Part shown: piece by piece, positions 1 through 64,000 of the stretch
Numbering within the stretch: position 1 is the first letter of the stretch
How the letters are laid out: each line of letters starts with the position of its first letter
Assembly: GCA_050633745.1 (NCBI GenBank)
Contig: JBOEHD010000029.1
Location: 276 to 64,275 of the forward strand
DNA: 64,000 bases
Reading direction: 5' to 3'
From: Acidimicrobiales bacterium
GTDB taxonomy: Bacteria; Actinomycetota; Acidimicrobiia; Acidimicrobiales; SZUA-35
Made by a program: the position numbers and the translations under genes
The notes under the pieces: model-generated
Told to the model about the DNA's origin: nothing
Seen by the model: only the letters and a program-made list of their open reading frames with translations
Databases searched by the model: none

Positions 1-171
1 GCTTTGGTTACTCGATCGGTCATACGGGCTCCCTTACTTCTTGATCTGGGCTTATCGATTTGAGCGTATTGATTTCTGATGGTGAGGTCGGAGCCGGGGC
101 GGTCACCCATGGTGAACCATGTGTGACCGCCCGGCATCCCCGGGTTCGTCTAGGGCCCGACCCCGGTTGGT

Positions 172-1341
172 TTAGTTGGTTGCTAGCCCTGGAACGCCCT
201 CCATGGCATCGGCCAACGAGGTGTCGTCGTCGATGTCGTCCATTTCCTTGACAGGGAACAGACGGAGCAAGATTGCTCCAACGAAGAAGGCGGCTATCGC
301 ACCTACGGCGATACCTGCGAACACACCAAACGCCGGTCCAGCTTCGCTTGGGAGGAAGCTGATGTAGGCGAAGATACTGCCAGGTGAAGGCGGTCCGGTT
401 AGACCGGCGTTGAAGATGCTGAAGATGATGTCAGCGGAGATACCGCCGGCCCACATGGCACCGATCATTACCGGGTTCATGAGGACATACGGGAAGTAGA
501 CCTCGTGGATTCCACCAAAGAAGTGGATGATGATGGAGCCAGGAGCTGACAGCTTGGCTAGGCCGGTGCCTGCAAACCAGTATGCGAGCAGCAGACCGAG
601 GCCGGGGCCGGGGTTCGACTCAAGCATGTAGTACACCGAGCGACCGGTTTCGGCCACGTCGGCGGTGCCGAGCGGAGTCAGCACACCATGGTTGATGGCG
701 TTGTTCAGGAACAACACCTTGCCGACCTCGATTGGGATGTCGGTGAGTGGCAGGAGACCTGCGTCGTCGATGCCCTCGACCATGTTGCCGAAAGCCGAAG
801 CCAGGCTGCCCATGATCGGGCCGATGATGACATAGCCAAGCATGGCTAGGAGAAGGCCTGCGATGCCCTGGGAGAAGTTGTTGAACAACATCTCGAACCC
901 TGCTGGGGTTCGATCCTCCAGGTACTCGTCGATCTTCTTCATCACGAAGCCAGCGAGCGGACCGACGAGCATGGCGCCGAGGAACTGAGGCGGATCGCCT
1001 GCAGCACCGGAGCTGAGCTCAAAGGACGCACCAGCGATGACACCCATGACAGCGACAGCACCAAGCACGCCACCACGGTGACCGTGGATGAGCTTGCCGC
1101 CGGTGTAAGCCACCAGGACGGGCAGTAGGTACTTGATCATCGGTCCGACGATGTCGCCGGTGATGGTACCCCAGTCCCAGTCAAGGCTGGTCTTGGCCAG
1201 CCACCCGGTTGGTATGAATAAGGCGGTTATCAATCCCCATGCAATGAACGCACCGATGTTCGGTATGACCATGCTGGAGAGAAAACCGCCGACACGTTGC
1301 ACTCTTTCGAGCATGTCGGGTCCTCCCCCTAGTAGACGCAA
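172..1341 (-). CDS. mtlA: PTS mannitol-class EIIC permease (C domain only; no fused IIB/IIA)
   Basis: 389-aa hydrophobic ORF. The blocks GFLSSMVIPNIGAFIAWGLITALFIPTGW, FLNNAINHG, ESNPGPGLGLLLAY, IIHFFGGIHEVYFPYVLMNP and SPGSI match the hallmark blocks of E. coli MtlA EIIC as I remember them. Confidence 0.9.
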   Translation of the reverse strand: MRLLGGGPDMLERVQRVGGFLSSMVIPNIGAFIAWGLITALFIPTGWLAKTSLDWDWGTITGDIVGPMIKYLLPVLVAYTGGKLIHGHRGGVLGAVAVMGVIAGASFELSSGAAGDPPQFLGAMLVGPLAGFVMKKIDEYLEDRTPAGFEMLFNNFSQGIAGLLLAMLGYVIIGPIMGSLASAFGNMVEGIDDAGLLPLTDIPIEVGKVLFLNNAINHGVLTPLGTADVAETGRSVYYMLESNPGPGLGLLLAYWFAGTGLAKLSAPGSIIIHFFGGIHEVYFPYVLMNPVMIGAMWAGGISADIIFSIFNAGLTGPPSPGSIFAYISFLPSEAGPAFGVFAGIAVGAIAAFFVGAILLRLFPVKEMDDIDDDTSLADAMEGVPGLATN

Positions 1342-1403
1342 TGCGAATTTAATCTTCTCGTCAGTTCAACCCTGTCGCCACTCCCAATAGGGCACTGACT
1401 ACT

Positions 1404-1421
1404 TGTGACAACCTGTGACAA
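1404..1421. promoter_or_regulatory. Direct repeat TGTGACAA-N2-TGTGACAA (10-bp period) upstream of the EIIC gene; candidate regulator-binding site
   Basis: TGTGACAA lies at 1404-1411 and again at 1414-1421. The pair sits 63-80 bp upstream of the EIIC start (1341), in the comparatively AT-rich 1342-1504 spacer. Confidence 0.3.
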
Positions 1422-1504
1422 TCATCACCCACGAACTCTAAAGTGTCGGAGTGGTTACAAAACCTCAGCTAAACCTGTACTGAAATTGCACTGAACTCGC
1501 GGAC

Positions 1505-3013
1505 TCAGAGGTGAGTCGCAACACGGGCGACATCCCCGGCCGATAACAGCGCTCCGACAACAACGACCGGCGCGGCGTGTTCAGCCACCGCAATTGTGCT
1601 GATAACCAGGTCATAATCCCGGTGATCAAGCGCCTCGTAGCCGGTCTCGGAAAGCACCTCGACTAATTCCAACTCCGGGAATTCGGCTTGAATTCGGGAA
1701 ACCAGCACCCAGACCGTGGCCATGCCGCTCGGGCACACCACCAGCGCTCGGCGCCTCGGTTTGAGCCGAGCACGCTCCATCGCTCCGCACAGATACATCG
1801 TAAGGAAGCCGACCTCGTCTTCGACGATGGTGGTGCCGAGCTCAGCCTCGAGAGCCTGACCGAGCTGACGGGCCACGATGTGCACGTCCTCGTAGCGAGT
1901 TCGCACCTCATCGAGCAGCGGATTGTGAACCGGCAGACCATGCCGGAGCCGAACCCGCAACCTGCCGACGTGGGCCAGCAGTCCGCGTCGCAGTTCGGCA
2001 TCGTCGACCAACACCGGATGAAGCTTCAGACCGGCGATCGCCAGCAGTTCGTCGACCAACGACTCTTCTAGCGGTTCGGCAACCGCCGAGGTCAGCTGCA
2101 AGGTGTCTAGGCCGAGCAAGTACTCGGTGACCGCGCCGACCTCGGCCGCTTCCATCGGCCCTTCGATCAGCGCCTCGAACTCCGGGACCAATGCCGACAC
2201 GGCTTCGGCAACGGGGTGATCGATGGCCGACCGCTGACGCCCCGCTTCAACGTCGATCGGACGACCAGCTCGAATCCTGGCGATCGAAACCGCGACATAG
2301 AGCGAGAAAACCATCTCGCCTCGCCCTGCCGCCAGGCGCTGGCCAAGCGGGCTAGCTCTCACCGCTAGCGCCGCCTCCCGTAGCGGCAGCGCTTCGAGTC
2401 GCTCTCGCATCCCGACAGCGATCCGGGCCGAGCGTTGTTCGCGGATCGTGTCATCGCCGCCAAGGTACGCCTCGAGCACATCTTCGGGGATCGTCTCCAG
2501 CACTAGCTGCACGATCACCTGACGGATCCGTCTCTCGGGGCCGACCACCATGATGCCCTGGCCCGAGCGTCGGACCAGGGGCAGACCGTTGCGTTCGAGC
2601 CACGGTTCACAAATCTGCAGATCGCGGCGGGCTGAGGTCTTAGAGACCTCCAACTCCTCGTGGATCCTGTCGAGGGAGGTGATGTCTGGAGCGGCCCAGA
2701 GCAGCGCGGCGATCAGCATGTTGCCGCGTTCTTCTGGGGCGTAGACCCGCGGCGCTTCAGAGCGGCTGTTCAGATCGGCGACGATGGCCGAGCGAATACT
2801 GTCATCGGCCACGACGTACAGGCCGGCGCCGCGGTGGCGGTGCAACTCGGCGCCCCACTCCCGCAGATAGTTCTCCGCAGTGGCCAGGCGATAGCGGACC
2901 ACCCGTTCGCTCAAGCCGAGGTCGCCGGCCAAATCAGCGGTGCTGCGGACTCCCGGCTGATCGACAAGCCACCGAACGATGCGAATCACTCGGCTGTCGA
3001 GCGGGGCGCTCAT
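1505..3013 (-). CDS. PRD-domain transcriptional regulator (MtlR/LicR-like: N-terminal HTH, PRD region, EIIB-Gat-like domain)
   Basis: 502 aa. The N-terminus is winged-helix-like (IVRWLVDQPGVRSTADLAGDLGLSERVVRYRL). The centre is helical and PRD-like. The C-terminal segment ALVVCPSGMATVWVLVSRI resembles the phosphorylatable-Cys EIIB-like module. The gene sits between EIIC and ptsI. Confidence 0.7.
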   Translation of the reverse strand: MSAPLDSRVIRIVRWLVDQPGVRSTADLAGDLGLSERVVRYRLATAENYLREWGAELHRHRGAGLYVVADDSIRSAIVADLNSRSEAPRVYAPEERGNMLIAALLWAAPDITSLDRIHEELEVSKTSARRDLQICEPWLERNGLPLVRRSGQGIMVVGPERRIRQVIVQLVLETIPEDVLEAYLGGDDTIREQRSARIAVGMRERLEALPLREAALAVRASPLGQRLAAGRGEMVFSLYVAVSIARIRAGRPIDVEAGRQRSAIDHPVAEAVSALVPEFEALIEGPMEAAEVGAVTEYLLGLDTLQLTSAVAEPLEESLVDELLAIAGLKLHPVLVDDAELRRGLLAHVGRLRVRLRHGLPVHNPLLDEVRTRYEDVHIVARQLGQALEAELGTTIVEDEVGFLTMYLCGAMERARLKPRRRALVVCPSGMATVWVLVSRIQAEFPELELVEVLSETGYEALDHRDYDLVISTIAVAEHAAPVVVVGALLSAGDVARVATHL

Positions 3014-4758
3014 CCTGCCAGGCGCCAGTCGTTGATCGCCGCTCGAGCGGCAATCGCCGAGGGGCTCTTTATGGCCACGTCGACGGCGGCGAGACCCGGT
3101 CCCGGGTCAAGGGCCGAGATCGACGACTTGATCTGGTTGACCATCGAGGCGCTGACCGACAGCTTGTCGATCCCCATCGCCGCATACGCAGCCGCGGCTA
3201 CCGGATCGGCGGCCGATAGGCCACAAACCGAGACCGACAGGCCTGCGCGTTTTGCTCCCACTGCCACAAGATTACAGAGCGCCAGCACCGAGGGGTGAAC
3301 CGCGTCCTGCAGGTGTCCTAGTGCTTCGTTGGTTCGATCGGCGGCCAGGGTGTACTGGGTCAGGTCGTTGCTGCCGATGCTCAGGAAGTCGAGGTGTTCG
3401 GCCACCGCATCGACGGTGAGAGCGAGGGCCGGCACCTCGACCATGGCTCCGAATCGTGGCAGCCGAAATTGCTCAGCTGGCATCTCGGCCGCCATGTCGC
3501 TGGCCACCCGCTCGACCCAGGCCCGAATGTCGATGACCTCGTCGACGGTGGTGATCATCGGCACCATCATCCAAACATCGCCGTGGGCTGCGGCTCGCAT
3601 GACGGCTCTGAGCTGGCTCTCGAACACCTCGGGGCAGTGGTGATACAGGCGCGCTCCCCGGACCCCGAGAAACGGATTCTCCTCGCCGGGTATAGTCAGG
3701 TAGTCGGCCGGTTTGTCGCCACCGATATCGATGGTGCGGATAACCACCGGAGCGTCGAAGGCCTTCGCCGCTTTCGCGTAGAACTCGTACTGCTCGTCTT
3801 CGCTCGGTGGGGCTGGCCGATCGAGGAACAGGAATTCGGTGCGGAGCAGGCCGATCCCGTCCGCCTCTTCGGCGATGGCCCGATCCAGGTCGGCCTCGTT
3901 TGCCACATTGGCGGCGACCACTACCGGCCGCTCACCGAAATGGGTGGTCCGACCTCGCCAGGCGGTGGCCGCTTCAACCGCCGCTCGGTGGGTTTCAGAC
4001 CGCTGGGTGAACTCGGCCACGACGTCGTCGCTCGGTCGGAGAACCACTTCGCCGGTGGCGCCGTCGAGTGCCACCAGCTCACCGGACGCCACCTCGGCCC
4101 CCTCGCCGGTACCAACCACCGCGGGTACGCCCATCGAGCGGGCGATGATCACGACATGGCTGGTCGGTCCGCCGGTCTCGGTCACAAAGCCGAGTACCTG
4201 CTCCGGGTCCATCTGGGCGGTTTCGGCCGCGGTGAGGTTTGCGGCCACAAAGATCGAAGGCTCGCCGCCGTCCAAGCGACGGGGTGCGATCCCCGCCAGG
4301 TGGCACGACACTCTGTCGACGACCTCTTCGACGTCGGCTGCTCGGGCCGCCAGATACGGGTCATCGAGCGATTGCAGCATGGCGCTGAGTTCGCGTCCGG
4401 CCTGGCTGATGGCTTCACCGAGTCCGAGCGATTCCTCCAGCTTGGCTTCGACCGCCGATACCAGCATGGGATCCTCAGCCATCAACGACTGCGCCTCCAG
4501 CACCGATGCAGCTTCGTCTCGGTCTCGGTTTCGGGCGTCAGCGGCCAGGCCAGCTAGCTCCTGAGAGACGACCTCGGTCGCTGCTTTGAACGCTTCGGCG
4601 GGCTCGGGTAGGTCGGGGACGACCACCTCGACCCGGTCGATGATGACCGCCGGTCCGATCGAAACACCGGGAGCGGCGCCAATACCCTGCAACAGGACCT
4701 GTTGGCTGTTCTGCGGCGTGTCTTTCTGAGTGTCGTTCTGGGTGTTCTGCTCAGCCAT
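3010..4758 (-). CDS. ptsI: Phosphoenolpyruvate-protein phosphotransferase (PTS Enzyme I)
   Basis: 582 aa. Motifs GGPTSHVVIIARSMGVPAVVGTG (active-site His), LRTEFLF, RTIDIGGDKP, ENPFLGVRG and SIGSNDLTQYTLAADR match the canonical EI blocks. A 4-nt overlap joins it to the downstream regulator gene. Confidence 0.95.
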   Translation of the reverse strand: MAEQNTQNDTQKDTPQNSQQVLLQGIGAAPGVSIGPAVIIDRVEVVVPDLPEPAEAFKAATEVVSQELAGLAADARNRDRDEAASVLEAQSLMAEDPMLVSAVEAKLEESLGLGEAISQAGRELSAMLQSLDDPYLAARAADVEEVVDRVSCHLAGIAPRRLDGGEPSIFVAANLTAAETAQMDPEQVLGFVTETGGPTSHVVIIARSMGVPAVVGTGEGAEVASGELVALDGATGEVVLRPSDDVVAEFTQRSETHRAAVEAATAWRGRTTHFGERPVVVAANVANEADLDRAIAEEADGIGLLRTEFLFLDRPAPPSEDEQYEFYAKAAKAFDAPVVIRTIDIGGDKPADYLTIPGEENPFLGVRGARLYHHCPEVFESQLRAVMRAAAHGDVWMMVPMITTVDEVIDIRAWVERVASDMAAEMPAEQFRLPRFGAMVEVPALALTVDAVAEHLDFLSIGSNDLTQYTLAADRTNEALGHLQDAVHPSVLALCNLVAVGAKRAGLSVSVCGLSAADPVAAAAYAAMGIDKLSVSASMVNQIKSSISALDPGPGLAAVDVAIKSPSAIAARAAINDWRLAG

Positions 4759-5428
4759 CGGGAAGATTCACCTTCAGTGTGTCGTAAAGGGCGGCACCGG
4801 CAACGAGGGTGATCGACGTCGTCACCAACAGCAGCGCCATGGTGAGAGCGATCGTGCCCGGGTTCACGCCGTAGCCCAGGGGCAGTACGGCGAACATGTT
4901 AAAGACCGCGAACACGGTCAGGATGGCGAACAGGGCGATGCGCCGTTTGTTGCCGAGACGGACACTGGTGCCCAACGCCTTCATACCGCCCATGTCGCTG
5001 CGGTCGACGACGACATAGCCATAGAAGGCGTAGAAGATTCCGGCCAGGATCGAGGGGATCCCACCTAGGTACCGGGTGCCGAGCATCACCGCGGCCCAGA
5101 ACCAGAACGCGGCCACGAATTGGGCCAGAAACCGAGCTGGGATCTGCAGTGGCTTCATGAACGACTCGGGCTCACCCCGGGAGGCCGAAAGCGCATAGCT
5201 AAACCAGGGGTAGGCGGCGGTACCTGCCATCACCGCACCAAATAGATCGAGAGCGATACCGAGTGCTCGACGGCCGTCGTCTAGGGCGATCTGAGCGGGG
5301 ATCCGGAACGCCGCGTAGACACCAAAGGTGACCGCGCCCGCAAGCAACAGTGTTAGCGGTTGACGGCGAAATCCGGCGATGCCCTCACGGAACATCGCCA
5401 CCGGCGTAATCGGGAATGGTTCAGTCAT
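4751..5428 (-). CDS. Integral membrane protein of unknown function, embedded in the PTS operon
   Basis: 225 aa with about 5-6 hydrophobic spans. It abuts the fruK stop (5429) and overlaps the ptsI start by 8 nt, which implies co-translation with the operon. I recognise no family motif. Confidence 0.6.
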   Translation of the reverse strand: MTEPFPITPVAMFREGIAGFRRQPLTLLLAGAVTFGVYAAFRIPAQIALDDGRRALGIALDLFGAVMAGTAAYPWFSYALSASRGEPESFMKPLQIPARFLAQFVAAFWFWAAVMLGTRYLGGIPSILAGIFYAFYGYVVVDRSDMGGMKALGTSVRLGNKRRIALFAILTVFAVFNMFAVLPLGYGVNPGTIALTMALLLVTTSITLVAGAALYDTLKVNLPDG

Positions 5429-6376
5429 TCAGCCTCCCTCGATCTTCATTTTGGGTTCGATCGACGCGGTCAGCGTCACCGCGGCACGATCGCGTTCGTT
5501 CACCGGCGGCGCTCCGGTTCCAGGAGAAGTAACCGCGGCATGGGCCCAGGCCAAAGCCTCAGCGAGGGCCCGCGGTCCGCCGTCGCCCACAGCTCGTGCT
5601 GCCAGGTAGCCGGCGAGTGTTGCGTCGCCTGCTCCGACCGTGTTTCGCACCGCATCGACCTCGGCTCGGCCGTGATGCACGCCTTCGTCGTCGATCAGTA
5701 GCGCCCCGTCGGCGCCGAGGCTTACGAGAATCGCAGCCCAGCCACCGTGGTGGAGTTCGGTCGCCGCCTCGATCACCGCACCGAGTGAGCCCAGTGAGGT
5801 TTGCACCAGAGATTCGAGTTCCTCGAGGTTCGGCTTGGCGACCGCACACGGTGCGCCGACCATGGCTTTCAGCGGAGCGCCGCTGGTGTCGAACGCCAGG
5901 GTACGTTCGGGCGATGTCATTCGTTTTGCCAGCTCGGCGTAGGTGCCGACGTCGGCTCCGCTTGGCAGGCTGCCCGCCGCAGCAACGATTCCATCGACCT
6001 CGGCTTCGGCCGCCGCTTGCAACAGTCCATCGAGCAGCGCCGGATCAAGTGCCGCTCCCGACTCGTTCAGCTTGGTGGTTGTGCCGTCCTGTTCGGTAAT
6101 CGACAGGTTGGTTCTAGTCCGCTCAACGCGATCGAACGGGCTGCAGATCGCCCCGAGGGGTTCGAGCTCGGCCAGAAAATCCGGCTTAGCTGCAGCGTCG
6201 ATGGGAAAGATGGCCCTGGCCGCCGTCCCGTTTGTCGAGAGAGCCCTGGCGATGTTGATGCCCTTGCCTCCCGGTTCGAGCCGGTTGTCGAGCACCCGCT
6301 GGACCTCACCGACCCTCAAGACGTCGAGCATGACCGTACGGTCGATACTCGGGTTGAGCGTCAGCGTGGTGATCAC
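5429..6376 (-). CDS. fruK: 1-phosphofructokinase / PfkB-family sugar-phosphate kinase
   Basis: Motifs TLNPSIDRT, GGKGINIA, GSLPSG, KPNLEEL, VSLGADGALL and VGAGDA are typical of FruK/PfkB. I place the start at GTG 6376, which gives a GTGA overlap with the upstream gene's stop. The Arg/Gln-rich 38-aa extension in the 6490 ORF is not credible. Confidence 0.85.
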   Translation of the reverse strand: MITTLTLNPSIDRTVMLDVLRVGEVQRVLDNRLEPGGKGINIARALSTNGTAARAIFPIDAAAKPDFLAELEPLGAICSPFDRVERTRTNLSITEQDGTTTKLNESGAALDPALLDGLLQAAAEAEVDGIVAAAGSLPSGADVGTYAELAKRMTSPERTLAFDTSGAPLKAMVGAPCAVAKPNLEELESLVQTSLGSLGAVIEAATELHHGGWAAILVSLGADGALLIDDEGVHHGRAEVDAVRNTVGAGDATLAGYLAARAVGDGGPRALAEALAWAHAAVTSPGTGAPPVNERDRAAVTLTASIEPKMKIEGG

Positions 6377-8193
6377 GACCCTGATGCGGCAGTGTTGTTG
6401 GAGTGACTGTTGTCGGAGTGACTGCCGTTGGAGCTCCGCTCTGCTGCGCCGTACTTTTCGATGAGCACCCGTTCGGCGGCGATGGTCCACTCGCCCTGGT
6501 CTCCAAGCGCCGCGGCTACCTCTGGCAGTTGCTGGCCAAGCTCGTCCAGACCGGTGAGCGGCACGCCGCTGACCTGCGGGAAGATAACGACCTTGCCTGC
6601 GAAGCGACCTTCAAGCACCGCTTGAATTCCGTCTCGGCCAGCTTCGATCCCGCCGATTGCTGCCAGGTTGAGCGCCGGGGTTAGCGAACCTGCCTTGGCC
6701 TTGGCGATCACCGCAGCCTGATCGGAGATCGAGGAGCCCGATGTTCCGGTGTACTGAGCGTTGTCGAGATAGACCAGGCTCATGTCGAGCGGGCCCTCGG
6801 TGCCGTTTGCGATACCGGCGAAGAACACCAGCATGCCGTCGGAGGCCATCAGGGTTCCAGCGTCGGCCATTACCGGCGCAACGGGAACCGATACCACCAC
6901 ATCGTCGGCGCCGTGGCCGTCGGTGAGCTCATCGATGACCTCGCGTGCTGAGCGGGCGCCGTTCGGATCGACGGGGATCAGTTTGCGACCTGTGCGTTCG
7001 GCGATCGGCTTGAGCTTTTCCAGCAGGGTTCCCATGCGATCCTGGTCGGGGTCGATGGCCACGATGGCCCGCGGCCCGACTTCGCTTTCCAGTGCCCGCT
7101 GAATGTGCATCTGCCCCATCGGACCTGCAGCGCCAACAAAGGCAGCAACGCCACCGGGACGGAGGTCACAACGATTGCGATCCTCGCCGTAGGCGTCGGC
7201 GATTCGAGGGCCGCGAGTGCCGACGTAAGCGGTGTAGTCGTAGTGCAGTCGACCGAAGTCGATATCGGCGAGTCCGTCGAGTTCGGTCTCGCCAACCAGA
7301 GCCATCGTTCCTCGGAAGGCGATCAGTCTGGCGGCGGCCGCGACCTCGGCTGCCAAGCGGGGGTCGAGCAACACGATGTCGTCGAACCCGGTGTCACCGG
7401 TGTGGCGCTTGGCCAGCTCGGCGAAGGTTTCCGGACCATCGAGCGTTGATCGCTCGATTTCAGTTCCCGCCGGTACGGCTTCGCTCACCTGGGCGGCGAC
7501 CGCATCGGAAACATTGGTTAGCAGCACCTTGCCAGGGTTGGTGAGGGTGCCTTCAAAGTCGTAGCTGCGCTCATCGGCAGGGCGACCGTGAATCCAGATC
7601 GTGCCACCTTCGAGCGGGGTCAGTCGGCGACGCTGGGTGTAGGCCGCTTCGACGCAGGCCCAGGGTTCGGACAGGGCGGCCGAGGCGTAGCCAAGATCGT
7701 CGTCGATGGGGATGACGTAGGCGCCGTCATCGGCGTCGAGCACCTCCGGGCCGAGCAGGTGATACTGAATCAGACCACCGGGGATCGTGTAGCCGTAGGC
7801 GGTGCTGCGCCCGTCGACGTGAATGTCGGGCTGGATAGCCAGACGGTCGCCCGCTGAGTACTGGCTGTCGAGTTCGTCGCCAACAGCGATAACCGTTACC
7901 GAGGTCTCATGGCCGAGACGGGTCGGTTCCTCTGACAGATCCCGGCCGTACAGCTTGGGATGCTCACCACCGAGCCGGATCAGCTTGACGTCGGAGAAGC
8001 ACAGGCCAACCGCATCGACCCGAACCAGCAGCTGGTCAGCGCCGACGTCTTCAACGGCGATGGGCTCCGGCCGCCCGTCCACGCCGACTAGTTCGATGCC
8101 CTTGCCGTAGGTGTTCCACCCAAGATTGGGCTCGGGGAGTGGCGTGGTGCCTTCCCAAAATTGCTCAAATGTCCATGACTGGTCAGCCGACAT
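6373..8193 (-). CDS. Zinc-binding MDR-family dehydrogenase, unusually long (606 aa); probably a sugar or sugar-phosphate dehydrogenase
   Basis: The N-terminal catalytic domain carries GLCFSDVKL and LGHETS (a GHE zinc-ligand motif). A later Rossmann-like segment reads AAFVGAAGPMGQMHIQ. It is the first gene of the PTS operon. Substrate was not determined. Confidence 0.7.
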   Translation of the reverse strand: MSADQSWTFEQFWEGTTPLPEPNLGWNTYGKGIELVGVDGRPEPIAVEDVGADQLLVRVDAVGLCFSDVKLIRLGGEHPKLYGRDLSEEPTRLGHETSVTVIAVGDELDSQYSAGDRLAIQPDIHVDGRSTAYGYTIPGGLIQYHLLGPEVLDADDGAYVIPIDDDLGYASAALSEPWACVEAAYTQRRRLTPLEGGTIWIHGRPADERSYDFEGTLTNPGKVLLTNVSDAVAAQVSEAVPAGTEIERSTLDGPETFAELAKRHTGDTGFDDIVLLDPRLAAEVAAAARLIAFRGTMALVGETELDGLADIDFGRLHYDYTAYVGTRGPRIADAYGEDRNRCDLRPGGVAAFVGAAGPMGQMHIQRALESEVGPRAIVAIDPDQDRMGTLLEKLKPIAERTGRKLIPVDPNGARSAREVIDELTDGHGADDVVVSVPVAPVMADAGTLMASDGMLVFFAGIANGTEGPLDMSLVYLDNAQYTGTSGSSISDQAAVIAKAKAGSLTPALNLAAIGGIEAGRDGIQAVLEGRFAGKVVIFPQVSGVPLTGLDELGQQLPEVAAALGDQGEWTIAAERVLIEKYGAAERSSNGSHSDNSHSNNTAASGS

Positions 8194-8386
8194 AGCTCCC
8201 CCTCGTCCGTAATTAGGGGCACCCCACCCCTAGGGCACCAATGTTCGGGGAACACCGGGCCTGCAACAACTGGCAGATTGACTTCGACCTGCTCCGACAA
8301 TTATGGCGAATGATGCGGCCATTGTCGTTACGTTCGGTTTGATTACCTAGCTACGGCTGAGCCGATGTGACCAGAACCACCGCGCA

Positions 8387-9169
8387 ATGGCAGACTTTGC
8401 AGCGATGACCATAGACACTGCCGACCTGCCAAAACCAACCGCGGCGGCGATCGCCGCACTCGCTCCCACCGGGACCTTGCGGGCCGCCATCAACCTCAGC
8501 AACTTCCTGCTGGTGACCGGCAAGAGCGACGCCGGAAATCCGGAGGGCGTGTCGCCAGACATGGCGGCAACGCTCGCCCGTTGCCTCGGCGTCGACCTTG
8601 AGCTGCTGCGGTACAAAACACCGGGCGAGGTGGCAGACGACGCCACATCGGGCAAATGGGATATCGGCAACATCGGCGCGGAGCCGAAACGGGCCGAACA
8701 CGTTTCCTTCACCTCGGCCTACTGTGAGATCCAGTGCACCTACCTCGTGCCTGCCGACTCCGACATCACCTCGATCGACCAGGTCGACCAACCCGGTCGC
8801 CGTATCGCCAGCGCGGCTCGGGCGGCATACGACCTTTGGCTTGAGCGCAACATTGAACGAGCCGAACTGGTGCAGGTGTCTGGGCTCGATGGCTCGTTCG
8901 ATGCGTTTGTCGACCAAAAGCTCGATGCTCTGGCCGGCCTACTGCCCCGGCTGCTCACCGACGTTGAGCGGCTGCCGGGAGCTCGAATCCTCGATGGCAG
9001 TTTCACCGCCGTACAACAGGCCATGGGCACACCAAAGGAACGAGACGCCGCGGGCTTCGAGTACCTGAAGTCATTCGTCGAGGCAGCGAAAGCGTCCGGT
9101 CTTGTGGGCTCACTCATCGAAACCCACAACGCAAACGGGCTTTCGGTTGCCGGACCAGCGGCAGACTAA
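8387..9169 (+). CDS. Family-3 solute-binding-protein-like domain protein (no obvious signal peptide)
   Basis: 260 aa. The pattern LRAAINLSNF...G...GVSPDMA..LA..LGV.LEL..Y.....V.....GKWDIG........R...V.FT..Y is typical of PBPb/SBP_bac_3 proteins. Confidence 0.65.
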   Translation: MADFAAMTIDTADLPKPTAAAIAALAPTGTLRAAINLSNFLLVTGKSDAGNPEGVSPDMAATLARCLGVDLELLRYKTPGEVADDATSGKWDIGNIGAEPKRAEHVSFTSAYCEIQCTYLVPADSDITSIDQVDQPGRRIASAARAAYDLWLERNIERAELVQVSGLDGSFDAFVDQKLDALAGLLPRLLTDVERLPGARILDGSFTAVQQAMGTPKERDAAGFEYLKSFVEAAKASGLVGSLIETHNANGLSVAGPAAD

Positions 9170-9177
9170 ACCTGGCC

Positions 9178-10278
9178 ATGCCTGCCGCACCGGTCCCGGC
9201 CAATTTCGATGAGATCTCGGCCGACTGGTTGAGTGCCGCGCTATCGGCTTCAAGCACGGCATCCTCCGATGCTTCCGGTGTTTCCAATGTTTCCAATGTC
9301 TCAGTTAGCGCTGTCGAGGTCGCTCCCCTCGGCCCTTCGGTCGGGCTGCTAGGCGATCTCGCCCGGCTTCACATTTCGTACTGCGGCACACCGGGGCCAA
9401 GCTCGATGATCGTGAAGCTACCGACGAGCGACCCCGGCGGACATCAGGTGGGGTCGATGCTTCGAGCGTGGGCCAGAGAGGTTGCCTTCTACACCGAGGT
9501 GGCTCCGGCGTCGCCCGGAGCTAAAGTCCCGATCTGCTATCACGCCGATGGCGACCCAGCGGCCGAACGATGGGTGGTTCTCCTCGAAGACATCGCCAGC
9601 GACCCGGTCGATGCCAACCTCGGAGCGACACCGGCCCAGGCCGAGGCCGCGGTGGTAGCGCTCAGCGAGTTCCATGCCGCCTGGTGGCAGTCGCCAGACC
9701 GGTTCGGGTGGATGCCGGGTTTCGATGGCGGTGGCGTCGGCGGCCTGCAAGCACCGTGGATCGATGCGCTCCCGATCTTCCTCGACCGCTACGGACATCT
9801 AGTACCAGAACCGGCCGGGGAGTGGATTCAACGGTTCGCCCCAACGCTCGGCCAATGGTCGGACCGGGTAGCTGGCGAACCGCTAACCGTGGTCCATGCC
9901 GACTACCGGATCGACAATCTGCTGTTCAACGATGACGGCGTCACAATGATCGACTGGCAAACCGCGCTCCGCGGACCGGGAGCGATGGACCTCACCAGCT
10001 TCGTCATCACCAGCCTCACCATCGAAGATCGACGGGCCAACGAGGAGCACCTCATCGCCATGTATGTCGACAGTCTCGCCAGTGCTGGCGTCGACGTCGA
10101 CCGCGACTGGTTCCGCCGCAGCTACGACGAGAACCTGCTTTGGTGGATGGGCCAATTCGCCAACAACCTGGCCCGCCTCGAACCGGAAGACCCGGCCATC
10201 CAGCGCAGCCTTGACACGATGATCGAACGCACATACACCGCGGCGGTCGATCGCGATGTCGGGCGTTTACTGGGCTAA
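9178..10278 (+). CDS. Phosphotransferase-fold protein (aminoglycoside/choline-kinase-like, EcKL-like)
   Basis: 366 aa. It carries the Brenner-type catalytic motif HADYRIDNLLF (HxDxxxxN), followed by MIDWQ (the metal-binding Asp). Confidence 0.7.
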   Translation: MPAAPVPANFDEISADWLSAALSASSTASSDASGVSNVSNVSVSAVEVAPLGPSVGLLGDLARLHISYCGTPGPSSMIVKLPTSDPGGHQVGSMLRAWAREVAFYTEVAPASPGAKVPICYHADGDPAAERWVVLLEDIASDPVDANLGATPAQAEAAVVALSEFHAAWWQSPDRFGWMPGFDGGGVGGLQAPWIDALPIFLDRYGHLVPEPAGEWIQRFAPTLGQWSDRVAGEPLTVVHADYRIDNLLFNDDGVTMIDWQTALRGPGAMDLTSFVITSLTIEDRRANEEHLIAMYVDSLASAGVDVDRDWFRRSYDENLLWWMGQFANNLARLEPEDPAIQRSLDTMIERTYTAAVDRDVGRLLG

Positions 10279-10350
10279 ATACCGGCAAAAGCGAGATAAC
10301 CCATGCTGGGTGAAGCTGGGATATCAATCATGTCGCATCTGGTTGTCTAT

Positions 10351-10374
10351 GTTTCCATCGACTGCGTTGGAAAC
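10351..10374. promoter_or_regulatory. Inverted repeat GTTTCCA-N10-TGGAAAC upstream of zwf; an extra half-site GTTTCC lies at 10391-10396
   Basis: The 7-bp arms are perfect (10351-10357 and 10368-10374). The repeat lies 50-73 bp upstream of the zwf start. Confidence 0.3.
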
Positions 10375-10423
10375 AAACTGTTCATCTAGTGTTTCCCCGC
10401 TCGCCGAAGAGTCGTGAAACCCT

Positions 10424-11872
10424 TTGAGGATGACATCACCGAACAATCAAGGCATCTCGTTGGATCCCGGCCCACCGACCACAATTGTCTTGTTCGGCGC
10501 GACTGGCGACCTCGCTCAACGAAAGCTGCTGCCCGGCCTTTTCAGATTGGTCGAGGTTGGGCTCCTGCCCTATGTGCGGATCGTCGGCACATCGCTCGAC
10601 GAACACACGCAGGAGTCGTTCATCGATCTTGTGCGCGACTCCATCGCCAAATTCAAACCGAGCGAAACGAGCGTCGAAAACTTCCTGAAACGTGTGATCT
10701 GGGCCCCTGGCGGTACCGCCGAATCATTGAGCAAAGCCATCAATGAGATCGAGGCCGACCTTGAGGGTCCCCAAAACCGGCTGCACTATCTTTCGGTCCC
10801 ACCAAAGGGAGCCAAGGCGGTGGTGCAGACGTTGCGTGAGGCGGACCTGGTTGAGAACTCCCGGATCGTGATGGAGAAACCGTTCGGCACCGACCTCAGC
10901 AGCGCGAGAGCGCTCAATGCGGAACTGCACGAAGTATTCGACGAGTCACAGATATTTCGTATCGACCACTTTCTTGGAAAAGAGGCGGCACTAAACATCC
11001 TGGCATTCAGGTTTGCCAACGGGCTTTTTGAACCGATTTGGCACCGAAACATGATCGACCACATCCAGATCGATGTACCGGAAAAGCTCGGCCTCGAACA
11101 GCGGGCCGATTTCTACGAGGCGACCGGCGCCTACCGCGACATGGTGGTGACCCACCTGTTCCAAGTCATGGCCTTTACCGCCATGGAAGCGCCAACCTCG
11201 CTGGCCCCGGCGGCCATCACCGAGGAGAAGAACAAGGTCTTCCGTTCGATGCTGCCGATCGAGCGGAACGACGTGGTTCGAGGCCAGTACGCCGGGTACA
11301 CCGACGAGCCCGGAGTCGCCCCAGACTCCGGGACCGAGACGTTCATCGCTATGCGGTGCTTCATCGACAACTGGCGCTGGGCTGGCGTGCCGTTCTATCT
11401 GCGGACCGGTAAGAACATGGCTGAAGGTCAGCGCATCATCTCGATCGCCTTCAAGGAACCGCCGAAGTCGATGTTTCCCGAGGGTTCGGGGATCGGCCAG
11501 CGGGGGCCCGATCATCTCACCTTCGACCTAGCAGATGAGTCGAAGATGTCGCTGTCGTTCTACGGCAAGCGTCCCGGACCGGGCTTTCGGCTCGACAAAC
11601 TATCGATGCAGTTCTCGGTTGAGGACACCGATCGGTCGGGCGATGTGCTCGAGGCCTACGAGCGTTTGATTCTCGACGCGGTTCGAGGCGACCACACCCT
11701 GTTCACCACATCAGCCGGTGTCGAGCGGTTGTGGGAGGTCTCCGAAGACCTGCTGAACAATCCGCCGCCGGTTCGCCCCTATGCTCGGGGCAGCTGGGGT
11801 CCGAACCAAATTCACCAGATGATCGCCCCACACGCTTGGCGATTGCCGTTCGAGCGTGCGTGGCGCCAGTGA
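10424..11872 (+). CDS. zwf: Glucose-6-phosphate 1-dehydrogenase
   Basis: 482 aa. Motifs [20 protein letters not shown] (NADP-binding) and RIDHFLGKE (active site) are diagnostic. The start may be TTG 10424 or ATG 10430. Confidence 0.95.
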
Positions 11873-11967
11873 CGCCGTAACACAAACACCGGCCACGCCA
11901 CTCCCAGCGACATGATAAGTGTCGCAGGCTATACAACACTGACGCTACGACGACGGAAAGACTCACT

Positions 11968-12984
11968 ATGCAGCTAGCGATGGTCGGACTGGGCAGGATG
12001 GGGGCCAATCTGGTCCGCCGTTCTATGACGGCAGGGATCGATTGTGTCGTCTACGACGTGAACCAGGAGTCGGTGAGCGAACTCGCCGGCGAAGGGGCTG
12101 TTGGAGCGACCTCGATTGAAGACCTGGCGTCAAAGCTTGAGTCGCCCCGCGTGGTTTGGGTGATGGTCCCGGCGGGCCTTACCGGTCAGGTGGTCGACGA
12201 GGTCGCAGGCCAACTCGACGCTGGTGACATCATCATCGACGGCGGAAACAGCTTCTACCGCGACGACATGGACCGGGCCGCCGAGCTAGCCAAGGACGAC
12301 ATCCACTATGTCGATGTTGGAACCAGCGGTGGGGTGTTCGGGCTTGAGCGCGGCTTCTGCTTGATGATCGGCGGCGAGCCCGAGATCGTCGGCCACCTCG
12401 ACCCGATTTTCAAGGCGCTGGCCCCCGGCCTCGACGCCGCCGAGCGATCGGCTGGTCGCACCGGTGAGCCAGCAAGCTCAGAGCAGGGCTACCTGCACTG
12501 CGGCCCGGTCGGCGCAGGCCACTTTGTGAAGATGGTTCACAACGGGATCGAGTACGGCATGATGGCGGCGTACGCCGAGGGCCTGAACTTGTTGAGCCAC
12601 GCTGGTATCGGCAAACACTCTCAAGAACACGACGCCGAAACCACGCCGTTGCGGGATCCGCAGTACTACCAGTTCGACTTCGACATATCCGAGGTGACCG
12701 AGGTGTGGCGGCGGGGCAGCGTTGTGGCCTCATGGTTGCTCGACCTGACCGCTGAGGCGTTGCAGCAAGACCCTGACCTCGATGCGTTTAGCGGCAGGGT
12801 CTCCGATTCTGGCGAGGGCCGCTGGACAGTGGCCGCAGGAATCGATGTCGGTGTTCCCACCCCTGTGCTCTCTTCGGCGCTGTATGAACGCTTCGCCTCA
12901 CGAGGTCAGGACGACTACGCCAACCGAGTGCTTTCGGCTATGCGCAGTCAGTTCGGCGGCCACAACGAAAAGCCTGCCGAGTAG
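11968..12984 (+). CDS. gnd: 6-phosphogluconate dehydrogenase, decarboxylating (short Gnd/YqeC-like form)
   Basis: 338 aa. Motifs MQLAMVGLGRMGANLVRR (Rossmann fold), IIDGGNS, GTSGGV and GAGHFVKMVHNGIEYG match. The gene lies directly downstream of zwf. Confidence 0.9.
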   Translation: MQLAMVGLGRMGANLVRRSMTAGIDCVVYDVNQESVSELAGEGAVGATSIEDLASKLESPRVVWVMVPAGLTGQVVDEVAGQLDAGDIIIDGGNSFYRDDMDRAAELAKDDIHYVDVGTSGGVFGLERGFCLMIGGEPEIVGHLDPIFKALAPGLDAAERSAGRTGEPASSEQGYLHCGPVGAGHFVKMVHNGIEYGMMAAYAEGLNLLSHAGIGKHSQEHDAETTPLRDPQYYQFDFDISEVTEVWRRGSVVASWLLDLTAEALQQDPDLDAFSGRVSDSGEGRWTVAAGIDVGVPTPVLSSALYERFASRGQDDYANRVLSAMRSQFGGHNEKPAE

Positions 12985-12999
12985 CTCGACGGTATATGG

Positions 13000-14496
13000 T
13001 CAGTCGGCTGACCAGACCGTCTCGGGATCGATCGGCCAGCGTGGGCCATCGGCCCGGGGATGGTCAAAGTTCTCTACCCGCAGTGTGGTGAGGCCAGCGC
13101 TATCGGCGGTGATGATATCGGCCGCCAGGTCGCTGAACCCGGCCCGAAAGTGTTGGCTGCTCTTGAGAACCACAAGGTCGTACTCGCTGACGTCGATCCC
13201 GTGCAGCGCAAATACCTCTCGGTCGAAGACCTGCGACCGAGCCGAGCCGACGAGCACATCGAGACCGTTTTGCCCGCCGATCTGCAGCCTGGCCATCGAC
13301 CCGTAGTTGGCCTTGGCTCCAGCCAGCATCGGGCTCGAGTAGATGAACCGGCCGTCGGATGTGGTCTTGACGTAGGCGCTGCATTTGATGGGCTCGCCAT
13401 GGATGTCGTCGTGCTTGCCGCCGAGTGCCACTTCGATGATGGCCCCGGCCCCCGCCTGGTGCGCCTGGTCTGCAACCGCCGGGTCGTAGATAAACCCGAA
13501 ACAGGCCAGCCCCGCAGGGTTGGCTTCGATCAGCGCCCGCAGCACATGGGTGGCGTCGCCAGGCGACCCTCCCCCGCAGTTGTCGGCGGTGTCGTTTATG
13601 ACAACCGGTGCGCTGGCCTGGTCTGCCAATCTGATGGCCTGGTTGATGGCGATCTCCGCACTCAGCGATTCCTGTACAAACTCTTCTCTACGTTCCCAAA
13701 CCTCTGCCGCTATGCGCTGGGCGGTTTGCCGAGCGAGGCCTTGATCGCCGTTGGTCGTCACCACAACCGAGGCTCCGGTGGCCGGAATGTCGGTGAACGG
13801 AAACCCATGGAAGAAGGCGCATCGCAGAACACCGGGTTCGCCCTCAAGGTCGAGACAGCGCTGACGAATGTCCTTGGCCGGAGACACATCGGTGGTCGAC
13901 GTCGGGGTGAGCATGGGCAGGCGTTCGACGTGGGTGGTTGGCTGCCACTCCCCCGAAACCAGACGGGGCACCGCTTCGATCGCCTCGATTCCCCGCTCAA
14001 ACATGTCGACGTGGGGGTAGTCGTAGACCCCCAGCATCAGATCGAAGACCTCGTTCATCTCCTCGGTAATGCTGCCATGCAGGTCGAGCGTGGTGACGAG
14101 CGGGATGTCGGGACCTATGACCAGGCGAATCGCTGCTCCGAGGTCGGCCTCAAGGTCATCGATGTCGACAACAACCCCTGCGCCATGGGTGTCGAGCACC
14201 ACTGCGTCAACCGGTAAGACACCGGCGATCCCTTCGACAAGCTCGGTCTTCATCGAGCGATACGTCTCGGCATCGATAGTGCCGGAAGGCTGCGCTGAGG
14301 CGTGTATGACAGGCACCATCTCATAGCCCTGATCGCGGCAGGCCTTAATCATGCCGCCCAGGTAGGTGCGGGTGTTTTCAGACCGGTAGATCGCCTCGCC
14401 GCGGGCTATGCGGAACGAGTCGAGACCGGTCGGGCCGAACGACTGCGTGGCATAGGTATTGGTCTCGTGGACAATGCCACCGATGGCGATTCGCAT
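13000..14496 (-). CDS. M81-family (MlrC-like) metallopeptidase
   Basis: 498 aa. The N-terminus MRIAIGGIVHETNTY and the overall two-domain layout resemble MlrC/microcystinase-C-like proteins. Confidence 0.7.
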   Translation of the reverse strand: MRIAIGGIVHETNTYATQSFGPTGLDSFRIARGEAIYRSENTRTYLGGMIKACRDQGYEMVPVIHASAQPSGTIDAETYRSMKTELVEGIAGVLPVDAVVLDTHGAGVVVDIDDLEADLGAAIRLVIGPDIPLVTTLDLHGSITEEMNEVFDLMLGVYDYPHVDMFERGIEAIEAVPRLVSGEWQPTTHVERLPMLTPTSTTDVSPAKDIRQRCLDLEGEPGVLRCAFFHGFPFTDIPATGASVVVTTNGDQGLARQTAQRIAAEVWERREEFVQESLSAEIAINQAIRLADQASAPVVINDTADNCGGGSPGDATHVLRALIEANPAGLACFGFIYDPAVADQAHQAGAGAIIEVALGGKHDDIHGEPIKCSAYVKTTSDGRFIYSSPMLAGAKANYGSMARLQIGGQNGLDVLVGSARSQVFDREVFALHGIDVSEYDLVVLKSSQHFRAGFSDLAADIITADSAGLTTLRVENFDHPRADGPRWPIDPETVWSAD

Positions 14497-14520
14497 GCCT
14501 GAAGGCTAATGACGCTTTGC

Positions 14521-16068
14521 TCAGCGGCCACGGGTGCCGGAACGCTCACCCGATGTCTTTGACCCCTCCCCCGAGCCGGTAGATTCTCCGTCCGAGGCAT
14601 CCTTTGGACTCTCGGTTACTGGGGAACCGCTGTTACTCGATGCCTGTCTCAGGCCGGAAAGGGCCATGATCATGCCCAGTATCGCCAGGCACGCGGCCGT
14701 CCGGAAGGTCCATCGCCAGCCTGCGGTGAAGGCCTCCCCTGCTGGTACGGAGTCGGCGATCTCACTCAGCGGAATATCGAATCCGCGGGAAGCCATCACC
14801 CCGACGACGATCGCCGACGCCAGCGCCTGACCGGACACGTTGGCCAAGTTGCGGACCAGGTTGGTGAAGGCACCGATGACCCCGTGACGGCTGCTGGGAA
14901 CCGCACCCATGATGGTGCTGTTATTTGGAACGTTCCACAGCCCTGCTGACAGCCCGGTGACAAATAACATCGGCATGACAAGGGCCAGAGGGGTCGACTT
15001 GGTGAGCGTCGAAAGCGACGAGGCCATAACGACGAACAGCCCAAAGCCAGCGACCGCGAACCGATGAGCGCCGAAGCGGTCGGACAGTCGGCCCGAGATC
15101 TGAGCGGCAAGCCCCATCCCCAGAGCGTTGAGAAACAGCACGCCGCCGGCGGCGGCCGCGGCCATCGAACGCAGGCTGATCAGATAGACCGGAGCCAGGA
15201 ATAGCACCACCGTCGACCCCATGAAGCCGAACAGCCGGGCCAGCACCGCAGTGGAGAACATCCGATTACTGAACAACGACAGCTCCAGCATCGGGTCCGG
15301 GGTGCGACGCTCCCACATCACCCAAACGGCGAACAACACCGCCCCCAGCACCAGACCTCCACCGAGCAGCGGCGATGACCAACTCAACGCCAGCGGATTG
15401 TTGATGGTCAGTACAAGCACGATCACCATCACCGCCGACAGCACCGCGCCACCCCAGTCGAACCCGACCGAGCGCCTGGCGTTGACCGGGCTGACCCGCT
15501 CCTCGTCGAGCTCGATGAACCCGACGACGATGGCTATCGAGATCGGAATCAGCAGCAGCAAGAACATCGCCTGCCAGGGGAAGACCTGGAGAATGAGACC
15601 ACCGATGATCGGGCCGGAGGCCGCGCCAATCGCCACCGCGGTGGTCTGGCTTCCGATCGCCTTGCCACGTTCGGTCTCCGGGAAGGTGGCGACGATCATG
15701 GCCGTGCCGACCGATTGACCCATGGCGCTGCCGATCGACATCAGAACTCGAGCGGCGATCAGCAAGCCGAAGGTCGGGGCGAACGCCACCGCTGCGGACC
15801 CGACACCGAACAGGGTCATGCCAAGCAGATGGATACGCCGTCGGCCAACCATGTCGGCGACCCGCCCCATCGGCAGCATAAGAGAGCTGATGGTCAACGA
15901 TTGGGCGATGACGACCCACGCCACCGACCGGAGAGTCACATCGAATTCTTCGGCGATCGACGGCAGCGCCACGAAAACCATGCTCATGGCCATGACATTG
16001 GTTACGAAGGCCACCCCGATGGCGGCGAATGCCTGCCACTTACGGTCATACCGCGATGCTTGATCCAA
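14521..16068 (-). CDS. MFS transporter, DHA2 (EmrB/QacA-like, about 14 TM)
   Basis: 515 aa with many hydrophobic spans. The motif MGRVADMVGRRR (MFS motif A) is present, and the C-terminal tail is hydrophilic. Confidence 0.85.
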   Translation of the reverse strand: MDQASRYDRKWQAFAAIGVAFVTNVMAMSMVFVALPSIAEEFDVTLRSVAWVVIAQSLTISSLMLPMGRVADMVGRRRIHLLGMTLFGVGSAAVAFAPTFGLLIAARVLMSIGSAMGQSVGTAMIVATFPETERGKAIGSQTTAVAIGAASGPIIGGLILQVFPWQAMFLLLLIPISIAIVVGFIELDEERVSPVNARRSVGFDWGGAVLSAVMVIVLVLTINNPLALSWSSPLLGGGLVLGAVLFAVWVMWERRTPDPMLELSLFSNRMFSTAVLARLFGFMGSTVVLFLAPVYLISLRSMAAAAAGGVLFLNALGMGLAAQISGRLSDRFGAHRFAVAGFGLFVVMASSLSTLTKSTPLALVMPMLFVTGLSAGLWNVPNNSTIMGAVPSSRHGVIGAFTNLVRNLANVSGQALASAIVVGVMASRGFDIPLSEIADSVPAGEAFTAGWRWTFRTAACLAILGMIMALSGLRQASSNSGSPVTESPKDASDGESTGSGEGSKTSGERSGTRGR

Positions 16069-16250
16069 TGTGATCTACCTATTGTTCACGTACGGCGATC
16101 TAAATGCACAAAGGGCTCGATCGAATACGGCGACGACGTCGAGTAGGAGTCACCCCGGGCGGCCCGTAGAGCCGATCGCGGAACCCGACGTAGCAGTGAG
16201 ACAAGACCGGCGTGTGTTACTGTCTCGCTGGTTTAGACACAAGAGTACGA

Positions 16251-17438
16251 ATGACCACACCACTTAAACATCCTGGAAATCGGCTGCTCGGCCTATTTGC
16301 GCACCCCGATGACGAATTGTTCTGTGTCGGAGGTACTTTTGCCACCGCCGCTCGACGGGGTGCGACCACCGGCGTGTTGACGTTGACCCAAGGTGAGGCC
16401 GGCCAGATCCGCCATGCCGCCCTGGCGACCCGACGAACCTTGGGAGCGGTTCGCGCTGGGGAACTACATGCTGCCTGCGCTGAACTTGGCGTAACCAGCA
16501 GCGAATGCCTCGATTTTGGCGACGGCCAACTTCTCGACCTCGACCCGCAGATCTTGGCCGCCGCCACGGTCCGGGCCATACGAGACTTCAAGCCAGACAC
16601 TCTCTACTCTTTCGATCGCACCGGGGCGTACGGTCACAGCGACCATATTGTCGTGTCGCGGGTTAGTGTCTTGGCTGCCCGTGCCGCCGCCGATCCTAAC
16701 TACCTTCCAGAGCTCGGGCCGGCCCATGATTGCCAACGACTGCTACACGCAACGTTCCCCCGCAACGAACGTCTGCTTCTGCATCTGCTTGTCGAGTGGC
16801 TGGTCAAGCTACCCGACCGCTTTGTAGGGTCGCCTGAGTTTGTCGCCGCACTTTTGATGTTTGCCGACGGTTCATCGATGCTGGGCTACGCCGCCGATCG
16901 ACTTCGAGTCAAGTGGTTTCCGGCCGGGGCATACATCATCGAACAGGATGCCGAAGACCGAAATCTGTACCTGGTCTTGAGCGGTGAGGTAGAGATTATT
17001 AGCGAACAGAGCGACGGGACGCTCAGCCAACTGGCAAGGGTTGGTGCTGGCCAGTTCATCGGCGAGACAGCTATCGCCGAAGACGGTCGTCGCAATGCTC
17101 ACTGCATCGCCGCTACAGACACCACCTGTTTTGTGCTTTCCCCTCACGATGCTGACGATGGCTACCGCGCCGACCCGCAGGAACCGACACCTGCCCTGGC
17201 ACCTGTCATTGCGGTGGGGGCAGAAGCAGGGCGACCTTTGACCGAAGATGACCTCGAACCGAAAGACGAAGACAATCTTGTGGTCAGCGATGTGCGGTCC
17301 GTTGTGCCGGACAAGGTGAGAGCCCTTGCAGCCCACAGCACGCAGTACGCTGTGGCACCTGGGCTATTCCCTGACTCGATGATGACGGCGTTACTCGGCA
17401 CCGAGTACTTCGCCGAAGTCGACTACAAGCAAGGGTGA
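16251..17438 (+). CDS. PIG-L/LmbE-family deacetylase with a cyclic-nucleotide-binding domain inserted in the fold
   Basis: PIG-L motifs AHPDDE and GHSDH occur in the N-terminal half. A cNMP-binding-like segment (FPAGAYIIEQDAEDRNLYLVLSGEVEII...GQFIGETAI...ATDTTCFVL) spans about 16890-17150. The PIG-L C-terminal block VRALAAHSTQY follows it. I chose ATG 16251, preceded by AAGAG; the ORF itself opens at 16212. Confidence 0.7.
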   Translation: MTTPLKHPGNRLLGLFAHPDDELFCVGGTFATAARRGATTGVLTLTQGEAGQIRHAALATRRTLGAVRAGELHAACAELGVTSSECLDFGDGQLLDLDPQILAAATVRAIRDFKPDTLYSFDRTGAYGHSDHIVVSRVSVLAARAAADPNYLPELGPAHDCQRLLHATFPRNERLLLHLLVEWLVKLPDRFVGSPEFVAALLMFADGSSMLGYAADRLRVKWFPAGAYIIEQDAEDRNLYLVLSGEVEIISEQSDGTLSQLARVGAGQFIGETAIAEDGRRNAHCIAATDTTCFVLSPHDADDGYRADPQEPTPALAPVIAVGAEAGRPLTEDDLEPKDEDNLVVSDVRSVVPDKVRALAAHSTQYAVAPGLFPDSMMTALLGTEYFAEVDYKQG

Positions 17439-17443
17439 GTTGA

Positions 17444-18901
17444 GTGGGAGATCGTACGTACGAGGAATTTCTGGCGCTGAATCCGTCCTGGACAGAGACA
17501 ACGGCACTCGATGAGTTACGGGCCAGCGAGTACGCCCGTCTCGATGAGCAGGATCACGTCTACCTCGATTACACCGGCGGCGGTCTCTACGGCGAGAGCC
17601 AGGTCCGCAACCACTGCGAGTTCATGGCCAAGGGGGTCTACGGCAATCCCCATTCCGGCAACCCGGCATCGATGCTGATGACCGAGCACGTCGAACGAAC
17701 CCGAGCCGCGGTTCTCGACTACTTCAACGCATCGCCAGATGAGTACACGGTGATCTTCACCCCGAACGCCAGCGGCGCCCTCCGCCTTGTCGGTGAGGCC
17801 TACCCGTTCCGAGGCAGCGGCCATTTCGCCCTCACCGCCGACAATCACAATTCGGTCAACGGGATTCGCGAATTTGCGGCCCATAAGCACACCCCGATCA
17901 CATACCTCCCGATCGAACCGGACGAGCTTCGTCTCGATATGGGGGCGTTCGACGCCTGCATCAATGATCAATCGGCCGAGGGCGACAAGTTGCTGGCCTT
18001 TCCGGCGCAGTCAAACTACTCGGGGGTCAAGCACCCGCTGTCACTGGTTGACCGGGCCCAGGCGCAGGGATGGGATGTGCTGGTCGACTGTGCGGCCTTT
18101 GCCCCATCGTCGCGGGTCGACTTCGCCGAGTTCTCACCGGACTACGCCTGCTTCTCGTTCTACAAGATCTTCGGTTACCCCACCGGCATCGGCTGCCTAA
18201 TCGCCAAACACGACAAGCTACACAAGCTGGTTCGCCCGTGGTTCGCCGGCGGAACCATCCAGGTGGCATCGGTGATGGCCCGCTCCCATTTTATGGCCAA
18301 CGGCGAAGCGGCCTTCGAAGACGGCACCATCAACTATCTGAACCTCCCAGCCATCGCCTCCGGGCTGGAGCTGATCTCGTCGGTCGGGATCGACACCATC
18401 TCCAAGCGGGTTATGTGCCTGACCTCGTGGATTCTGAAGCAGCTCACCGAGGCCGTACATTCGAACGGCCAACCGATGGTGCACATTCACGGGCCGACCA
18501 CAACCGTGGACCGGGGCGGCACCGTTACCTGCACCATTGTCGACCCCAGCGGCGAGCCGTACTCCGGTGCCCGCATCGAAGAGTTGGCGGCCGAGGCGAA
18601 CATCTCGATACGGACCGGTTGTTTCTGCAATCCAGGCGCCGGAGAGGCGGCATTCAAGCTGCAACGGGAAGTGCTCGACCAGTGGTTCCAACGTCCAGCC
18701 AATATCGGCTTCCAGGAGTTGGTGAGCGAGGTGCGAGCCAAAACCGGCATCGAACTCAGCGCGCTGCGCATCTCCGTCGGGCTGGTGAGCAACTACGCCG
18801 ATATGGAACGGCTGATGGACTTCGTCGACGGTCTTCGTGATCGCACCGTGGAGTCACTCGGCTCGGCCGACGCCGAAGCCCACATACGGGATACGGCCTA
18901 G
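17444..18901 (+). CDS. Class V PLP-dependent enzyme resembling the NifS-like domain of molybdenum cofactor sulfurase (no MOSC domain)
   Basis: 485 aa. Motifs SFYKIFGYPTGIGCLIAK (PLP-Lys region) and IRTGCFCNPGAGE are characteristic of MOCOS/ABA3-type N-terminal domains as I recall them. GTG start. Confidence 0.65.
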   Translation: MGDRTYEEFLALNPSWTETTALDELRASEYARLDEQDHVYLDYTGGGLYGESQVRNHCEFMAKGVYGNPHSGNPASMLMTEHVERTRAAVLDYFNASPDEYTVIFTPNASGALRLVGEAYPFRGSGHFALTADNHNSVNGIREFAAHKHTPITYLPIEPDELRLDMGAFDACINDQSAEGDKLLAFPAQSNYSGVKHPLSLVDRAQAQGWDVLVDCAAFAPSSRVDFAEFSPDYACFSFYKIFGYPTGIGCLIAKHDKLHKLVRPWFAGGTIQVASVMARSHFMANGEAAFEDGTINYLNLPAIASGLELISSVGIDTISKRVMCLTSWILKQLTEAVHSNGQPMVHIHGPTTTVDRGGTVTCTIVDPSGEPYSGARIEELAAEANISIRTGCFCNPGAGEAAFKLQREVLDQWFQRPANIGFQELVSEVRAKTGIELSALRISVGLVSNYADMERLMDFVDGLRDRTVESLGSADAEAHIRDTA

Positions 18902-19042
18902 CAGGCCCCGGTACACGGCCTGAAAGGCCCGGTACACGGCCTAACAGGCCCCGGTACACCGCCTGAAAGGCCCCGGTACACCGCCTAACAGGCCCCGGTA
19001 CACGGCCTGAAAGGCCCCGGTAAACCGCCTAGCAGGCTGGCC
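18899..19042. repeat. Tandem array of about 6.5 units of 22 nt (alternating two subtypes, so a 44-nt super-period), each a GC-rich hairpin; resembles REP/BIME elements
   Basis: Units lie at 18899-18920, 18921-18941, 18942-18963, 18964-18985, 18986-19007 and 19008-19029, with a degenerate partial unit to about 19042. The consensus is T(A/G)A(C/A)AGGCCCCGGTACAC(C/G)GCC. Each unit has a CAGGCC...GGCCTG or AGGCC...GGCCT stem. Units begin with TAG, TGA or TAA. Confidence 0.9.
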
Positions 19043-19128
19043 GATTCGTATAGAACAAAAAGCTTGGGCGTGCTAACTTTCTATTTGCATTAGAGAAGTG
19101 ACACACAACGCGATCGAGGGAACCGTTG

Positions 19129-21690
19129 ATGAGTCTGCCGCTCGTGGTTGCCGGACCCGTTTTACGGCGGGTTGAACCAAATTTGGTCACGGTCTGGGTC
19201 GCACTCAGCCGCCCAGGCGACGTGCATATTTTTGTGCATCTGGGCTTGCAAGACGCCGCAAATATCCAGGGCGAGGTGGTCTTCTCGTCCATGGCGGCCA
19301 CGAGAGCCATCGGACAGAATCTCCATGTGGCCACGGTCAGCGCCACACCCGACACCAGCCCAGTCGATCCGCTTGACCCAACCAATGCGCTGGCCCCGAA
19401 CACGACCTACTCATATAACTTGGTCGTGTCGGAACCGGATGGCTCGCTCCACAGTCTCGAATCCATGGATCTGCTGGTTGATGAGGTCGACCTGGCGAAC
19501 CGGCTAGACGGGGTTGCGCCAGAGGCACCGATGAACCTGGCGTTGGGATATGCCGATGGCCAGCTGCCGAGCTTCCGCACCTGCCCGGTAGACCTCGAAG
19601 ATCTGGTGCTCGTTCAGGCCGGTTGCCGCAATACCGGCTCAAGTGAACAAGACGCTGCCGGGTGGATTGACAAGGTAATCGGCGACAACATCGCCGACGA
19701 CGGGCGGCCCCATCAGCTGTTGATGACCGGCGATCAGATTTACGCCGACTCGGCCAACACTCTCATTCTCCCCATGATGAACGAGATCGGGGCCGAGCTC
19801 CTAGGCCACACCGAGACGCTGATGGTTGTCGATACCGAGGTCCCGGTCACACTGGGAAACTTTCCTGCATACCGCCGAGGCTGGCTCTGCAAAGATCGCG
19901 CCGGCTTCACAACGGGATCAGCCAATCACGTTCTTAGCTTCGGCGAGTTTGCTGGTGCATACTGTCTGGCATGGAATCCGTCGATCTGGCGCAAGCTACC
20001 GGAGCTCGATGAGATTTTTACCGAAAACGATGGCTCTCCCGATTCGGCTATCGAAGCTGACCTCACACCGTGGGACGAATTCAAGAGGAAAAAGAAGGGC
20101 AGCGATGAGCTGATAAGCGACGAAGAATGGGTCGCTCGCAAACAAAAACGTTATGACGGATGGAAGGCTGGTCTCGAAATGTATCGGGCCACCATTCCCC
20201 AAATTCGGCGGGCGATGGCCAACTGCCCCACCTACATGATCTTCGACGATCATGAAGTCACCGACGATTGGAACATGTCCCGGCAGTGGACACATCGGGT
20301 CTACAGCACACCGCTCGGGCGACGGGTGCTCCGCAATGCGTTGAGCGCCTATGCCTACTTCCAAGCATGGGGTAACGACCCGGTCGCCTGGTCCGGTGGA
20401 AGTAAGAAGGTGCTGCTCGACAAGATCGTTGAGGCTTGGGAGGAGCCCGGGGTTGATGAATACCCCGAGGCGCTGGCGGCCCAAGACATCGACGTCGCCC
20501 TCGGCCTTCCGACCAAGTTCCCCACCGGTATTGAGCCTGTCACCTGGCACTACAGCGTCGAGGCTCCAGCCCACCGGCTGGTGGTTATAGACACCAGAAC
20601 AAAGCGCACATACGCAACCCACGTCGGACCTGCCCGGCTACTGGGCACTTCACTCAACACCATGGTCCCGAGCAAGCCGGAGGGTGACGAGCGGTTGCTG
20701 ATTCTGATGGCCGCCCAGCCGCCGTTGATGCCTGCACTGTTCGATCAGATAGCTCAGCCGCTGGGAACAGCCGTGGTCGACATGTTGAATCAGGCTCAGA
20801 TCGAAGCCGGTCGCCGTGAGGGCGAGGTCGTTGCCGCCCACGAGCTGGAAAGCGGTGGCGAGAAGCTCGAAGCCGAGTCGTGGGGGCTGGAAGAGTTTGG
20901 GCTCGAACAGCTTCTGGCGCGGTTAGCGGGCTACAAACGAGTGGTCATCCTGTCTGGCGACGTGCACTTCTCCTGCGCCCTGTCGTTGGACTACTGGAAG
21001 AAAGGTTCGGCAACTCCGGCCCGCTACGTGCAGCTGATTATGAGCCCGTCCCGCCACCAGTGGCCCGACATGGTTCACGACCTGATGCGCACCACGTCGT
21101 TGAGCGAACGATTCGCCCAGCTGGGTCACCCCGCTGAACGATTGGGTTGGAGTAGCAGCGACAAAACGCCGCTGGCCCCTCAGGCTCCGCCGGGCATTGC
21201 GGCTAGGGCGGCGCGCTCGCCCGCGCTACTTCCGGCAAAGGGGTGGCCTGAAGGCACGACCCTACGCGATGACCCCGATTGGACATGGCGAATGGACCTC
21301 GTTGCCGACACCAGGCTCGAATCGGAGCGCCCGCCATCGATTCGCCTTCCGGCTCTCCCCGTCACCGACCTCGACGAACCAAATCCGGCCGACCCCATCA
21401 GCAGCTACTACGCGTTGGCCGCAACCCACCAACAACAGACAACCAGGCAGTTCAGTCATCTGCGGCGACTTGTCTTCCCTACCGCCATCGGCATCGTTAC
21501 CTTCCCAAAGCCCGACCCCGACGGCGAGCATCAGGTTCGACACGACATCTGGACCGCCAACCCCGACGATCCCTCGGAGGTCAACCTGGTCGTTGGCACC
21601 GGGGAACCGAACACGGTTCACGTCATCGATCTAGCACCGACCACCGACCCTCAACCTGGCTTGCAAATCGGCAGCCCGGGAGTGCACTGA
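19129..21690 (+). CDS. PhoD-like metallophosphoesterase (853 aa), first gene of the giant operon; no signal peptide
   Basis: Motifs TGDQIYAD (19729-19749), FDDHEVTDDW (DDHE at 20245-20256) and LSGDVHFS (GDVH at 20956-20967), plus an upstream AGCRN Cys, fit the PhoD / calcineurin-like phosphoesterase pattern. GAGGG lies 8 nt before ATG 19129; TTG 19126 is also possible. Confidence 0.75.
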   Translation: MSLPLVVAGPVLRRVEPNLVTVWVALSRPGDVHIFVHLGLQDAANIQGEVVFSSMAATRAIGQNLHVATVSATPDTSPVDPLDPTNALAPNTTYSYNLVVSEPDGSLHSLESMDLLVDEVDLANRLDGVAPEAPMNLALGYADGQLPSFRTCPVDLEDLVLVQAGCRNTGSSEQDAAGWIDKVIGDNIADDGRPHQLLMTGDQIYADSANTLILPMMNEIGAELLGHTETLMVVDTEVPVTLGNFPAYRRGWLCKDRAGFTTGSANHVLSFGEFAGAYCLAWNPSIWRKLPELDEIFTENDGSPDSAIEADLTPWDEFKRKKKGSDELISDEEWVARKQKRYDGWKAGLEMYRATIPQIRRAMANCPTYMIFDDHEVTDDWNMSRQWTHRVYSTPLGRRVLRNALSAYAYFQAWGNDPVAWSGGSKKVLLDKIVEAWEEPGVDEYPEALAAQDIDVALGLPTKFPTGIEPVTWHYSVEAPAHRLVVIDTRTKRTYATHVGPARLLGTSLNTMVPSKPEGDERLLILMAAQPPLMPALFDQIAQPLGTAVVDMLNQAQIEAGRREGEVVAAHELESGGEKLEAESWGLEEFGLEQLLARLAGYKRVVILSGDVHFSCALSLDYWKKGSATPARYVQLIMSPSRHQWPDMVHDLMRTTSLSERFAQLGHPAERLGWSSSDKTPLAPQAPPGIAARAARSPALLPAKGWPEGTTLRDDPDWTWRMDLVADTRLESERPPSIRLPALPVTDLDEPNPADPISSYYALAATHQQQTTRQFSHLRRLVFPTAIGIVTFPKPDPDGEHQVRHDIWTANPDDPSEVNLVVGTGEPNTVHVIDLAPTTDPQPGLQIGSPGVH

Positions 21691-24600
21691 TGAGCGACCC
21701 TCCACCGCAGGTCATCGACGACGAAGTTCCACCGATCCCCAAACCGGTGAAGAAGCAGAAGGACCCGGGTTGGTGGCAACACGTCACCGGGTGGTTCGTC
21801 GACGCCTACGACTGGCTCGAGAAGCTCATGACCGACCCGGAGGCCGTTCGCATGCTGCAGGCCGACCTTGGTCTGGCGGTCACCGAGTTCGAACCCGGCG
21901 AGCACCCGCCGCTACTAGAGCTACAGGGTCTGCGAGCGTTCGCTGAGGGGACCGACGTAACCGCCGAAGCGATCGCCGCCACCGTTGAGCAGTGGACGGT
22001 GGTTATCGAAGCCGCTCTCTCTCTGGTCTCGGTTCTCGACGATGACGCCGAAAACGACGATCAGGTTTGGGAACTGTTCCGTAAGATCCTGGCGATTTAC
22101 GCCACCGAGACCGTGCGGGCTCGCGATCCGCTGTCCCATTCGATTTTCAAGATGGCCGGGGTATTCACCGAGCAGTTTGGCCACGTCGACCGGCTCGATA
22201 TCGACCGCTTCGCCGATCTGTTCGCCGATCGAAGCTACTCGGCCTGGGATTGGAATGGATTCGACTCGTACCGGGCCACCCAGTTCTCCGACCTGTTCAC
22301 GTTCGTGTTCCAACAGGTCCTGATGAACGTGGTCGGGATACTGCCGGGCTGGATCGACAGCTACTACGGCTGGGATACCCCGCCAGATCAGATGTTCCGG
22401 CAACTTCCACCGGACCCTGCCGATCCGACGGCACCACCGGAACTGGTCAGGCGAGCCGACACCGGCGCTCTCGAGCGCATGTGGACTGTCTTCTTCCGAT
22501 CCGATCCGAACAACCTGAACTCGGGCGGCCTACTGCTGACCTTCGCGTTGGTCCCCGAAGAGCACGGCGGCCCCGGCATCGTGCTTTCGCTTGGGGGCAC
22601 CATCAACCTGTCGCAGGTCATCGATGACCATACGCTCAGTATGCGCACGACGTCGGCCGGGGCGCTCAACGCCTTTATTGGCTTCACCGACGAGGCAAAA
22701 GACTCGGAGTTCGACACAAGTTTTGGTGACCTGAACCAGACGGTCGACATCGCCTACCGTCCGCTGCCTGCACAGCCTGGCCAGGCCGACGAGCCGCGCA
22801 AACCTGCGATCCTGATCGGCAGCTCCGATGGTGTCCACATGGAGATCCAGCAGCTTGGGATCGGGGCGCAAATACAGTCGGATCTCCTCGCCGCTCAGCT
22901 CGATCTGATCGACGGCAAACTTGTCGTGCCTAAGGGATCGAACTCGCTACTCGATCAGCTGATCCGTAAAGACCTCTCGCTGGAGTTCGAACTCGGTCTT
23001 CGTCTGGACAACCACAACGGTTTACACCTGACCAATGGCAGCGGGCTTCATACCCTGGTGCCGCTGAACCGGACCGTCTTCGGCGTCACCGTTCACTACG
23101 TAGAAGTCGGATTCCAAGCGCCTCAGAACAAGAGCCAGGCCCTGGAGTTCTTCGCTACCACTGCGGTCTCGGTCCAGTTCGGATCGTCGGTGAAGGCCCT
23201 GGCCGAACGCTTCGGCTACCGCCAATTCGTGACCTGGGGCGACGGCAATCGCAGCTTCGACAGCGGCTTCCAACCGCCAAAGGGTATTTCCATCTCGGTA
23301 AACGCCGGAGCGGTGAAGGGAGGCGGCTACCTCTTCATCGATCCAGACAAGAACGAATACCGTGGCGTGTTCGAGCTGACGTTCTCCAAGTTCGCCCTCA
23401 AGGGAATCGGGATTCTCACCACCGAGGTGCCGGGCCGTCCCGGCGACTGGGCCCTCATCGCCCTGATCACCTTCGAGTTCCCGCCCTGGGGTCCGATTGC
23501 CGGCGTTGGCGGCATTCTCGGAGTACACCACGGGCTGTCGATTGAGAAGCTGCAGTCCGGCATCCGTACCGGCGTGCTCGATTCGATTCTGTTCCCCAAG
23601 GATCCGACCGCCAACCCGGCCCAGGTCATCAACCATATCCGGACCGTGTTCCCGCTCACTCCCGGTGCGCTGACCATCGGGCTGATGCTGAAGCTCACCT
23701 TCGGCGGTGGGGCGCTCCAGGTCCTGCTCGGTCTGCTGGTGCAGTGGGACAACGCCATCGGCAACGGCGACGGCTCGGCCAGCCTCAGCCGCATGAGCGT
23801 GATCGGCAGGTTGCAGATAACCGTGCCGGCCGAGGCAAAAAAGCCGAAGGTCAAGATCATCCTCGACGTCGCAGGGAGCTACGACTTCCCAGGGCGGCTG
23901 CTCTCGATCGACGGCAGGCTACGCAACTCAAAACTCGGTTCGTTCTCCATCACCGGTACCGGATCCGCCAGGCGGCAGGATCACGTGGCGCCCGCTCCAG
24001 GCGTCCAGGAGCGGTTGCCGTCGCAGGTGGTGACCATCGGCGGCTGGCACCCTCGTTTCAAAGATATCCCTGCTGGCATTCCAAAGCAGGACCGGTTCGG
24101 CTTCTCGCTGAAGAGCAAGAAGGGGGCCAAGACCAAGTACGAAGTGTCGGTCAAGGCGTACTACGCCGATACCCCGAACACCCGCCAGATCGGGATCGCA
24201 GCCAAGGCCAAGGTGTCACGCTGGGGCTTCACCCTCGAAGCCTGGCTCAGCTTCGACGGCATCTGGTACACCAATCCCGACTACTTCGAACTCGACTTCA
24301 AGATTGGGGCATCGGTCAAGAAGGGCAGCCGCACCCTCATGACCGTCGACCTTGAAGTTCACCTTCTGGGTCCCGGCTACTGGATTCTCAGCGGCAAAGC
24401 GAAGGTCAAGGTTCTCTTCTTCTCCAAGACCATCTCGTTCCACGAAGAGTGGGGCACCGGTCTGCCGCCGACGACCGAAGAAACCGATGTCGAAGCTCAG
24501 CTTGAGGCAGCGCTGCAGGATCCCCGGAACTGGAACGCCGAACTACCGTCGAGTTCAGAAATGCTGGTCACCCTTCGAGGTACCTCGGCGGCAGGCGAAG

Positions 24601-25226
24601 TGCTGTCTCACCCATTGGGAGGACTGTCGTTCACCCAGCAGGTCGTACCGCTGGGGATCGAAATCGACCGACTGGGGGCGTTCGTACCAAGCGGCGCTTC
24701 CCGCTTCGAGATCACCGATGTGACGGTCGGCGGCAACCCCGAAACCACGGTCCCGCTGACCTCGTACTTCTCTCGGTCCGAGTTCCTCGATCTGACCAAT
24801 GAAGAAAAGCTCACCCTGCCTTCGTTCGAAGCGATGGAAGCGGGGCACCGGATCACGGTGGACGAGGACGGGCTCTCATCAGAACGGGTCAGCGCTGAAC
24901 CGGGCTACGAAGTGAAGTACCGGGGCAGGCCAACCCCGAAAGTACCGCGACCCCCACGGACCCATGTGTCGGTGGCGTTTGAGATGGTGTCGAGCCGAGC
25001 AAAGATGAAGACGACCTCTGGCAAACGCATCGGCCGGAACCACTTCGCCGGTCGGGCGGCGACCGCCAAGGTCCGGGTTGTTGACCCACCGTTGGCCATC
25101 GCCACCACCGACACCTTCGAACAGGTGGAGGGGGTCGTCGCCGGCTCCCACACCGCAGCTGGCCAAGCCATCACCGACCCGAAACACCAGGTGGTCGAGG
25201 CTCATGAGTTGGAGACGGTGTCGTGA
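21690..25226 (+). CDS. Giant-operon protein 2 (1178 aa), unknown function; central Gly/hydrophobic beta-rich region
   Basis: ATG 21690 overlaps the upstream stop by 1 nt (TGATG) and GGGAG lies 7 nt upstream. The composition looks protein-like throughout. I found no catalytic, P-loop, signal-peptide or known-family motif. It vaguely resembles a domain of unknown function I recall from large actinobacterial proteins (possibly DUF6603; unverified). Confidence 0.8.
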   Translation: MSDPPPQVIDDEVPPIPKPVKKQKDPGWWQHVTGWFVDAYDWLEKLMTDPEAVRMLQADLGLAVTEFEPGEHPPLLELQGLRAFAEGTDVTAEAIAATVEQWTVVIEAALSLVSVLDDDAENDDQVWELFRKILAIYATETVRARDPLSHSIFKMAGVFTEQFGHVDRLDIDRFADLFADRSYSAWDWNGFDSYRATQFSDLFTFVFQQVLMNVVGILPGWIDSYYGWDTPPDQMFRQLPPDPADPTAPPELVRRADTGALERMWTVFFRSDPNNLNSGGLLLTFALVPEEHGGPGIVLSLGGTINLSQVIDDHTLSMRTTSAGALNAFIGFTDEAKDSEFDTSFGDLNQTVDIAYRPLPAQPGQADEPRKPAILIGSSDGVHMEIQQLGIGAQIQSDLLAAQLDLIDGKLVVPKGSNSLLDQLIRKDLSLEFELGLRLDNHNGLHLTNGSGLHTLVPLNRTVFGVTVHYVEVGFQAPQNKSQALEFFATTAVSVQFGSSVKALAERFGYRQFVTWGDGNRSFDSGFQPPKGISISVNAGAVKGGGYLFIDPDKNEYRGVFELTFSKFALKGIGILTTEVPGRPGDWALIALITFEFPPWGPIAGVGGILGVHHGLSIEKLQSGIRTGVLDSILFPKDPTANPAQVINHIRTVFPLTPGALTIGLMLKLTFGGGALQVLLGLLVQWDNAIGNGDGSASLSRMSVIGRLQITVPAEAKKPKVKIILDVAGSYDFPGRLLSIDGRLRNSKLGSFSITGTGSARRQDHVAPAPGVQERLPSQVVTIGGWHPRFKDIPAGIPKQDRFGFSLKSKKGAKTKYEVSVKAYYADTPNTRQIGIAAKAKVSRWGFTLEAWLSFDGIWYTNPDYFELDFKIGASVKKGSRTLMTVDLEVHLLGPGYWILSGKAKVKVLFFSKTISFHEEWGTGLPPTTEETDVEAQLEAALQDPRNWNAELPSSSEMLVTLRGTSAAGEVLSHPLGGLSFTQQVVPLGIEIDRLGAFVPSGASRFEITDVTVGGNPETTVPLTSYFSRSEFLDLTNEEKLTLPSFEAMEAGHRITVDEDGLSSERVSAEPGYEVKYRGRPTPKVPRPPRTHVSVAFEMVSSRAKMKTTSGKRIGRNHFAGRAATAKVRVVDPPLAIATTDTFEQVEGVVAGSHTAAGQAITDPKHQVVEAHELETVS

Positions 25227-28200
25227 CCTACCGCTATCTTCCCTGGGTACGTCGAGGACTGGCGGCATCCATAACCAACCCGGACACGCTCGACGATCGC
25301 ACCGCCGCGACCGCTTCATTCGAAGTGGCGACGACGATCAACAACGCCGCCGATCCGGTAACCACCCCGCTGCGGTTGAACGGGCCGGGCGATGTGACCG
25401 GCGTCGATACCAGGGTGATCACCAGGACCGATCCGGAACGGTTCGTCGCAGACTTCGAGCCGAACAATCTGGCAACCATCGAATTCGACCAACCCGACTT
25501 CCCCTGGATGTTCACCCCGGCCAAGGCAAACGCTCAGGGCCGTCTGCGGCCGTGGCTGGTGCTGGTGGTCGTCGAAAATCATCAGGGAGTCTCGATCTCG
25601 GTGCGAGGCGATTCGCCGCTGCCGGTGCTCGACATCGGTTCTCCGGCGGTGGCCGCAGACGAACTGCCGAACCTCGCCGACTCCTGGGCCTGGGCTCACG
25701 CTCAGGTGATAACCGAAAACGACAACATGGGCGAGATCGCCGACGAAATAGCCACCGGTGACGAGCTCAATCTTGCTCGGCTGTTCTGCCCCCGTCGGCT
25801 GCAACCAAATCGGCGATACTTCGCCTGCCTTGTCCCTGCGTTCGAGGTTGGCCGGATCGCCGGCACCGGTGGGACACCCGACCCCGCCATCGACCTCGCT
25901 CCGGCCTGGGACTTCACAAACGGCTCGCGTGCGGTGAGCCTGCCGGTCTACTTTCACTGGGAGTTCGGCACAAGCAGCGGCGGAAGCGACTTCGAAGACC
26001 TCGTCGATCGCTTGCAAGCCCGCGAGCTCGACGAGAGTGCCGGAACGGTAGCGATGGCTGTCAACGATCGGTTGCTTGGCGCCCAGGACGACAGCTCGAC
26101 ATCGGTGTTGGGATTGGAGGGTGCGCTGAGACCGATCTCCACCGCCGCCCAAACGATCGCCGATGTACCCCAGCAGATCCAGGCCGCCCTGCGGCAGCGG
26201 CTCAATGCCTCAAGCGAAGGGCTCACCGGTGGTACGCCCGAGGACGAGCCACCTATCGGTCCCCCAATATATGGTGCCTACCACGCCGCAACTCACGAGG
26301 TCGGCCAGCGGGCAGGACCTCAATGGTTGGACCAGCTCAACCTGGATCCCCGTCTGCGGGTGGCTGCAGCCCTTGGGGCCTCGGTGGTTCGTGACCATCA
26401 AGAGGAGCTGATGGATGAGGCGTGGGCCCAAGTGGGAGACGTGATAGCGGCCAATAACGTACTCAACCAGGCAGCTCTTTCTGAGGCTGCGGCCGCCAGC
26501 GCTTTCAAACGGAACATCGAACCTCTGCGGGACGATCGGCTATTCACCGTCACCTCCCCTGCGCATCGCAGAACCGCCGACGGCAGAGGCACGATTAGAC
26601 GCACCACCGATCGCAGCCGTCTGCCAAACGCCACCACCGATCCGGCGTTTCGACGGGCGACGTCACCGCAAAATCGGGCCCTCAAGCGGGCGGCACGCCG
26701 ACAGGGTTCCGCCACCCACGATGCCGGTTCGGTCGATGAGGCGATTGTCGCCAGGATCGACGACGGATCGCTACCGCTTGAGGATTTCAGCACCGTCCCT
26801 GACGGGATCTCCCCAACCGAAGCGCTCCAAGAACTGGCAATCGGAGGAGCCGTGGTCGATATGTCTCCGATCGGCGGCGTCGGTTCGGTGCCCAGCGCTT
26901 TGGTGCAGCTGACGATGGCCGAGGCTCGCAACATCGGAGACGGCGCCGGGAAGGATCTACCGCTCGCCCCCAGAGCAGACCTTTTCGAAAGCGGACTATT
27001 GACCGATGCCCATATCGGTGGGGTGAGCGAGGCGTTGGGCCGCAACAAGTCACAGCTGCTGGCCAGAGTGGCTGAGACCATAACCACGTTGCGAGCCGGG
27101 GCCGGAGACACCGGGATCGAACTGGTGATCGGGCCGGAGGGCGTGTTCCCCCGACCGGGCAAACTCGGCCTCGACCCAGAACCAGATGACAGCAGCAGAA
27201 CCGGCGATGACAAGACCGTCGACGACACAACAGACGATGGCAAGAGCCGCGGTAAGTTCCTACCGTTCCCCGACCGCTCCCAACAAACGACCAGAGCATT
27301 CGGTCGGGCACTCACCGAATTTTCTAGGGCATTCGAAGGCAGGCTGTCCGACGATGAGGGCGATCGCCTGGACCTTGGCGGGCTGCGGGGCGATCTCCTG
27401 CGGGCAAACAACCCGACAGCGGTAGCGATCAGAAGAACAAAGAGCCGGGTAGACCGTGGAACTGAGGAGCCAAACGAACCGTTCGACCCGATCATGGCTT
27501 CGCCGCAGTTCCCGACTCCCCTGCACCAGGCTCTTGCCGACAAGTCCCGAGATCATTTCCTACCGGGCATAGGCGACTTGCCGCCAAACTCGTTTGTCAT
27601 CGTCGAAACCAACAACCGCTTCGTCGAGTCGTTCCTGGTCGGCGCCAACCATGAGATGAATCACGAACTGCTGTGGCGGGAGTACCCGACCGACCGACGC
27701 GGCACCCCCTTCCAACACTTCTGGAACCGATTCGACGGATCTCCAGACATCGACGAGATCCATACCTGGAACCCTCCGCAATCGATCGGCGAAAATCAGC
27801 TGGGTGGTCTTGGCAACCAGATCGTGCTCCTGATTCGGGCCGAGCTGCTGCAGCACTACCCGAATACCATCATCTACGCCGCTCCGGCTCAGCCGGGAAA
27901 CTTCGAACTCGACACCAACCCGAGCCGCCGCGTCGACCCGACGATGATCGGGCGACTCGACCCAGACGTGACCTTCGTGATGCTGCCGATCAACAAGGAG
28001 CAGCTGCTGGAGGGCGCAGGCCACTACATCGTGTTCCAAGAACAACCGACCGAATTGCGCTTCGGTCTCGACAGTCCGAGTTCGCAGCAACCTGACCTCG
28101 CGGCCCTAGCCGACTGGAACGATCTGACATGGGGCCACGCAGATACCGCAGCGGGGCAACATCTGTCGATTGGTGGCAACCAGGTAGAGACGGTGGCCGC

Positions 28201-28327
28201 AATTGACGGAGCGAAGTTTGGTCGCAACTCATCGGACATGGCCAAGATACTTCTGCAACGGCCGGTGATGGTTGCGTACTACGCCTCCGCCCTCCTAAAA
28301 GTTCCTGCCGAAGGCGACCAGACATGA
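25223..28327 (+). CDS. Giant-operon protein 3 (1034 aa), unknown function; contains one HExxH motif
   Basis: GTG 25223 overlaps the upstream stop (GTGA) and GGAGA lies upstream. The N-terminus is MTYRYLPWVRRGLA. SWAWAHAQV lies at 25682-25708 and NHEMNHELLWREYP includes HEMNHE at 27650-27667. No family is recognised. Confidence 0.8.
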   Translation: MTYRYLPWVRRGLAASITNPDTLDDRTAATASFEVATTINNAADPVTTPLRLNGPGDVTGVDTRVITRTDPERFVADFEPNNLATIEFDQPDFPWMFTPAKANAQGRLRPWLVLVVVENHQGVSISVRGDSPLPVLDIGSPAVAADELPNLADSWAWAHAQVITENDNMGEIADEIATGDELNLARLFCPRRLQPNRRYFACLVPAFEVGRIAGTGGTPDPAIDLAPAWDFTNGSRAVSLPVYFHWEFGTSSGGSDFEDLVDRLQARELDESAGTVAMAVNDRLLGAQDDSSTSVLGLEGALRPISTAAQTIADVPQQIQAALRQRLNASSEGLTGGTPEDEPPIGPPIYGAYHAATHEVGQRAGPQWLDQLNLDPRLRVAAALGASVVRDHQEELMDEAWAQVGDVIAANNVLNQAALSEAAAASAFKRNIEPLRDDRLFTVTSPAHRRTADGRGTIRRTTDRSRLPNATTDPAFRRATSPQNRALKRAARRQGSATHDAGSVDEAIVARIDDGSLPLEDFSTVPDGISPTEALQELAIGGAVVDMSPIGGVGSVPSALVQLTMAEARNIGDGAGKDLPLAPRADLFESGLLTDAHIGGVSEALGRNKSQLLARVAETITTLRAGAGDTGIELVIGPEGVFPRPGKLGLDPEPDDSSRTGDDKTVDDTTDDGKSRGKFLPFPDRSQQTTRAFGRALTEFSRAFEGRLSDDEGDRLDLGGLRGDLLRANNPTAVAIRRTKSRVDRGTEEPNEPFDPIMASPQFPTPLHQALADKSRDHFLPGIGDLPPNSFVIVETNNRFVESFLVGANHEMNHELLWREYPTDRRGTPFQHFWNRFDGSPDIDEIHTWNPPQSIGENQLGGLGNQIVLLIRAELLQHYPNTIIYAAPAQPGNFELDTNPSRRVDPTMIGRLDPDVTFVMLPINKEQLLEGAGHYIVFQEQPTELRFGLDSPSSQQPDLAALADWNDLTWGHADTAAGQHLSIGGNQVETVAAIDGAKFGRNSSDMAKILLQRPVMVAYYASALLKVPAEGDQT

Positions 28328-31300
28328 CCGTTACCGGCGAGCCGCCTATCGCTGACAGACCGACCGACGATGACACAGAGTTCGATCCGCGGCTTCTCAT
28401 CGAAGCCATCCCCGCCGAGCCGATCGCCATGTTGCCGGTGCGGATCGAAACCCGATTCGTCAACGATGCGGCCGAACTGCGAATACGGATCTTTCCCGAC
28501 GCGCTCCACATTCACACCCACAACGAAGCCATCAGTCCCGAGGAACATCAGGCTGGAGTGCAATATTGGAACGACCGGCTGAACGGTTCGGCGGATATCG
28601 CCTGGCAGACCCTGCTGCAACGAACCCCGGCACCACGTGCGGCCTGGATCGCTCGATCTTTAACGCCGTCGAACCTCGAGCAGGCCGAAGCGGGGGCTAA
28701 GCCGGAGTTCATGAACCCACCGATTCACCAGGCACCATGGGCCGAGCCGCCCCGCGCCGTCGCCCTACCGGCTCACTGGATCATCGCCGGATATCGAGGA
28801 GGATCCCGGGTCATTCTCAGCGTCGGCAACCCGGTCCCTTCGGAGTTGCCTCTCGGACCGGCCCCCGACCCTTCGACCGACGATGAACCAACAACCCAGG
28901 ATCTGCCGCTGGATGAACAGTCGGACCTGCCGATCGATGAACCTCTGCGATGGATGACCGAGTACGACAGGGCGGTAGAGGTGGGCATGGCCGTAACCGT
29001 CGACGCTGCTTCGGTGCCTGGCGGCTTCGACGGCGGACTGGATCGGCTCATCGCAGTCGGCGTGCCCAGAGGCGACAACGAAACCGTAACCGAGCTGTTG
29101 CAGGCTCACCGCTACTCCGAAGGCCTGACGTTTCTGCGCCAGGGCACACCGACCAACAACACGGCCAACGTGCCGTCGGGCTTCCACTCCGCAGAGGGTG
29201 ACCTTGCCGACTCGCTCGACCCGGCAACGATCGCCGCTGACCCGTCAGCCGAATCCGCAGCGGGCGTCTTAGCAGCAGCGCTGGGTATCAAAGGTCACTC
29301 CCTGGCTGCGGCGTTCGACGCTGATCTGCAGGAGAGCACACATGCAGGCGAGATGAACAGCCTGATGTGGGAGACCACGTGGGGCTACTTCCTCGACAAC
29401 TACCTCGACCCGATCGTCGACGACGACGATGCGGCCGCGATGCGGGAGCACTTCATTCAACACGTCCGAGGCCGGGGACCTCTCCCGGCGATCCGAATCG
29501 GTGATCAACCGTACGGAATTCTCCCCACTATCTCCGGCGCCCATCTCGCTCCAGAAGGCAAGGTCGAGCGAAGCCTGCATCAGATTCTTGGCCAGGTCAC
29601 CGGGCTGTGGGGCCACGCCATCGGGCGATCACCGTTCCTGACCAGGGGCCAGCGGCCATCGGACGACTTGCTGGATGTGCTTGAAAGTACGCCCCACTCG
29701 GTCAACCTCCGAGCCAGGAGCATCGTCGGGCCAGGCCTGGCGGCTAACAGCCGCGACCTAACCCGGTTCGCCGCCCACCAGGAAGCGATGGGCAACTGGA
29801 TCTCCGAGATGGTCTTCAAGGGGCAACGGGTTCGGGGAGCAGCATTTACGGCCAGAGCCGAAAGCCGAAGACTGCGGATGCCGTTCGTGACCACCGCTGA
29901 ACTGAGCGAAACCGACAGCCTCGTATCGAACTACCTCTTCCGGCTGATGGTCATGCTCCGCCGCGGTGGAGCCTTCGCCGCCATTCACGCTGAGAAGGAA
30001 CCGACGGTGCTGAATCTGTTGGCTCGCCAGGCCGCGCAGTTGGAAGTGGCGAAGGCCGCAGCCCGTTTGGTGATCGATCACCAGGTCGCCACCGGGGCAC
30101 TCGGTCGGCGGCCAGCGAAGGCCGCCCCGCTCGAACCGGAATTTGTCGACCTCACGCCAGATGACCCGACCACGCTTATCAACTACGCGCTGAAGCCATA
30201 CTCTCCGATCTCCGGCAACAGCACCATGGTCGATTTCCTGGCCAGCCGGTCGGTCGAGCAGCTCGCCGCGGACCCTCTCACCGCTCAACTGGCGGAGTTC
30301 ATCACCAGTCTCGAGGCCATCGCCAACCTACCAACGGCGGAACTTCAGCGGTTGGTAGGTGAGACTCTCGACCTCTGCTCTCACCGGGTCGATGCCTGGC
30401 ACACCTCGTTGGCAAGCAAGAGGCTGGCGGTGATCCGCTCCGCGAAACCGGAGGCGGTCCACGTGAGCGGCTTCGGCTGGCTGGAGGACATCAGGGTCGA
30501 GAACGAGCCAGACAGTCTGGGCTATGTGCATGGGCCTTCGGTGGCCCAGGCGACAACGGCCGCAATTCTGCGTTCGGGGCACCTTGCCCACAAGCACGAC
30601 GGCGATGACCTGCTGGCCCTCGATTTATCTTCCGAGCGAGTCCGTGACGGACTTGGGCTGTTGGAAGGGGTCAGAGCCGGTCAGTCTCTTGCCGCTCTCC
30701 TCGGCTACCGGTTCGAGCGCTCTCTCCGTGAGCGCAATATAGAGTTAGCCAAGTACATCCTCGACTTCCGACAGATGGCGCCCCTCGTCACCAGCGCGGG
30801 ACCAAATCAAAGCGAGCCGCTTGAAGCGATGGCCGCCAGGGATGTGGTCGACGGGCTCAAACTACTGAGGCTGGCGGAGGCCGACGCTGTGACCGTGGCG
30901 ATCGATCCAAACCATCAGCCGCAGGTCAGCGGGGTGATCGCCGACCTAGCTCGGCTGCTCGATGCTGTCTCCGACCTATTGGTGGCCGAAAGCGTGCACC
31001 AGACGGCCGCTGGAAACGTCGAGCGGGCAGCTGCCGCCCTAGATGCCCTCGATCGCCAGGGGCCACCGCCAGAACTCGAATTCATCAAGACGCCACGATC
31101 CGGCTTTGGCGTCAGCCATCGGCTGCTGGTTTCGCTTGCCGACCAGGCGGTTGTGGATGGCTGGCAGTCGGTTGATGACGTCCGTGCGTCCGCCGATCCT
31201 CGACTGAACGCATGGGTGAGCAGGCTGCTGGGCGACCCGTCGCGTTATCGCTTCGCCGCAGAGGTGGTCGATCTCTCGCCCGATCTTGGTGGCGTAGTCG

Positions 31301-32595
31301 AAGTTGTCGAGACCACTTTGGCACAGGTGGCGATCTCGCCGCTATCGGTCATTTGGTCAGCGGTCGAAGGCGGCGCCGATCAGTTATCGGAACTCGATGA
31401 GCGGATCGCTCATGAGTTGATGGAACAGGTGACCGCCACCGGCGACGAGCTCGAACTTCGTATCCTCGACGGTAATCAGGCCGTCGCAAGCTGGCCGGAC
31501 GACACGATCGGTCTCGCCGGGCTGCACACCATCACCGAGCAGATCAGCTCCATGCTGGCCTCGGCTCGACCAAGCGAACCGGAAGACTTCGTCGACCCGA
31601 ACTCCGATATCGATGGTGTGGTCGATGTGGACGAGCACGCTGAACGTGCATCGGTTGCCATGGCTGCGCTGCATGCCGCCGTGGTTTCGCTTGAACGGTT
31701 GGCTGAAGTGGCTGACCCAGATCTCACAGAGCTGCGCGCTGCGTTACAGACCGCTTCGTCGTTCGGAGTCGGCGGCGTCCTCCCTGGATCAGACGACGAG
31801 CTGGAAGCCAAGTTCGCCGATGCCCAGCGAGTCTTGACCAGGAGGCTGGCCGCGGTGGGCGAAGCGCAGGGGCCGAGCGAAACGCTGGCCGCGGTCTTCG
31901 GCAACGGTTTTGTGAGCCTCCCCACGTTCGCCCTCCCGGCCCAGGCCGAGCTGACAGCTGGACTCGCTGACCGAGCGGCACTGCTCGGCGGCGATCAACT
32001 GGCGGCCACCACGTGGTTGCAGCAGTCGGCGTTGGTCCGACCAGGCACCGCCCAGCTGTCGACGGTGCTGACAACGGCCGAGTTGATCGACGGTGGTACC
32101 GGCCCTACCGCACTCGACGTTGTCCAGCTGCCGCATGAACCAGGGGAACGATGGCTTGGACTTCCACTCGACAATGCACGGCTCCCAGCGGCCAATGTCT
32201 CACTGGTGATCCATGCCCCCGGTGGCTTACAGCCTTCGGTGCCTCAGGCCGGTCTGGTCATCGACGAATGGCACGAGGTCATCCCCAGCCCGACCGAGAC
32301 CACCGGTGTGAGCATGCACTTCGACGCTCCGGGAACCCGAGCGCCACAAACCATTCTGCTGGCGGTGCCGCCCAGCCAGCGGCAAACGACATGGACCCTC
32401 GACCAGTTACTCGACACCGTTGGCGAGACGCTCGACCTAGCCAAGACCAGGGCCGTCGACCCGAGCCGGGTATGGATGATGAATCGGGCGCTACCTGCGA
32501 TCTACCTGGCGGCAAACGCTCGCTTCGAAACAACAACGGTCAACGTCTTCGAGGCTGAGGCCAGCTACCGAAGGTCGGCGGAGGCCCAACAATGA
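28324..32595 (+). CDS. Giant-operon protein 4 (1423 aa), unknown function
   Basis: ATG 28324 overlaps the upstream stop (ATGA). Distinctive segments are MLPVRIETRF (28429-28458), LRIRIFPD, GTPTNNT and IRIGDQPYGILPT. There is no P-loop, signal peptide or TM segment, and no family is recognised. Confidence 0.8.
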   Translation: MTVTGEPPIADRPTDDDTEFDPRLLIEAIPAEPIAMLPVRIETRFVNDAAELRIRIFPDALHIHTHNEAISPEEHQAGVQYWNDRLNGSADIAWQTLLQRTPAPRAAWIARSLTPSNLEQAEAGAKPEFMNPPIHQAPWAEPPRAVALPAHWIIAGYRGGSRVILSVGNPVPSELPLGPAPDPSTDDEPTTQDLPLDEQSDLPIDEPLRWMTEYDRAVEVGMAVTVDAASVPGGFDGGLDRLIAVGVPRGDNETVTELLQAHRYSEGLTFLRQGTPTNNTANVPSGFHSAEGDLADSLDPATIAADPSAESAAGVLAAALGIKGHSLAAAFDADLQESTHAGEMNSLMWETTWGYFLDNYLDPIVDDDDAAAMREHFIQHVRGRGPLPAIRIGDQPYGILPTISGAHLAPEGKVERSLHQILGQVTGLWGHAIGRSPFLTRGQRPSDDLLDVLESTPHSVNLRARSIVGPGLAANSRDLTRFAAHQEAMGNWISEMVFKGQRVRGAAFTARAESRRLRMPFVTTAELSETDSLVSNYLFRLMVMLRRGGAFAAIHAEKEPTVLNLLARQAAQLEVAKAAARLVIDHQVATGALGRRPAKAAPLEPEFVDLTPDDPTTLINYALKPYSPISGNSTMVDFLASRSVEQLAADPLTAQLAEFITSLEAIANLPTAELQRLVGETLDLCSHRVDAWHTSLASKRLAVIRSAKPEAVHVSGFGWLEDIRVENEPDSLGYVHGPSVAQATTAAILRSGHLAHKHDGDDLLALDLSSERVRDGLGLLEGVRAGQSLAALLGYRFERSLRERNIELAKYILDFRQMAPLVTSAGPNQSEPLEAMAARDVVDGLKLLRLAEADAVTVAIDPNHQPQVSGVIADLARLLDAVSDLLVAESVHQTAAGNVERAAAALDALDRQGPPPELEFIKTPRSGFGVSHRLLVSLADQAVVDGWQSVDDVRASADPRLNAWVSRLLGDPSRYRFAAEVVDLSPDLGGVVEVVETTLAQVAISPLSVIWSAVEGGADQLSELDERIAHELMEQVTATGDELELRILDGNQAVASWPDDTIGLAGLHTITEQISSMLASARPSEPEDFVDPNSDIDGVVDVDEHAERASVAMAALHAAVVSLERLAEVADPDLTELRAALQTASSFGVGGVLPGSDDELEAKFADAQRVLTRRLAAVGEAQGPSETLAAVFGNGFVSLPTFALPAQAELTAGLADRAALLGGDQLAATTWLQQSALVRPGTAQLSTVLTTAELIDGGTGPTALDVVQLPHEPGERWLGLPLDNARLPAANVSLVIHAPGGLQPSVPQAGLVIDEWHEVIPSPTETTGVSMHFDAPGTRAPQTILLAVPPSQRQTTWTLDQLLDTVGETLDLAKTRAVDPSRVWMMNRALPAIYLAANARFETTTVNVFEAEASYRRSAEAQQ

Positions 32596-34352
32596 CATCG
32601 ATCACCGGATGGATACGACTCGAACCGCTGCCAAGAACCAGGGACCTTGAGGTTGCGCTGGAGGCCAGAATCGCCGACCCGATGTGGCTGCTGGCCAGAC
32701 AGTGGCAGATCGGCGAGTTTGCGGGCGAGGACGCCGGTTCGCCAATCGTGGCTCAGCTCCAGGCCGACGTCGGACGGATCAGCCGGTTCCATGCCGGTAT
32801 TCCACCGGCCGACGATGGCGTGTCGGGTTCGATCGACTACATCGACAGCGCCACGCCGCTTGAGGTGCTGGTCGAGCGAGAAAACATCCGAGGCCAGCGG
32901 GCCGCGAATCAAAGCATGGGAGTTGAGGCTGGCCTGCACTTCGGTCGCCTGCTCGACGTGGCTGGCCTGGCGAACCTGCGGGCCGCCTATCGAGCCCACT
33001 ATCCAGTCGATGACACCGCAAGTACTAACGGGTTCGATCCCGATGGTGCGGCGACGGCCAATTTGACCAAGGGTCGGGTCATCGACGGCGCTGCGTTGCA
33101 CGCCGATCTTCTCGCTCACCGGGGTAGCGACCCCGAACTCACGTCACTCCCGGCCGAACCGGCCGTGACGGTGACGGTTGAGTTGCTCGACGCGGTCAAC
33201 ACGTGGATGGAATGGTGGGCTGGCTTTGTGAACGAGCCGGGCGAAGCGCCGCCTTCGTGGAAGTCGAATCGGCTCGAATACGGCTTCGCTGTTTCGGCTG
33301 AGATGAGTCCACCCCAGGCTCCGATCGAGCACCCTCATGTCGTGCTCCATGCCGACGAGTATCACGAAGGAGATCTCGACTGGTACTCCTTCAGAGCTGA
33401 AACGCTGCCTCAGCTTGGTCAGCCTGCGGAACCGGCGCCGCCCCGAACCATCACCCGGACCGTGATACCGACACCGGTCGGGTATTCGGGGCAACCGGCG
33501 AATCGTTTCTGGGGTTTTGAAGATGCCAAGGTCAGCTTCGGCGGACTCAATTCGAGCGCCGGAGACGTCGGCCGATTCCTGCTTGCCGAATTCGCCCTAC
33601 TCTACGGAGACGACTGGTTCGTGATCCCGGTCGACCTTCCGGTCGGTTCGGTGTCGGTTATACGATCGCTGACGATCACCGACACGTTCGGAATCGTCAC
33701 CGACGTGCCGTCATCAACCGACCTCGACCCCCGCTGGAGGTTGTTCAGCGTGGCTCAGGGCGAGCCGGCCTACGTGGCGAACACGTTCTTCCTGCCGCCA
33801 ACTCTGGTCTCTCCGGTCAACGGCGATCCGGTCGAGCAGGTAGCGCTGTTCCGCGATGAGATGGCCAACATGGTTTGGGGTGTCGAGCGGCGGATCCAGG
33901 GCGATAGCGGCGCGGTGATCGATCGTTATGAAGAACATCAGCAGCGGCTCGGTTCGCTCCCCCGACAAACCATCGACGGCGACCAGGTCGACGCCGAGGT
34001 GATCTATCGCCTCAGTAGTGAAGTTCCCGACCACTGGATCCCGTTCCTGCCCGTCCCGGTGGAGGACAGCACCAGCCCCTCGCCTGGGATACAGCTCGAT
34101 CGGCGGACCATCGTGCGGTTCGAGTCCGACGGACCTCGGACGATCGAGCCCCGAGGCCAGATCCTGGAACCCGGCACAAAGCTGACGCTTGAGGAAGAAG
34201 AGGTACCCCGAGCCGGCGTGTCGGTCGAGCGTGCCATGCAGATGACCCGGTGGTTCGACGGTAGTCGCCAGGTTTGGATGGGACGCCGCAAGAAAACCGG
34301 CCGTGGTGAAGGTTCGAGCGGTCTCCACTTCGACTTCACCGAGCCGCTATAG
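32592..34352 (+). CDS. Giant-operon protein 5 (586 aa), unknown function
   Basis: ATG 32592 overlaps the upstream stop (ATGA) and GGAGG (32580-32584) lies 7 nt upstream. Distinctive segments are DPMWLLARQWQIGEFAGEDAGSP (32676-32744), DLDWYSF, NRFWGFEDAKVSFGG and LYGDDWFVIPVDLPVGS. No family is recognised. Confidence 0.8.
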   Translation: MTSITGWIRLEPLPRTRDLEVALEARIADPMWLLARQWQIGEFAGEDAGSPIVAQLQADVGRISRFHAGIPPADDGVSGSIDYIDSATPLEVLVERENIRGQRAANQSMGVEAGLHFGRLLDVAGLANLRAAYRAHYPVDDTASTNGFDPDGAATANLTKGRVIDGAALHADLLAHRGSDPELTSLPAEPAVTVTVELLDAVNTWMEWWAGFVNEPGEAPPSWKSNRLEYGFAVSAEMSPPQAPIEHPHVVLHADEYHEGDLDWYSFRAETLPQLGQPAEPAPPRTITRTVIPTPVGYSGQPANRFWGFEDAKVSFGGLNSSAGDVGRFLLAEFALLYGDDWFVIPVDLPVGSVSVIRSLTITDTFGIVTDVPSSTDLDPRWRLFSVAQGEPAYVANTFFLPPTLVSPVNGDPVEQVALFRDEMANMVWGVERRIQGDSGAVIDRYEEHQQRLGSLPRQTIDGDQVDAEVIYRLSSEVPDHWIPFLPVPVEDSTSPSPGIQLDRRTIVRFESDGPRTIEPRGQILEPGTKLTLEEEEVPRAGVSVERAMQMTRWFDGSRQVWMGRRKKTGRGEGSSGLHFDFTEPL

Positions 34353-34374
34353 CAGCAATCGGATAAACCTAGAT

Positions 34375-35025
34375 ATGGCCCATCCCCTGCTGAAGATGTT
34401 TATCGACGCGGCCGACGGGCGTTTCCCGGCTCCCGATGGCGGCGTGACCTTTACCGGGCCGCTGCCGGGCGGAATGCAGGCTGTTGTGGGCTTTACCGGG
34501 CACGCTGTCTTCGCCACCCCGCTTGGAGCCGCTGACTTCGACGATCTGCAGCTCGACGGCTTCGGCGCTTCGTTGCACCCCGAGGTGCTGTTGCGCCTGG
34601 CCGGAGGCGGCACCATATATAGCAACGACGTGACCCTGGTGGCTCGGGGCACGGGACTGGACCCCGCAGCACAGCCGGTGCTGACGGCGAGCGATCGCTG
34701 GGAGGAACACCCCCGGGTTCAATTTGCCCGATCGCAACGCTCCAACGTGCAGGTCTACGGCGACGAAACCGGCTTCGTCACGCTCAGCTCAGGACTGGCG
34801 GAACGCAGAGAGATGGGAGTCGAAATCAACCCGGAGTTTCATGGCTCAGGTACTGGTAGACGGTTCATCGATGGCGCCAGACAGCTCGTCGGCGTCGACG
34901 AATGGTTGTTCGCTGCGGTCGCTCCAGGAAACGCCCGCAGCCTGCGATCGTTTCTATCCCAGGGTTTTGTGCCGATCGCTACCGAGATTCTTATCGGCCG
35001 ACCATCGACGCCCGAAGCGAGCTGA
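34375..35025 (+). CDS. Small GNAT-like (acetyltransferase-fold) protein trailing the giant operon
   Basis: 216 aa from ATG 34375. The C-terminal part HGSGTGRRFIDGA...APGNARSLRSFLSQGFVPI resembles GNAT motif A plus the beta-bulge region. The RBS is weak and there is a 22-nt gap after protein 5. The longer 34303 ORF start overlaps protein 5 and is less likely. Confidence 0.5.
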   Translation: MAHPLLKMFIDAADGRFPAPDGGVTFTGPLPGGMQAVVGFTGHAVFATPLGAADFDDLQLDGFGASLHPEVLLRLAGGGTIYSNDVTLVARGTGLDPAAQPVLTASDRWEEHPRVQFARSQRSNVQVYGDETGFVTLSSGLAERREMGVEINPEFHGSGTGRRFIDGARQLVGVDEWLFAAVAPGNARSLRSFLSQGFVPIATEILIGRPSTPEAS

Positions 35026-36166
35026 GGACCATCTTGTCTGGACCGGCATCGGCCACGTTGTTGCAGCCGTAGCTACCGGGGGTTGCGTCGAACAACAGCG
35101 CTAGACAGCTGCCGTTGGCCCGTTGCCCGTAGGCATTCGGGTGCAGAGACTCCTGCATGTCGCCCTGCGCAATACCGAGAGAGACGAAGCGTGACCACTC
35201 GGCGTTATCCGGACGACCCTGTGCTGTGGTCTTAGAACAGGCTTCACGGCCGTCGAGTGCATCCTGCATGTCGAGGAACTCAATACCTCTGGAGTCCGAC
35301 ACTGCCCGCAGGCCGCTGCTCAACTGTGGCACAAACGAATCGCGAGCCCAGGTGGCATCGGCGTTCCAGAACGGGCAGCGTCCTTTGATCGTGCGAGACA
35401 ATTTTGACTCGCCATAGCGGAACTCGTCGCCGCTTGGAACCGGCGAGGCGTAGCTCTGCAGTACCAGCCGGTAGTCGTCGGTGCCGTACCCGGCCTGGCC
35501 CATGACGGCTCGAATCTCATCGAGCACTAGGCCGACACTGGCCATCGCGTCGTCGATCTCGCTATCGATATTCTGTTGCTGATCTTCGTTGCAGGTTCGG
35601 GGTCGACGTGAGGTGCTGGTCAGATAGTCGATGGCGCAGTCGACGATGATGCTGCCGAAACCCAGGTCGTTCCCCCCGATCGAGACCACGATCATCTCTA
35701 CGTCGTAAGACTGGGCTACCACCGCCAGCTGATCAGCCTGTGACGGCTCTCCGTTTTGGCCGACACCGCCATTTTCGGCCCGTATCAGGTTTTTGGTCGC
35801 CGCGCCGGAACACGCCAGATTGATCAGCCGCTCTACGGCTATCTCGCTTGAGAGCACCGGGGCCACATCCGACCGATGACAGCCGTTGCCGTCGCTAGCG
35901 CTGTATACGAGCGACCGGTCATAGCGCCACCAACCCCGCCGCTTGTACGCCGCTCGATCGGTCCCCCGTCGATCCCCATAGGACCGGGAGCTGTTTCCTT
36001 CCCAGCGGCCAGCCTCACCAGATATGAAGGAGTCGCCCATCGACACCACCGCGTTCGGAGACTCAGATGAGGTGGCGTCAGCGGCGACCGGACCGGCCAT
36101 ACCAACCACCGCTACAAACGCCATGACCACTACAGTTAGCTTCAGCATCCGGTGGTCTGAGTTCAT
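34991..36166 (-). CDS. Secreted SGNH/GDSL-family hydrolase (lipase/esterase-like)
   Basis: A signal-peptide-like segment (MLKLTVVVMAFVAVVGMAGPVAADA) is followed by the block-I motif VVSMGDSFISGEAG, a later GGND-like block (VSIGGNDLGF) and a C-terminal ...ESLHPN block. I chose ATG 36166, preceded by GGGGGA. The 3' end overlaps the GNAT-like gene by 35 nt, convergently. Confidence 0.75.
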   Translation of the reverse strand: MNSDHRMLKLTVVVMAFVAVVGMAGPVAADATSSESPNAVVSMGDSFISGEAGRWEGNSSRSYGDRRGTDRAAYKRRGWWRYDRSLVYSASDGNGCHRSDVAPVLSSEIAVERLINLACSGAATKNLIRAENGGVGQNGEPSQADQLAVVAQSYDVEMIVVSIGGNDLGFGSIIVDCAIDYLTSTSRRPRTCNEDQQQNIDSEIDDAMASVGLVLDEIRAVMGQAGYGTDDYRLVLQSYASPVPSGDEFRYGESKLSRTIKGRCPFWNADATWARDSFVPQLSSGLRAVSDSRGIEFLDMQDALDGREACSKTTAQGRPDNAEWSRFVSLGIAQGDMQESLHPNAYGQRANGSCLALLFDATPGSYGCNNVADAGPDKMVLSSLRASMVGR

Positions 36167-36355
36167 CGGTTCCCCCTGGGAAAGAACAGTCCGAGTCCAT
36201 CCTAGACTCGATCGCCCCACCCGGCAGTGGTCTGATGCCGCACCCACCGCGAGAAACTATCTAGCCTCTTGCCGAAACCACCTGCACTGCCATGACACCG
36301 CAAGATGTATCTGTTAAACTATTTTAGTACTTTTGCGAACCCCAGGAGAGATCTC

Positions 36356-36913
36356 ATGTCGACCTTTAACCGCTCACTATTGGCCCTAGTACTTGGCTTC
36401 GGCCTCATCGCCGCAGCCTGCGGCAGCGACAGCGAGGACGCTGCAACCGAGGAAGAAACCAGCACCGCCGAAACGGAAACCGAAACCGAAGAGGCGACCA
36501 CAACCACCGAGGCTGCCCCCGAAGAGACCGCTCCCGCCGAAGCGATGTCCGATGGAGTGGTTGTCGACCTCGGCAACCCCGCCGATGGTGAGTTCAGCCT
36601 GGTTCTTTCCGAGAACGCATTCACCGCAGGCGAGACGGCCTTCAGCGTTGTGAACAACGGCGAGAACCCCCACGCTTTCGCCATCGCTCGTGGCACCAGC
36701 TACGAAGATCTCCCGCAGAAAGACAACGGCGCGGTCGACACCGAGGCCCTGGGAGCTGATTACCTCGGCACCACATCTAACCTGCAGTCCGGTGAAACCG
36801 AAGACATCAGCTTCGGCTTGGAGGCAGGCGACTACGTGTTCTTCTGCCCCGTCGAGTTCGGCCCCAACTCTCACGCCAAGGCCGGTCAGGTCCTCAGCGT
36901 TTCCGTCGGATAA
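36356..36913 (+). CDS. Lipoprotein with an acidic Thr/Glu-rich linker and a cupredoxin-like domain
   Basis: From ATG 36356 (AGGAGAG lies upstream) the protein starts MSTFNRSLLALVLGFGLIAAACGSD, which contains a lipobox. Next comes a TEEETSTAETETETEEATTTTE linker. Candidate copper ligands follow: ENPHAF and FFCPVEFGPNSHAKAGQ. Confidence 0.6.
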   Translation: MSTFNRSLLALVLGFGLIAAACGSDSEDAATEEETSTAETETETEEATTTTEAAPEETAPAEAMSDGVVVDLGNPADGEFSLVLSENAFTAGETAFSVVNNGENPHAFAIARGTSYEDLPQKDNGAVDTEALGADYLGTTSNLQSGETEDISFGLEAGDYVFFCPVEFGPNSHAKAGQVLSVSVG

Positions 36914-36927
36914 GTAGACTGCCAGAG

Positions 36928-37389
36928 ATGGAATCAATTGCCGGCCTGCCCACCCATGTCCTGATGGTGCATGCGCCAGTGGTTCTAATGCCACTGGCGC
37001 TGCTACTGAACATAGCAATGGCCATCCGGCCCTCATGGCGCCGTGCCACCGGCGTGTTGCAACCGGGCGTGGCTGTGGTGGTGTTCCTAGCCACACTGCT
37101 GGCGGTGCTATCCGGCAACAAGTTCGACGAGGTGGTCGGCGATCGGGTCGACACCTCCGACCACAAGTCGCTAGCGATGAGTTCACTCTGGCTGGTCGGT
37201 GGTTTCGCCTTGGCCACCATTGGAGTGGCGGTCCTCGATCGTCTCTCCAATGGCACCGAGGCGACCTGGCACAGGCCTGTGGCCAGGCTGGCTCTCGTGG
37301 CATCGGTTGTCCTGGCGGCGCTTGCAACTCTGTGGATGGTCCGGACCGGCGATGAAGGTGCTCGCCTGGTTTGGGACGGAGTCATCTAA
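36928..37389 (+). CDS. Four-TM membrane protein (DUF2231-like by recollection)
   Basis: 153 aa with four hydrophobic spans. The N-terminal HVLMVHAPVVLMPLA resembles the His-containing first helix of DUF2231-type proteins, which often sit next to cupredoxins. This was not verified. Confidence 0.5.
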   Translation: MESIAGLPTHVLMVHAPVVLMPLALLLNIAMAIRPSWRRATGVLQPGVAVVVFLATLLAVLSGNKFDEVVGDRVDTSDHKSLAMSSLWLVGGFALATIGVAVLDRLSNGTEATWHRPVARLALVASVVLAALATLWMVRTGDEGARLVWDGVI

Positions 37390-37415
37390 CCAGAGCTCCT
37401 GCCCCATAGGCAGTT

Positions 37416-37441
37416 CCCCCCGATCGCTGCGAACAGGGGGG
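37416..37441 (+). terminator. Hairpin CCCCCCGATCGC-T-GCGAACAGGGGGG followed by a T-containing tract; candidate terminator
   Basis: C6 (37416-37421) pairs with G6 (37436-37441) and the inner stem is partly complementary. The hairpin lies 27 nt after the stop at 37389 and is followed by TACCTCTTATA. Confidence 0.35.
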
Positions 37442-37521
37442 TACCTCTTATAGGCCCATCTAGGCTCATTGATGGGTGTCAGGCCGTACTACGTCGTGAC
37501 ATTGCCCATGGGTGGTGAGAT

Positions 37522-38112
37522 TTGCGGCGAAAAGGCGGAGCGAAGGGTGACGATCCGACCAACAGCGACGTCATCTCGGCCGCTAAGCGCGGCGAAACCG
37601 ATGCCATAGCTGCGCTGTATCGCGAGCACGTTGCGATGGTCAGAAGCTATCTGAAGGTCTCGGGGATAGCTGAGCCCGACGACGTCACCTCGGAAGTCTT
37701 CGTATCGATGGTGCGCAGCCTCTCTCGATTTGAAGGAGGCCGCGAGCAGTTCCGCTCCTGGCTGATGACGATCGCCCATCATCGCATGATCGACCACCGA
37801 CGCCGACGTCGCCTGGACCTGACGATCGCGGTAGACGAGATTGAATCGGCCGAGGCAGCCGAAGAGCGGGCCGACGTTCACGGCCTGGTTCAGCCGGTGC
37901 TGCTCGACAGCCAGCTAATCGAGGCGTTCTCCAACCTCACAGACGAGCAGCGGGAGGTGTTGGCCCTACGGTTTCTGGCCGACCTCGACATCGAAACGGT
38001 GGCAGCCATTACCGCTCGTCCGGTCGGAGCGGTTAAGTCGCTGCAGCATCGGGCGCTCCAGGCCCTCCGCAGGCAGAGCGTAAACCCGGACCTTCACAAG
38101 GCATCCGGCTGA
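37522..38112 (+). CDS. ECF (group 4) sigma-70 family sigma factor, copy 1
   Basis: 196 aa. Region 2 reads DVTSEVFVSMVRSL..F.G....FRSWLMTIAHHRMIDHRRR. Region 4 reads LTDEQREVLALRFLADLDIETVAAITARPVGAVKSLQHRALQAL. TTG start. Confidence 0.9.
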   Translation: MRRKGGAKGDDPTNSDVISAAKRGETDAIAALYREHVAMVRSYLKVSGIAEPDDVTSEVFVSMVRSLSRFEGGREQFRSWLMTIAHHRMIDHRRRRRLDLTIAVDEIESAEAAEERADVHGLVQPVLLDSQLIEAFSNLTDEQREVLALRFLADLDIETVAAITARPVGAVKSLQHRALQALRRQSVNPDLHKASG

Positions 38113-39374
38113 TGGCTCCGCACAACGACGTAGACCGACGTCACGAATCGGCGATTAGCGACTTCCTTCACCGGCAGTTCTGCGCGCCTCCCTCCGCTGA
38201 GGTTATGGATCGGCACCTCAACGTGCTGCAATTGGAAGCGGCCCGGGTTCGAGCTCACGAACGTCGCCACCCGGTTCGAGCCATCGTGCTAGCCGGCATC
38301 ACATCGGCGGCGGTGATCGCTCTACTCGTGGTCAACCAGGTACAGCCGACCATGACAAGGACCGACGATGGCCCAACCCTTGCCGACGTCACCCCGGCTG
38401 CCGATAGACCGGCTGACTCTGGCCAGAGCACCGATGCAGAATCAAGTCAAGATGTATTCGAACCCCTCTCGCCGCGTCCGACCGGGCAAACCAACAGCAC
38501 GATCCAGGCCACTGGCAGCGGCGACTCGGGCAACGACAACCCAGCCGATGTCGGTGCCGGGTCAACTACTTCGAGTCCCGCAGGGGCTGACTCGGGAGAG
38601 CCTCAAGAAGGGGACATAGAGCCGGGGGCGTCGACTATCACCACACAGCTGGCTGGCAAGAACGAGACCGCTGCGAGCGCGACGTCAACCATTCAAGACG
38701 GCAGCCCCACCGTGCGATCCACCACGGTCACCACCAGGCCGACAAGCACGCTGCGGACGACCACAACCCGACGTACGAGCACAACGCAGGGAGTCACCAC
38801 AACCCGGCGAACCACGACCACCCGGCAGACGACAACGACACGGCGAACCACAACCACCCGCCCGACCACCAGCACGACTCGTCCAACTACCACCAGGCAA
38901 ACGACCACCACTCGCCCGCCGAGTACAACGATCTCGATACCGAGCCCCGTCGGCCGACCGTTCCAAGAGAAGCTGTTCGATGCGACCTACGACATGAACG
39001 CTTGCATGGCCAGCGACGGATTTGTCTTCGTCGGTGTTCTGGGCGAAAGCGACCATCCCATCGTTTCCAACATTTCGTACCTGATGTCGGTGGCCCGCTG
39101 TGACCCAATCAGCGGTTTCAGTCTGGTGATAGCCGATCACGTCACCTGGGAACAGAGCCTCACCGGGGCACAAAAGGCCGCGGTGAATAGTGAAGGCCAG
39201 GCGGTGTTTGAGTGCGTGTCCGGACGAGGCTGGGATATCGGTTCGATCATCATGAACGAGCGTGGCTTGATTTGGTTCAGCCGCTTCCCCAGGGTCACTC
39301 AGGCTCAGTATGACGACGGGTCGTTCAAATCCGACCTGACGCAATGCGGCTGGTACGACCTGCGCCTGGGCTAA
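38112..39374 (+). CDS. Single-pass membrane protein in the anti-sigma position, with a Thr/Arg-rich linker and a Cys-containing C-terminal domain
   Basis: ATG overlaps the sigma stop by 1 nt (TGATG). The N-terminal cytoplasmic part shares a PS.EVM..HL..L motif with the 55741 paralog. The TM segment is AIVLAGITSAAVIALLVV. A TTTR(R/Q)-repeat linker follows, then a roughly 140-aa globular domain with 4 Cys. Confidence 0.7.
   Translation: MAPHNDVDRRHESAISDFLHRQFCAPPSAEVMDRHLNVLQLEAARVRAHERRHPVRAIVLAGITSAAVIALLVVNQVQPTMTRTDDGPTLADVTPAADRPADSGQSTDAESSQDVFEPLSPRPTGQTNSTIQATGSGDSGNDNPADVGAGSTTSSPAGADSGEPQEGDIEPGASTITTQLAGKNETAASATSTIQDGSPTVRSTTVTTRPTSTLRTTTTRRTSTTQGVTTTRRTTTTRQTTTTRRTTTTRPTTSTTRPTTTRQTTTTRPPSTTISIPSPVGRPFQEKLFDATYDMNACMASDGFVFVGVLGESDHPIVSNISYLMSVARCDPISGFSLVIADHVTWEQSLTGAQKAAVNSEGQAVFECVSGRGWDIGSIIMNERGLIWFSRFPRVTQAQYDDGSFKSDLTQCGWYDLRLG
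38709..38930 (+). repeat. Low-complexity coding repeat (TTTTR-type Thr/Arg-rich linker)
   Basis: Translation: ...TTVTTRPTSTLRTTTTRRTSTTQGVTTTRRTTTTRQTTTTRRTTTTRPTTSTTRPTTTRQTTTTRPP. It generates a spurious poly-Val ORF on the opposite strand. Confidence 0.9.
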
Positions 39375-39469
39375 ACCGGCGAAGTTGCGCCAACCGGCCC
39401 CAGGAACAAATCGATCAAGCGGACCTCAATCACTAGGTAAATATGCCTAGTATCGCGTGAAGGGCAAAC

Positions 39470-41878
39470 GTGCCTCCGAGAGCTCATCTCGGCAGAGCCG
39501 CCACCAGCGACAACAGATTGAGACAACGACTAATGGCGAGTACTTGGAGATTAATACGTAGACGCGCCGCCGGTTTTGGGGCCGTTTTTGCCCTGACCGC
39601 TATGGGGCTCGGCATAGCAATGGGTGCACCGGCAAGTGCTCAAACCGAACCACCGAACCTCGATGTCACATTCGAATCGGTGTCCCTCCCGGAGTCGGTC
39701 GAGGTGACCGGACAGGTCATCGAGTTGACCGAAGCGGGCGGTGCCAATCGGTATGTGGCCTTCGACGCCGACATCCTGATGGACGACCTTCAGGCTGCTG
39801 ACGCAGTCAACCTCGAACTCTTCGCTGGCGTCACCTTCGCATTGACGGTCACCGACAGCCGTGATGGTGTAGCGGGCAGCCGCTTCTGGGCTGCTTCCGG
39901 CGATGGGGCCATGGCCACCTTCACCGAGCTGAACGGGGTTCTCGACGGCCGCATCGCCGACACGACTCACGGCGCCCTCTATCGCATTATCGGTGTCGGT
40001 GGTCAGCTGCACTTCGTCGCCGAGGACACCGTGGCCTACCCGCAGGAGCTAGACATCGAAACTCCCCAAGCTGATGAAGCGGCAGCCGCCGCCGAATCAG
40101 GTGACTCGGCAAGCGGCGAGGCTGCCGCTGACATCACCGCAAACGGCGGGCCACAGGTCGATGTTCTCGCCTGGTATGACGACGACGCGGTCTCGTTCTT
40201 CGGGTCGGAACCGAACGCCGAAGCTGCCATCGCCGGCGCCTACAACACCGCCAACAGCGCAGCAGCCGCCTCTGGCGCTGCGGTGACCCTGAGTCTTGTG
40301 GAACTCGAGTACGTCTCCTGGACCGCTCCAGTAAGCGCGGTCGATGCCATCGTGGCTATCCGCAACGAGACCGATGGCACTCTCGACGAGATTCATACCG
40401 CACGCGATGCGGCTGGGGCCGACCTCGTTGCGGTCATCGGCGACCTCAACGGCGGGTGCGGAATCGCCTATGTGCCCCAGGACCCACCCAGCAGCGCTCG
40501 ACCCGACCTTGGCTTCAGCTACACCGATGCGATGTGCGTCGGCGGCAACCTTACCCTGGTCCATGAGACCGCCCACAACTTTGGAGCCGGTCACGATCTC
40601 GGAGCCAGCCAGGCCGGCCCCGCGCTATATCCGTACTCCCAGGGTTACGTGAATCCGCCGCAGGGTTATCGCACCATCATGTCGTACACCACCGTCTGCG
40701 CTGGCTGCGTTCGAGTGCCGTACTTCTCAAACCCCACCGCGACCTACGAAGAGAACCCCACCGGCGACCCCGGTAAGGACAACGCTCGTACGCTCACCGA
40801 GTCGGCAGCCGGAGTGGCCTCATACCGAATCGGCGGCGACGTCACCGATCCCGACGCGGCCATCATCGATCCCGCCCAGAGCAGTATGGTCGCCGGTGAT
40901 CCAATCGTGCTTTCCGGCACCGCCGAGGACAACGTCGGCGTCGACAGAGTCAGGCTGACGATCTACGAAACCGACGGCTACACCACCTGGAACGGCAGTG
41001 CCTTTACTCCTGCGTTCAGCACCGTCGATGCCACCCTGGACCCAGCGGGGTCGCAACTGGCCGCCTGGACCTACAACATGAACAACGTTCCCGACGGTCA
41101 GATTGTCTTCACCGCCGTTGCTTACGATGCTGCCGACAACAACGACGCCAGCAACCCATGGCGCTTGTTCACCGTGGCCAACGACACCACCCCACCGGAC
41201 GGAACCATCAACAGTCCGGCCACCGGCGCGACGGTTTCGGGCGAGCAGATACTCCTCGAGGGAGTGGCCGACGACAACGAGAGCATTAGTCGAGTTCGGC
41301 TGACGATCTATGAGACCGCCGGATTCACAACCTGGGACGGCAGTGCCTTCACTGCGCCGTTCAGCACCGTTGATGCCGACCTGCTCGCCGACGGTGGGTT
41401 CGCCGACTGGATCTATGCAATGGAGGCTCCGCCAGACGCCGAAGTGGTGTTCACCGCCCTGGCCTACGACGCCGCTGGCAATACCGACCCGACAAAGCCG
41501 TGGCGACTGTTCACCATCGATAACAACGCCGACACGATCGCTCCGGACGCGGTCATCGACAATCCGACTCAGGGTGAAGTGGCCGCCGGATTCGTAACTC
41601 TCGACGGCACCGCCACCGACAACGTCGAGATCAGCAGGGTCAGGCTGACCATCTACAACACCGCCAACAACCACACCTGGGACGGAGAGGAGTTCACCGA
41701 ACCCTATTCCACGGTGGACGCTACGGTGACGCCAGATGGAACCGGGGCCACCTGGTCATACAACATGGGCGACCCGGGAATCGATGCTCAGGTTGTGTTC
41801 ACCGCTCTGGCTTACGACGGCGCAGGCAACATCGATCCGACTCGACCATGGCGGCTTTTCGAGCTGATGGCCTCATAG
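39470..41878 (+). CDS. Secreted metzincin-type zinc metalloprotease with three C-terminal Ig-like repeats
   Basis: HETAHNFGAGHD (HExxHxxGxxHD) lies at 40562-40597. The N-terminal signal is RRRAAGFGAVFALTAMGLGIAMGAPASAQ and may be Tat-type. The real start may be ATG 39533. Confidence 0.85.
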   Translation: MPPRAHLGRAATSDNRLRQRLMASTWRLIRRRAAGFGAVFALTAMGLGIAMGAPASAQTEPPNLDVTFESVSLPESVEVTGQVIELTEAGGANRYVAFDADILMDDLQAADAVNLELFAGVTFALTVTDSRDGVAGSRFWAASGDGAMATFTELNGVLDGRIADTTHGALYRIIGVGGQLHFVAEDTVAYPQELDIETPQADEAAAAAESGDSASGEAAADITANGGPQVDVLAWYDDDAVSFFGSEPNAEAAIAGAYNTANSAAAASGAAVTLSLVELEYVSWTAPVSAVDAIVAIRNETDGTLDEIHTARDAAGADLVAVIGDLNGGCGIAYVPQDPPSSARPDLGFSYTDAMCVGGNLTLVHETAHNFGAGHDLGASQAGPALYPYSQGYVNPPQGYRTIMSYTTVCAGCVRVPYFSNPTATYEENPTGDPGKDNARTLTESAAGVASYRIGGDVTDPDAAIIDPAQSSMVAGDPIVLSGTAEDNVGVDRVRLTIYETDGYTTWNGSAFTPAFSTVDATLDPAGSQLAAWTYNMNNVPDGQIVFTAVAYDAADNNDASNPWRLFTVANDTTPPDGTINSPATGATVSGEQILLEGVADDNESISRVRLTIYETAGFTTWDGSAFTAPFSTVDADLLADGGFADWIYAMEAPPDAEVVFTALAYDAAGNTDPTKPWRLFTIDNNADTIAPDAVIDNPTQGEVAAGFVTLDGTATDNVEISRVRLTIYNTANNHTWDGEEFTEPYSTVDATVTPDGTGATWSYNMGDPGIDAQVVFTALAYDGAGNIDPTRPWRLFELMAS
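40850..41875 (+). repeat. Three tandem repeats of about 113 aa inside the metalloprotease (about 40850-41185, 41186-41527, 41528-41875)
   Basis: Each repeat contains (V/I)(D/S)RVRLTIY(E/N)T..(Y/F/H)T(T)W(N/D)G..FT..(F/Y)STVDA....(D/P)..........VVFTA(L/V)AYD(A/G)A(D/G)N.D....PWRLF. Confidence 0.85.
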
Positions 41879-41901
41879 CCAACAAGTCGTAACGTCGACC
41901 A

Positions 41902-41940
41902 ACACCCTGCGGGGTGTGATCTGACGGTCACGCCCCGCAG
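41902..41940. terminator. Nested GC-rich hairpins between convergent genes; candidate bidirectional terminator
   Basis: ACACCC-TGCG-GGGTGT lies at 41902-41917. The alternative pairing is CTGCGGGG (41907-41914) with CCCCGCAG (41933-41940). Both sit between the protease stop (41878) and the ABC ATPase stop (41985). Confidence 0.45.
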
Positions 41941-41984
41941 CTCGGTTAGGCCAAAGACACAGGCTTAGCCCAAGAACATCAGCG

Positions 41985-42635
41985 CTAGCCCAGCGACACG
42001 ACGTCGTTGCAGTGACTCAGCAGTCGCGGGTCGTGAGAAGAGACGACCACGCAGGTACCGGTCACCGCCATGCCGAGAAGATACGACAAAAGAAGCTCAG
42101 CGGAATCCTTGTCGAGGTGAGCGCTTGGCTCATCGGCCAACAGGACCTCGGCCTGGCCGATGATCGCTCGGGCCAGAGCGACACGTTGCTGTTCGCCGCC
42201 ACTCAGCGAAGAAGGTCGATTCTTGAACCGATCGCCAAGACCGAGCTGCGAAAGTATGTGCTTCGCCTGCGACCTGGCCAGCTTCCACGACATACCTTCG
42301 AGGGTCAGGGTGAGCGCTACGTTGTCGACAACATTGAGCGCTTTAACCAGCCGGTAATCCTGAAAGATGATGCCGGTCTCTCGAAGTTCCGACGCGGTGG
42401 CGAGAGTTTTCGGCTTACGGCGCTTGCCACCGACGACAACATGACCGCCCTGGAACTTTGCCACGCCGGCCAGACAGGAAAGAACCGTGGTCTTGCCACT
42501 GCCGGACGGGCCGGTCAGAGCGGTTATCTTTCCCGGCAGCGCCTCGAAACTGAGATCGTCAATTATCGTGCGCTTCTGTCGCCCATCGGCCACCTCGACC
42601 AGCATGTTTTCTACTGAAACTCCGCTGTTGGCCAT
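41985..42635 (-). CDS. ABC transporter ATP-binding protein (MacB/LolD-like)
   Basis: Walker A is GPSGSGKTT, the signature is LSGGEQQRVALARA and Walker B is LLADEPSAHLD. Confidence 0.9.
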   Translation of the reverse strand: MANSGVSVENMLVEVADGRQKRTIIDDLSFEALPGKITALTGPSGSGKTTVLSCLAGVAKFQGGHVVVGGKRRKPKTLATASELRETGIIFQDYRLVKALNVVDNVALTLTLEGMSWKLARSQAKHILSQLGLGDRFKNRPSSLSGGEQQRVALARAIIGQAEVLLADEPSAHLDKDSAELLLSYLLGMAVTGTCVVVSSHDPRLLSHCNDVVSLG

Positions 42636-43636
42636 TAGGTCTCACCTCTGAATGCATCACTCGGAGCCACTCGCCGCAGCTGCAGGGTGCCGATGATGGC
42701 CGACAGCAGTGAGACCGCCGCCGACAATCCAACGATCTGGCCGGCGGAAGTCCACGAAGACTCGATGGCTAGTGGGAACAGCGGCGATATCGCTAGGCCG
42801 GCCAGGCAGCCGCACACCCCGCCGAGCACGCCGACAAGAATGCTCTCGAATATCAGCGAGGCGCCGATCGCCCAGCCGCTGATCCCGAGACACTTCAGTG
42901 TGGCCAGCTCCGGCCTGCGATCGAGCAGGTTGAGCCGGTTCAGAATGAAGACCACGCCGGCGACCATGATCCACAGCAACGTTCGGGTCAGGATGATGGT
43001 TGAGATCGCACCCTGGACCGCTCGGTCAAGGTCGATCTTGGCATCAGCGGCAGACAGAATCTGCAGCCCTTCTGGCGGTTCGACCGCAACGTCGGAGGTG
43101 AACGCTGAGGCCACGGTTCCCGAGTCGTAGTAGATCTCTTGGATGTCGCTGTTGGATAGGAACGCCACCGGCCCGCCGCCATAGACCCGGATACCGGTCA
43201 TCAAACCGACGACCTCAACATCGCGCCCACCGAGGGTCACGACATCACCAAGCTTCAACTTGGCGCTTGTGTCGATCACCAACTCGTTCGGGGCGCTGAA
43301 GGAACGGCCGGCGATCAAATTCATCGAGTCCGGCTCAACACCAAAGAGGTTGACGTCGACGTTTTGTTCGGGAAGAGCATCACGGGAGAAGACGATCGGC
43401 GAGGTTCCTTCCGGAGCCACCGACTGGTCGATCCGCCCGCTGATAAGGCTCGATACGCCAGCAGGGACGAGGAAGTGATTGCCGAGTTCTCCGAGGGTTC
43501 GATCGGTCTCAGCTTGGAAACCTTGCGTTACTCCCTGGAGAACAAAGGCGATCGAGATGGCGATGCTGGCACCTACGATCGCAGTAAGGGCACGACTCCA
43601 TCTAGTCCTCAGGCTCTGCAGTGCAAGCCAAGTCAA
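42635..43636 (-). CDS. ABC transporter permease, FtsX/MacB-like (4 TM with a periplasmic-type loop)
   Basis: 333 aa. An N-terminal TM is followed by a soluble loop of about 190 aa and three C-terminal TM segments. A 1-nt overlap joins it to the ATPase gene. Confidence 0.8.
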   Translation of the reverse strand: MTWLALQSLRTRWSRALTAIVGASIAISIAFVLQGVTQGFQAETDRTLGELGNHFLVPAGVSSLISGRIDQSVAPEGTSPIVFSRDALPEQNVDVNLFGVEPDSMNLIAGRSFSAPNELVIDTSAKLKLGDVVTLGGRDVEVVGLMTGIRVYGGGPVAFLSNSDIQEIYYDSGTVASAFTSDVAVEPPEGLQILSAADAKIDLDRAVQGAISTIILTRTLLWIMVAGVVFILNRLNLLDRRPELATLKCLGISGWAIGASLIFESILVGVLGGVCGCLAGLAISPLFPLAIESSWTSAGQIVGLSAAVSLLSAIIGTLQLRRVAPSDAFRGET

Positions 43637-43674
43637 TGTCTTCTACCTCCGCCGTTCAATTTCACTTCTGATCG

Positions 43675-44223
43675 CTAGGCCAGCCCCGCCAGGGACAACC
43701 TCACGCCTTCCTCGTACAGCTCGGCGACTTCTTCAGGATCGGGCGGGCCGAGGCCGACGAGTTCCAACATCACATGGCCGTGCACGCTGGCGTAGACGTG
43801 ATATGCCTGGGCCAGTGGATCTTCGGCCCCTCTCCGTTCGAGCACATCGCTGAGGGCCATGAACGAGCTGAAGGCCCGCTCCTTGGCGACGTCGCTTGGC
43901 TCGTAGTCAGGAACGGCGCGACCGAACATCACCTGGTACTGCATCCGGTTTGCTAAGGCCCAGCGGCGGTAAGCGGCACCCGCCTCGATGAGATCGTCGG
44001 CCTCGTAGGCCGCGCTCAGGGCGCGGTCGAATGACTCGAACCCGTCGATGTAGATTGCTTCGATCAGCCCGTTCTTGCCACCAAAGTTGGTGTAGATCCC
44101 GGTGGTCGAACAGCCGGCTTCTTCGGAGATCCGGCGGACGGTAAGCGCAGCAGCGCCATCGCTCTGCAGCACAGCGAGCCCTGCCTGCAGTAGCTTCTGA
44201 TGCATACCGGAATCGGTTTGCAC
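43675..44223 (-). CDS. TetR-family transcriptional regulator
   Basis: 182 aa. The N-terminal HTH reads LTVRRISEEAGCSTTGIYTNFGGKNGL. Confidence 0.85.
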   Translation of the reverse strand: MQTDSGMHQKLLQAGLAVLQSDGAAALTVRRISEEAGCSTTGIYTNFGGKNGLIEAIYIDGFESFDRALSAAYEADDLIEAGAAYRRWALANRMQYQVMFGRAVPDYEPSDVAKERAFSSFMALSDVLERRGAEDPLAQAYHVYASVHGHVMLELVGLGPPDPEEVAELYEEGVRLSLAGLA

Positions 44224-44252
44224 AGCGTTGGAGGTTGTTGTTTCGGAGGCGA

Positions 44253-44283
44253 TGTAACTAAGTTACACCTGTAACTAAGTTAT
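44253..44283. promoter_or_regulatory. Two tandem copies of the palindrome TGTAACT-A-AGTTACA; candidate TetR operators
   Basis: A perfect 15-bp palindrome lies at 44253-44267. A second copy, TGTAACTAAGTTAT, lies at 44270-44283 (17-bp period). Both are in the divergent spacer between the TetR gene and the oxygenase gene. Confidence 0.55.
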
Positions 44284-44360
44284 TTCCACTCCTGACTTGT
44301 CCGAGCCCAATCAATCGTTTCCGCCCAATCCGCCATTTAACCGATTAAGGGAGTTCAAGA

Positions 44361-45800
44361 ATGTCGATTCTCGAAACGAACCGCTATCTACAGGGCAACT
44401 ACGGACCAGTCGAGCAAGAGGTGACGGCCTACGACCTCCCGATCCAGGGAGAGCTGCCGGCCGAGCTACGTGGCCGCTACGTCCGCAATGGTCCGAACTC
44501 GGTCACCGAGCCCGACCCTGAGTCCTATCACTGGTTTATGGGCGACGGTATGGTCCATGGTCTTCGCATCAACGAAGGCCGGGCCGAGTGGTATCGAAAC
44601 CGTTGGGTCGGTTCACGAAAGCTGGCTCAGCTCCGAGGCCAAGACGACGTGCCAGGTGCCCAGTGGAACGGCGGCCCTGTCGGGGCCAATACCAACGTCG
44701 CCGGATTCGCCGGCACCACCTGGGCCACCGTCGAAGCGGGCGGCTGCCCGGTAGAGCTTAACTACGAACTGGAGACGGTCGGCCGAAACGACTTCTACGG
44801 AACGCTCCCCGGTGCTTTCACCGCCCACCCAAAGCTCGACCCCGACAGCGGCGAAATGCACGCCATGGTCCACAACTGGCCCCGCTGGGGAGAGCGCATC
44901 CAGTACGTCGTCGTCGGCGCCGACGGTCGAGTGAGTCGAGCCGCCAACATCCCGCTGGCCGGCATGACCATGCTGCACGACATGTCCTTGACCAGCCGCT
45001 TCGCTGTCATCTACGACCAGCCAGTCACACTCGACTTCAATCTGGCAGGCGAAGGTATGTTCCCGTTCCGCTGGAATCCCGATCACGGGAATCGGGTCGG
45101 GCTGGTTCCTCGCAACGCGCCGTTCGAGCGTCTGGTCGACGAGATCGTCTGGGTCGATGTGCCGCTCGGGTTCGCCTTCCATCCCCTCAATGCCTACGAC
45201 ACTCCTGACGGCAAAGTTGTCATCGACATCTGCAATTACCAGCGCATGTTCGACGAGGACCGTTTCGGTCCGTTTGAGAGCCTGCCGGGTCTCGAACGAT
45301 GGGAGCTCGACCCGAAACGTCGCACAACCTCGACCACAGTGATCGACGAAACGCCGAACGAGTTTCCCCGCCATCGTGGCTCGCTGACATCCAAGCAACA
45401 TCGCTACGGCTACTGCGTTGCCCCCTCCAATGACCCAAGCGAAGGCTGGCCGACGATCAAACACGACCTCGCCACCGGAGCGCGGCAGGTCTTCGATCAT
45501 GGGCCTGGTCGTTGCGCTGGCGAGGCGGTCTTCGTCCCCCGAGAAACGAACAATGCCGAGGACGACGGCTGGCTACTGTGTTTTGTGCACGACCTCGCTC
45601 GAGCCAGCGCCGAGTTTGTGGTCATGGATGCTCAGGATTTTGGCCGGGGATACGTGGCCCAGGTCCAACTACCGCAGCGGATTCCATTCGGCTTTCACGG
45701 AAACTGGATCAGCGACAACGCGGTAGCCCCACCGCCGCCTCGGCCAGAAGAAGACACCTCAGCTGGTGCCGCTGATGAAACCGATGGCAGTGCGGACTGA
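44361..45800 (+). CDS. Carotenoid cleavage oxygenase family (RPE65/CCD) dioxygenase
   Basis: 479 aa. The N-terminus NRYLQGNYGPVEQEVTAYDLPIQGELPAELRGRYVRNGPN and the conserved His-containing blocks (FTAHPK, LHDMSLT, FAFHPLNAY, GFHGNW) fit the family. Confidence 0.85.
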   Translation: MSILETNRYLQGNYGPVEQEVTAYDLPIQGELPAELRGRYVRNGPNSVTEPDPESYHWFMGDGMVHGLRINEGRAEWYRNRWVGSRKLAQLRGQDDVPGAQWNGGPVGANTNVAGFAGTTWATVEAGGCPVELNYELETVGRNDFYGTLPGAFTAHPKLDPDSGEMHAMVHNWPRWGERIQYVVVGADGRVSRAANIPLAGMTMLHDMSLTSRFAVIYDQPVTLDFNLAGEGMFPFRWNPDHGNRVGLVPRNAPFERLVDEIVWVDVPLGFAFHPLNAYDTPDGKVVIDICNYQRMFDEDRFGPFESLPGLERWELDPKRRTTSTTVIDETPNEFPRHRGSLTSKQHRYGYCVAPSNDPSEGWPTIKHDLATGARQVFDHGPGRCAGEAVFVPRETNNAEDDGWLLCFVHDLARASAEFVVMDAQDFGRGYVAQVQLPQRIPFGFHGNWISDNAVAPPPPRPEEDTSAGAADETDGSAD

Positions 45801-46445
45801 CTGCATCAGTTCCTGGGATGGCTGCTCAAACTGATAGTGGTTGCCCGGCACCTCTTGGTAGAGCCAGCGATCCCCGGCCAAACCCTCCCACCGGCGAGCG
45901 CCCTCATCGCTGATCAGACCATCCTCGACACCGCGGATCGTGGCTAGAGGAACCTCCAACGGGAAGAGCTTCACCTCGTCGGCAACGGCGTGGGCGGCAT
46001 CGATGTCGGCCAGGATCGTTTCGGCGGCCATCGGCATCTTGCCCGTGGGGTCTAGGCGCGCCGCGTCGGCCTTCAACAGTTCCATCACCTCTGCCCTTGG
46101 TCGTCTGCCGGTCGCCCCTGGCGCAGCGGCCACCGTGATCACGCCGATGACCTCGGCTCGCATCGAGTCAGCAAGCTCGCTAGCCAGCCAAGCCGAGGTG
46201 AGAGCCCCGAGACTTTCGCCCATCAAGATCCAGCGCTGATATGGCTCAGCTTCGATCCGGTCGATGAAGTGAGAGAAGTGCTCGGTTAGGAGTTTCAGCG
46301 AAGGCTCAGCGAAGCGGATCCCTCGGCCTGGCAACTCGAAGGTGCGAACCTCAACAAGGTCGACGAACTGCTGGCGGGTGCGTTCAAAACGCGCCGCCGA
46401 AGCGCCCGCTCCGGGGATGCAGAGCAGGCGGGGTTGGTTGTTCAA
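45759..46445 (-). CDS. Type II thioesterase (alpha/beta hydrolase)
   Basis: 228 aa. It starts LLCIPGAGASAARF and has the nucleophile elbow GESLGA plus a C-terminal GNHYQF (His) block. It overlaps the oxygenase 3' end by 42 nt, convergently. Confidence 0.8.
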   Translation of the reverse strand: MNNQPRLLCIPGAGASAARFERTRQQFVDLVEVRTFELPGRGIRFAEPSLKLLTEHFSHFIDRIEAEPYQRWILMGESLGALTSAWLASELADSMRAEVIGVITVAAAPGATGRRPRAEVMELLKADAARLDPTGKMPMAAETILADIDAAHAVADEVKLFPLEVPLATIRGVEDGLISDEGARRWEGLAGDRWLYQEVPGNHYQFEQPSQELMQSVRTAIGFISGTS

Positions 46446-46461
46446 CGCAGCGACCCGGTCC

Positions 46462-47808
46462 TTAGCCTTCTGGCCGCAGGATTACCCCGGCCTCAGCGGC
46501 GAGACGAGCGGTCACCTCTGCAGCTTTGATCAGGTCGTCTTCGGTGTGAGCCGCCGATACGAAGAATCGCACCCTAGCTGCGTTCTCCGGCACGACCGGA
46601 TGGAACAGACCGTAAGCGATGATCCCGTTCTCCCGGAGCATTGCCGACAGCAAAACCGCGGCAACCGAACTACCGGTAATCACCGGCACCACGCCGGTCC
46701 CGAAACTCGACAACCCGGTATCGAGGCCATGCCGCTTGAGCTCGGTCCGGAAGAGGTGGGCGTTTTGCCTGGCCATCTCCGGAAGCTCGGGGCGGGCTTT
46801 CATCGCCCGCAACGAAGCCAGCGTGGCCGCGGCCTGCGAGGCAGGCATCGGAGCACAGTAGAGCACCGCTCCTGGAGCGAAGTACCGAACCGCCTGCAGC
46901 AACGCCTTGTTTCCAGCGATATAGCCACCGACGCTGGCCAGCGATTTGGAGACCGTGTTCATCAACACGATGTCGGATTCCGGCTTGATGTCGAAGTGCT
47001 CCATCACGCCGCGGCCGGTCGGGCCGAGCACGCCGAACGAGTGGGCCTCATCGATGTACAGGTCGGAGTTGTGACGACGAGCCACTTCAAGAATCTCCGG
47101 CACGCGACCGATGTCGCCGTCCATGCTGTAGATGCCCTCGATCATCACAAGACAGACGCTGCCGGCCTTGCGATAGCGGGTCAGCATCTCGTCGAGGTGT
47201 TCGGGATCGTTGTGTCGGAATGAGAGTCGCTTGGCTCCCGAGAGACGGGCCCCGGCGATCATCGAGTTGTGGGACAGCTCGTCGTGGATCACCACGTCGT
47301 CCGGTCCAACGACATACCCCAGGAACGACACGTTGGTGAGATAGCCACTCACAAAGAGCAGGGCCGCCTCGGTGCCATAGGTTTCGGCGATCTCAGCTTC
47401 GAGGGTGTGATAGAGATCGATGTCGCCACCGACGCTCCTGGTTGCTGAGAGCGATGCCCCGTAGGTCGCCACCGCTTCCCGAGCGGCGTCTTTCAGTTCC
47501 GGCAGATCGCCAAGCCCCAGATAGTCATAGGAGCTGAAGTTGATCATGATCTCGCCGCCATCAACCTCGGCTCGACCATGGCCCGCTTTGCGCTGCGGTA
47601 CGAAGTAACCACCGCCCTTCAAACCGTTCTCGTCTGCCAAACTGAGCAGCGCATTGATTTCGGCGATGCCCGGGTGGTCGGTAAGACGCTTCGGCGGCTT
47701 GGCCACCGCCTGTTTTGCTCCCTTGCCGCGGCCAGCCAGCAGTTTGCCTGCCAATGCCGCTTTGTCGTCGTTACTCACTGGGAACTCCTTCGCCGTCGCC
47801 GGCGCCAT
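46462..47808 (-). CDS. Alpha-oxoamine synthase family PLP enzyme (8-amino-7-oxononanoate synthase / serine palmitoyltransferase-like)
   Basis: Motifs FSSYDYLGL, DEAHSFGVLG and NTVSKSLASVGGY (PLP Lys) are diagnostic. An alternative and probably better start is GTG 47778, preceded by AAGGAG (47790-47785) at 6-nt spacing. Confidence 0.85.
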   Translation of the reverse strand: MAPATAKEFPVSNDDKAALAGKLLAGRGKGAKQAVAKPPKRLTDHPGIAEINALLSLADENGLKGGGYFVPQRKAGHGRAEVDGGEIMINFSSYDYLGLGDLPELKDAAREAVATYGASLSATRSVGGDIDLYHTLEAEIAETYGTEAALLFVSGYLTNVSFLGYVVGPDDVVIHDELSHNSMIAGARLSGAKRLSFRHNDPEHLDEMLTRYRKAGSVCLVMIEGIYSMDGDIGRVPEILEVARRHNSDLYIDEAHSFGVLGPTGRGVMEHFDIKPESDIVLMNTVSKSLASVGGYIAGNKALLQAVRYFAPGAVLYCAPMPASQAAATLASLRAMKARPELPEMARQNAHLFRTELKRHGLDTGLSSFGTGVVPVITGSSVAAVLLSAMLRENGIIAYGLFHPVVPENAARVRFFVSAAHTEDDLIKAAEVTARLAAEAGVILRPEG

Positions 47809-50800
47809 CGATTTCGATCACTGCTTCGTCCAGATACTCCGAGATGCGCCCCGCCAGCTGCCCGATGTTTCCGTCGGGGAGGAAGAGGCGGGCCATCGGT
47901 ACTTCGTGTTGCAGCATCTCGTTGATGCCAACTTGAATCTCGACGACGGCCAGCGAGTCGATGCCCATGTCTGCGAAGCTGGCATCACCGGTCAACGAAT
48001 CGTCTTCGATGCCAAGAGCTTCGGTGAACAGCCCGACCATGGTCATGGTCAGCACCTCGGTGCGATCGTCCTGGCTGAGCATCATGAGTTGCTCAAGTCC
48101 GGCTTGGTCGCCACCGGCGGTGGCCTCGGCAACGATGTGCCCGATCACCGACGAGCTTGAGTTGCCCGGCTCGGAACGACCGACCCGCTGCCAGTCGACT
48201 TCTGCGGTCATCAGCGTCGGGAAGTTGTTGGTTACGGCCAGGTTCAGAATGCCGAACAGGCGACGAGGCGAAACCATCGAGAGTCCATTGGCGGCGAAGA
48301 ATCGAGCGTTGCGCTCATCGTCAGCGGCCATGCCGCCCTCTTCGATCGGGCCAAGCTGCATGGCGCAGGCGTTGACCCCTCGAGACCGCAGACTCTCGGC
48401 CAAGCCATCGAGGCCGGTGTTAGCCGCGGCGTATGTTCCTTGAATCGACACCCCGAGGGCTCCGGACATCGAAGAGGTGAGCAGGAAGAAGTCGAGTTCG
48501 TCCCAGGCGCCGTCGATGGTGTCTAGGCCGGCGACCAGGTTGTCGGCACCGTCGACCTTTGCGGCGAACGAGCGGCGGATACGATCCTCGTCGATCTCGG
48601 TGAAGCCGCCATCGGCGATGACGCCTGCGGCATGAATGACACCCCGGATCGGTCCGTCTTTTCGCAGTTCCTGAAGCAGCTCGACGGTTGGGTCGTGGTC
48701 GGCCACATCGGCAGCAACAACCCACACGTCTGCCCCAAAGGCATGCAGCATGTCGATCGATGCCTGACCCCGCTCGCTGGCCTTGCCAGACCGGCCGGTC
48801 AGTACGATCTTGCGGGCGCCACGGCTGGCCATCCATTGAGCACACATGAGGCCGACGCCGCCGTAGCCGCCGGTGATCAGGTAGATGCCGTCGGGATCCA
48901 TAAGTGGTGCGGTTCGGCGAGCATGCTCAACCGTCGGCTCGGGATCGAGCTCGACGACGAGACTGCCGACTGTGCCGCCCCGAGCCAGGTCGAGGATGGC
49001 GTTTGAGAGATCGCCGATCGTGTAGCGGGTGATCGGCGTGTGATTGTTCGGGTCGTTGACCTTGGCCAGCGCCCGATCGATCAGGTCGTTGAACCACTCG
49101 CTGTCGTAGGCGGCGATCTGGTCGGTGTCGACTCGCGAAAGCGAACGGTTTCCGTCGATCGCCACGGCTAGCTGCACCTCGTCCGGGCCGGCGGCCTTAC
49201 CGAGATCGATATAGCGACCGCGGGGGCGCAGCTGGGTGAAGAGCAACGAGCGCCCCTCACCGTTGACCACTGCGGCGATCAAATCGAAGTCACCGTGTCC
49301 AGCGGCCATGAGCGCACCGGGGATGTCGGCTCCCCGGGCGACGACAACTTCGACCTGGTCACCGAGCTGGTGGCGTATGGCCGCCACCTTGTCTGGCGCA
49401 CCAACGCTGGTCACGACATGACAGCCGGAGTCGACAGCGTGGCGGCAAAGCACGGAGCCAAGGGCCCCGGCACCCGACTGGATGAACACCCGGTCTCCGG
49501 CCTTCACCCGACCGATGTCGTCGAGGGCGGCTAGCGCGGTCACCCAGGGCATCATCAGCGTCAGCTGATCAACGGGATCGACCTGATCGCCGATCGGTCG
49601 GATGTACTCATCGGCCACGTTGACCATCATCTGACGCCGGAACGGGCGCCGGACTGGCCCACCGACCAGATCGCCGACGGCAAACGGAGTGTTGGGCCCG
49701 GTCGCAACGACGCGACCGATGGCGCCAAGCCCAAGATGCTGGCCTGCGAAGGTGCTCAGCGCGTCTGCGCCGATGGTGCCCATGACCTTGCCGACGTCTT
49801 TCCACGTCAGAGGCACCGCGGTGTTCTCCATGATGATCTCGCCGGAACCGGGCTGGCGAACCTGCTCGACGGTTGCGGTCATACGGGTTGCCGACGCCAG
49901 GTCGTAGGCCACCGTTGTGCCTTCGGCCCGCTCGCGGGGATCGCAGGCCTGGACAACATCGGTCTGAACCTGCTCTAGCCGGCTCAGTCGAATGTCGCCA
50001 TCGAGCAGTACTTCGTATTCGGAGACAGCGGCGATCCACCGCGTCATGTCTTCGGCCGGTGTCGACTCGTTAGCCAGAACCGCTCGGACTGGGAAGCCGA
50101 AGGCATTCGAGGCGGAGCGGCGCAATCCTAGAAGCCAGGGCTGGTCCATCGAACCGAGCAGCGTGAGTGTCAGCGTTGGATCTTGCAGGGCTGCCACCTG
50201 GTTGACAAGGTCGAAGGTGGCGATGGCGTCTTCGGTACGGGACGTGCGGGGCACCGGCCACAGCAGGTGGGCCTGTTCCCCACGGGGCACCGAGTCAAAG
50301 TCTGGCGCCTCTTGGTCGAGAGCTACAACCGGGAGCGCATCATCTGAGCCGAGCCAGTGTTCACCAAGACCATCGGCATCGGCGTCAGATAGGTCGCCAG
50401 ATAGCTCCTCAGAACGTCTCGATGCCGAGCCAGCATCGGCGCCGGGGAGGATGAGATCGAGGTCGCTGGCGCCAGCGTGGAAGTCGGCGTCGAGATCGAG
50501 TTCTTCGTCTTCCTCCTCCTCGGGGATGAAGCGCTCGAGGACCTCGGCTGGCGTTACCCCATGCAGGGCGTAGGAGTTGCGGTCGAGGTAGTTGGTACGG
50601 GCGACGTCATCGCTCTGGTTGCGCACACAAACGACGTCGCTGAGCTCGGCCACGAGGACACCCTCGGTGTCGTAGTAACGAATTGTCCCGACCAGTTCGT
50701 GCTCGGTCCTGGAGGTAACTACAGCTCTGGCGTGATACGGCTTGGCGTCGGCCATCGACCGGTGCAGTGCCACCCGACCGAGTCGGTATGGAAGGTACAT

Positions 50801-52774
50801 GGCCTCTCCGAGATCGCGGGCCGCGGCGATCAGCAGCTGCAGTCCAGCATCGAGGATCCATGGAGCGTGGTGGCCTGCGGTGAACAGTTCGCCACCGTCG
50901 ATGGTGGCGCGAGCCACCAGCCCGCCGTCGGCCGAGTCGCTGGCATCGAGCGTCACGTTCGTCAGGTTTTGGAACGCCCCCGAATACTGCAGACCCTTGA
51001 GTCGGAACAGCGCATAGAGGGGCTCGGTGTCGAGTCCCGGACCGACCGGTATCTCAAAGTCGGCATCGGGCTCGGTAGGTATTGGCGTCGAGGCGCCGAT
51101 GGAGGCGATGGCGTTGAGCGCCCAGCTGGCCGATGGATCGCCGATCGGGCGAGACACGCACTTCACCGTGCCGCCAGCGACCTTCATACGAACCAGGGTT
51201 GGGTTGGAGAACACCGGCAGCCCCTGCACGATCGTTAGATCGGTCAGGGTGACGCTGCGGTCCTCGCCGTGGGTGGCTGCCAGTGCGAGCAGCTCGGCCC
51301 ACATCGTGGCCGGCACAACCGCACCGAGACCCTGGGCCTGGTGACCCTCGATCCACGGTTGGTCACTGAGGGCCAGCTCGACGTCGAACTCATCGGTATG
51401 GTCGGGCACACGCTTGCCGAGGAGGGCAACCCCATCGGCTGCGAGGGCGTTCAGGCGGTCATCGTCATACCAGCGGTCTTGGTCCCAAAGGCGGGTCGGG
51501 GTCCGCGTCGGAGCTGGAAGCGGAGCAGAGTGCACTCGGGCCGGACGGCCGATTCCTTGCAGGGTCAGCTCACCGAGGGCACCGAGGAAGGTTTCGTATT
51601 CGTCGTTGCGGCGAGACAGCAACGGCGTGGCGGTGATGCCTTCGTCTCGGGGTGCGAGCGCTTCGATGCTCTGCGACAGAACCGGGTGAGGAGCGAGCTC
51701 GATGAAACACTTGCTGCCGTCGGCCATCGCCTGCTTTGCCGCCTTGGCGAACATCACCGGCTGGCGAACGTTACGGGGCCAGTATGGCGCGCCCCATTCC
51801 TCACCGCTTGAGAGGGCGCCAGTTACGGTTGAGTACAGCGGTAGCTGAGCGGGCTTCGGCTCGATGAAGCTCATCTGCTGATGAAGATCGTCGGCGATCT
51901 CGTCCATCACCGGGCTGTGATAGGGGACCTCGACTCGCAGGATCTTGGCGAAGATCTGATCGGTCCGCATGCGCTCGTCGAGTTGGGCGATCTGCTCGGC
52001 GTCACCGGCAACGGTCACCGCTTGATCGTCGTTGATAGCGGCCATGGAAACGCCGTCGAAGTCGGCGATGAGGTCCTTGGCTTCATCTTCACTGACGCCG
52101 ATAGCCAGCATTGCTCCTCGGCCTTCAAGCGTGGCCTGCAATCTGCCCCGCACCACGGCGACCTGAGCCGCTTCGGCCAGGGTGTAGACACCTGCGGCAT
52201 ATGCCGACGCGACCTCGCCTGCGCTGTGGCCGACAACCGCGTCTGGCTTAACACCCTCGTCGAGCAGCAGGTTGTACAGCGCTGCTTGGAGTAGGAAGTT
52301 TCCAGGCTGAGCAAGACCGGTCGGCAACTGGCCGCCAGCGTCGTGGTTGGCCAGATGATCCCAGACCGACTCGCCGTAGTGCTCGATCATCAACTTGTCG
52401 ACTTCGACAACGTGGTTGGCAAAGCCGGGAAGGGCGGCAGCCAGGGAGCGACCCATGCCTGCCCACTGTGGGCCCATGCCACTAAAAACAAAGGTGGCGC
52501 GCCGGGGGCCAGACTTGTGCTGCCCGGAAGCTATGCACGTTCCTTCGAGCACAAACTCGGCCAGCGAGGCCACTATCTCACCGCGGGTGCGGCCGGCAAC
52601 GATCCACCGGGACTGGCCGCGAGCTACTCGCCACGCGGCCTCGATCTCGTTAGCGAAACCGGCGTCGCCTGCAGCCTGGATCGAGTCGATCAGATGCTGA
52701 GCGCTCTCGGCAGCCCGCTCCTGGCTGGCTCCGGTCAGGGGGATTCGATAGATGTTGGGCTGACTTTTTGTCAT
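47771..52774 (-). CDS. Type I polyketide/fatty-acid-type megasynthase lacking KS: AT-DH-ER-KR-ACP
   Basis: 1667 aa. AT motifs are FVFSGMGPQWAGMG and GHSAGE. The DH carries a WIEGHQAQGLGAVVP His motif. The ER is MDR-type (FIQSGAGALGS). The KR motif is YLITGGYGGVGL. The ACP motif is FADMGIDSLAVVE. Confidence 0.9.
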   Translation of the reverse strand: MTKSQPNIYRIPLTGASQERAAESAQHLIDSIQAAGDAGFANEIEAAWRVARGQSRWIVAGRTRGEIVASLAEFVLEGTCIASGQHKSGPRRATFVFSGMGPQWAGMGRSLAAALPGFANHVVEVDKLMIEHYGESVWDHLANHDAGGQLPTGLAQPGNFLLQAALYNLLLDEGVKPDAVVGHSAGEVASAYAAGVYTLAEAAQVAVVRGRLQATLEGRGAMLAIGVSEDEAKDLIADFDGVSMAAINDDQAVTVAGDAEQIAQLDERMRTDQIFAKILRVEVPYHSPVMDEIADDLHQQMSFIEPKPAQLPLYSTVTGALSSGEEWGAPYWPRNVRQPVMFAKAAKQAMADGSKCFIELAPHPVLSQSIEALAPRDEGITATPLLSRRNDEYETFLGALGELTLQGIGRPARVHSAPLPAPTRTPTRLWDQDRWYDDDRLNALAADGVALLGKRVPDHTDEFDVELALSDQPWIEGHQAQGLGAVVPATMWAELLALAATHGEDRSVTLTDLTIVQGLPVFSNPTLVRMKVAGGTVKCVSRPIGDPSASWALNAIASIGASTPIPTEPDADFEIPVGPGLDTEPLYALFRLKGLQYSGAFQNLTNVTLDASDSADGGLVARATIDGGELFTAGHHAPWILDAGLQLLIAAARDLGEAMYLPYRLGRVALHRSMADAKPYHARAVVTSRTEHELVGTIRYYDTEGVLVAELSDVVCVRNQSDDVARTNYLDRNSYALHGVTPAEVLERFIPEEEEDEELDLDADFHAGASDLDLILPGADAGSASRRSEELSGDLSDADADGLGEHWLGSDDALPVVALDQEAPDFDSVPRGEQAHLLWPVPRTSRTEDAIATFDLVNQVAALQDPTLTLTLLGSMDQPWLLGLRRSASNAFGFPVRAVLANESTPAEDMTRWIAAVSEYEVLLDGDIRLSRLEQVQTDVVQACDPRERAEGTTVAYDLASATRMTATVEQVRQPGSGEIIMENTAVPLTWKDVGKVMGTIGADALSTFAGQHLGLGAIGRVVATGPNTPFAVGDLVGGPVRRPFRRQMMVNVADEYIRPIGDQVDPVDQLTLMMPWVTALAALDDIGRVKAGDRVFIQSGAGALGSVLCRHAVDSGCHVVTSVGAPDKVAAIRHQLGDQVEVVVARGADIPGALMAAGHGDFDLIAAVVNGEGRSLLFTQLRPRGRYIDLGKAAGPDEVQLAVAIDGNRSLSRVDTDQIAAYDSEWFNDLIDRALAKVNDPNNHTPITRYTIGDLSNAILDLARGGTVGSLVVELDPEPTVEHARRTAPLMDPDGIYLITGGYGGVGLMCAQWMASRGARKIVLTGRSGKASERGQASIDMLHAFGADVWVVAADVADHDPTVELLQELRKDGPIRGVIHAAGVIADGGFTEIDEDRIRRSFAAKVDGADNLVAGLDTIDGAWDELDFFLLTSSMSGALGVSIQGTYAAANTGLDGLAESLRSRGVNACAMQLGPIEEGGMAADDERNARFFAANGLSMVSPRRLFGILNLAVTNNFPTLMTAEVDWQRVGRSEPGNSSSSVIGHIVAEATAGGDQAGLEQLMMLSQDDRTEVLTMTMVGLFTEALGIEDDSLTGDASFADMGIDSLAVVEIQVGINEMLQHEVPMARLFLPDGNIGQLAGRISEYLDEAVIEIDGAGDGEGVPSE

Positions 52775-52858
52775 GACTTCGCTCTTTCTATGACCTCTGT
52801 CGTGCCAGAGATCGTCGCCTCGATTGGATTTGTCGACGTGCTTTCGATCGCTCGACGA

Positions 52859-54166
52859 TCAGACATGGTTGGCTACCACCGCGTGGGCGTTGGTTCCGCC
52901 GTAGCCGAATGAGTTGACTACTGCCACCGTCGGCTTTCCTGGTCGGCCGATGGCCGCCGGTCCGTCCTGGAGCACGTGCAGCGGAGAGTCATCGAGCTTG
53001 AGAGCCGGGTTCAGCTCTTCGAGCCAGGCTTGAGGCCCGACCTTGCCGGATCGAACGCTGACCGAAGCTTTCAGCAGGCCAGCGATTCCCGCCGCCGCTT
53101 CCTGGTGGCCGATTCCAGCCTTGACCGAGCCAAGCACGATCGGCTGATCAGCACCATGGGCATCGAGCACCTTCTGCATCGCTGATACTTCGAGTGGGTC
53201 GCCGATCGGGGTCCCGGTTCCGTGGGCCTCGAACTGGTTGATGTCCTTGGCTGAGAAGTCGGCCTCGGCGTAGACCTTCTGCATCAGCTTCGCCTGCGCA
53301 TCGGCGCTAGGAACGGTGATGCCTGGGGTTGCGCCATCCTGATTGACGCCGGAGCCGATGATGACCGAGATGATCTCATCGCCGTCGGCCTTGGCATCCG
53401 ACAGGCGCTTAAGCGCAACCATGCCGCAGCCTTCGCCGCGGCCATAGCCGTCGGCGGAGGCGTCGAAGCTCTTCGACCGGCCGTCCTTGGCCAGGAACTG
53501 CGCCTTGCAGAGCATCATGATGGTGTTGGCGGTCATCATGTAGTTCACGCCGCCCGCCAGACACATGTCGGCATCGCCGGCCTGCAACGCCCGGCAGGCC
53601 AGGTGGGTGGCGACCAACGACGATGAGCATGCGGTGTCGAGGGTCAGGCTCGGACCTTGCAGGCCGAGCGAGAACGAGAGACGGTTCGACAGCATGGTCA
53701 TCGTGGCGCTGGTGGCCGAGTGATTGGTCATACGTTCACGGGTGGTGAAGTGGGCGTTGCCCGTCAGATGGTCGAGCATGAAGCCGCCGATAAACACGCC
53801 GGTTTCCGAGCCGACGAGTGCGTCGAAGTCGACCTTGGCGTGGTGGAGAGTGTCGAGAGCCACGTCCATAATCAGGCGTTGTTGGGGGTCCATGATCGAC
53901 GCCTCGCGGGGCGATATCCCGTACAGCGCGGCGTCGAACTCTTGGTAGTCCCAGTCGAGGAACGCGCCGCGTTTTACATACATACGACCTTTGGCGGCGG
54001 GGTCTTCGGAGTAGATAGCGTCAACGTTCCATCGCTCTGGAGGCATGGGACCCACAGCGTCTCCGCCTCGAGCCATGAATGCCTCGAACTGGTCAAGTGA
54101 GGCTAAGTCACCCTGGTCGCCCGGGAATCGACAGCTTGCTCCAATGACAGCAATCGGTTCATACAT
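52859..54166 (-). CDS. Free-standing beta-ketoacyl synthase (KS) domain protein
   Basis: 435 aa. Motifs are DTACSSSLV (active-site Cys), EAHGTGTP and SFGYGGTNAHAV. The ORF ends 7 residues after the canonical KS C-terminal motif, 84 nt before the AT-DH-ER-KR-ACP ORF. Confidence 0.9.
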   Translation of the reverse strand: MYEPIAVIGASCRFPGDQGDLASLDQFEAFMARGGDAVGPMPPERWNVDAIYSEDPAAKGRMYVKRGAFLDWDYQEFDAALYGISPREASIMDPQQRLIMDVALDTLHHAKVDFDALVGSETGVFIGGFMLDHLTGNAHFTTRERMTNHSATSATMTMLSNRLSFSLGLQGPSLTLDTACSSSLVATHLACRALQAGDADMCLAGGVNYMMTANTIMMLCKAQFLAKDGRSKSFDASADGYGRGEGCGMVALKRLSDAKADGDEIISVIIGSGVNQDGATPGITVPSADAQAKLMQKVYAEADFSAKDINQFEAHGTGTPIGDPLEVSAMQKVLDAHGADQPIVLGSVKAGIGHQEAAAGIAGLLKASVSVRSGKVGPQAWLEELNPALKLDDSPLHVLQDGPAAIGRPGKPTVAVVNSFGYGGTNAHAVVANHV

Positions 54167-54256
54167 CGTTCTAGTTCCTTCACTTACTTGGTAGGTATTC
54201 GACTCTTACTCAGACTTCAAGTACTTCAGAGCGACACGCTGCGATTGTTGATTGCC

Positions 54257-54733
54257 TTACTTATCTCGTCGTATCTCAACCACGTCGGGGTTGAATTTGA
54301 CTGCTAGATGATCGAGTTCGAGTTCTACATTGCGCTGAAGCCATCGCTTGAGCAACCGGCTGACTGGCCACTGCAGCAGCCCCTTGGCCTCAGCCTGATA
54401 GCTGCTGGCGACAAGGGTTCCTTCATCGAGGATCTCGGCGCGAATCTCGCCTCGGAGCTCGAAGAAACGGCTGGTCAAGCGCCCACCGGTCTGCCGGAAA
54501 GTGATCGACTTCCAGCGGTCCAGGTGAACGTCCAACCGCAACTTCGGGCGCAGCGGTCCGCAAATTTTGACGCGAACTAGGAGCCCGAAGTCACCGCCGG
54601 CGGTCGACGGTAGACACTCATAGACTTTGATGATCTTGCGATCTATTTGTAGGTAGCTCTCTAAGTCGAGACAGAACTCGAGAACTTCTCGCGGTTCAGC
54701 ATCGACCGCCCGAGCCGCCTCTGCATGCACCAT
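54257..54733 (-). CDS. SRPBCC/START-fold protein (polyketide-cyclase-like lipid-binding fold)
   Basis: 158 aa. The size and the alternating beta-like pattern fit, and it is the first gene of the KS-PKS operon. The assignment rests on general resemblance only. Confidence 0.45.
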   Translation of the reverse strand: MVHAEAARAVDAEPREVLEFCLDLESYLQIDRKIIKVYECLPSTAGGDFGLLVRVKICGPLRPKLRLDVHLDRWKSITFRQTGGRLTSRFFELRGEIRAEILDEGTLVASSYQAEAKGLLQWPVSRLLKRWLQRNVELELDHLAVKFNPDVVEIRRDK

Positions 54734-55150
54734 CTTGCGCGCGCGATCTGACGGGTAGTCGGTAGTTATAGGTTTGGGGGGTTATTCCTGGAGGGGATAT
54801 TGCGGTAGTTGGGAGGGGTAGAGAGTTGGTAGTCCTGTATTCCGGCAAGCGAGTTTGGTAATAAACGCGTGCATGACAAATGAGAAGCTCGGCCCATATT
54901 CGCTCGGTAGATTTAGCGCCATCTGGCACGGGCCGCCTTATACACAGAAGCAATCGTGGAAGAGGTGCCACGGGATACGGCTTTGGGAATATTTGCCCAC
55001 AATTTCCCCGCAACCACCTGGGCAGCTGCTCTGCCAGCAACACAGGCTGGAACTACCGGGTGAAGTTGCTCCAACCCGGTGAAAGGTGTGAAAGATCTGT
55101 AAGATTTCCACAGGGGGAACGGCGGTGTTGTTTCAGGATGGGAGTCCCCA

Positions 55151-55744
55151 GTGGGAATTCGGCGGAAAAGGCAGTCCGCTAACAGGCGGCCCTTGTTAGC
55201 TGGCACCATTGATGGAGCGCGTCGGGGCGATCAGGAATCGTTGGAGCTGCTCTACCGAAACCATGTGGGCATGGTCTACGGCTACCTCCGAGCATGCGGC
55301 ATCGCCGACGCCGAGGATCTGACTTCTGAAGTATTCGTGGGGGTTCTGAAAGGTCTGCCGTCATTCGTTGGCGGACCAAACGAGTTTCGCACCTGGTTGA
55401 TGACCATCGCCTACCGCCGGATGGTCGACTACCGGCGCCACAAGAGCACAGACAAGACGGTGGTGCAGCAAGCGGTGGAGGTTGCCGAGCTCACTCCCGA
55501 CGACCTCAGCGACCCCTTCGCAGTGGAGATCGACCCCCGCCTGATCGCTGCCTTCTCCACTCTTACTACAGCGCAACGAGAAGTCGTCGCTCTCCGATTC
55601 GTGGCCGACCTCGGGTTGGACCGTGTCGCTCAGATCACGAATCGTCCGGTCGGAGCAGTGAAGAGTCTGCAGCATCGTGGCTTAAGCACACTGCGTAGCG
55701 CTCTTTCAGACCTCGGTGTCACCAGCGAGGTCCTGATCCGATGA
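55151..55744 (+). CDS. ECF sigma-70 family sigma factor, copy 2 (paralog of 37522-38112)
   Basis: 197 aa. DLTSEVFVGVLKGL..F.G....FRTWLMTIAYRRMVDYRRH and LTTAQREVVALRFVADLGLDRVAQITNRPVGAVKSLQHRGL align residue for residue with copy 1. Confidence 0.9.
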   Translation: MGIRRKRQSANRRPLLAGTIDGARRGDQESLELLYRNHVGMVYGYLRACGIADAEDLTSEVFVGVLKGLPSFVGGPNEFRTWLMTIAYRRMVDYRRHKSTDKTVVQQAVEVAELTPDDLSDPFAVEIDPRLIAAFSTLTTAQREVVALRFVADLGLDRVAQITNRPVGAVKSLQHRGLSTLRSALSDLGVTSEVLIR

Positions 55745-56736
55745 GGCCTACTGGAGAAAGTCTGGGCGAGCCGTACGACGTCGACGAACTTTGGCCAGAC
55801 GAGGCCGAACTCGGATCGATGCTGCGGAGCTATTACCGCAAACACCCAAGTCCCGAGGTAATGGCCCAACACCTTTTTGAACTTCGCCAGGTCGCCGAAG
55901 CGGAGAAGGCATCAAAGGCGGGCGCACGATGGGTTCGCACCGCCCTGATCGCCGGCGCCGCCGCTTGTCTGCTTCTTGCCGCATTTATCGCCATCGGACC
56001 GGCCCGCTCTCGCACCGAGGCCAACCTCGACACCGATCCGGCGGATACGTCGATGGCCGAGCGGGAGCAAGACGTCATCGTCCCGACGCCCTCGACCGCT
56101 GCCCAGGGCCTGAGCGGCGATGAACAGGGCCCTGTTGTCACCGGCCGCATCGTGTCTGAGGCACCGGCCACAACGCCCGACTCCCCCGCACCCTCAACAC
56201 CGACGACGCTAGCGACCGTTTCGACAACCCGAGCACCCGAGTCCGTTCCGGCCTCAGTCCCTGCTGCGGCTAGCCAGACATCGGAGGCAGGTGAGCTATC
56301 GGCAGCGCCTGCTGGCCCCACGTCCAGTCCGCAGTCCACGGCGATGCCGGTCTCGTCGACCACGAAGCCCGCTAACCCGACCGCGGGGCAACAGGCCGCC
56401 AGTGGCCAACCATCGACGACGGTTGCAACACCCAAACCTCCAACGACGCTCCAGGCGAGCACTCAACCGGTCTTGACCCGGCTCCCAGCAACGCCGACAA
56501 GCCAACCGGTGACAAGCCAGCCACCGACGACTGCGGCCACGACAACTACCCGACTGACGACCACGGCGGCCCCAACGACCACCGCTCCGCCGACTACTAC
56601 TACTACACCGCCGACCACTACACCGCCGACGACACCGCCACCGACGACGAGCCCTCCCACAACCAGTCCTCCGACGACGCGGCCACCGTTGATCTGCACG
56701 TTGCCGATCATCGGCAACATACTCTGCTTCTTCTAG
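55741..56736 (+). CDS. Single-pass membrane protein in the anti-sigma position, with a long Pro/Thr-rich extracytoplasmic tail
   Basis: ATGA overlap with the sigma stop. The N-terminal part has the PSPEVMAQHLFEL motif shared with 38112-39374. The TM segment is ALIAGAAACLLLAAFIAIG. The rest is low-complexity S/T/P/A ending in TTPPTTTPPTTPPPTTSPPTTSPPTTRPP and a hydrophobic tail, LICTLPIIGNILCFF. Confidence 0.7.
   Translation: MRPTGESLGEPYDVDELWPDEAELGSMLRSYYRKHPSPEVMAQHLFELRQVAEAEKASKAGARWVRTALIAGAAACLLLAAFIAIGPARSRTEANLDTDPADTSMAEREQDVIVPTPSTAAQGLSGDEQGPVVTGRIVSEAPATTPDSPAPSTPTTLATVSTTRAPESVPASVPAAASQTSEAGELSAAPAGPTSSPQSTAMPVSSTTKPANPTAGQQAASGQPSTTVATPKPPTTLQASTQPVLTRLPATPTSQPVTSQPPTTAATTTTRLTTTAAPTTTAPPTTTTTPPTTTPPTTPPPTTSPPTTSPPTTRPPLICTLPIIGNILCFF
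56512..56690 (+). repeat. Low-complexity coding repeat (Pro/Thr-rich, PTT-type)
   Basis: Translation: ...PPTTAATTTTRLTTTAAPTTTAPPTTTTTPPTTTPPTTPPPTTSPPTTSPPTTRPP. It produces a spurious Gly/Val ORF on the opposite strand. Confidence 0.9.
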
Positions 56737-56986
56737 CCGTACCTTCTAGCCGCAGCTGCTAGCCATGTCTACTCGCCGCATCTGCTCGCCACGCTTCTTG
56801 GCACCACGTTGTCGCTGGGCGGTCTGGGTCGGGAGACCCTAACCGCAGCTCACGGGCTGAGCCCTCCGGCTCATTAACTGCGCACCCTTAGCGTCCGTAG
56901 AAGAGGGTTGCATCGGTTCAGATCTTCATATTCTGATGCACAGCCGGCCAGCCAGGCCGACGTTTTGCCGCTGGAGTGCCGACCAA

Positions 56987-59572
56987 ATGACACGACATGT
57001 CGCTCGGATAGTCATCGGGACGTTGCTGTGGTTCACCTCTCTGACGCTGGCTTCGACCAACGAGAGTCCTCCAACCGAAACGGCTGAGCCACCCACCACA
57101 TTTGTGGCGATCGAGTCGTACGAGGACTATCAGCGGCGCGACGGTCGCTACTTCATGGGTTGGCAATTCACCGTTGATTCGGCGAAGACCATCTCGCAGC
57201 TCGGCGCCCACGACGCCAACCGGAACGGCAAACTCGACAACGTCGGCCCCACATCGGTGGCGCTCTACGACAACGACTCGAAAGAACTCCTGGCCGAAGC
57301 AGAGATCCCCGAGCGGACCGAAGTCGAAGACGGCTTTGCTTACGTTGCCCTCACCCGCCCGGTCACCGTTGTGCCGGGACGAACCTACATCGTGGCGTCA
57401 GAGATCTCCGGCGAACCGTATGCCTATGGCGGCTCGATCACCTACGGCGAGGGCATCCACTACGCCGGCTACGCCTACAAGATCGATTCCGTGCCAGCCT
57501 TACCCCTGCTCCAGGGCGCTGCGGGCAACAACTACTACGGAGCAACGTTTCGAGTCGACGCAATCACCACTCCGATCATCGATAACCCCGGACCACAAAC
57601 ATCACCGATCGATACCGAGTTGACCCTCGACCTAGTGATCAATGGACCGGATGACGGCGCTCTCACCTGGGCGGCCGATGGCCTACCTCCCGGCCTGTCC
57701 ATCGCCCCCGAAACCGGTCAGATAACCGGCGTGGTCGACGCGGCAGGCACCGCCAGCGTGACCGTGACAGTCACCGCCGAAGAGGGGCCGAGCAGCGATA
57801 TCGCGTTCATCTGGACCGTGCTCGATTCTGAGTCGCCGACCGTCGAGAGCATCGAAAGAAAGCTGCTGCTTCAAGGGGCCGCAGCCTCGATTCAGGTCGT
57901 GGCGGAAGACGCAGACGGGGCACTGCGCTTTACTGCCACCGGGCTACCGGAGGGCATAACGATCGACGCCGACACCGGGCTCATCGATGGCAGAGCCGTC
58001 GCCCCCGGTACCCACTCGATCACCGTGACCGCAACCGACACCCTTGGACTCAGCGCAAGTGAGACGTTTGAGCTGGCAATCATCGCCGTCGAGCAGTCAC
58101 CAGCGATCGAGTCATACGGCCGCTACAGCCTCGGATCGGGAAACTACTTTATGGGGTGGCAGTTCACCGTCGACGAGGAACAAACCATCTCACAGCTCGG
58201 AGCCCATGACAGCAACCGAGATGGGAACGTTGACAACATGGGCTCCACCGTGGTCGCCCTGTTCCAGCTCGACACCGAAGAGCTACTTGGCACTACGGAG
58301 ATCCCCCGGTTCACCGAGGTGGAAGACGGGTTCGCCTACGCCGGTTTGGAAGACCCGGTCGTGGTGCAACCAGGCATCACCTACTTCGTGGCTGCCGAAG
58401 TCTCCGGCGAGGCCTACGCCTTCGGGGGCGACGCCAGCTTTGGCGAGGGTATCAACTACGTCGGCTCCGTCTACAAGATCGGGTCGGAGCTCGGCTGGCC
58501 CACTCGCTTCGGCACCGAGGACACCAACTATTACGCCGCCACATTCCGGGTACAGACGATGCCAAAGCCCACCCCGCTCGATCCGGGGAATCAGGCCTCA
58601 CCGTTAGGCGAACCGGTAACACTCGATCTGGTAGTCAACGTGCCAGACGGCGGCCGCTCGACCTGGAGCGCCTCCGGACTACCCAGCGGCCTAGCTATCG
58701 ATGCCGACACCGGCCAGATCACCGGGACGCCGGACACCATCGGTGCGAGCACGGTGACCGCAGCCATCACAAACGAGCTTGGTTTTTCGGGCCAGATCGA
58801 GTTCAGCTGGGCCGTCCTCGGTCAGTCCGGACCGACGCTTGTACCGATTGGGGACGTAACCGTCGTCGAGACAGACCCGGTTTCGATCCAGGTTCTATCC
58901 GATGTCGTCGGCCCGGCCGACTACATCGTCGATGGCCTTCCGCCGGGGCTTTCAATCGACGGCACCACCGGTTTGATTACCGGCCTCGCCGAGCCCGATG
59001 GTGTTTACGACATCACGGTCAACATCACCGATGGACTCGACCGATCCGACTCGATCGGCTTCCAGCTGACGGTATTGAACTGGGGGGCCACTCCCGCTGT
59101 GACCTCCTACAGCAACTACCTTTCACGGACCGGCGACTTCTTTATGGGATGGCAGTTCAGCGTTGACGAGACCATGACCATCAGCGCCCTCGGAGTTCAC
59201 GACTCCAATCGCGATGGCAAGATCACCAACGCCGGTGGAACCACGGTTGGTCTCTACAACAAGACGACCGGACGACCGGTCGCCAGCGTCGAAATCCCGA
59301 ATGGCACACCGGTCGAGGATGGATTCGCCTACGGCACGCTCAGCGAACCGATGGTGGTCGAACCGGGTACTACCTACATCGTGGCAGCTGAGATATCTGG
59401 AGAGCCATACTCCTTCAGCGGCCACATCGACTACGCCACCGGCGTCAACTACGAGGGTTACGCCTACCGCTCTGGGTCCGAACCTGGCTGGCCTGGCTAT
59501 CAAGGCACATCAGGCCCCTACTATTTCGGCGCCACATTCCGAACTACAGCACCTCGCCCCACAATCCCCTAG
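56987..59572 (+). CDS. Secreted multi-domain protein: three copies of a domain of about 150 aa interleaved with Ig-like (PPGLSI...TGxITG) domains
   Basis: The signal-like N-terminus from ATG 56987 is MTRHVARIVIGTLLWFTSLTLAST. The architecture is D-Ig-Ig-D-Ig-Ig-D. The ORF opens at 56936. Confidence 0.8.
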   Translation: MTRHVARIVIGTLLWFTSLTLASTNESPPTETAEPPTTFVAIESYEDYQRRDGRYFMGWQFTVDSAKTISQLGAHDANRNGKLDNVGPTSVALYDNDSKELLAEAEIPERTEVEDGFAYVALTRPVTVVPGRTYIVASEISGEPYAYGGSITYGEGIHYAGYAYKIDSVPALPLLQGAAGNNYYGATFRVDAITTPIIDNPGPQTSPIDTELTLDLVINGPDDGALTWAADGLPPGLSIAPETGQITGVVDAAGTASVTVTVTAEEGPSSDIAFIWTVLDSESPTVESIERKLLLQGAAASIQVVAEDADGALRFTATGLPEGITIDADTGLIDGRAVAPGTHSITVTATDTLGLSASETFELAIIAVEQSPAIESYGRYSLGSGNYFMGWQFTVDEEQTISQLGAHDSNRDGNVDNMGSTVVALFQLDTEELLGTTEIPRFTEVEDGFAYAGLEDPVVVQPGITYFVAAEVSGEAYAFGGDASFGEGINYVGSVYKIGSELGWPTRFGTEDTNYYAATFRVQTMPKPTPLDPGNQASPLGEPVTLDLVVNVPDGGRSTWSASGLPSGLAIDADTGQITGTPDTIGASTVTAAITNELGFSGQIEFSWAVLGQSGPTLVPIGDVTVVETDPVSIQVLSDVVGPADYIVDGLPPGLSIDGTTGLITGLAEPDGVYDITVNITDGLDRSDSIGFQLTVLNWGATPAVTSYSNYLSRTGDFFMGWQFSVDETMTISALGVHDSNRDGKITNAGGTTVGLYNKTTGRPVASVEIPNGTPVEDGFAYGTLSEPMVVEPGTTYIVAAEISGEPYSFSGHIDYATGVNYEGYAYRSGSEPGWPGYQGTSGPYYFGATFRTTAPRPTIP
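57101..59545 (+). repeat. Three diverged copies of a coding repeat of about 450 nt (about 57101-57558, 58098-58552, 59091-59545)
   Basis: Each copy translates to ...SY..Y.....(Y/F)FMGWQF(T/S)VD...TIS.LG.HD.NR(N/D)GK..N.G.T.V.L(Y/F)......L....IP....VEDGFAY..L..P(V/M)(T/V)V.PG.TY(I/F)VA.E(I/V)SGE.Y.(Y/F).G...(Y/F)..G(I/V).Y.G..Y(K/R).(D/G)S.....YY.ATFR. Confidence 0.85.
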
Positions 59573-59588
59573 GCCTGCTCACGCCTGC

Positions 59589-60071
59589 TCAAGCTTGGGC
59601 TGCCTGCTTAGGCCATGACCATGCGTAGTAGAAGATCATGCCGAGCAGACCAACTTCGAGAATGCTGCCGAGGATGAAGTAGTACCACTCGCCTATCGCC
59701 GACGGCACGATCGTCAGCACATACAGCACGCTGATGATCATGTTCGACATCCTGGCGATCCGGGGCCTGAGCACGACGGTGAGAAACACCATCAGGCTGG
59801 CCACGGTTATGTAGCCGGTGGCAAACAGCAGGAAGGCCTCGTTAACGGTGAAGACCGAAATCTTGTCTTCGGCAAGGTCGGCCCTGAAGTCCGGCCGGTA
59901 GAGGGCGAAGAGATCGACGTAGGCGAAGATAAATAGCATCGCCGCCCACAGCGCCGAGATCTTGACCCTTACGTTCACGGTGCAGTCCGCGAGCTGCCCC
60001 TGGCCTGAATCTTGGGTTGTCGTATGAGTAGTCATGTCCATCAACCTAGACCGATCGCGCTCATAACGCAA
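59589..60071 (-). CDS. Small four-TM membrane protein, divergent from a TetR gene
   Basis: 160-aa ORF. The real start is probably ATG 60041 (MDMTTH...). The hydrophobic core is VKISALWAAMLFIFAYVDLFALY... It may be DUF6326-like, from recollection only. Confidence 0.6.
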   Translation of the reverse strand: MRYERDRSRLMDMTTHTTTQDSGQGQLADCTVNVRVKISALWAAMLFIFAYVDLFALYRPDFRADLAEDKISVFTVNEAFLLFATGYITVASLMVFLTVVLRPRIARMSNMIISVLYVLTIVPSAIGEWYYFILGSILEVGLLGMIFYYAWSWPKQAAQA

Positions 60072-60088
60072 CGCTCCGTAGCGTTATG
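60062..60088. promoter_or_regulatory. Palindromic operator candidate CATAACGC-AACGCTCCGTA-GCGTTATG (core AACGCT-CCGT-AGCGTT)
   Basis: The outer arms are perfect over 8 bp and the core palindrome spans 60070-60085. It lies just upstream of the membrane-protein gene. Confidence 0.55.
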
Positions 60089-60178
60089 AGACCTTCCGGC
60101 TTCCCCTGATTTCTTCCGAAAATCCCTCTGCCTTCAACTAAAGATGGCATTGATGAGCCCTGGGAATGGATTGGCGGT

Positions 60179-60196
60179 ACGCTTCGTAGCGTTATG
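60179..60196. promoter_or_regulatory. Second copy of the same operator (ACGCT-TCGT-AGCGTTATG), overlapping the TetR start codon
   Basis: It is near-identical to 60071-60088. Its terminal ATG (60194-60196) is the TetR start codon. Confidence 0.55.
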
Positions 60197-60763
60197 GCAC
60201 GACCTCCCAGCCAAGCGGCCAGAGCAAAAATGCTCCGGGCCACAGCCGAGATCCTCTTCGAGGAAGGCATCGGCGCGGTGTCGGTTGAGGCGGTGGCTCG
60301 GCGGTCAGGCATCGCCAAAACAACGCTCTATCGCCACTTTGGGGGTGTTGATGGTCTGGTCTTTGGCACCATCGCCGCTGGCGTGACCGAGAAGCAGGCG
60401 CCCGACACCGGTTCGCTCAGCGGCGACCTGCGAGAAATCGGGCGCAACTATCTGGCGGTCGCCAGCACCGCCAAAAGCCGCGAGCTATTCGCCTGGATGA
60501 CCACCCGAGCGATTCAAAGTCCTGAGGCCGCAGCGCTATTCAAGGAAGCCCGTGTGCAGCCCCAGGGTCCAACCGTGCTGGCGCTGCAGCGAGCGATCGG
60601 GCGCGGCGAGCTGCCACCGACCATCAACATCGAGTTGGCCATGCACATCATCCAGGGACCGCTCATCTCGAAACGCATCGTCGACAACTCCGAAATGACC
60701 GATGCCGAGTTCGAGGCCGTGCTCGAGATGACCGTTCGAGCGCTCGGCGCCACTGAGGTTTAG
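60194..60763 (+). CDS. TetR-family transcriptional regulator
   Basis: 189 aa. The HTH reads VSVEAVARRSGIAKTTLYRHFGGVDGL. Confidence 0.85.
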   Translation: MARPPSQAARAKMLRATAEILFEEGIGAVSVEAVARRSGIAKTTLYRHFGGVDGLVFGTIAAGVTEKQAPDTGSLSGDLREIGRNYLAVASTAKSRELFAWMTTRAIQSPEAAALFKEARVQPQGPTVLALQRAIGRGELPPTINIELAMHIIQGPLISKRIVDNSEMTDAEFEAVLEMTVRALGATEV

Positions 60764-62193
60764 ATCTCGATGACGGTTTCGGCGGTGCCGTCGGAGGCGG
60801 TCGCGACCACCCGCAGGCGCTGCGATTTCAGATCAGCATCGAGTCGACACGACGAACCTTCGAGGGTCCAGGCCAGTGTCAGCTCGGAATCGCTGCCACT
60901 AACTTCGAGGGTGCCGTTGAACGCGGGGTGGGTGTTTCGTAACTCCATCAACCGAAGCTGAGCCTGCGTCGTCTTGGAACGTAGGGCGACCATCACTTCA
61001 TCAACGCTGTAGTTGTGGCGGTTGACATCGCGTCCATCCAGATCGGGATGGCGCTCGACGGACAACCCGTTTAACAGCCCGACGTAGTAGACCTGTGGCG
61101 TGCCCGGGGCGAACAGCTGAATGGCTCGTGCCATAACCATGGCATCGTCGGAGCCGACGGCGGACCGGTAGGTAATGTTGAGCTGGTGGGCCCTGACCTC
61201 GTCGCCTGCGCTGTCATCGTCGTTCAACAGCACGTTTATGTTGGCGCCGTTGTCGACGCAGAACGTTGTGAGTTCCCGCTGACCTGCGGCGTCGAGAACC
61301 TCGTCGAGGTCGGGACAAACCGGGATGCCGTCGTGGCAGTCGAGCATGGTGACCTGCGTAGTCGGCGCCAGCGACAGGTGCTCTCGAAGCAGGTCGGCAC
61401 GACCGGTGGCGATCGCATGGACCATCAGCCCAGGGAAGGCAAAGTCGTAGCTGAGATAGCCCATCTCCGCTAGTTCACGGTGGGTCGATGCGCCGTCGTG
61501 CACCTCGGTTAGCAGCTCCAAACCAGCGGAACGGGCTAGCTCCTCGAGTGACGTAAGCAGCTCCCAGATCGCCGGCCGATTCATGAAGCAAGCGGTGCCA
61601 GCCGCTTTCGTTAGATACCCGACGGCATCGAGCCGAACGCCGGAGACACCATGCTCAGCCAGAGTTGAGAACCAGCGTCGATAGGCGTCCCAGCTGACCT
61701 GGGATGAGACATCCAGATCGATCTGTTCTGAACCGAAGGTGGTCCACACGGTTTCGTCTTCGCCTGCGGCGGTGGTGTAGGTCGAAAAGGGGTGATCGGG
61801 CTTGCGGAGGAAGATCTTCTCGACGTCCTCATCGCTGACGCCGTTCGGCCAGAACTGCTCGGGGAAGATGAACATGTCGGTGTAGACCGACGCCCTGCCG
61901 TGCTTCAGGAAGTCTTGGAACTCGGTGCTGAGTCGGGATAGGTGGTTCACCATGATGTCGAGCGTCACAGGCACGGTGGAAGCGATCGACGAAATGTCGG
62001 ACCACGTGCCGAAAGATGGCTCGATCTGGTCATAGCCGGTCGGGGCGAAGCCTCGATCACCGGATGACGGGAATGGCGGCAGGATGTGCACCCCACCTGG
62101 TACGTAGTGGGCTATCTCTGCGGCGAGAAGTTTGTCCAGCGAAGCCAGGTCACCACCGAGCGAGTCGGGGTATGTAATAAGTTGAACTGACAC
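60760..62193 (-). CDS. Sucrose-phosphorylase-family glycoside phosphorylase (GH13_18-like; could be a sucrose or glucosylglycerate phosphorylase)
   Basis: 477 aa. VQLITYPDSLGGDL, GVHILPPFP, VRLDAVGYL, GTACFM, MLDCHDGI, FAPGTPQVYYVG and GRDVNRHNYS parallel the Bifidobacterium sucrose phosphorylase blocks. Confidence 0.85.
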   Translation of the reverse strand: MSVQLITYPDSLGGDLASLDKLLAAEIAHYVPGGVHILPPFPSSGDRGFAPTGYDQIEPSFGTWSDISSIASTVPVTLDIMVNHLSRLSTEFQDFLKHGRASVYTDMFIFPEQFWPNGVSDEDVEKIFLRKPDHPFSTYTTAAGEDETVWTTFGSEQIDLDVSSQVSWDAYRRWFSTLAEHGVSGVRLDAVGYLTKAAGTACFMNRPAIWELLTSLEELARSAGLELLTEVHDGASTHRELAEMGYLSYDFAFPGLMVHAIATGRADLLREHLSLAPTTQVTMLDCHDGIPVCPDLDEVLDAAGQRELTTFCVDNGANINVLLNDDDSAGDEVRAHQLNITYRSAVGSDDAMVMARAIQLFAPGTPQVYYVGLLNGLSVERHPDLDGRDVNRHNYSVDEVMVALRSKTTQAQLRLMELRNTHPAFNGTLEVSGSDSELTLAWTLEGSSCRLDADLKSQRLRVVATASDGTAETVIEI

Positions 62194-62354
62194 AACATGA
62201 ACCTCTTACCCTGAAAACGATTGCGGCCGAGCGTACCGGTGTCCATCAAGAACCGGGGCCCGCTCTCCATGACCCGGGCGAAGATGCTCATCGCCTAACT
62301 TCGAATCTGAAGCACCCGGCCCAGTGACGGAAGTTTGCTCAGTGGATTAGCGTA

Positions 62355-62368
62355 TGTAAACGCTTACA
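62355..62368. promoter_or_regulatory. LacI/cre-type operator-like palindrome TGTAAACGCTTACA
   Basis: It fits TGNAANCGNTTNCA, with 6 of 7 positions symmetric. It lies about 160 bp upstream of the phosphorylase start (62193). No LacI-family gene is present in this window. Confidence 0.4.
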
Positions 62369-62789
62369 TTGACTGCAACGTTCGACATCAATCATCCACA
62401 AGAGCGCTCCGTTCGATCGCCCCAAACTGCGGCCGAACGGCGCATACCGACGGATCTTTCCGTTGGCTAGCCTCCGGTGGCTAGCGCCCTCCGGCTTGCT
62501 GCACCCCTTCCCCTCGTGGGCACAGCAAGTCGGTTCCGGCGCGCCTGAGAGGTGGTCAGGATGGTCGAGGCGAGAGCCAGGACGACCCGACCTACCGTTG
62601 GCTACACGTTCGAAACATCGACGAGCGGTGGCACGTCGCGGCTGCGACAACCGACGGCGTGGACGTGAACGGGCTTCAGCGCATGCTCGCTGGTGACATC
62701 AACCACACGCTCGGGCGGTTTCAAGCAACCGGATACTACTATCCGACAGTACGGACCAGACCTACACAAACGGCGATGCTGAACCTGTA

Positions 62790-63986
62790 TTGAATGGCGC
62801 CCTCGGCCGGAGGGAGTTCATAGCGCTGGTCTCGGCGTTGATCGCCACCACGGCGTTGTCGATCGATCTGGTGTTACCAGCGTTCGGCGAAATCCGCGAA
62901 GCGTATGACATCTCAGCCGATTCAAATTCGGTGACCTGGGTCATTACCGCCTTCTTCATCGGCATGGCGATCGGCCAACCGATCTACGGACCACTCACCG
63001 ACCGATTCGGCAGGCGGGCCACGCTCTACTTCGGGCTAACACTGCACGCCGCAGCGGCAATCGCCGCCGCGCTCGCCCCGTCACTCACCTTCATGATCAT
63101 CGCCAGACTGATCTGGGGTGTCGGGTCTGCTGGCATTCGAGTCACCGCCACCGCAATGGTCCGAGATCGCTATCAGGGTTCAGAGATGGCCAGGGCCATG
63201 TCGTTCATCATGAGCGTGTTCATGATCGCTCCGGTCGTGGCCCCGACGTTAGGTGCGCTCATCCTCACCGTTGGATCGTGGCGATGGACCTTCGCCGCCG
63301 GCGCGCTGGTGGCCTGCATAGCGGGAATCTGGAGTCTCAGAATGCCCGAGACACTCAGCCCCGATCAACGAACCGAGCTGCGGTTTGGCCCGGTCCTCGA
63401 AGCGGCCAAAACCGTGATCGGTACCAAGCAGACACTCGGCTACACACTGGCCCAGACCTTCGCCATGGGTGGCTTTCTGTCGTTCATTGCCAGCAGCGAA
63501 TTCATCTTCAGCGACCTCTACGACCAGAAAGATCGTTTCCCCCAACTGTTCGGGCTGGTCGCATCGACGATGGCGGTCGGCACCCTGACCAACGCCCGGT
63601 TGGCCAACCGGGTCGAGCTGGACAAGCTGATTCGCCGCAGCCTCACCGCCTTCGTTGGCTTCTCCGCGCTGATGTCGGTCCTCGCGCTAACGAACGATGG
63701 ACTACCTCCCCTTTGGCTCTTTGTCGGCAGCCTCCTGTTGATCGTTGCCACGCAGGCCATCCTGGTCCCAAACTTCTCGGCTATGGCCTTGGCCCCCGTC
63801 GGACGCATCGCAGGCATGGCATCAGCCATTACCGGCACGATATTTACCGGCGGTGGCGCCATCCTGGGCTCGATCCTCGACAGAGCCATCACTACTACCG
63901 TCACCCCGCTGGCAGTCGGCTTTACCGTCTACGGAACTATCTCGCTACTGTTCGTCCTGCGGACTCAACGAGCGACCGCGGCCTGA
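62790..63986 (+). CDS. MFS transporter, Bcr/CflA-like drug-resistance subfamily (12 TM)
   Basis: 398 aa. ALSIDLVLPAFGEI, GQPIYGPLTDRFGRR (motif A) and 12 hydrophobic spans fit the subfamily. TTG start at 62790. Confidence 0.85.
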   Translation: MNGALGRREFIALVSALIATTALSIDLVLPAFGEIREAYDISADSNSVTWVITAFFIGMAIGQPIYGPLTDRFGRRATLYFGLTLHAAAAIAAALAPSLTFMIIARLIWGVGSAGIRVTATAMVRDRYQGSEMARAMSFIMSVFMIAPVVAPTLGALILTVGSWRWTFAAGALVACIAGIWSLRMPETLSPDQRTELRFGPVLEAAKTVIGTKQTLGYTLAQTFAMGGFLSFIASSEFIFSDLYDQKDRFPQLFGLVASTMAVGTLTNARLANRVELDKLIRRSLTAFVGFSALMSVLALTNDGLPPLWLFVGSLLLIVATQAILVPNFSAMALAPVGRIAGMASAITGTIFTGGGAILGSILDRAITTTVTPLAVGFTVYGTISLLFVLRTQRATAA

Positions 63987-64000
63987 GATCCAGCCCCTTC

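Follow-up and report, generated by a model that had tools for sequence, protein, structure and literature searches.

What do five consecutive giant genes encode whose stop and start codons overlap by 1 or 4 nt? This question is raised by an array on the plus strand at positions 19129-34352 of the window, i.e. the whole stretch of 64,000 nt analyzed here (Table 1). A first-pass annotation had reported five coupled reading frames with overlapping stops and starts and Shine-Dalgarno-like runs, and all of these were found again upon re-reading the sequence: the purine-rich runs GGGAG, GGAGA, GAAGG, and GGAGG are located 7-13 nt 5' of the internal starts, and GAGGGA precedes the start of P1. The start of P2 at ATG 21690 is backed by full-length homologs of 1168-1174 aa. 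For each of the five proteins, homologs were retrieved with E values from 0 to 1e-100, far above chance. A sequence scan revealed no Walker A motif, no signal-peptide-like N-terminus, and no transmembrane-like segment (highest 19-residue Kyte-Doolittle mean, 1.67), as had been stated earlier for P2-P5.

Table 1. Genes and junctions of the five-gene array (positions in the window)
Feature	Position	Strand	Description
P1	19129-21690	+	ATG start, 853 aa; in-frame TTG at 19126
P2	21690-25226	+	1178 aa; frame open from 21279
P3	25223-28327	+	GTG start, 1034 aa
P4	28324-32595	+	1423 aa; largest core protein
P5	32592-34352	+	586 aa; best-conserved core protein
P1/P2 junction	21688-21692	+	TGATG
P2/P3 junction	25223-25226	+	GTGA
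P3/P4 junction	28324-28327	+	ATGA
P4/P5 junction	32592-32595	+	ATGA

The order P2, P3, P4, P5 was identical in all 49 loci harboring all four genes. Neighboring genes of this core are separated by median gaps of 3.5-8 nt, and each gene pair shows exact 1- or 4-nt overlaps at 9-19 of its junctions. The comparison of gene neighborhoods therefore agreed with the earlier proposal of a conserved, co-localized, and tightly coupled multi-gene system. However, the five fixed subunits including a phosphodiesterase that had been assumed did not hold: the invariant unit consists of P2-P5, and the first position is a slot with exchangeable occupants, PhoD-like genes in about 58% of the loci and unrelated hydrolases in the others. 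Among 59 loci, the slot gene was PhoD-like in 34, PLDc_2 in 6, Peptidase_S8 in 4, and M64-like in 2; the remaining classes include trypsin-like, M14, DUF2515, and several without a Pfam match. No shared domain was detected among the slot classes by hhalign (every probability <1%), and no common terminal peptide was found. One PhoD-like slot protein additionally bears PG_binding_1, and none of the slot enzymes examined has a Sec or Tat signal.

P1 itself matches PhoD in Pfam (E 2e-9; 37.4 bits versus a cutoff of 27) and, weakly, has a DUF7800-like N-terminal domain. Its sole match among PDB sequences is Bacillus subtilis PhoD (2YEQ, E 0.1). Residues C166-R167, G201-D-Q-I-Y-A-D207, D373-D-H375, and G610-D-V-H613 are conserved across the family. 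P1 is a divergent PhoD-like metallophosphoesterase, and it is presumed to be the payload or effector enzyme.

The first-pass annotation had regarded P2-P5 as devoid of recognizable domains. This was correct for P3-P5, none of which matches any model in Pfam, NCBIfam, PADLOC, or PHROGs, but not for P2, in which residues 462-1038 match DUF6603 (Pfam, E 5e-80). The N-terminal regions of P2 proteins fall into three BLAST types, and residues 1 to about 370 of P2 represent type B. This type occurs only beside PhoD-like genes (24 of 24 loci). Type A accompanies many different payload classes, so that recognition of particular payloads by P2 is at best conjectural. The slot gene and P2 are tandemly duplicated together in loci L077 and L038; this and the confinement of type B to PhoD-like neighbors suggest that the two behave as a pair. 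The conserved residues of P2 are mostly Gly and Pro, and no relative was found among PDB sequences. We propose that P2 may serve as a carrier or adaptor for the slot enzyme.

In alignments, P3 displays a conserved N-terminal part (about 1-480), a hypervariable middle, and a conserved C-terminal part (about 730-1034); in Streptomyces longwoodensis, the middle holds an FG-GAP/VCBS insert. P3 has no match in the PDB. In P4, an N-terminal beta-hairpin motif (LPVR-ETRF...R-RI-PD) is conserved, and a helical center (about 660-1000) strongly so. Among the scored candidates 1181 P4 homologs were identified, all labeled 'hypothetical' and none with a Pfam domain; in archaea, P4 bears the annotation 'BGTF surface domain'. 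An AlphaFold model of P4 residues 1-1200 (pLDDT 83.8, pTM 0.69) gave no match to the PDB by Foldseek (best E 1.4), and a P4 profile retrieved nothing from PDB sequences. The P5 family comprises 4446 representatives at 50% identity (E<=1e-3). In P5, an N-terminal segment invariant at W32, R36, Q37, and Q39 is accompanied by a helical domain and a C-terminal domain rich in beta structure. Its AlphaFold model (pLDDT 86.4, pTM 0.84), in which the conserved residues 1-46 are of low confidence, yielded no significant Foldseek match in the PDB (best E 0.029) or BFVD (best E 0.014; TM <0.1 in both). The BFVD list is headed by phage tail or receptor-binding proteins, none of them a significant match. 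A relationship of P5 to the Tc toxin XptA1 was rejected as noise (E 0.043, TM 0.06). N-terminal strings quoted in the first-pass annotation, namely MTYRYLPWVRRGLA at residue 1 of P3, MLPVRIETRF at residue 36 of P4, and DPMWLLARQWQ at residue 29 of P5, had been described as conserved-looking and tentatively likened to uncharacterized proteins of other phyla. The alignments demonstrated conservation across phyla, in agreement with this.

By its residues, the core looks structural: those invariant in the families are G/P in P2 and W/R/P/G/D/E in P3 and P5, with neither a catalytic motif nor a Walker A. The core is also depleted in cysteine, with 0.17-0.29% in the core families and 0.07% in the core of the window, compared to 0.74% in the other genes of the window. 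No signal peptide or transmembrane segment occurs in any member examined, decorated and archaeal ones included, and no sortase, S-layer-homology, or PGF-CTERM signal or membrane anchor was seen. Orthologs carry adhesin-type additions (PA14, PASTA, TIG, collagen, lamin-tail, and FG-GAP). Those of P5 bear PA14 + F5/8-C + GLEYA, PASTA, IPT/TIG, collagen repeats, or two LTD domains, and the decorated P5 proteins with PA14 and with TIG/collagen are located in canonical cassettes. Adhesin-type domains on proteins lacking a signal peptide are suggestive, but not proof, of extracellular exposure.

Relatives of P3 were found in at least 575 GTDB species genomes from about ten bacterial phyla and haloarchaea. 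The carriers, mostly from soil or sediment, comprise monoderms and diderms as well as archaea. Such a spread speaks against a secretion machine embedded in the envelope. Flanking genes differed at every locus compared, and copies reside on linear plasmids of Streptomyces and on megaplasmids of haloarchaea; the cassette is mobile and turns up sporadically, not as a trait of particular lineages. Neither lysis, holin, nor secretion genes were linked to it in the flanks, and the hydrolase had no conserved immunity gene beside it. Profile searches and, for P4 and P5, structure searches, as called for by the earlier claim of novelty, matched no characterized system, and the searched literature contained neither the system nor a mention of DUF6603.

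In what we consider the best reading, at a probability of roughly 40%, the locus would encode a horizontally mobile particle of a new kind that is put together in the cytoplasm and delivers a payload or acts as a toxin; with its P2-P5 core, it looks like a payload-delivery machinery so far undescribed. P2-P5 would be four giant non-enzymatic scaffolds, co-translated and joined in one large cytoplasmic complex, and the slot gene would provide the enzymatic payload, a PhoD-type phosphodiesterase/phosphatase here and phospholipase D or proteases elsewhere. P2 would travel with the payload gene and tether or carry its product, while P3, P4, and P5 would form the particle body, whose lectin- or adhesin-type modules may bind a target surface in many lineages. 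Given that signal peptides, membrane segments, and an NTPase are all lacking, the complex would be set free by lysis of the producer or by a route encoded elsewhere, as Tc toxins, tailocins, and eCIS are, and the hydrolase would then be brought to or into the envelope of another cell. The lack of export signals is the pattern of cytoplasm-built particles. While conservation, gene order, coupling, slot variability, accessory domains, and the absence of known folds were observed, we infer that the proteins assemble physically, that P2 interacts with the payload, and that the complex acts outside the producer on such a target. Against this reading, neither the P4 nor the P5 model resembles a known toxin, injection, or pore-forming component in structure. 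Antibacterial effector systems usually have an immunity gene, and, to our knowledge, PhoD-like enzymes are no classical toxin class.

A swappable effector beside a conserved core is also a hallmark of anti-phage systems, as established for CBASS, Lamassu, and Avs, and P2-P5 might be a giant cytoplasmic sensor or scaffold that, upon infection, releases or activates the slot hydrolase (a phosphodiesterase, a PLD-type nuclease/phospholipase, or a protease) to cause death or arrest of the cell. The patchy, horizontally transferred, and plasmid-borne occurrence in bacteria and archaea, the lack of export signals on every component, and the known use of PLD and protease effectors in defence would fit this explanation. 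Some flanking ORFs match defence models (mad2 three times, MTase_I and MzaA twice each), but these are few among 137 flanking ORFs from 56 loci, several being generic kinases, and give no defence-island signal. In addition, no PADLOC model matches any of the five proteins, and the 4221 aa of P2-P5 contain no NTPase, nuclease-sensor, or nucleic-acid-binding signature. No relatives were found among IMG/VR viral contigs, and the PA14, PASTA, collagen, LTD, and FG-GAP decorations as well as the PG_binding_1 and M14/M64 peptidase payloads are atypical of intracellular immunity, rendering a defence role unlikely. Judged by the accessory domains, a toxin or delivery-type machine is more plausible than an anti-phage module among the functions initially suggested. 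Alternatively, the complex may serve the producer itself as a cell-associated or released scaffold that presents a degradative enzyme on the surface or in the matrix, for scavenging of nutrients or remodelling of its own envelope. PhoD, S8, M14, trypsin-like, and PLD are typically extracellular scavenging families that could act on phosphate (PhoD), peptides (proteases), and lipids (PLD); PASTA, PG_binding_1, PA14, and LTD could tether the complex to the wall, the missing immunity gene is in line with a non-antagonistic role, and most carriers live in soil or sediment. However, scavenging enzymes normally have Sec or Tat signals, PhoD being a classic Tat substrate, and none occur here. As the cassette also has no anchoring signal, is not lineage-typical, and would dedicate about 4200 aa to one enzyme, which is hard to justify, we regard such a scaffold as rather improbable.

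Still lower is the probability of a cytoplasmic compartment of encapsulin-like logic, in which a P2-P5 shell would enclose a variable, potentially dangerous enzyme. A variable cargo gene upstream of conserved structural genes, absent export signals, a structural-looking core, and conserved low-confidence P5 termini as potential assembly interfaces speak for it; against it, the cargo classes have no common targeting peptide or domain, neither an HK97-like nor any other known shell fold is seen in the P4 and P5 models, compartment shells are not known to be built of four different giant subunits, and lectin/adhesin decorations facing outward would be hard to explain on a cage within the cytoplasm. 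Hardly credible is a remnant of a phage or mobile element, such as an unusual tail, host-recognition, or structural module. The non-significant BFVD matches of P5, the collagen and Ig-like additions common in tail fibres, and one GenBank record labeled 'Bacteriophage sp.' that has the cassette point in this direction. Yet this record is an UNVERIFIED scaffold of 77% GC without real phage relatives, none of the five proteins matches PHROGs, no relative was found in 2.9 million IMG/VR viral contigs, the flanks have no conserved capsid, terminase, portal, or integrase gene, and base composition and GC3 of the locus agree with those of host genes.

Several known systems come close to the cassette. 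Like the Tc (ABC) toxins (TcA/TcB/TcC) of Photorhabdus, Xenorhabdus, and Yersinia, which are released by lysis-type routes, the cassette encodes giant proteins in one putative operon without classical signal peptides; both would combine a variable enzymatic payload with a conserved delivery scaffold bearing lineage-specific receptor-binding insertions. However, the two share no sequence or fold similarity, and no RHS/YD, TcA, or TcB-binding signatures were found by Pfam. In Tc toxins the payload is a hypervariable C-terminal region of TcC of approximately 30 kDa, here it is a separate folded enzyme of 400-1500 aa; the core numbers four proteins rather than three, and the cassette is present in archaea and many phyla lacking Tc toxins. 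Contractile injection modules (T6SS VgrG/PAAR-adaptor-effector and eCIS/PVC cargo) likewise place interchangeable effectors beside a carrier gene, duplicate carrier and effector as pairs (here in L077 and L038), and occur in bacteria and archaea, and the effectors overlap in PLD phospholipases, peptidases, and cell-wall-directed enzymes. In contrast to these, sheath, tube, baseplate, spike, and AAA+ ATPase genes are absent from the cassette by PHROGs and Pfam, and no immunity gene adjoins the effector.

The variable cargo enzyme gene directly upstream of structural genes and the missing export signals resemble encapsulin cargo operons, but the P4 and P5 models reveal no HK97-fold shell protein, no cargo-targeting peptide was found, and the subunits are four giant heterologous proteins with outward-facing adhesin domains. 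CBASS, Lamassu, and Avs/STAND share a conserved core with an exchangeable hydrolase effector and a patchy, horizontally transferred distribution in prokaryotes; the cassette differs in that it lacks a cyclase, SMC, STAND, or any other NTPase, is matched by no PADLOC model, has no defence-island context, and bears decorations of extracellular type. Umb particles of Streptomyces (Zhao et al., Nature 2024) are reportedly extracellular and join a polymorphic toxic module to lectin-type subunits that bind the target; they are said to consist of the trypsin-like lectin UmbA, the ALF-repeat protein UmbB, and the coiled-coil UmbC with C-terminal toxin domains. The cassette is unrelated to these in sequence and architecture, has no ALF or Umb-type domains by Pfam, and encodes its payload as a separate enzyme gene, but, like Umb, it would give rise to an extracellular toxin particle made of several proteins in soil bacteria.

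Re-reading of the window bore out the coupling described in the first-pass annotation: the five plus-strand genes of the cassette, P1 to P5, are joined by stop/start overlaps at all four junctions (TGATG, GTGA, ATGA and ATGA, identical on re-reading), and each start is preceded by a Shine-Dalgarno-like purine run. The reading frame of P2 is open already from 21279; because full-length homologs have 1168–1174 aa, the start was assigned to the ATG at 21690. All five proteins are acidic, and neither a Walker A motif nor a TM-like segment occurs in P1–P5, as had been reported for P2–P5 from inspection by eye. GC and GC3 of the cassette agree with those of the adjoining genes, and its flanks in the window are ordinary chromosomal genes, encoding an M81 peptidase, an MFS transporter, a PIG-L/cNMP protein and an aminotransferase upstream and a GDSL lipase, an ECF sigma factor and an M12B protease downstream.

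Several features of the surroundings were recorded along with the cassette. In the PIG-L protein, encoded two genes 5' of it, a PIG-L-type de-N-acetylase is fused to a cyclic-nucleotide-binding domain. The aminotransferase gene and P1 are separated by 227 nt, in which no sigma-70-like promoter was found; this gap contains a tandem repeat with a period of 22 nt (6.6 copies) or 44 nt (3.2 copies, 92% matches; unit GCCTAACAGGCCCCGGTACACGGCCTGAAAGGCCCCGGTACACC) that may act as a regulatory or REP-like element 5' of the operon. Downstream, a short ORF begins 22 nt past the P5 stop and overlaps the convergent GDSL-lipase gene at its 3' end. Its product is GNAT-like at the C-terminus by eye, has no Pfam match and has no homolog beside the cassette in any other locus; the ORF is probably co-transcribed with the cassette yet outside the system. 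The ECF sigma factor gene is coupled to a gene for a protein without Pfam match, a possible anti-sigma factor, and is followed by a gene for a reprolysin-type M12B metalloprotease with Big_7 domains. Finally, the second half of the window may contain a PKS cluster, as an ORF there encodes a highly reducing polyketide-synthase module (AT-DH-ER-KR-ACP).

Coordinates of the cassette, of neighbouring features in the window and of features in cassette-bearing records from other genomes (L-numbers)
Feature	Record	Position	Strand	Remark
P1, slot gene	window	19129-21690	+	853 aa
P2, DUF6603 protein	window	21690-25226	+	1178 aa
P3	window	25223-28327	+	1034 aa, GTG start
P4	window	28324-32595	+	1423 aa
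P5	window	32592-34352	+	586 aa
PIG-L/cyclic-nucleotide-binding fusion	window	16212-17438	+	
Tandem repeat	window	18893-19037		
ORF downstream of P5	window	34375-35025	+	216 aa
ECF sigma factor, coupled protein, M12B metalloprotease	window	37522-41878	+	196, 420 and 802 aa
Polyketide-synthase module	window	47771-52774	-	1667 aa
Duplicated slot and DUF6603 genes	L077	1-9962		
Duplicated slot and DUF6603 genes	L038	624-9935		
PhoD-like gene 3' of P5	L054	20932-23304		Cytophagales
Divided P3 and P4	L088	9902-16000		Rhizobium lusitanum plasmid
RHS repeat protein gene	L087	1-1603	-	Streptomyces plasmid
PLD-like and DUF2235 genes	L085	1-1960	-	Streptomyces NBC_01724, plasmid

The first-pass annotation had also described P2 to P5 as free of assignable domains. 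This was incorrect for P2, which contains a full-length DUF6603 domain (Pfam PF20248; 270 bits, E 4.7e-80, profile positions 4–501 of 502); orthologs are labelled 'hypothetical' or 'DUF6603 domain-containing protein' in RefSeq. The alignment of P2 is shallow, as the profile search contributed one sequence only. For P3, P4 and P5 the description was accurate: no match was obtained in Pfam, NCBIfam, PADLOC or PHROGs, the latter three giving no match for P1 and P2 either, and single-sequence and profile searches of P2–P5 against PDB sequences were likewise negative. Confident AlphaFold2 models were obtained for residues 1–1200 of P4 (51-sequence alignment; pLDDT 83.8, pTM 0.69) and for P5 (101-sequence alignment; pLDDT 86.4, pTM 0.84). 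Structure prediction followed by Foldseek had been proposed as a check, and neither model matched a known system at E≤0.001: the best E-value was 1.4 for P4(1–1200) against the PDB, and 0.029 (PDB) and 0.014 (BFVD) for P5, with a TM score of approximately 0.06 in both. All TM scores were below 0.1; the top matches XptA1, a phage RBP and CapZ were regarded as noise.

The best-conserved stretch of P5 (residues 29–51, with invariant W32, R36, Q37 and Q39) lies within a low-confidence segment of the model, a combination typical of regions that order only on a partner, as this one may do. Family-invariant residues are Gly and Pro in P2 and W, R, P, G, D and E in P3 and P5; nothing resembling a catalytic motif is found among them. 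Judged by its sequences, the core formed by P2–P5 reads as a scaffold, with enzymatic activity probably restricted to the slot gene, P1. A candidate HExxH/HExxxE metal site in P3 (NHEMNHE) was rejected, H810 and H814 not being conserved. Paralogy among P2–P5 was rejected as well; the sole hint of common ancestry was a helical similarity of P4 residues 781–887 to P5 residues 97–214, which was not significant (hhalign probability 24%, E 8.5e-4).

P1 matched the Pfam family PhoD (PF09423) at 37.4 bits (cutoff 27, E 2e-9) over residues 355–409 only (54 aligned residues), and its N-terminus matched DUF7800 weakly. The motifs used for assignment, namely the metallophosphoesterase Cys ligand, GDxxYxD, DDHE and GDxH, are represented by C166, GDQIYAD (201–207), D373-D-H375-E and GDVH (610–613), which are invariant in 22–26 family members. 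In a search of the P1 family profile against PDB sequences, the sole match was Bacillus subtilis PhoD (2YEQ), located at the GDVH motif and marginal (E 0.1). Canonical secreted PhoD is exported by a twin-arginine (Tat) signal. The P1 N-terminus, MSLPLVVAGPVLRRVEPNLV, is the beginning of the conserved DUF7800-like domain and contains neither an S/T-R-R-x-F-L-K Tat motif nor a hydrophobic h-region.

Thus, the first gene of the cassette in the window is PhoD-like as first proposed. The accompanying notion of a fixed five-subunit set with a phosphodiesterase did not hold. Among 59 loci in which the gene directly upstream of P2 was classified, it was PhoD-like in 34; the others carried a phospholipase D (PLDc_2; 6 loci), a subtilase S8 (4), an M64-like metallopeptidase (2), a trypsin/Nal1-like protein (2, plus an additional copy in L077), an M14 carboxypeptidase (1), DUF2515 (2, both Neobacillus) or, in the remaining loci, one of several classes without Pfam match. 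The PhoD-like slot protein of Streptomyces longwoodensis bears a peptidoglycan-binding domain in addition. Three types were distinguished in the first ~370 residues of P2. Type B, to which the P2 of the window belongs, was found beside PhoD-like genes only (24 of 24 loci), and type A occurred with every kind of slot gene. In two loci, L077 and L038, the slot gene and the DUF6603 gene are tandemly duplicated as a unit before a single P3-P4-P5. Because of these duplications and the confinement of type B to PhoD-like neighbours, we concluded that the slot enzyme and P2 behave as a pair, short of an established strict one-to-one specificity.

No payload adaptor common to the slot classes was identified, as neither a joint domain (BLAST; hhalign, all <1% probability) nor a joint terminal peptide was found. 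A C-terminal '...TGED..' recurs in unrelated slot enzymes of four loci (L003, L090, L008 and L004); as a targeting peptide it was discarded, since it arises where the overlapping P2 start has the Shine-Dalgarno sequence GGGGAGGA, which is read as Gly-Glu-Asp codons. Individual loci depart from the common layout: a PhoD-like gene is located 3' of P5 and not 5' of P2 in a Cytophagales genome, P3 and P4 are each divided into two genes on the R. lusitanum plasmid, and a WD40 protein is coupled 3' of P5 in Streptomyces NBC_01724.

That P2–P5 form a co-localised system, as initially suggested, was strongly supported by analysis of six-frame ORFs from 84 fetched loci, which decisively refuted a scattered distribution of the orthologs. 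The order P2-P3-P4-P5 was conserved in 49 of the 49 loci having all four core genes, with median intergenic distances of 3.5–8 nt and many junctions being exact 1- or 4-nt overlaps. A sixth conserved gene was not found: apart from common dehydrogenases no flanking family recurs, and this includes the ORF downstream of P5. The family is large and unstudied: P5 alone forms thousands of sequence clusters, and species with the cassette are spread over about ten bacterial phyla and haloarchaea. P5 yielded 4446 representatives (50%-identity level) at E≤1e-3 and 1522 at E≤1e-30, P4 had 1181 significant homologs among scored candidates, all unnamed and without Pfam domains, and a relative of P3 was present in at least 575 species (pattern scan, one genome per GTDB species). 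Bacterial carriers among the matches listed belong to the Actinomycetota, Myxococcota, Gemmatimonadota, Acidobacteriota, Chloroflexota, Cyanobacteria, Bacteroidota, Verrucomicrobiota, Bacillota and alpha-, beta- and gamma-Proteobacteria; these matches also include one Natrialbaceae archaeon with the cassette and, as the closest relative, an Acidimicrobiaceae MAG (55% identity for P3), to whose group the window probably belongs. Plasmid records with the cassette comprise Streptomyces linear plasmids and four haloarchaeal megaplasmids. Cultured carriers exist in Variovorax, Neobacillus, Bradyrhizobium, Streptomyces, Gemmatirosa and haloarchaea.

Clues to the location of the products came from the orthologs. 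In canonical cassettes, P5 orthologs bear PA14 with F5/8-C and GLEYA, PASTA, IPT/TIG, collagen repeats or two lamin-tail domains; the hypervariable middle of a P3 ortholog contains an FG-GAP/VCBS insert, and a BGTF surface domain is given in the annotation of haloarchaeal P4. Such modules are ligand- or surface-binding types that are typically extracytoplasmic. By eye and hydropathy, no Sec/Tat signal peptide, lipobox or TM helix was seen in P1–P5 (highest 19-residue hydropathy mean 1.67), nor a signal peptide in decorated and archaeal orthologs, whose N-termini are polar or acidic. Surface modules without signal peptides are known from structures that are assembled in the cytoplasm and set free as complete units, among them phage tail fibres, tailocins, eCIS and Tc toxins. 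Cysteine is depleted 3- to 10-fold in the core proteins compared to neighbouring genes, which lends weak additional support to exposure outside the cell. The cassette occurs in monoderms, diderms and archaea alike, which speaks against an envelope-spanning secretion machine.

The best-supported model, to which we assign a probability of about 0.4, is that the cassette encodes a new payload-deployment particle. P2–P5 would be put together in the cytoplasm as a scaffold, on which P2 would carry the exchangeable hydrolase and P3, P4 and P5 would display target-binding modules, likewise exchangeable; the particle would leave the cell by a non-classical route. More tentatively, the particle may be a pan-prokaryotic effector-delivery (toxin) device made of four proteins of unseen fold, with exchangeable lectin/adhesin modules and a hydrolase loaded via the DUF6603 protein. 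On two Streptomyces plasmids, genes for an RHS repeat protein (L087) and for PLD-like and DUF2235 (Tle1-like lipase family) proteins (L085) adjoin the cassette on the opposite strand, giving anecdotal support for a toxin-island context. Points against the particle model are that neither linked lysis or immunity genes nor a fold precedent were found.

A role in defence is unlikely: the five proteins and the downstream ORF matched 0 families of PADLOC-DB v2 at E≤0.1, and the cassette is devoid of an NTPase, so that a defence system of this kind would be unusually large and NTPase-free. Defence-model matches did occur among the flanking genes, amounting to a few of 137 ORFs in 56 loci, some of them generic kinases, as a raw count over ~3–4 kb per side. 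We consider it rather improbable that the core serves as a scaffold for the producer's own surface enzymes. A cargo nanocompartment is very improbable; encapsulins have a shell protein of HK97 fold, and their upstream enzyme bears a cargo-targeting peptide, whereas the P4 and P5 models gave no fold match and the cargo classes have no terminal peptide or domain in common. An origin as a phage module is highly improbable, as neither PHROGs matches nor IMG/VR relatives were found. The only 'phage' record with the cassette, which bears P2-P3-P4-P5 (L091; GenBank MT835531.1, 'UNVERIFIED: Bacteriophage sp.', human faecal virome), is a 77% GC scaffold without genuine phage relatives and in all likelihood a contig of bacterial (actinomycete-like) origin that was wrongly labelled as phage.

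Full-text literature, with supplementary files and subscription journals outside its scope, contained no relevant paper on DUF6603, PF20248, DUF7800 or the conserved motifs. Within reach of the tools used, the system is undescribed and, for the folds compared (P4 residues 1–1200 against the PDB, P5 against the PDB and BFVD), structurally unprecedented; each copy costs ~15 kb of coding capacity for a cassette that has no name, literature or structural precedent. Whether it encodes a delivery particle or a defence system, the analysis provides a function-directed context for DUF6603 and three unnamed families, together with two confident new-fold models.

The logic of the cassette resembles that of Tc toxins and of the effector-carrier modules of contractile injection systems. 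Defining components of neither were found in the cassette. Tc (ABC) toxins consist of a TcA-type pentameric shell/channel and a TcB/TcC RHS-repeat cocoon, and P1–P5 had no Pfam match of the RHS/YD, TcA, TcB or SpvB type, nor did the P4(1–1200) and P5 models give a significant Tc match by Foldseek against the PDB. Contractile systems (T6SS, eCIS, tailocins) are characterised by sheath, tube, baseplate/spike and AAA+ ATPase genes, for which the cassette has no Pfam or PHROGs matches and of which none is conserved in the flanks of the 84 loci. If the cassette encodes a delivery particle, it would be added to a small set of platforms for protein translocation and toxins (Tc, eCIS, T6SS, Umb), with a payload slot and targeting decorations that are naturally modular. 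The engineering interest in eCIS and Tc toxins stems from such modularity, and the particle would represent an independently arisen functional analogue of both, common to bacteria and haloarchaea.
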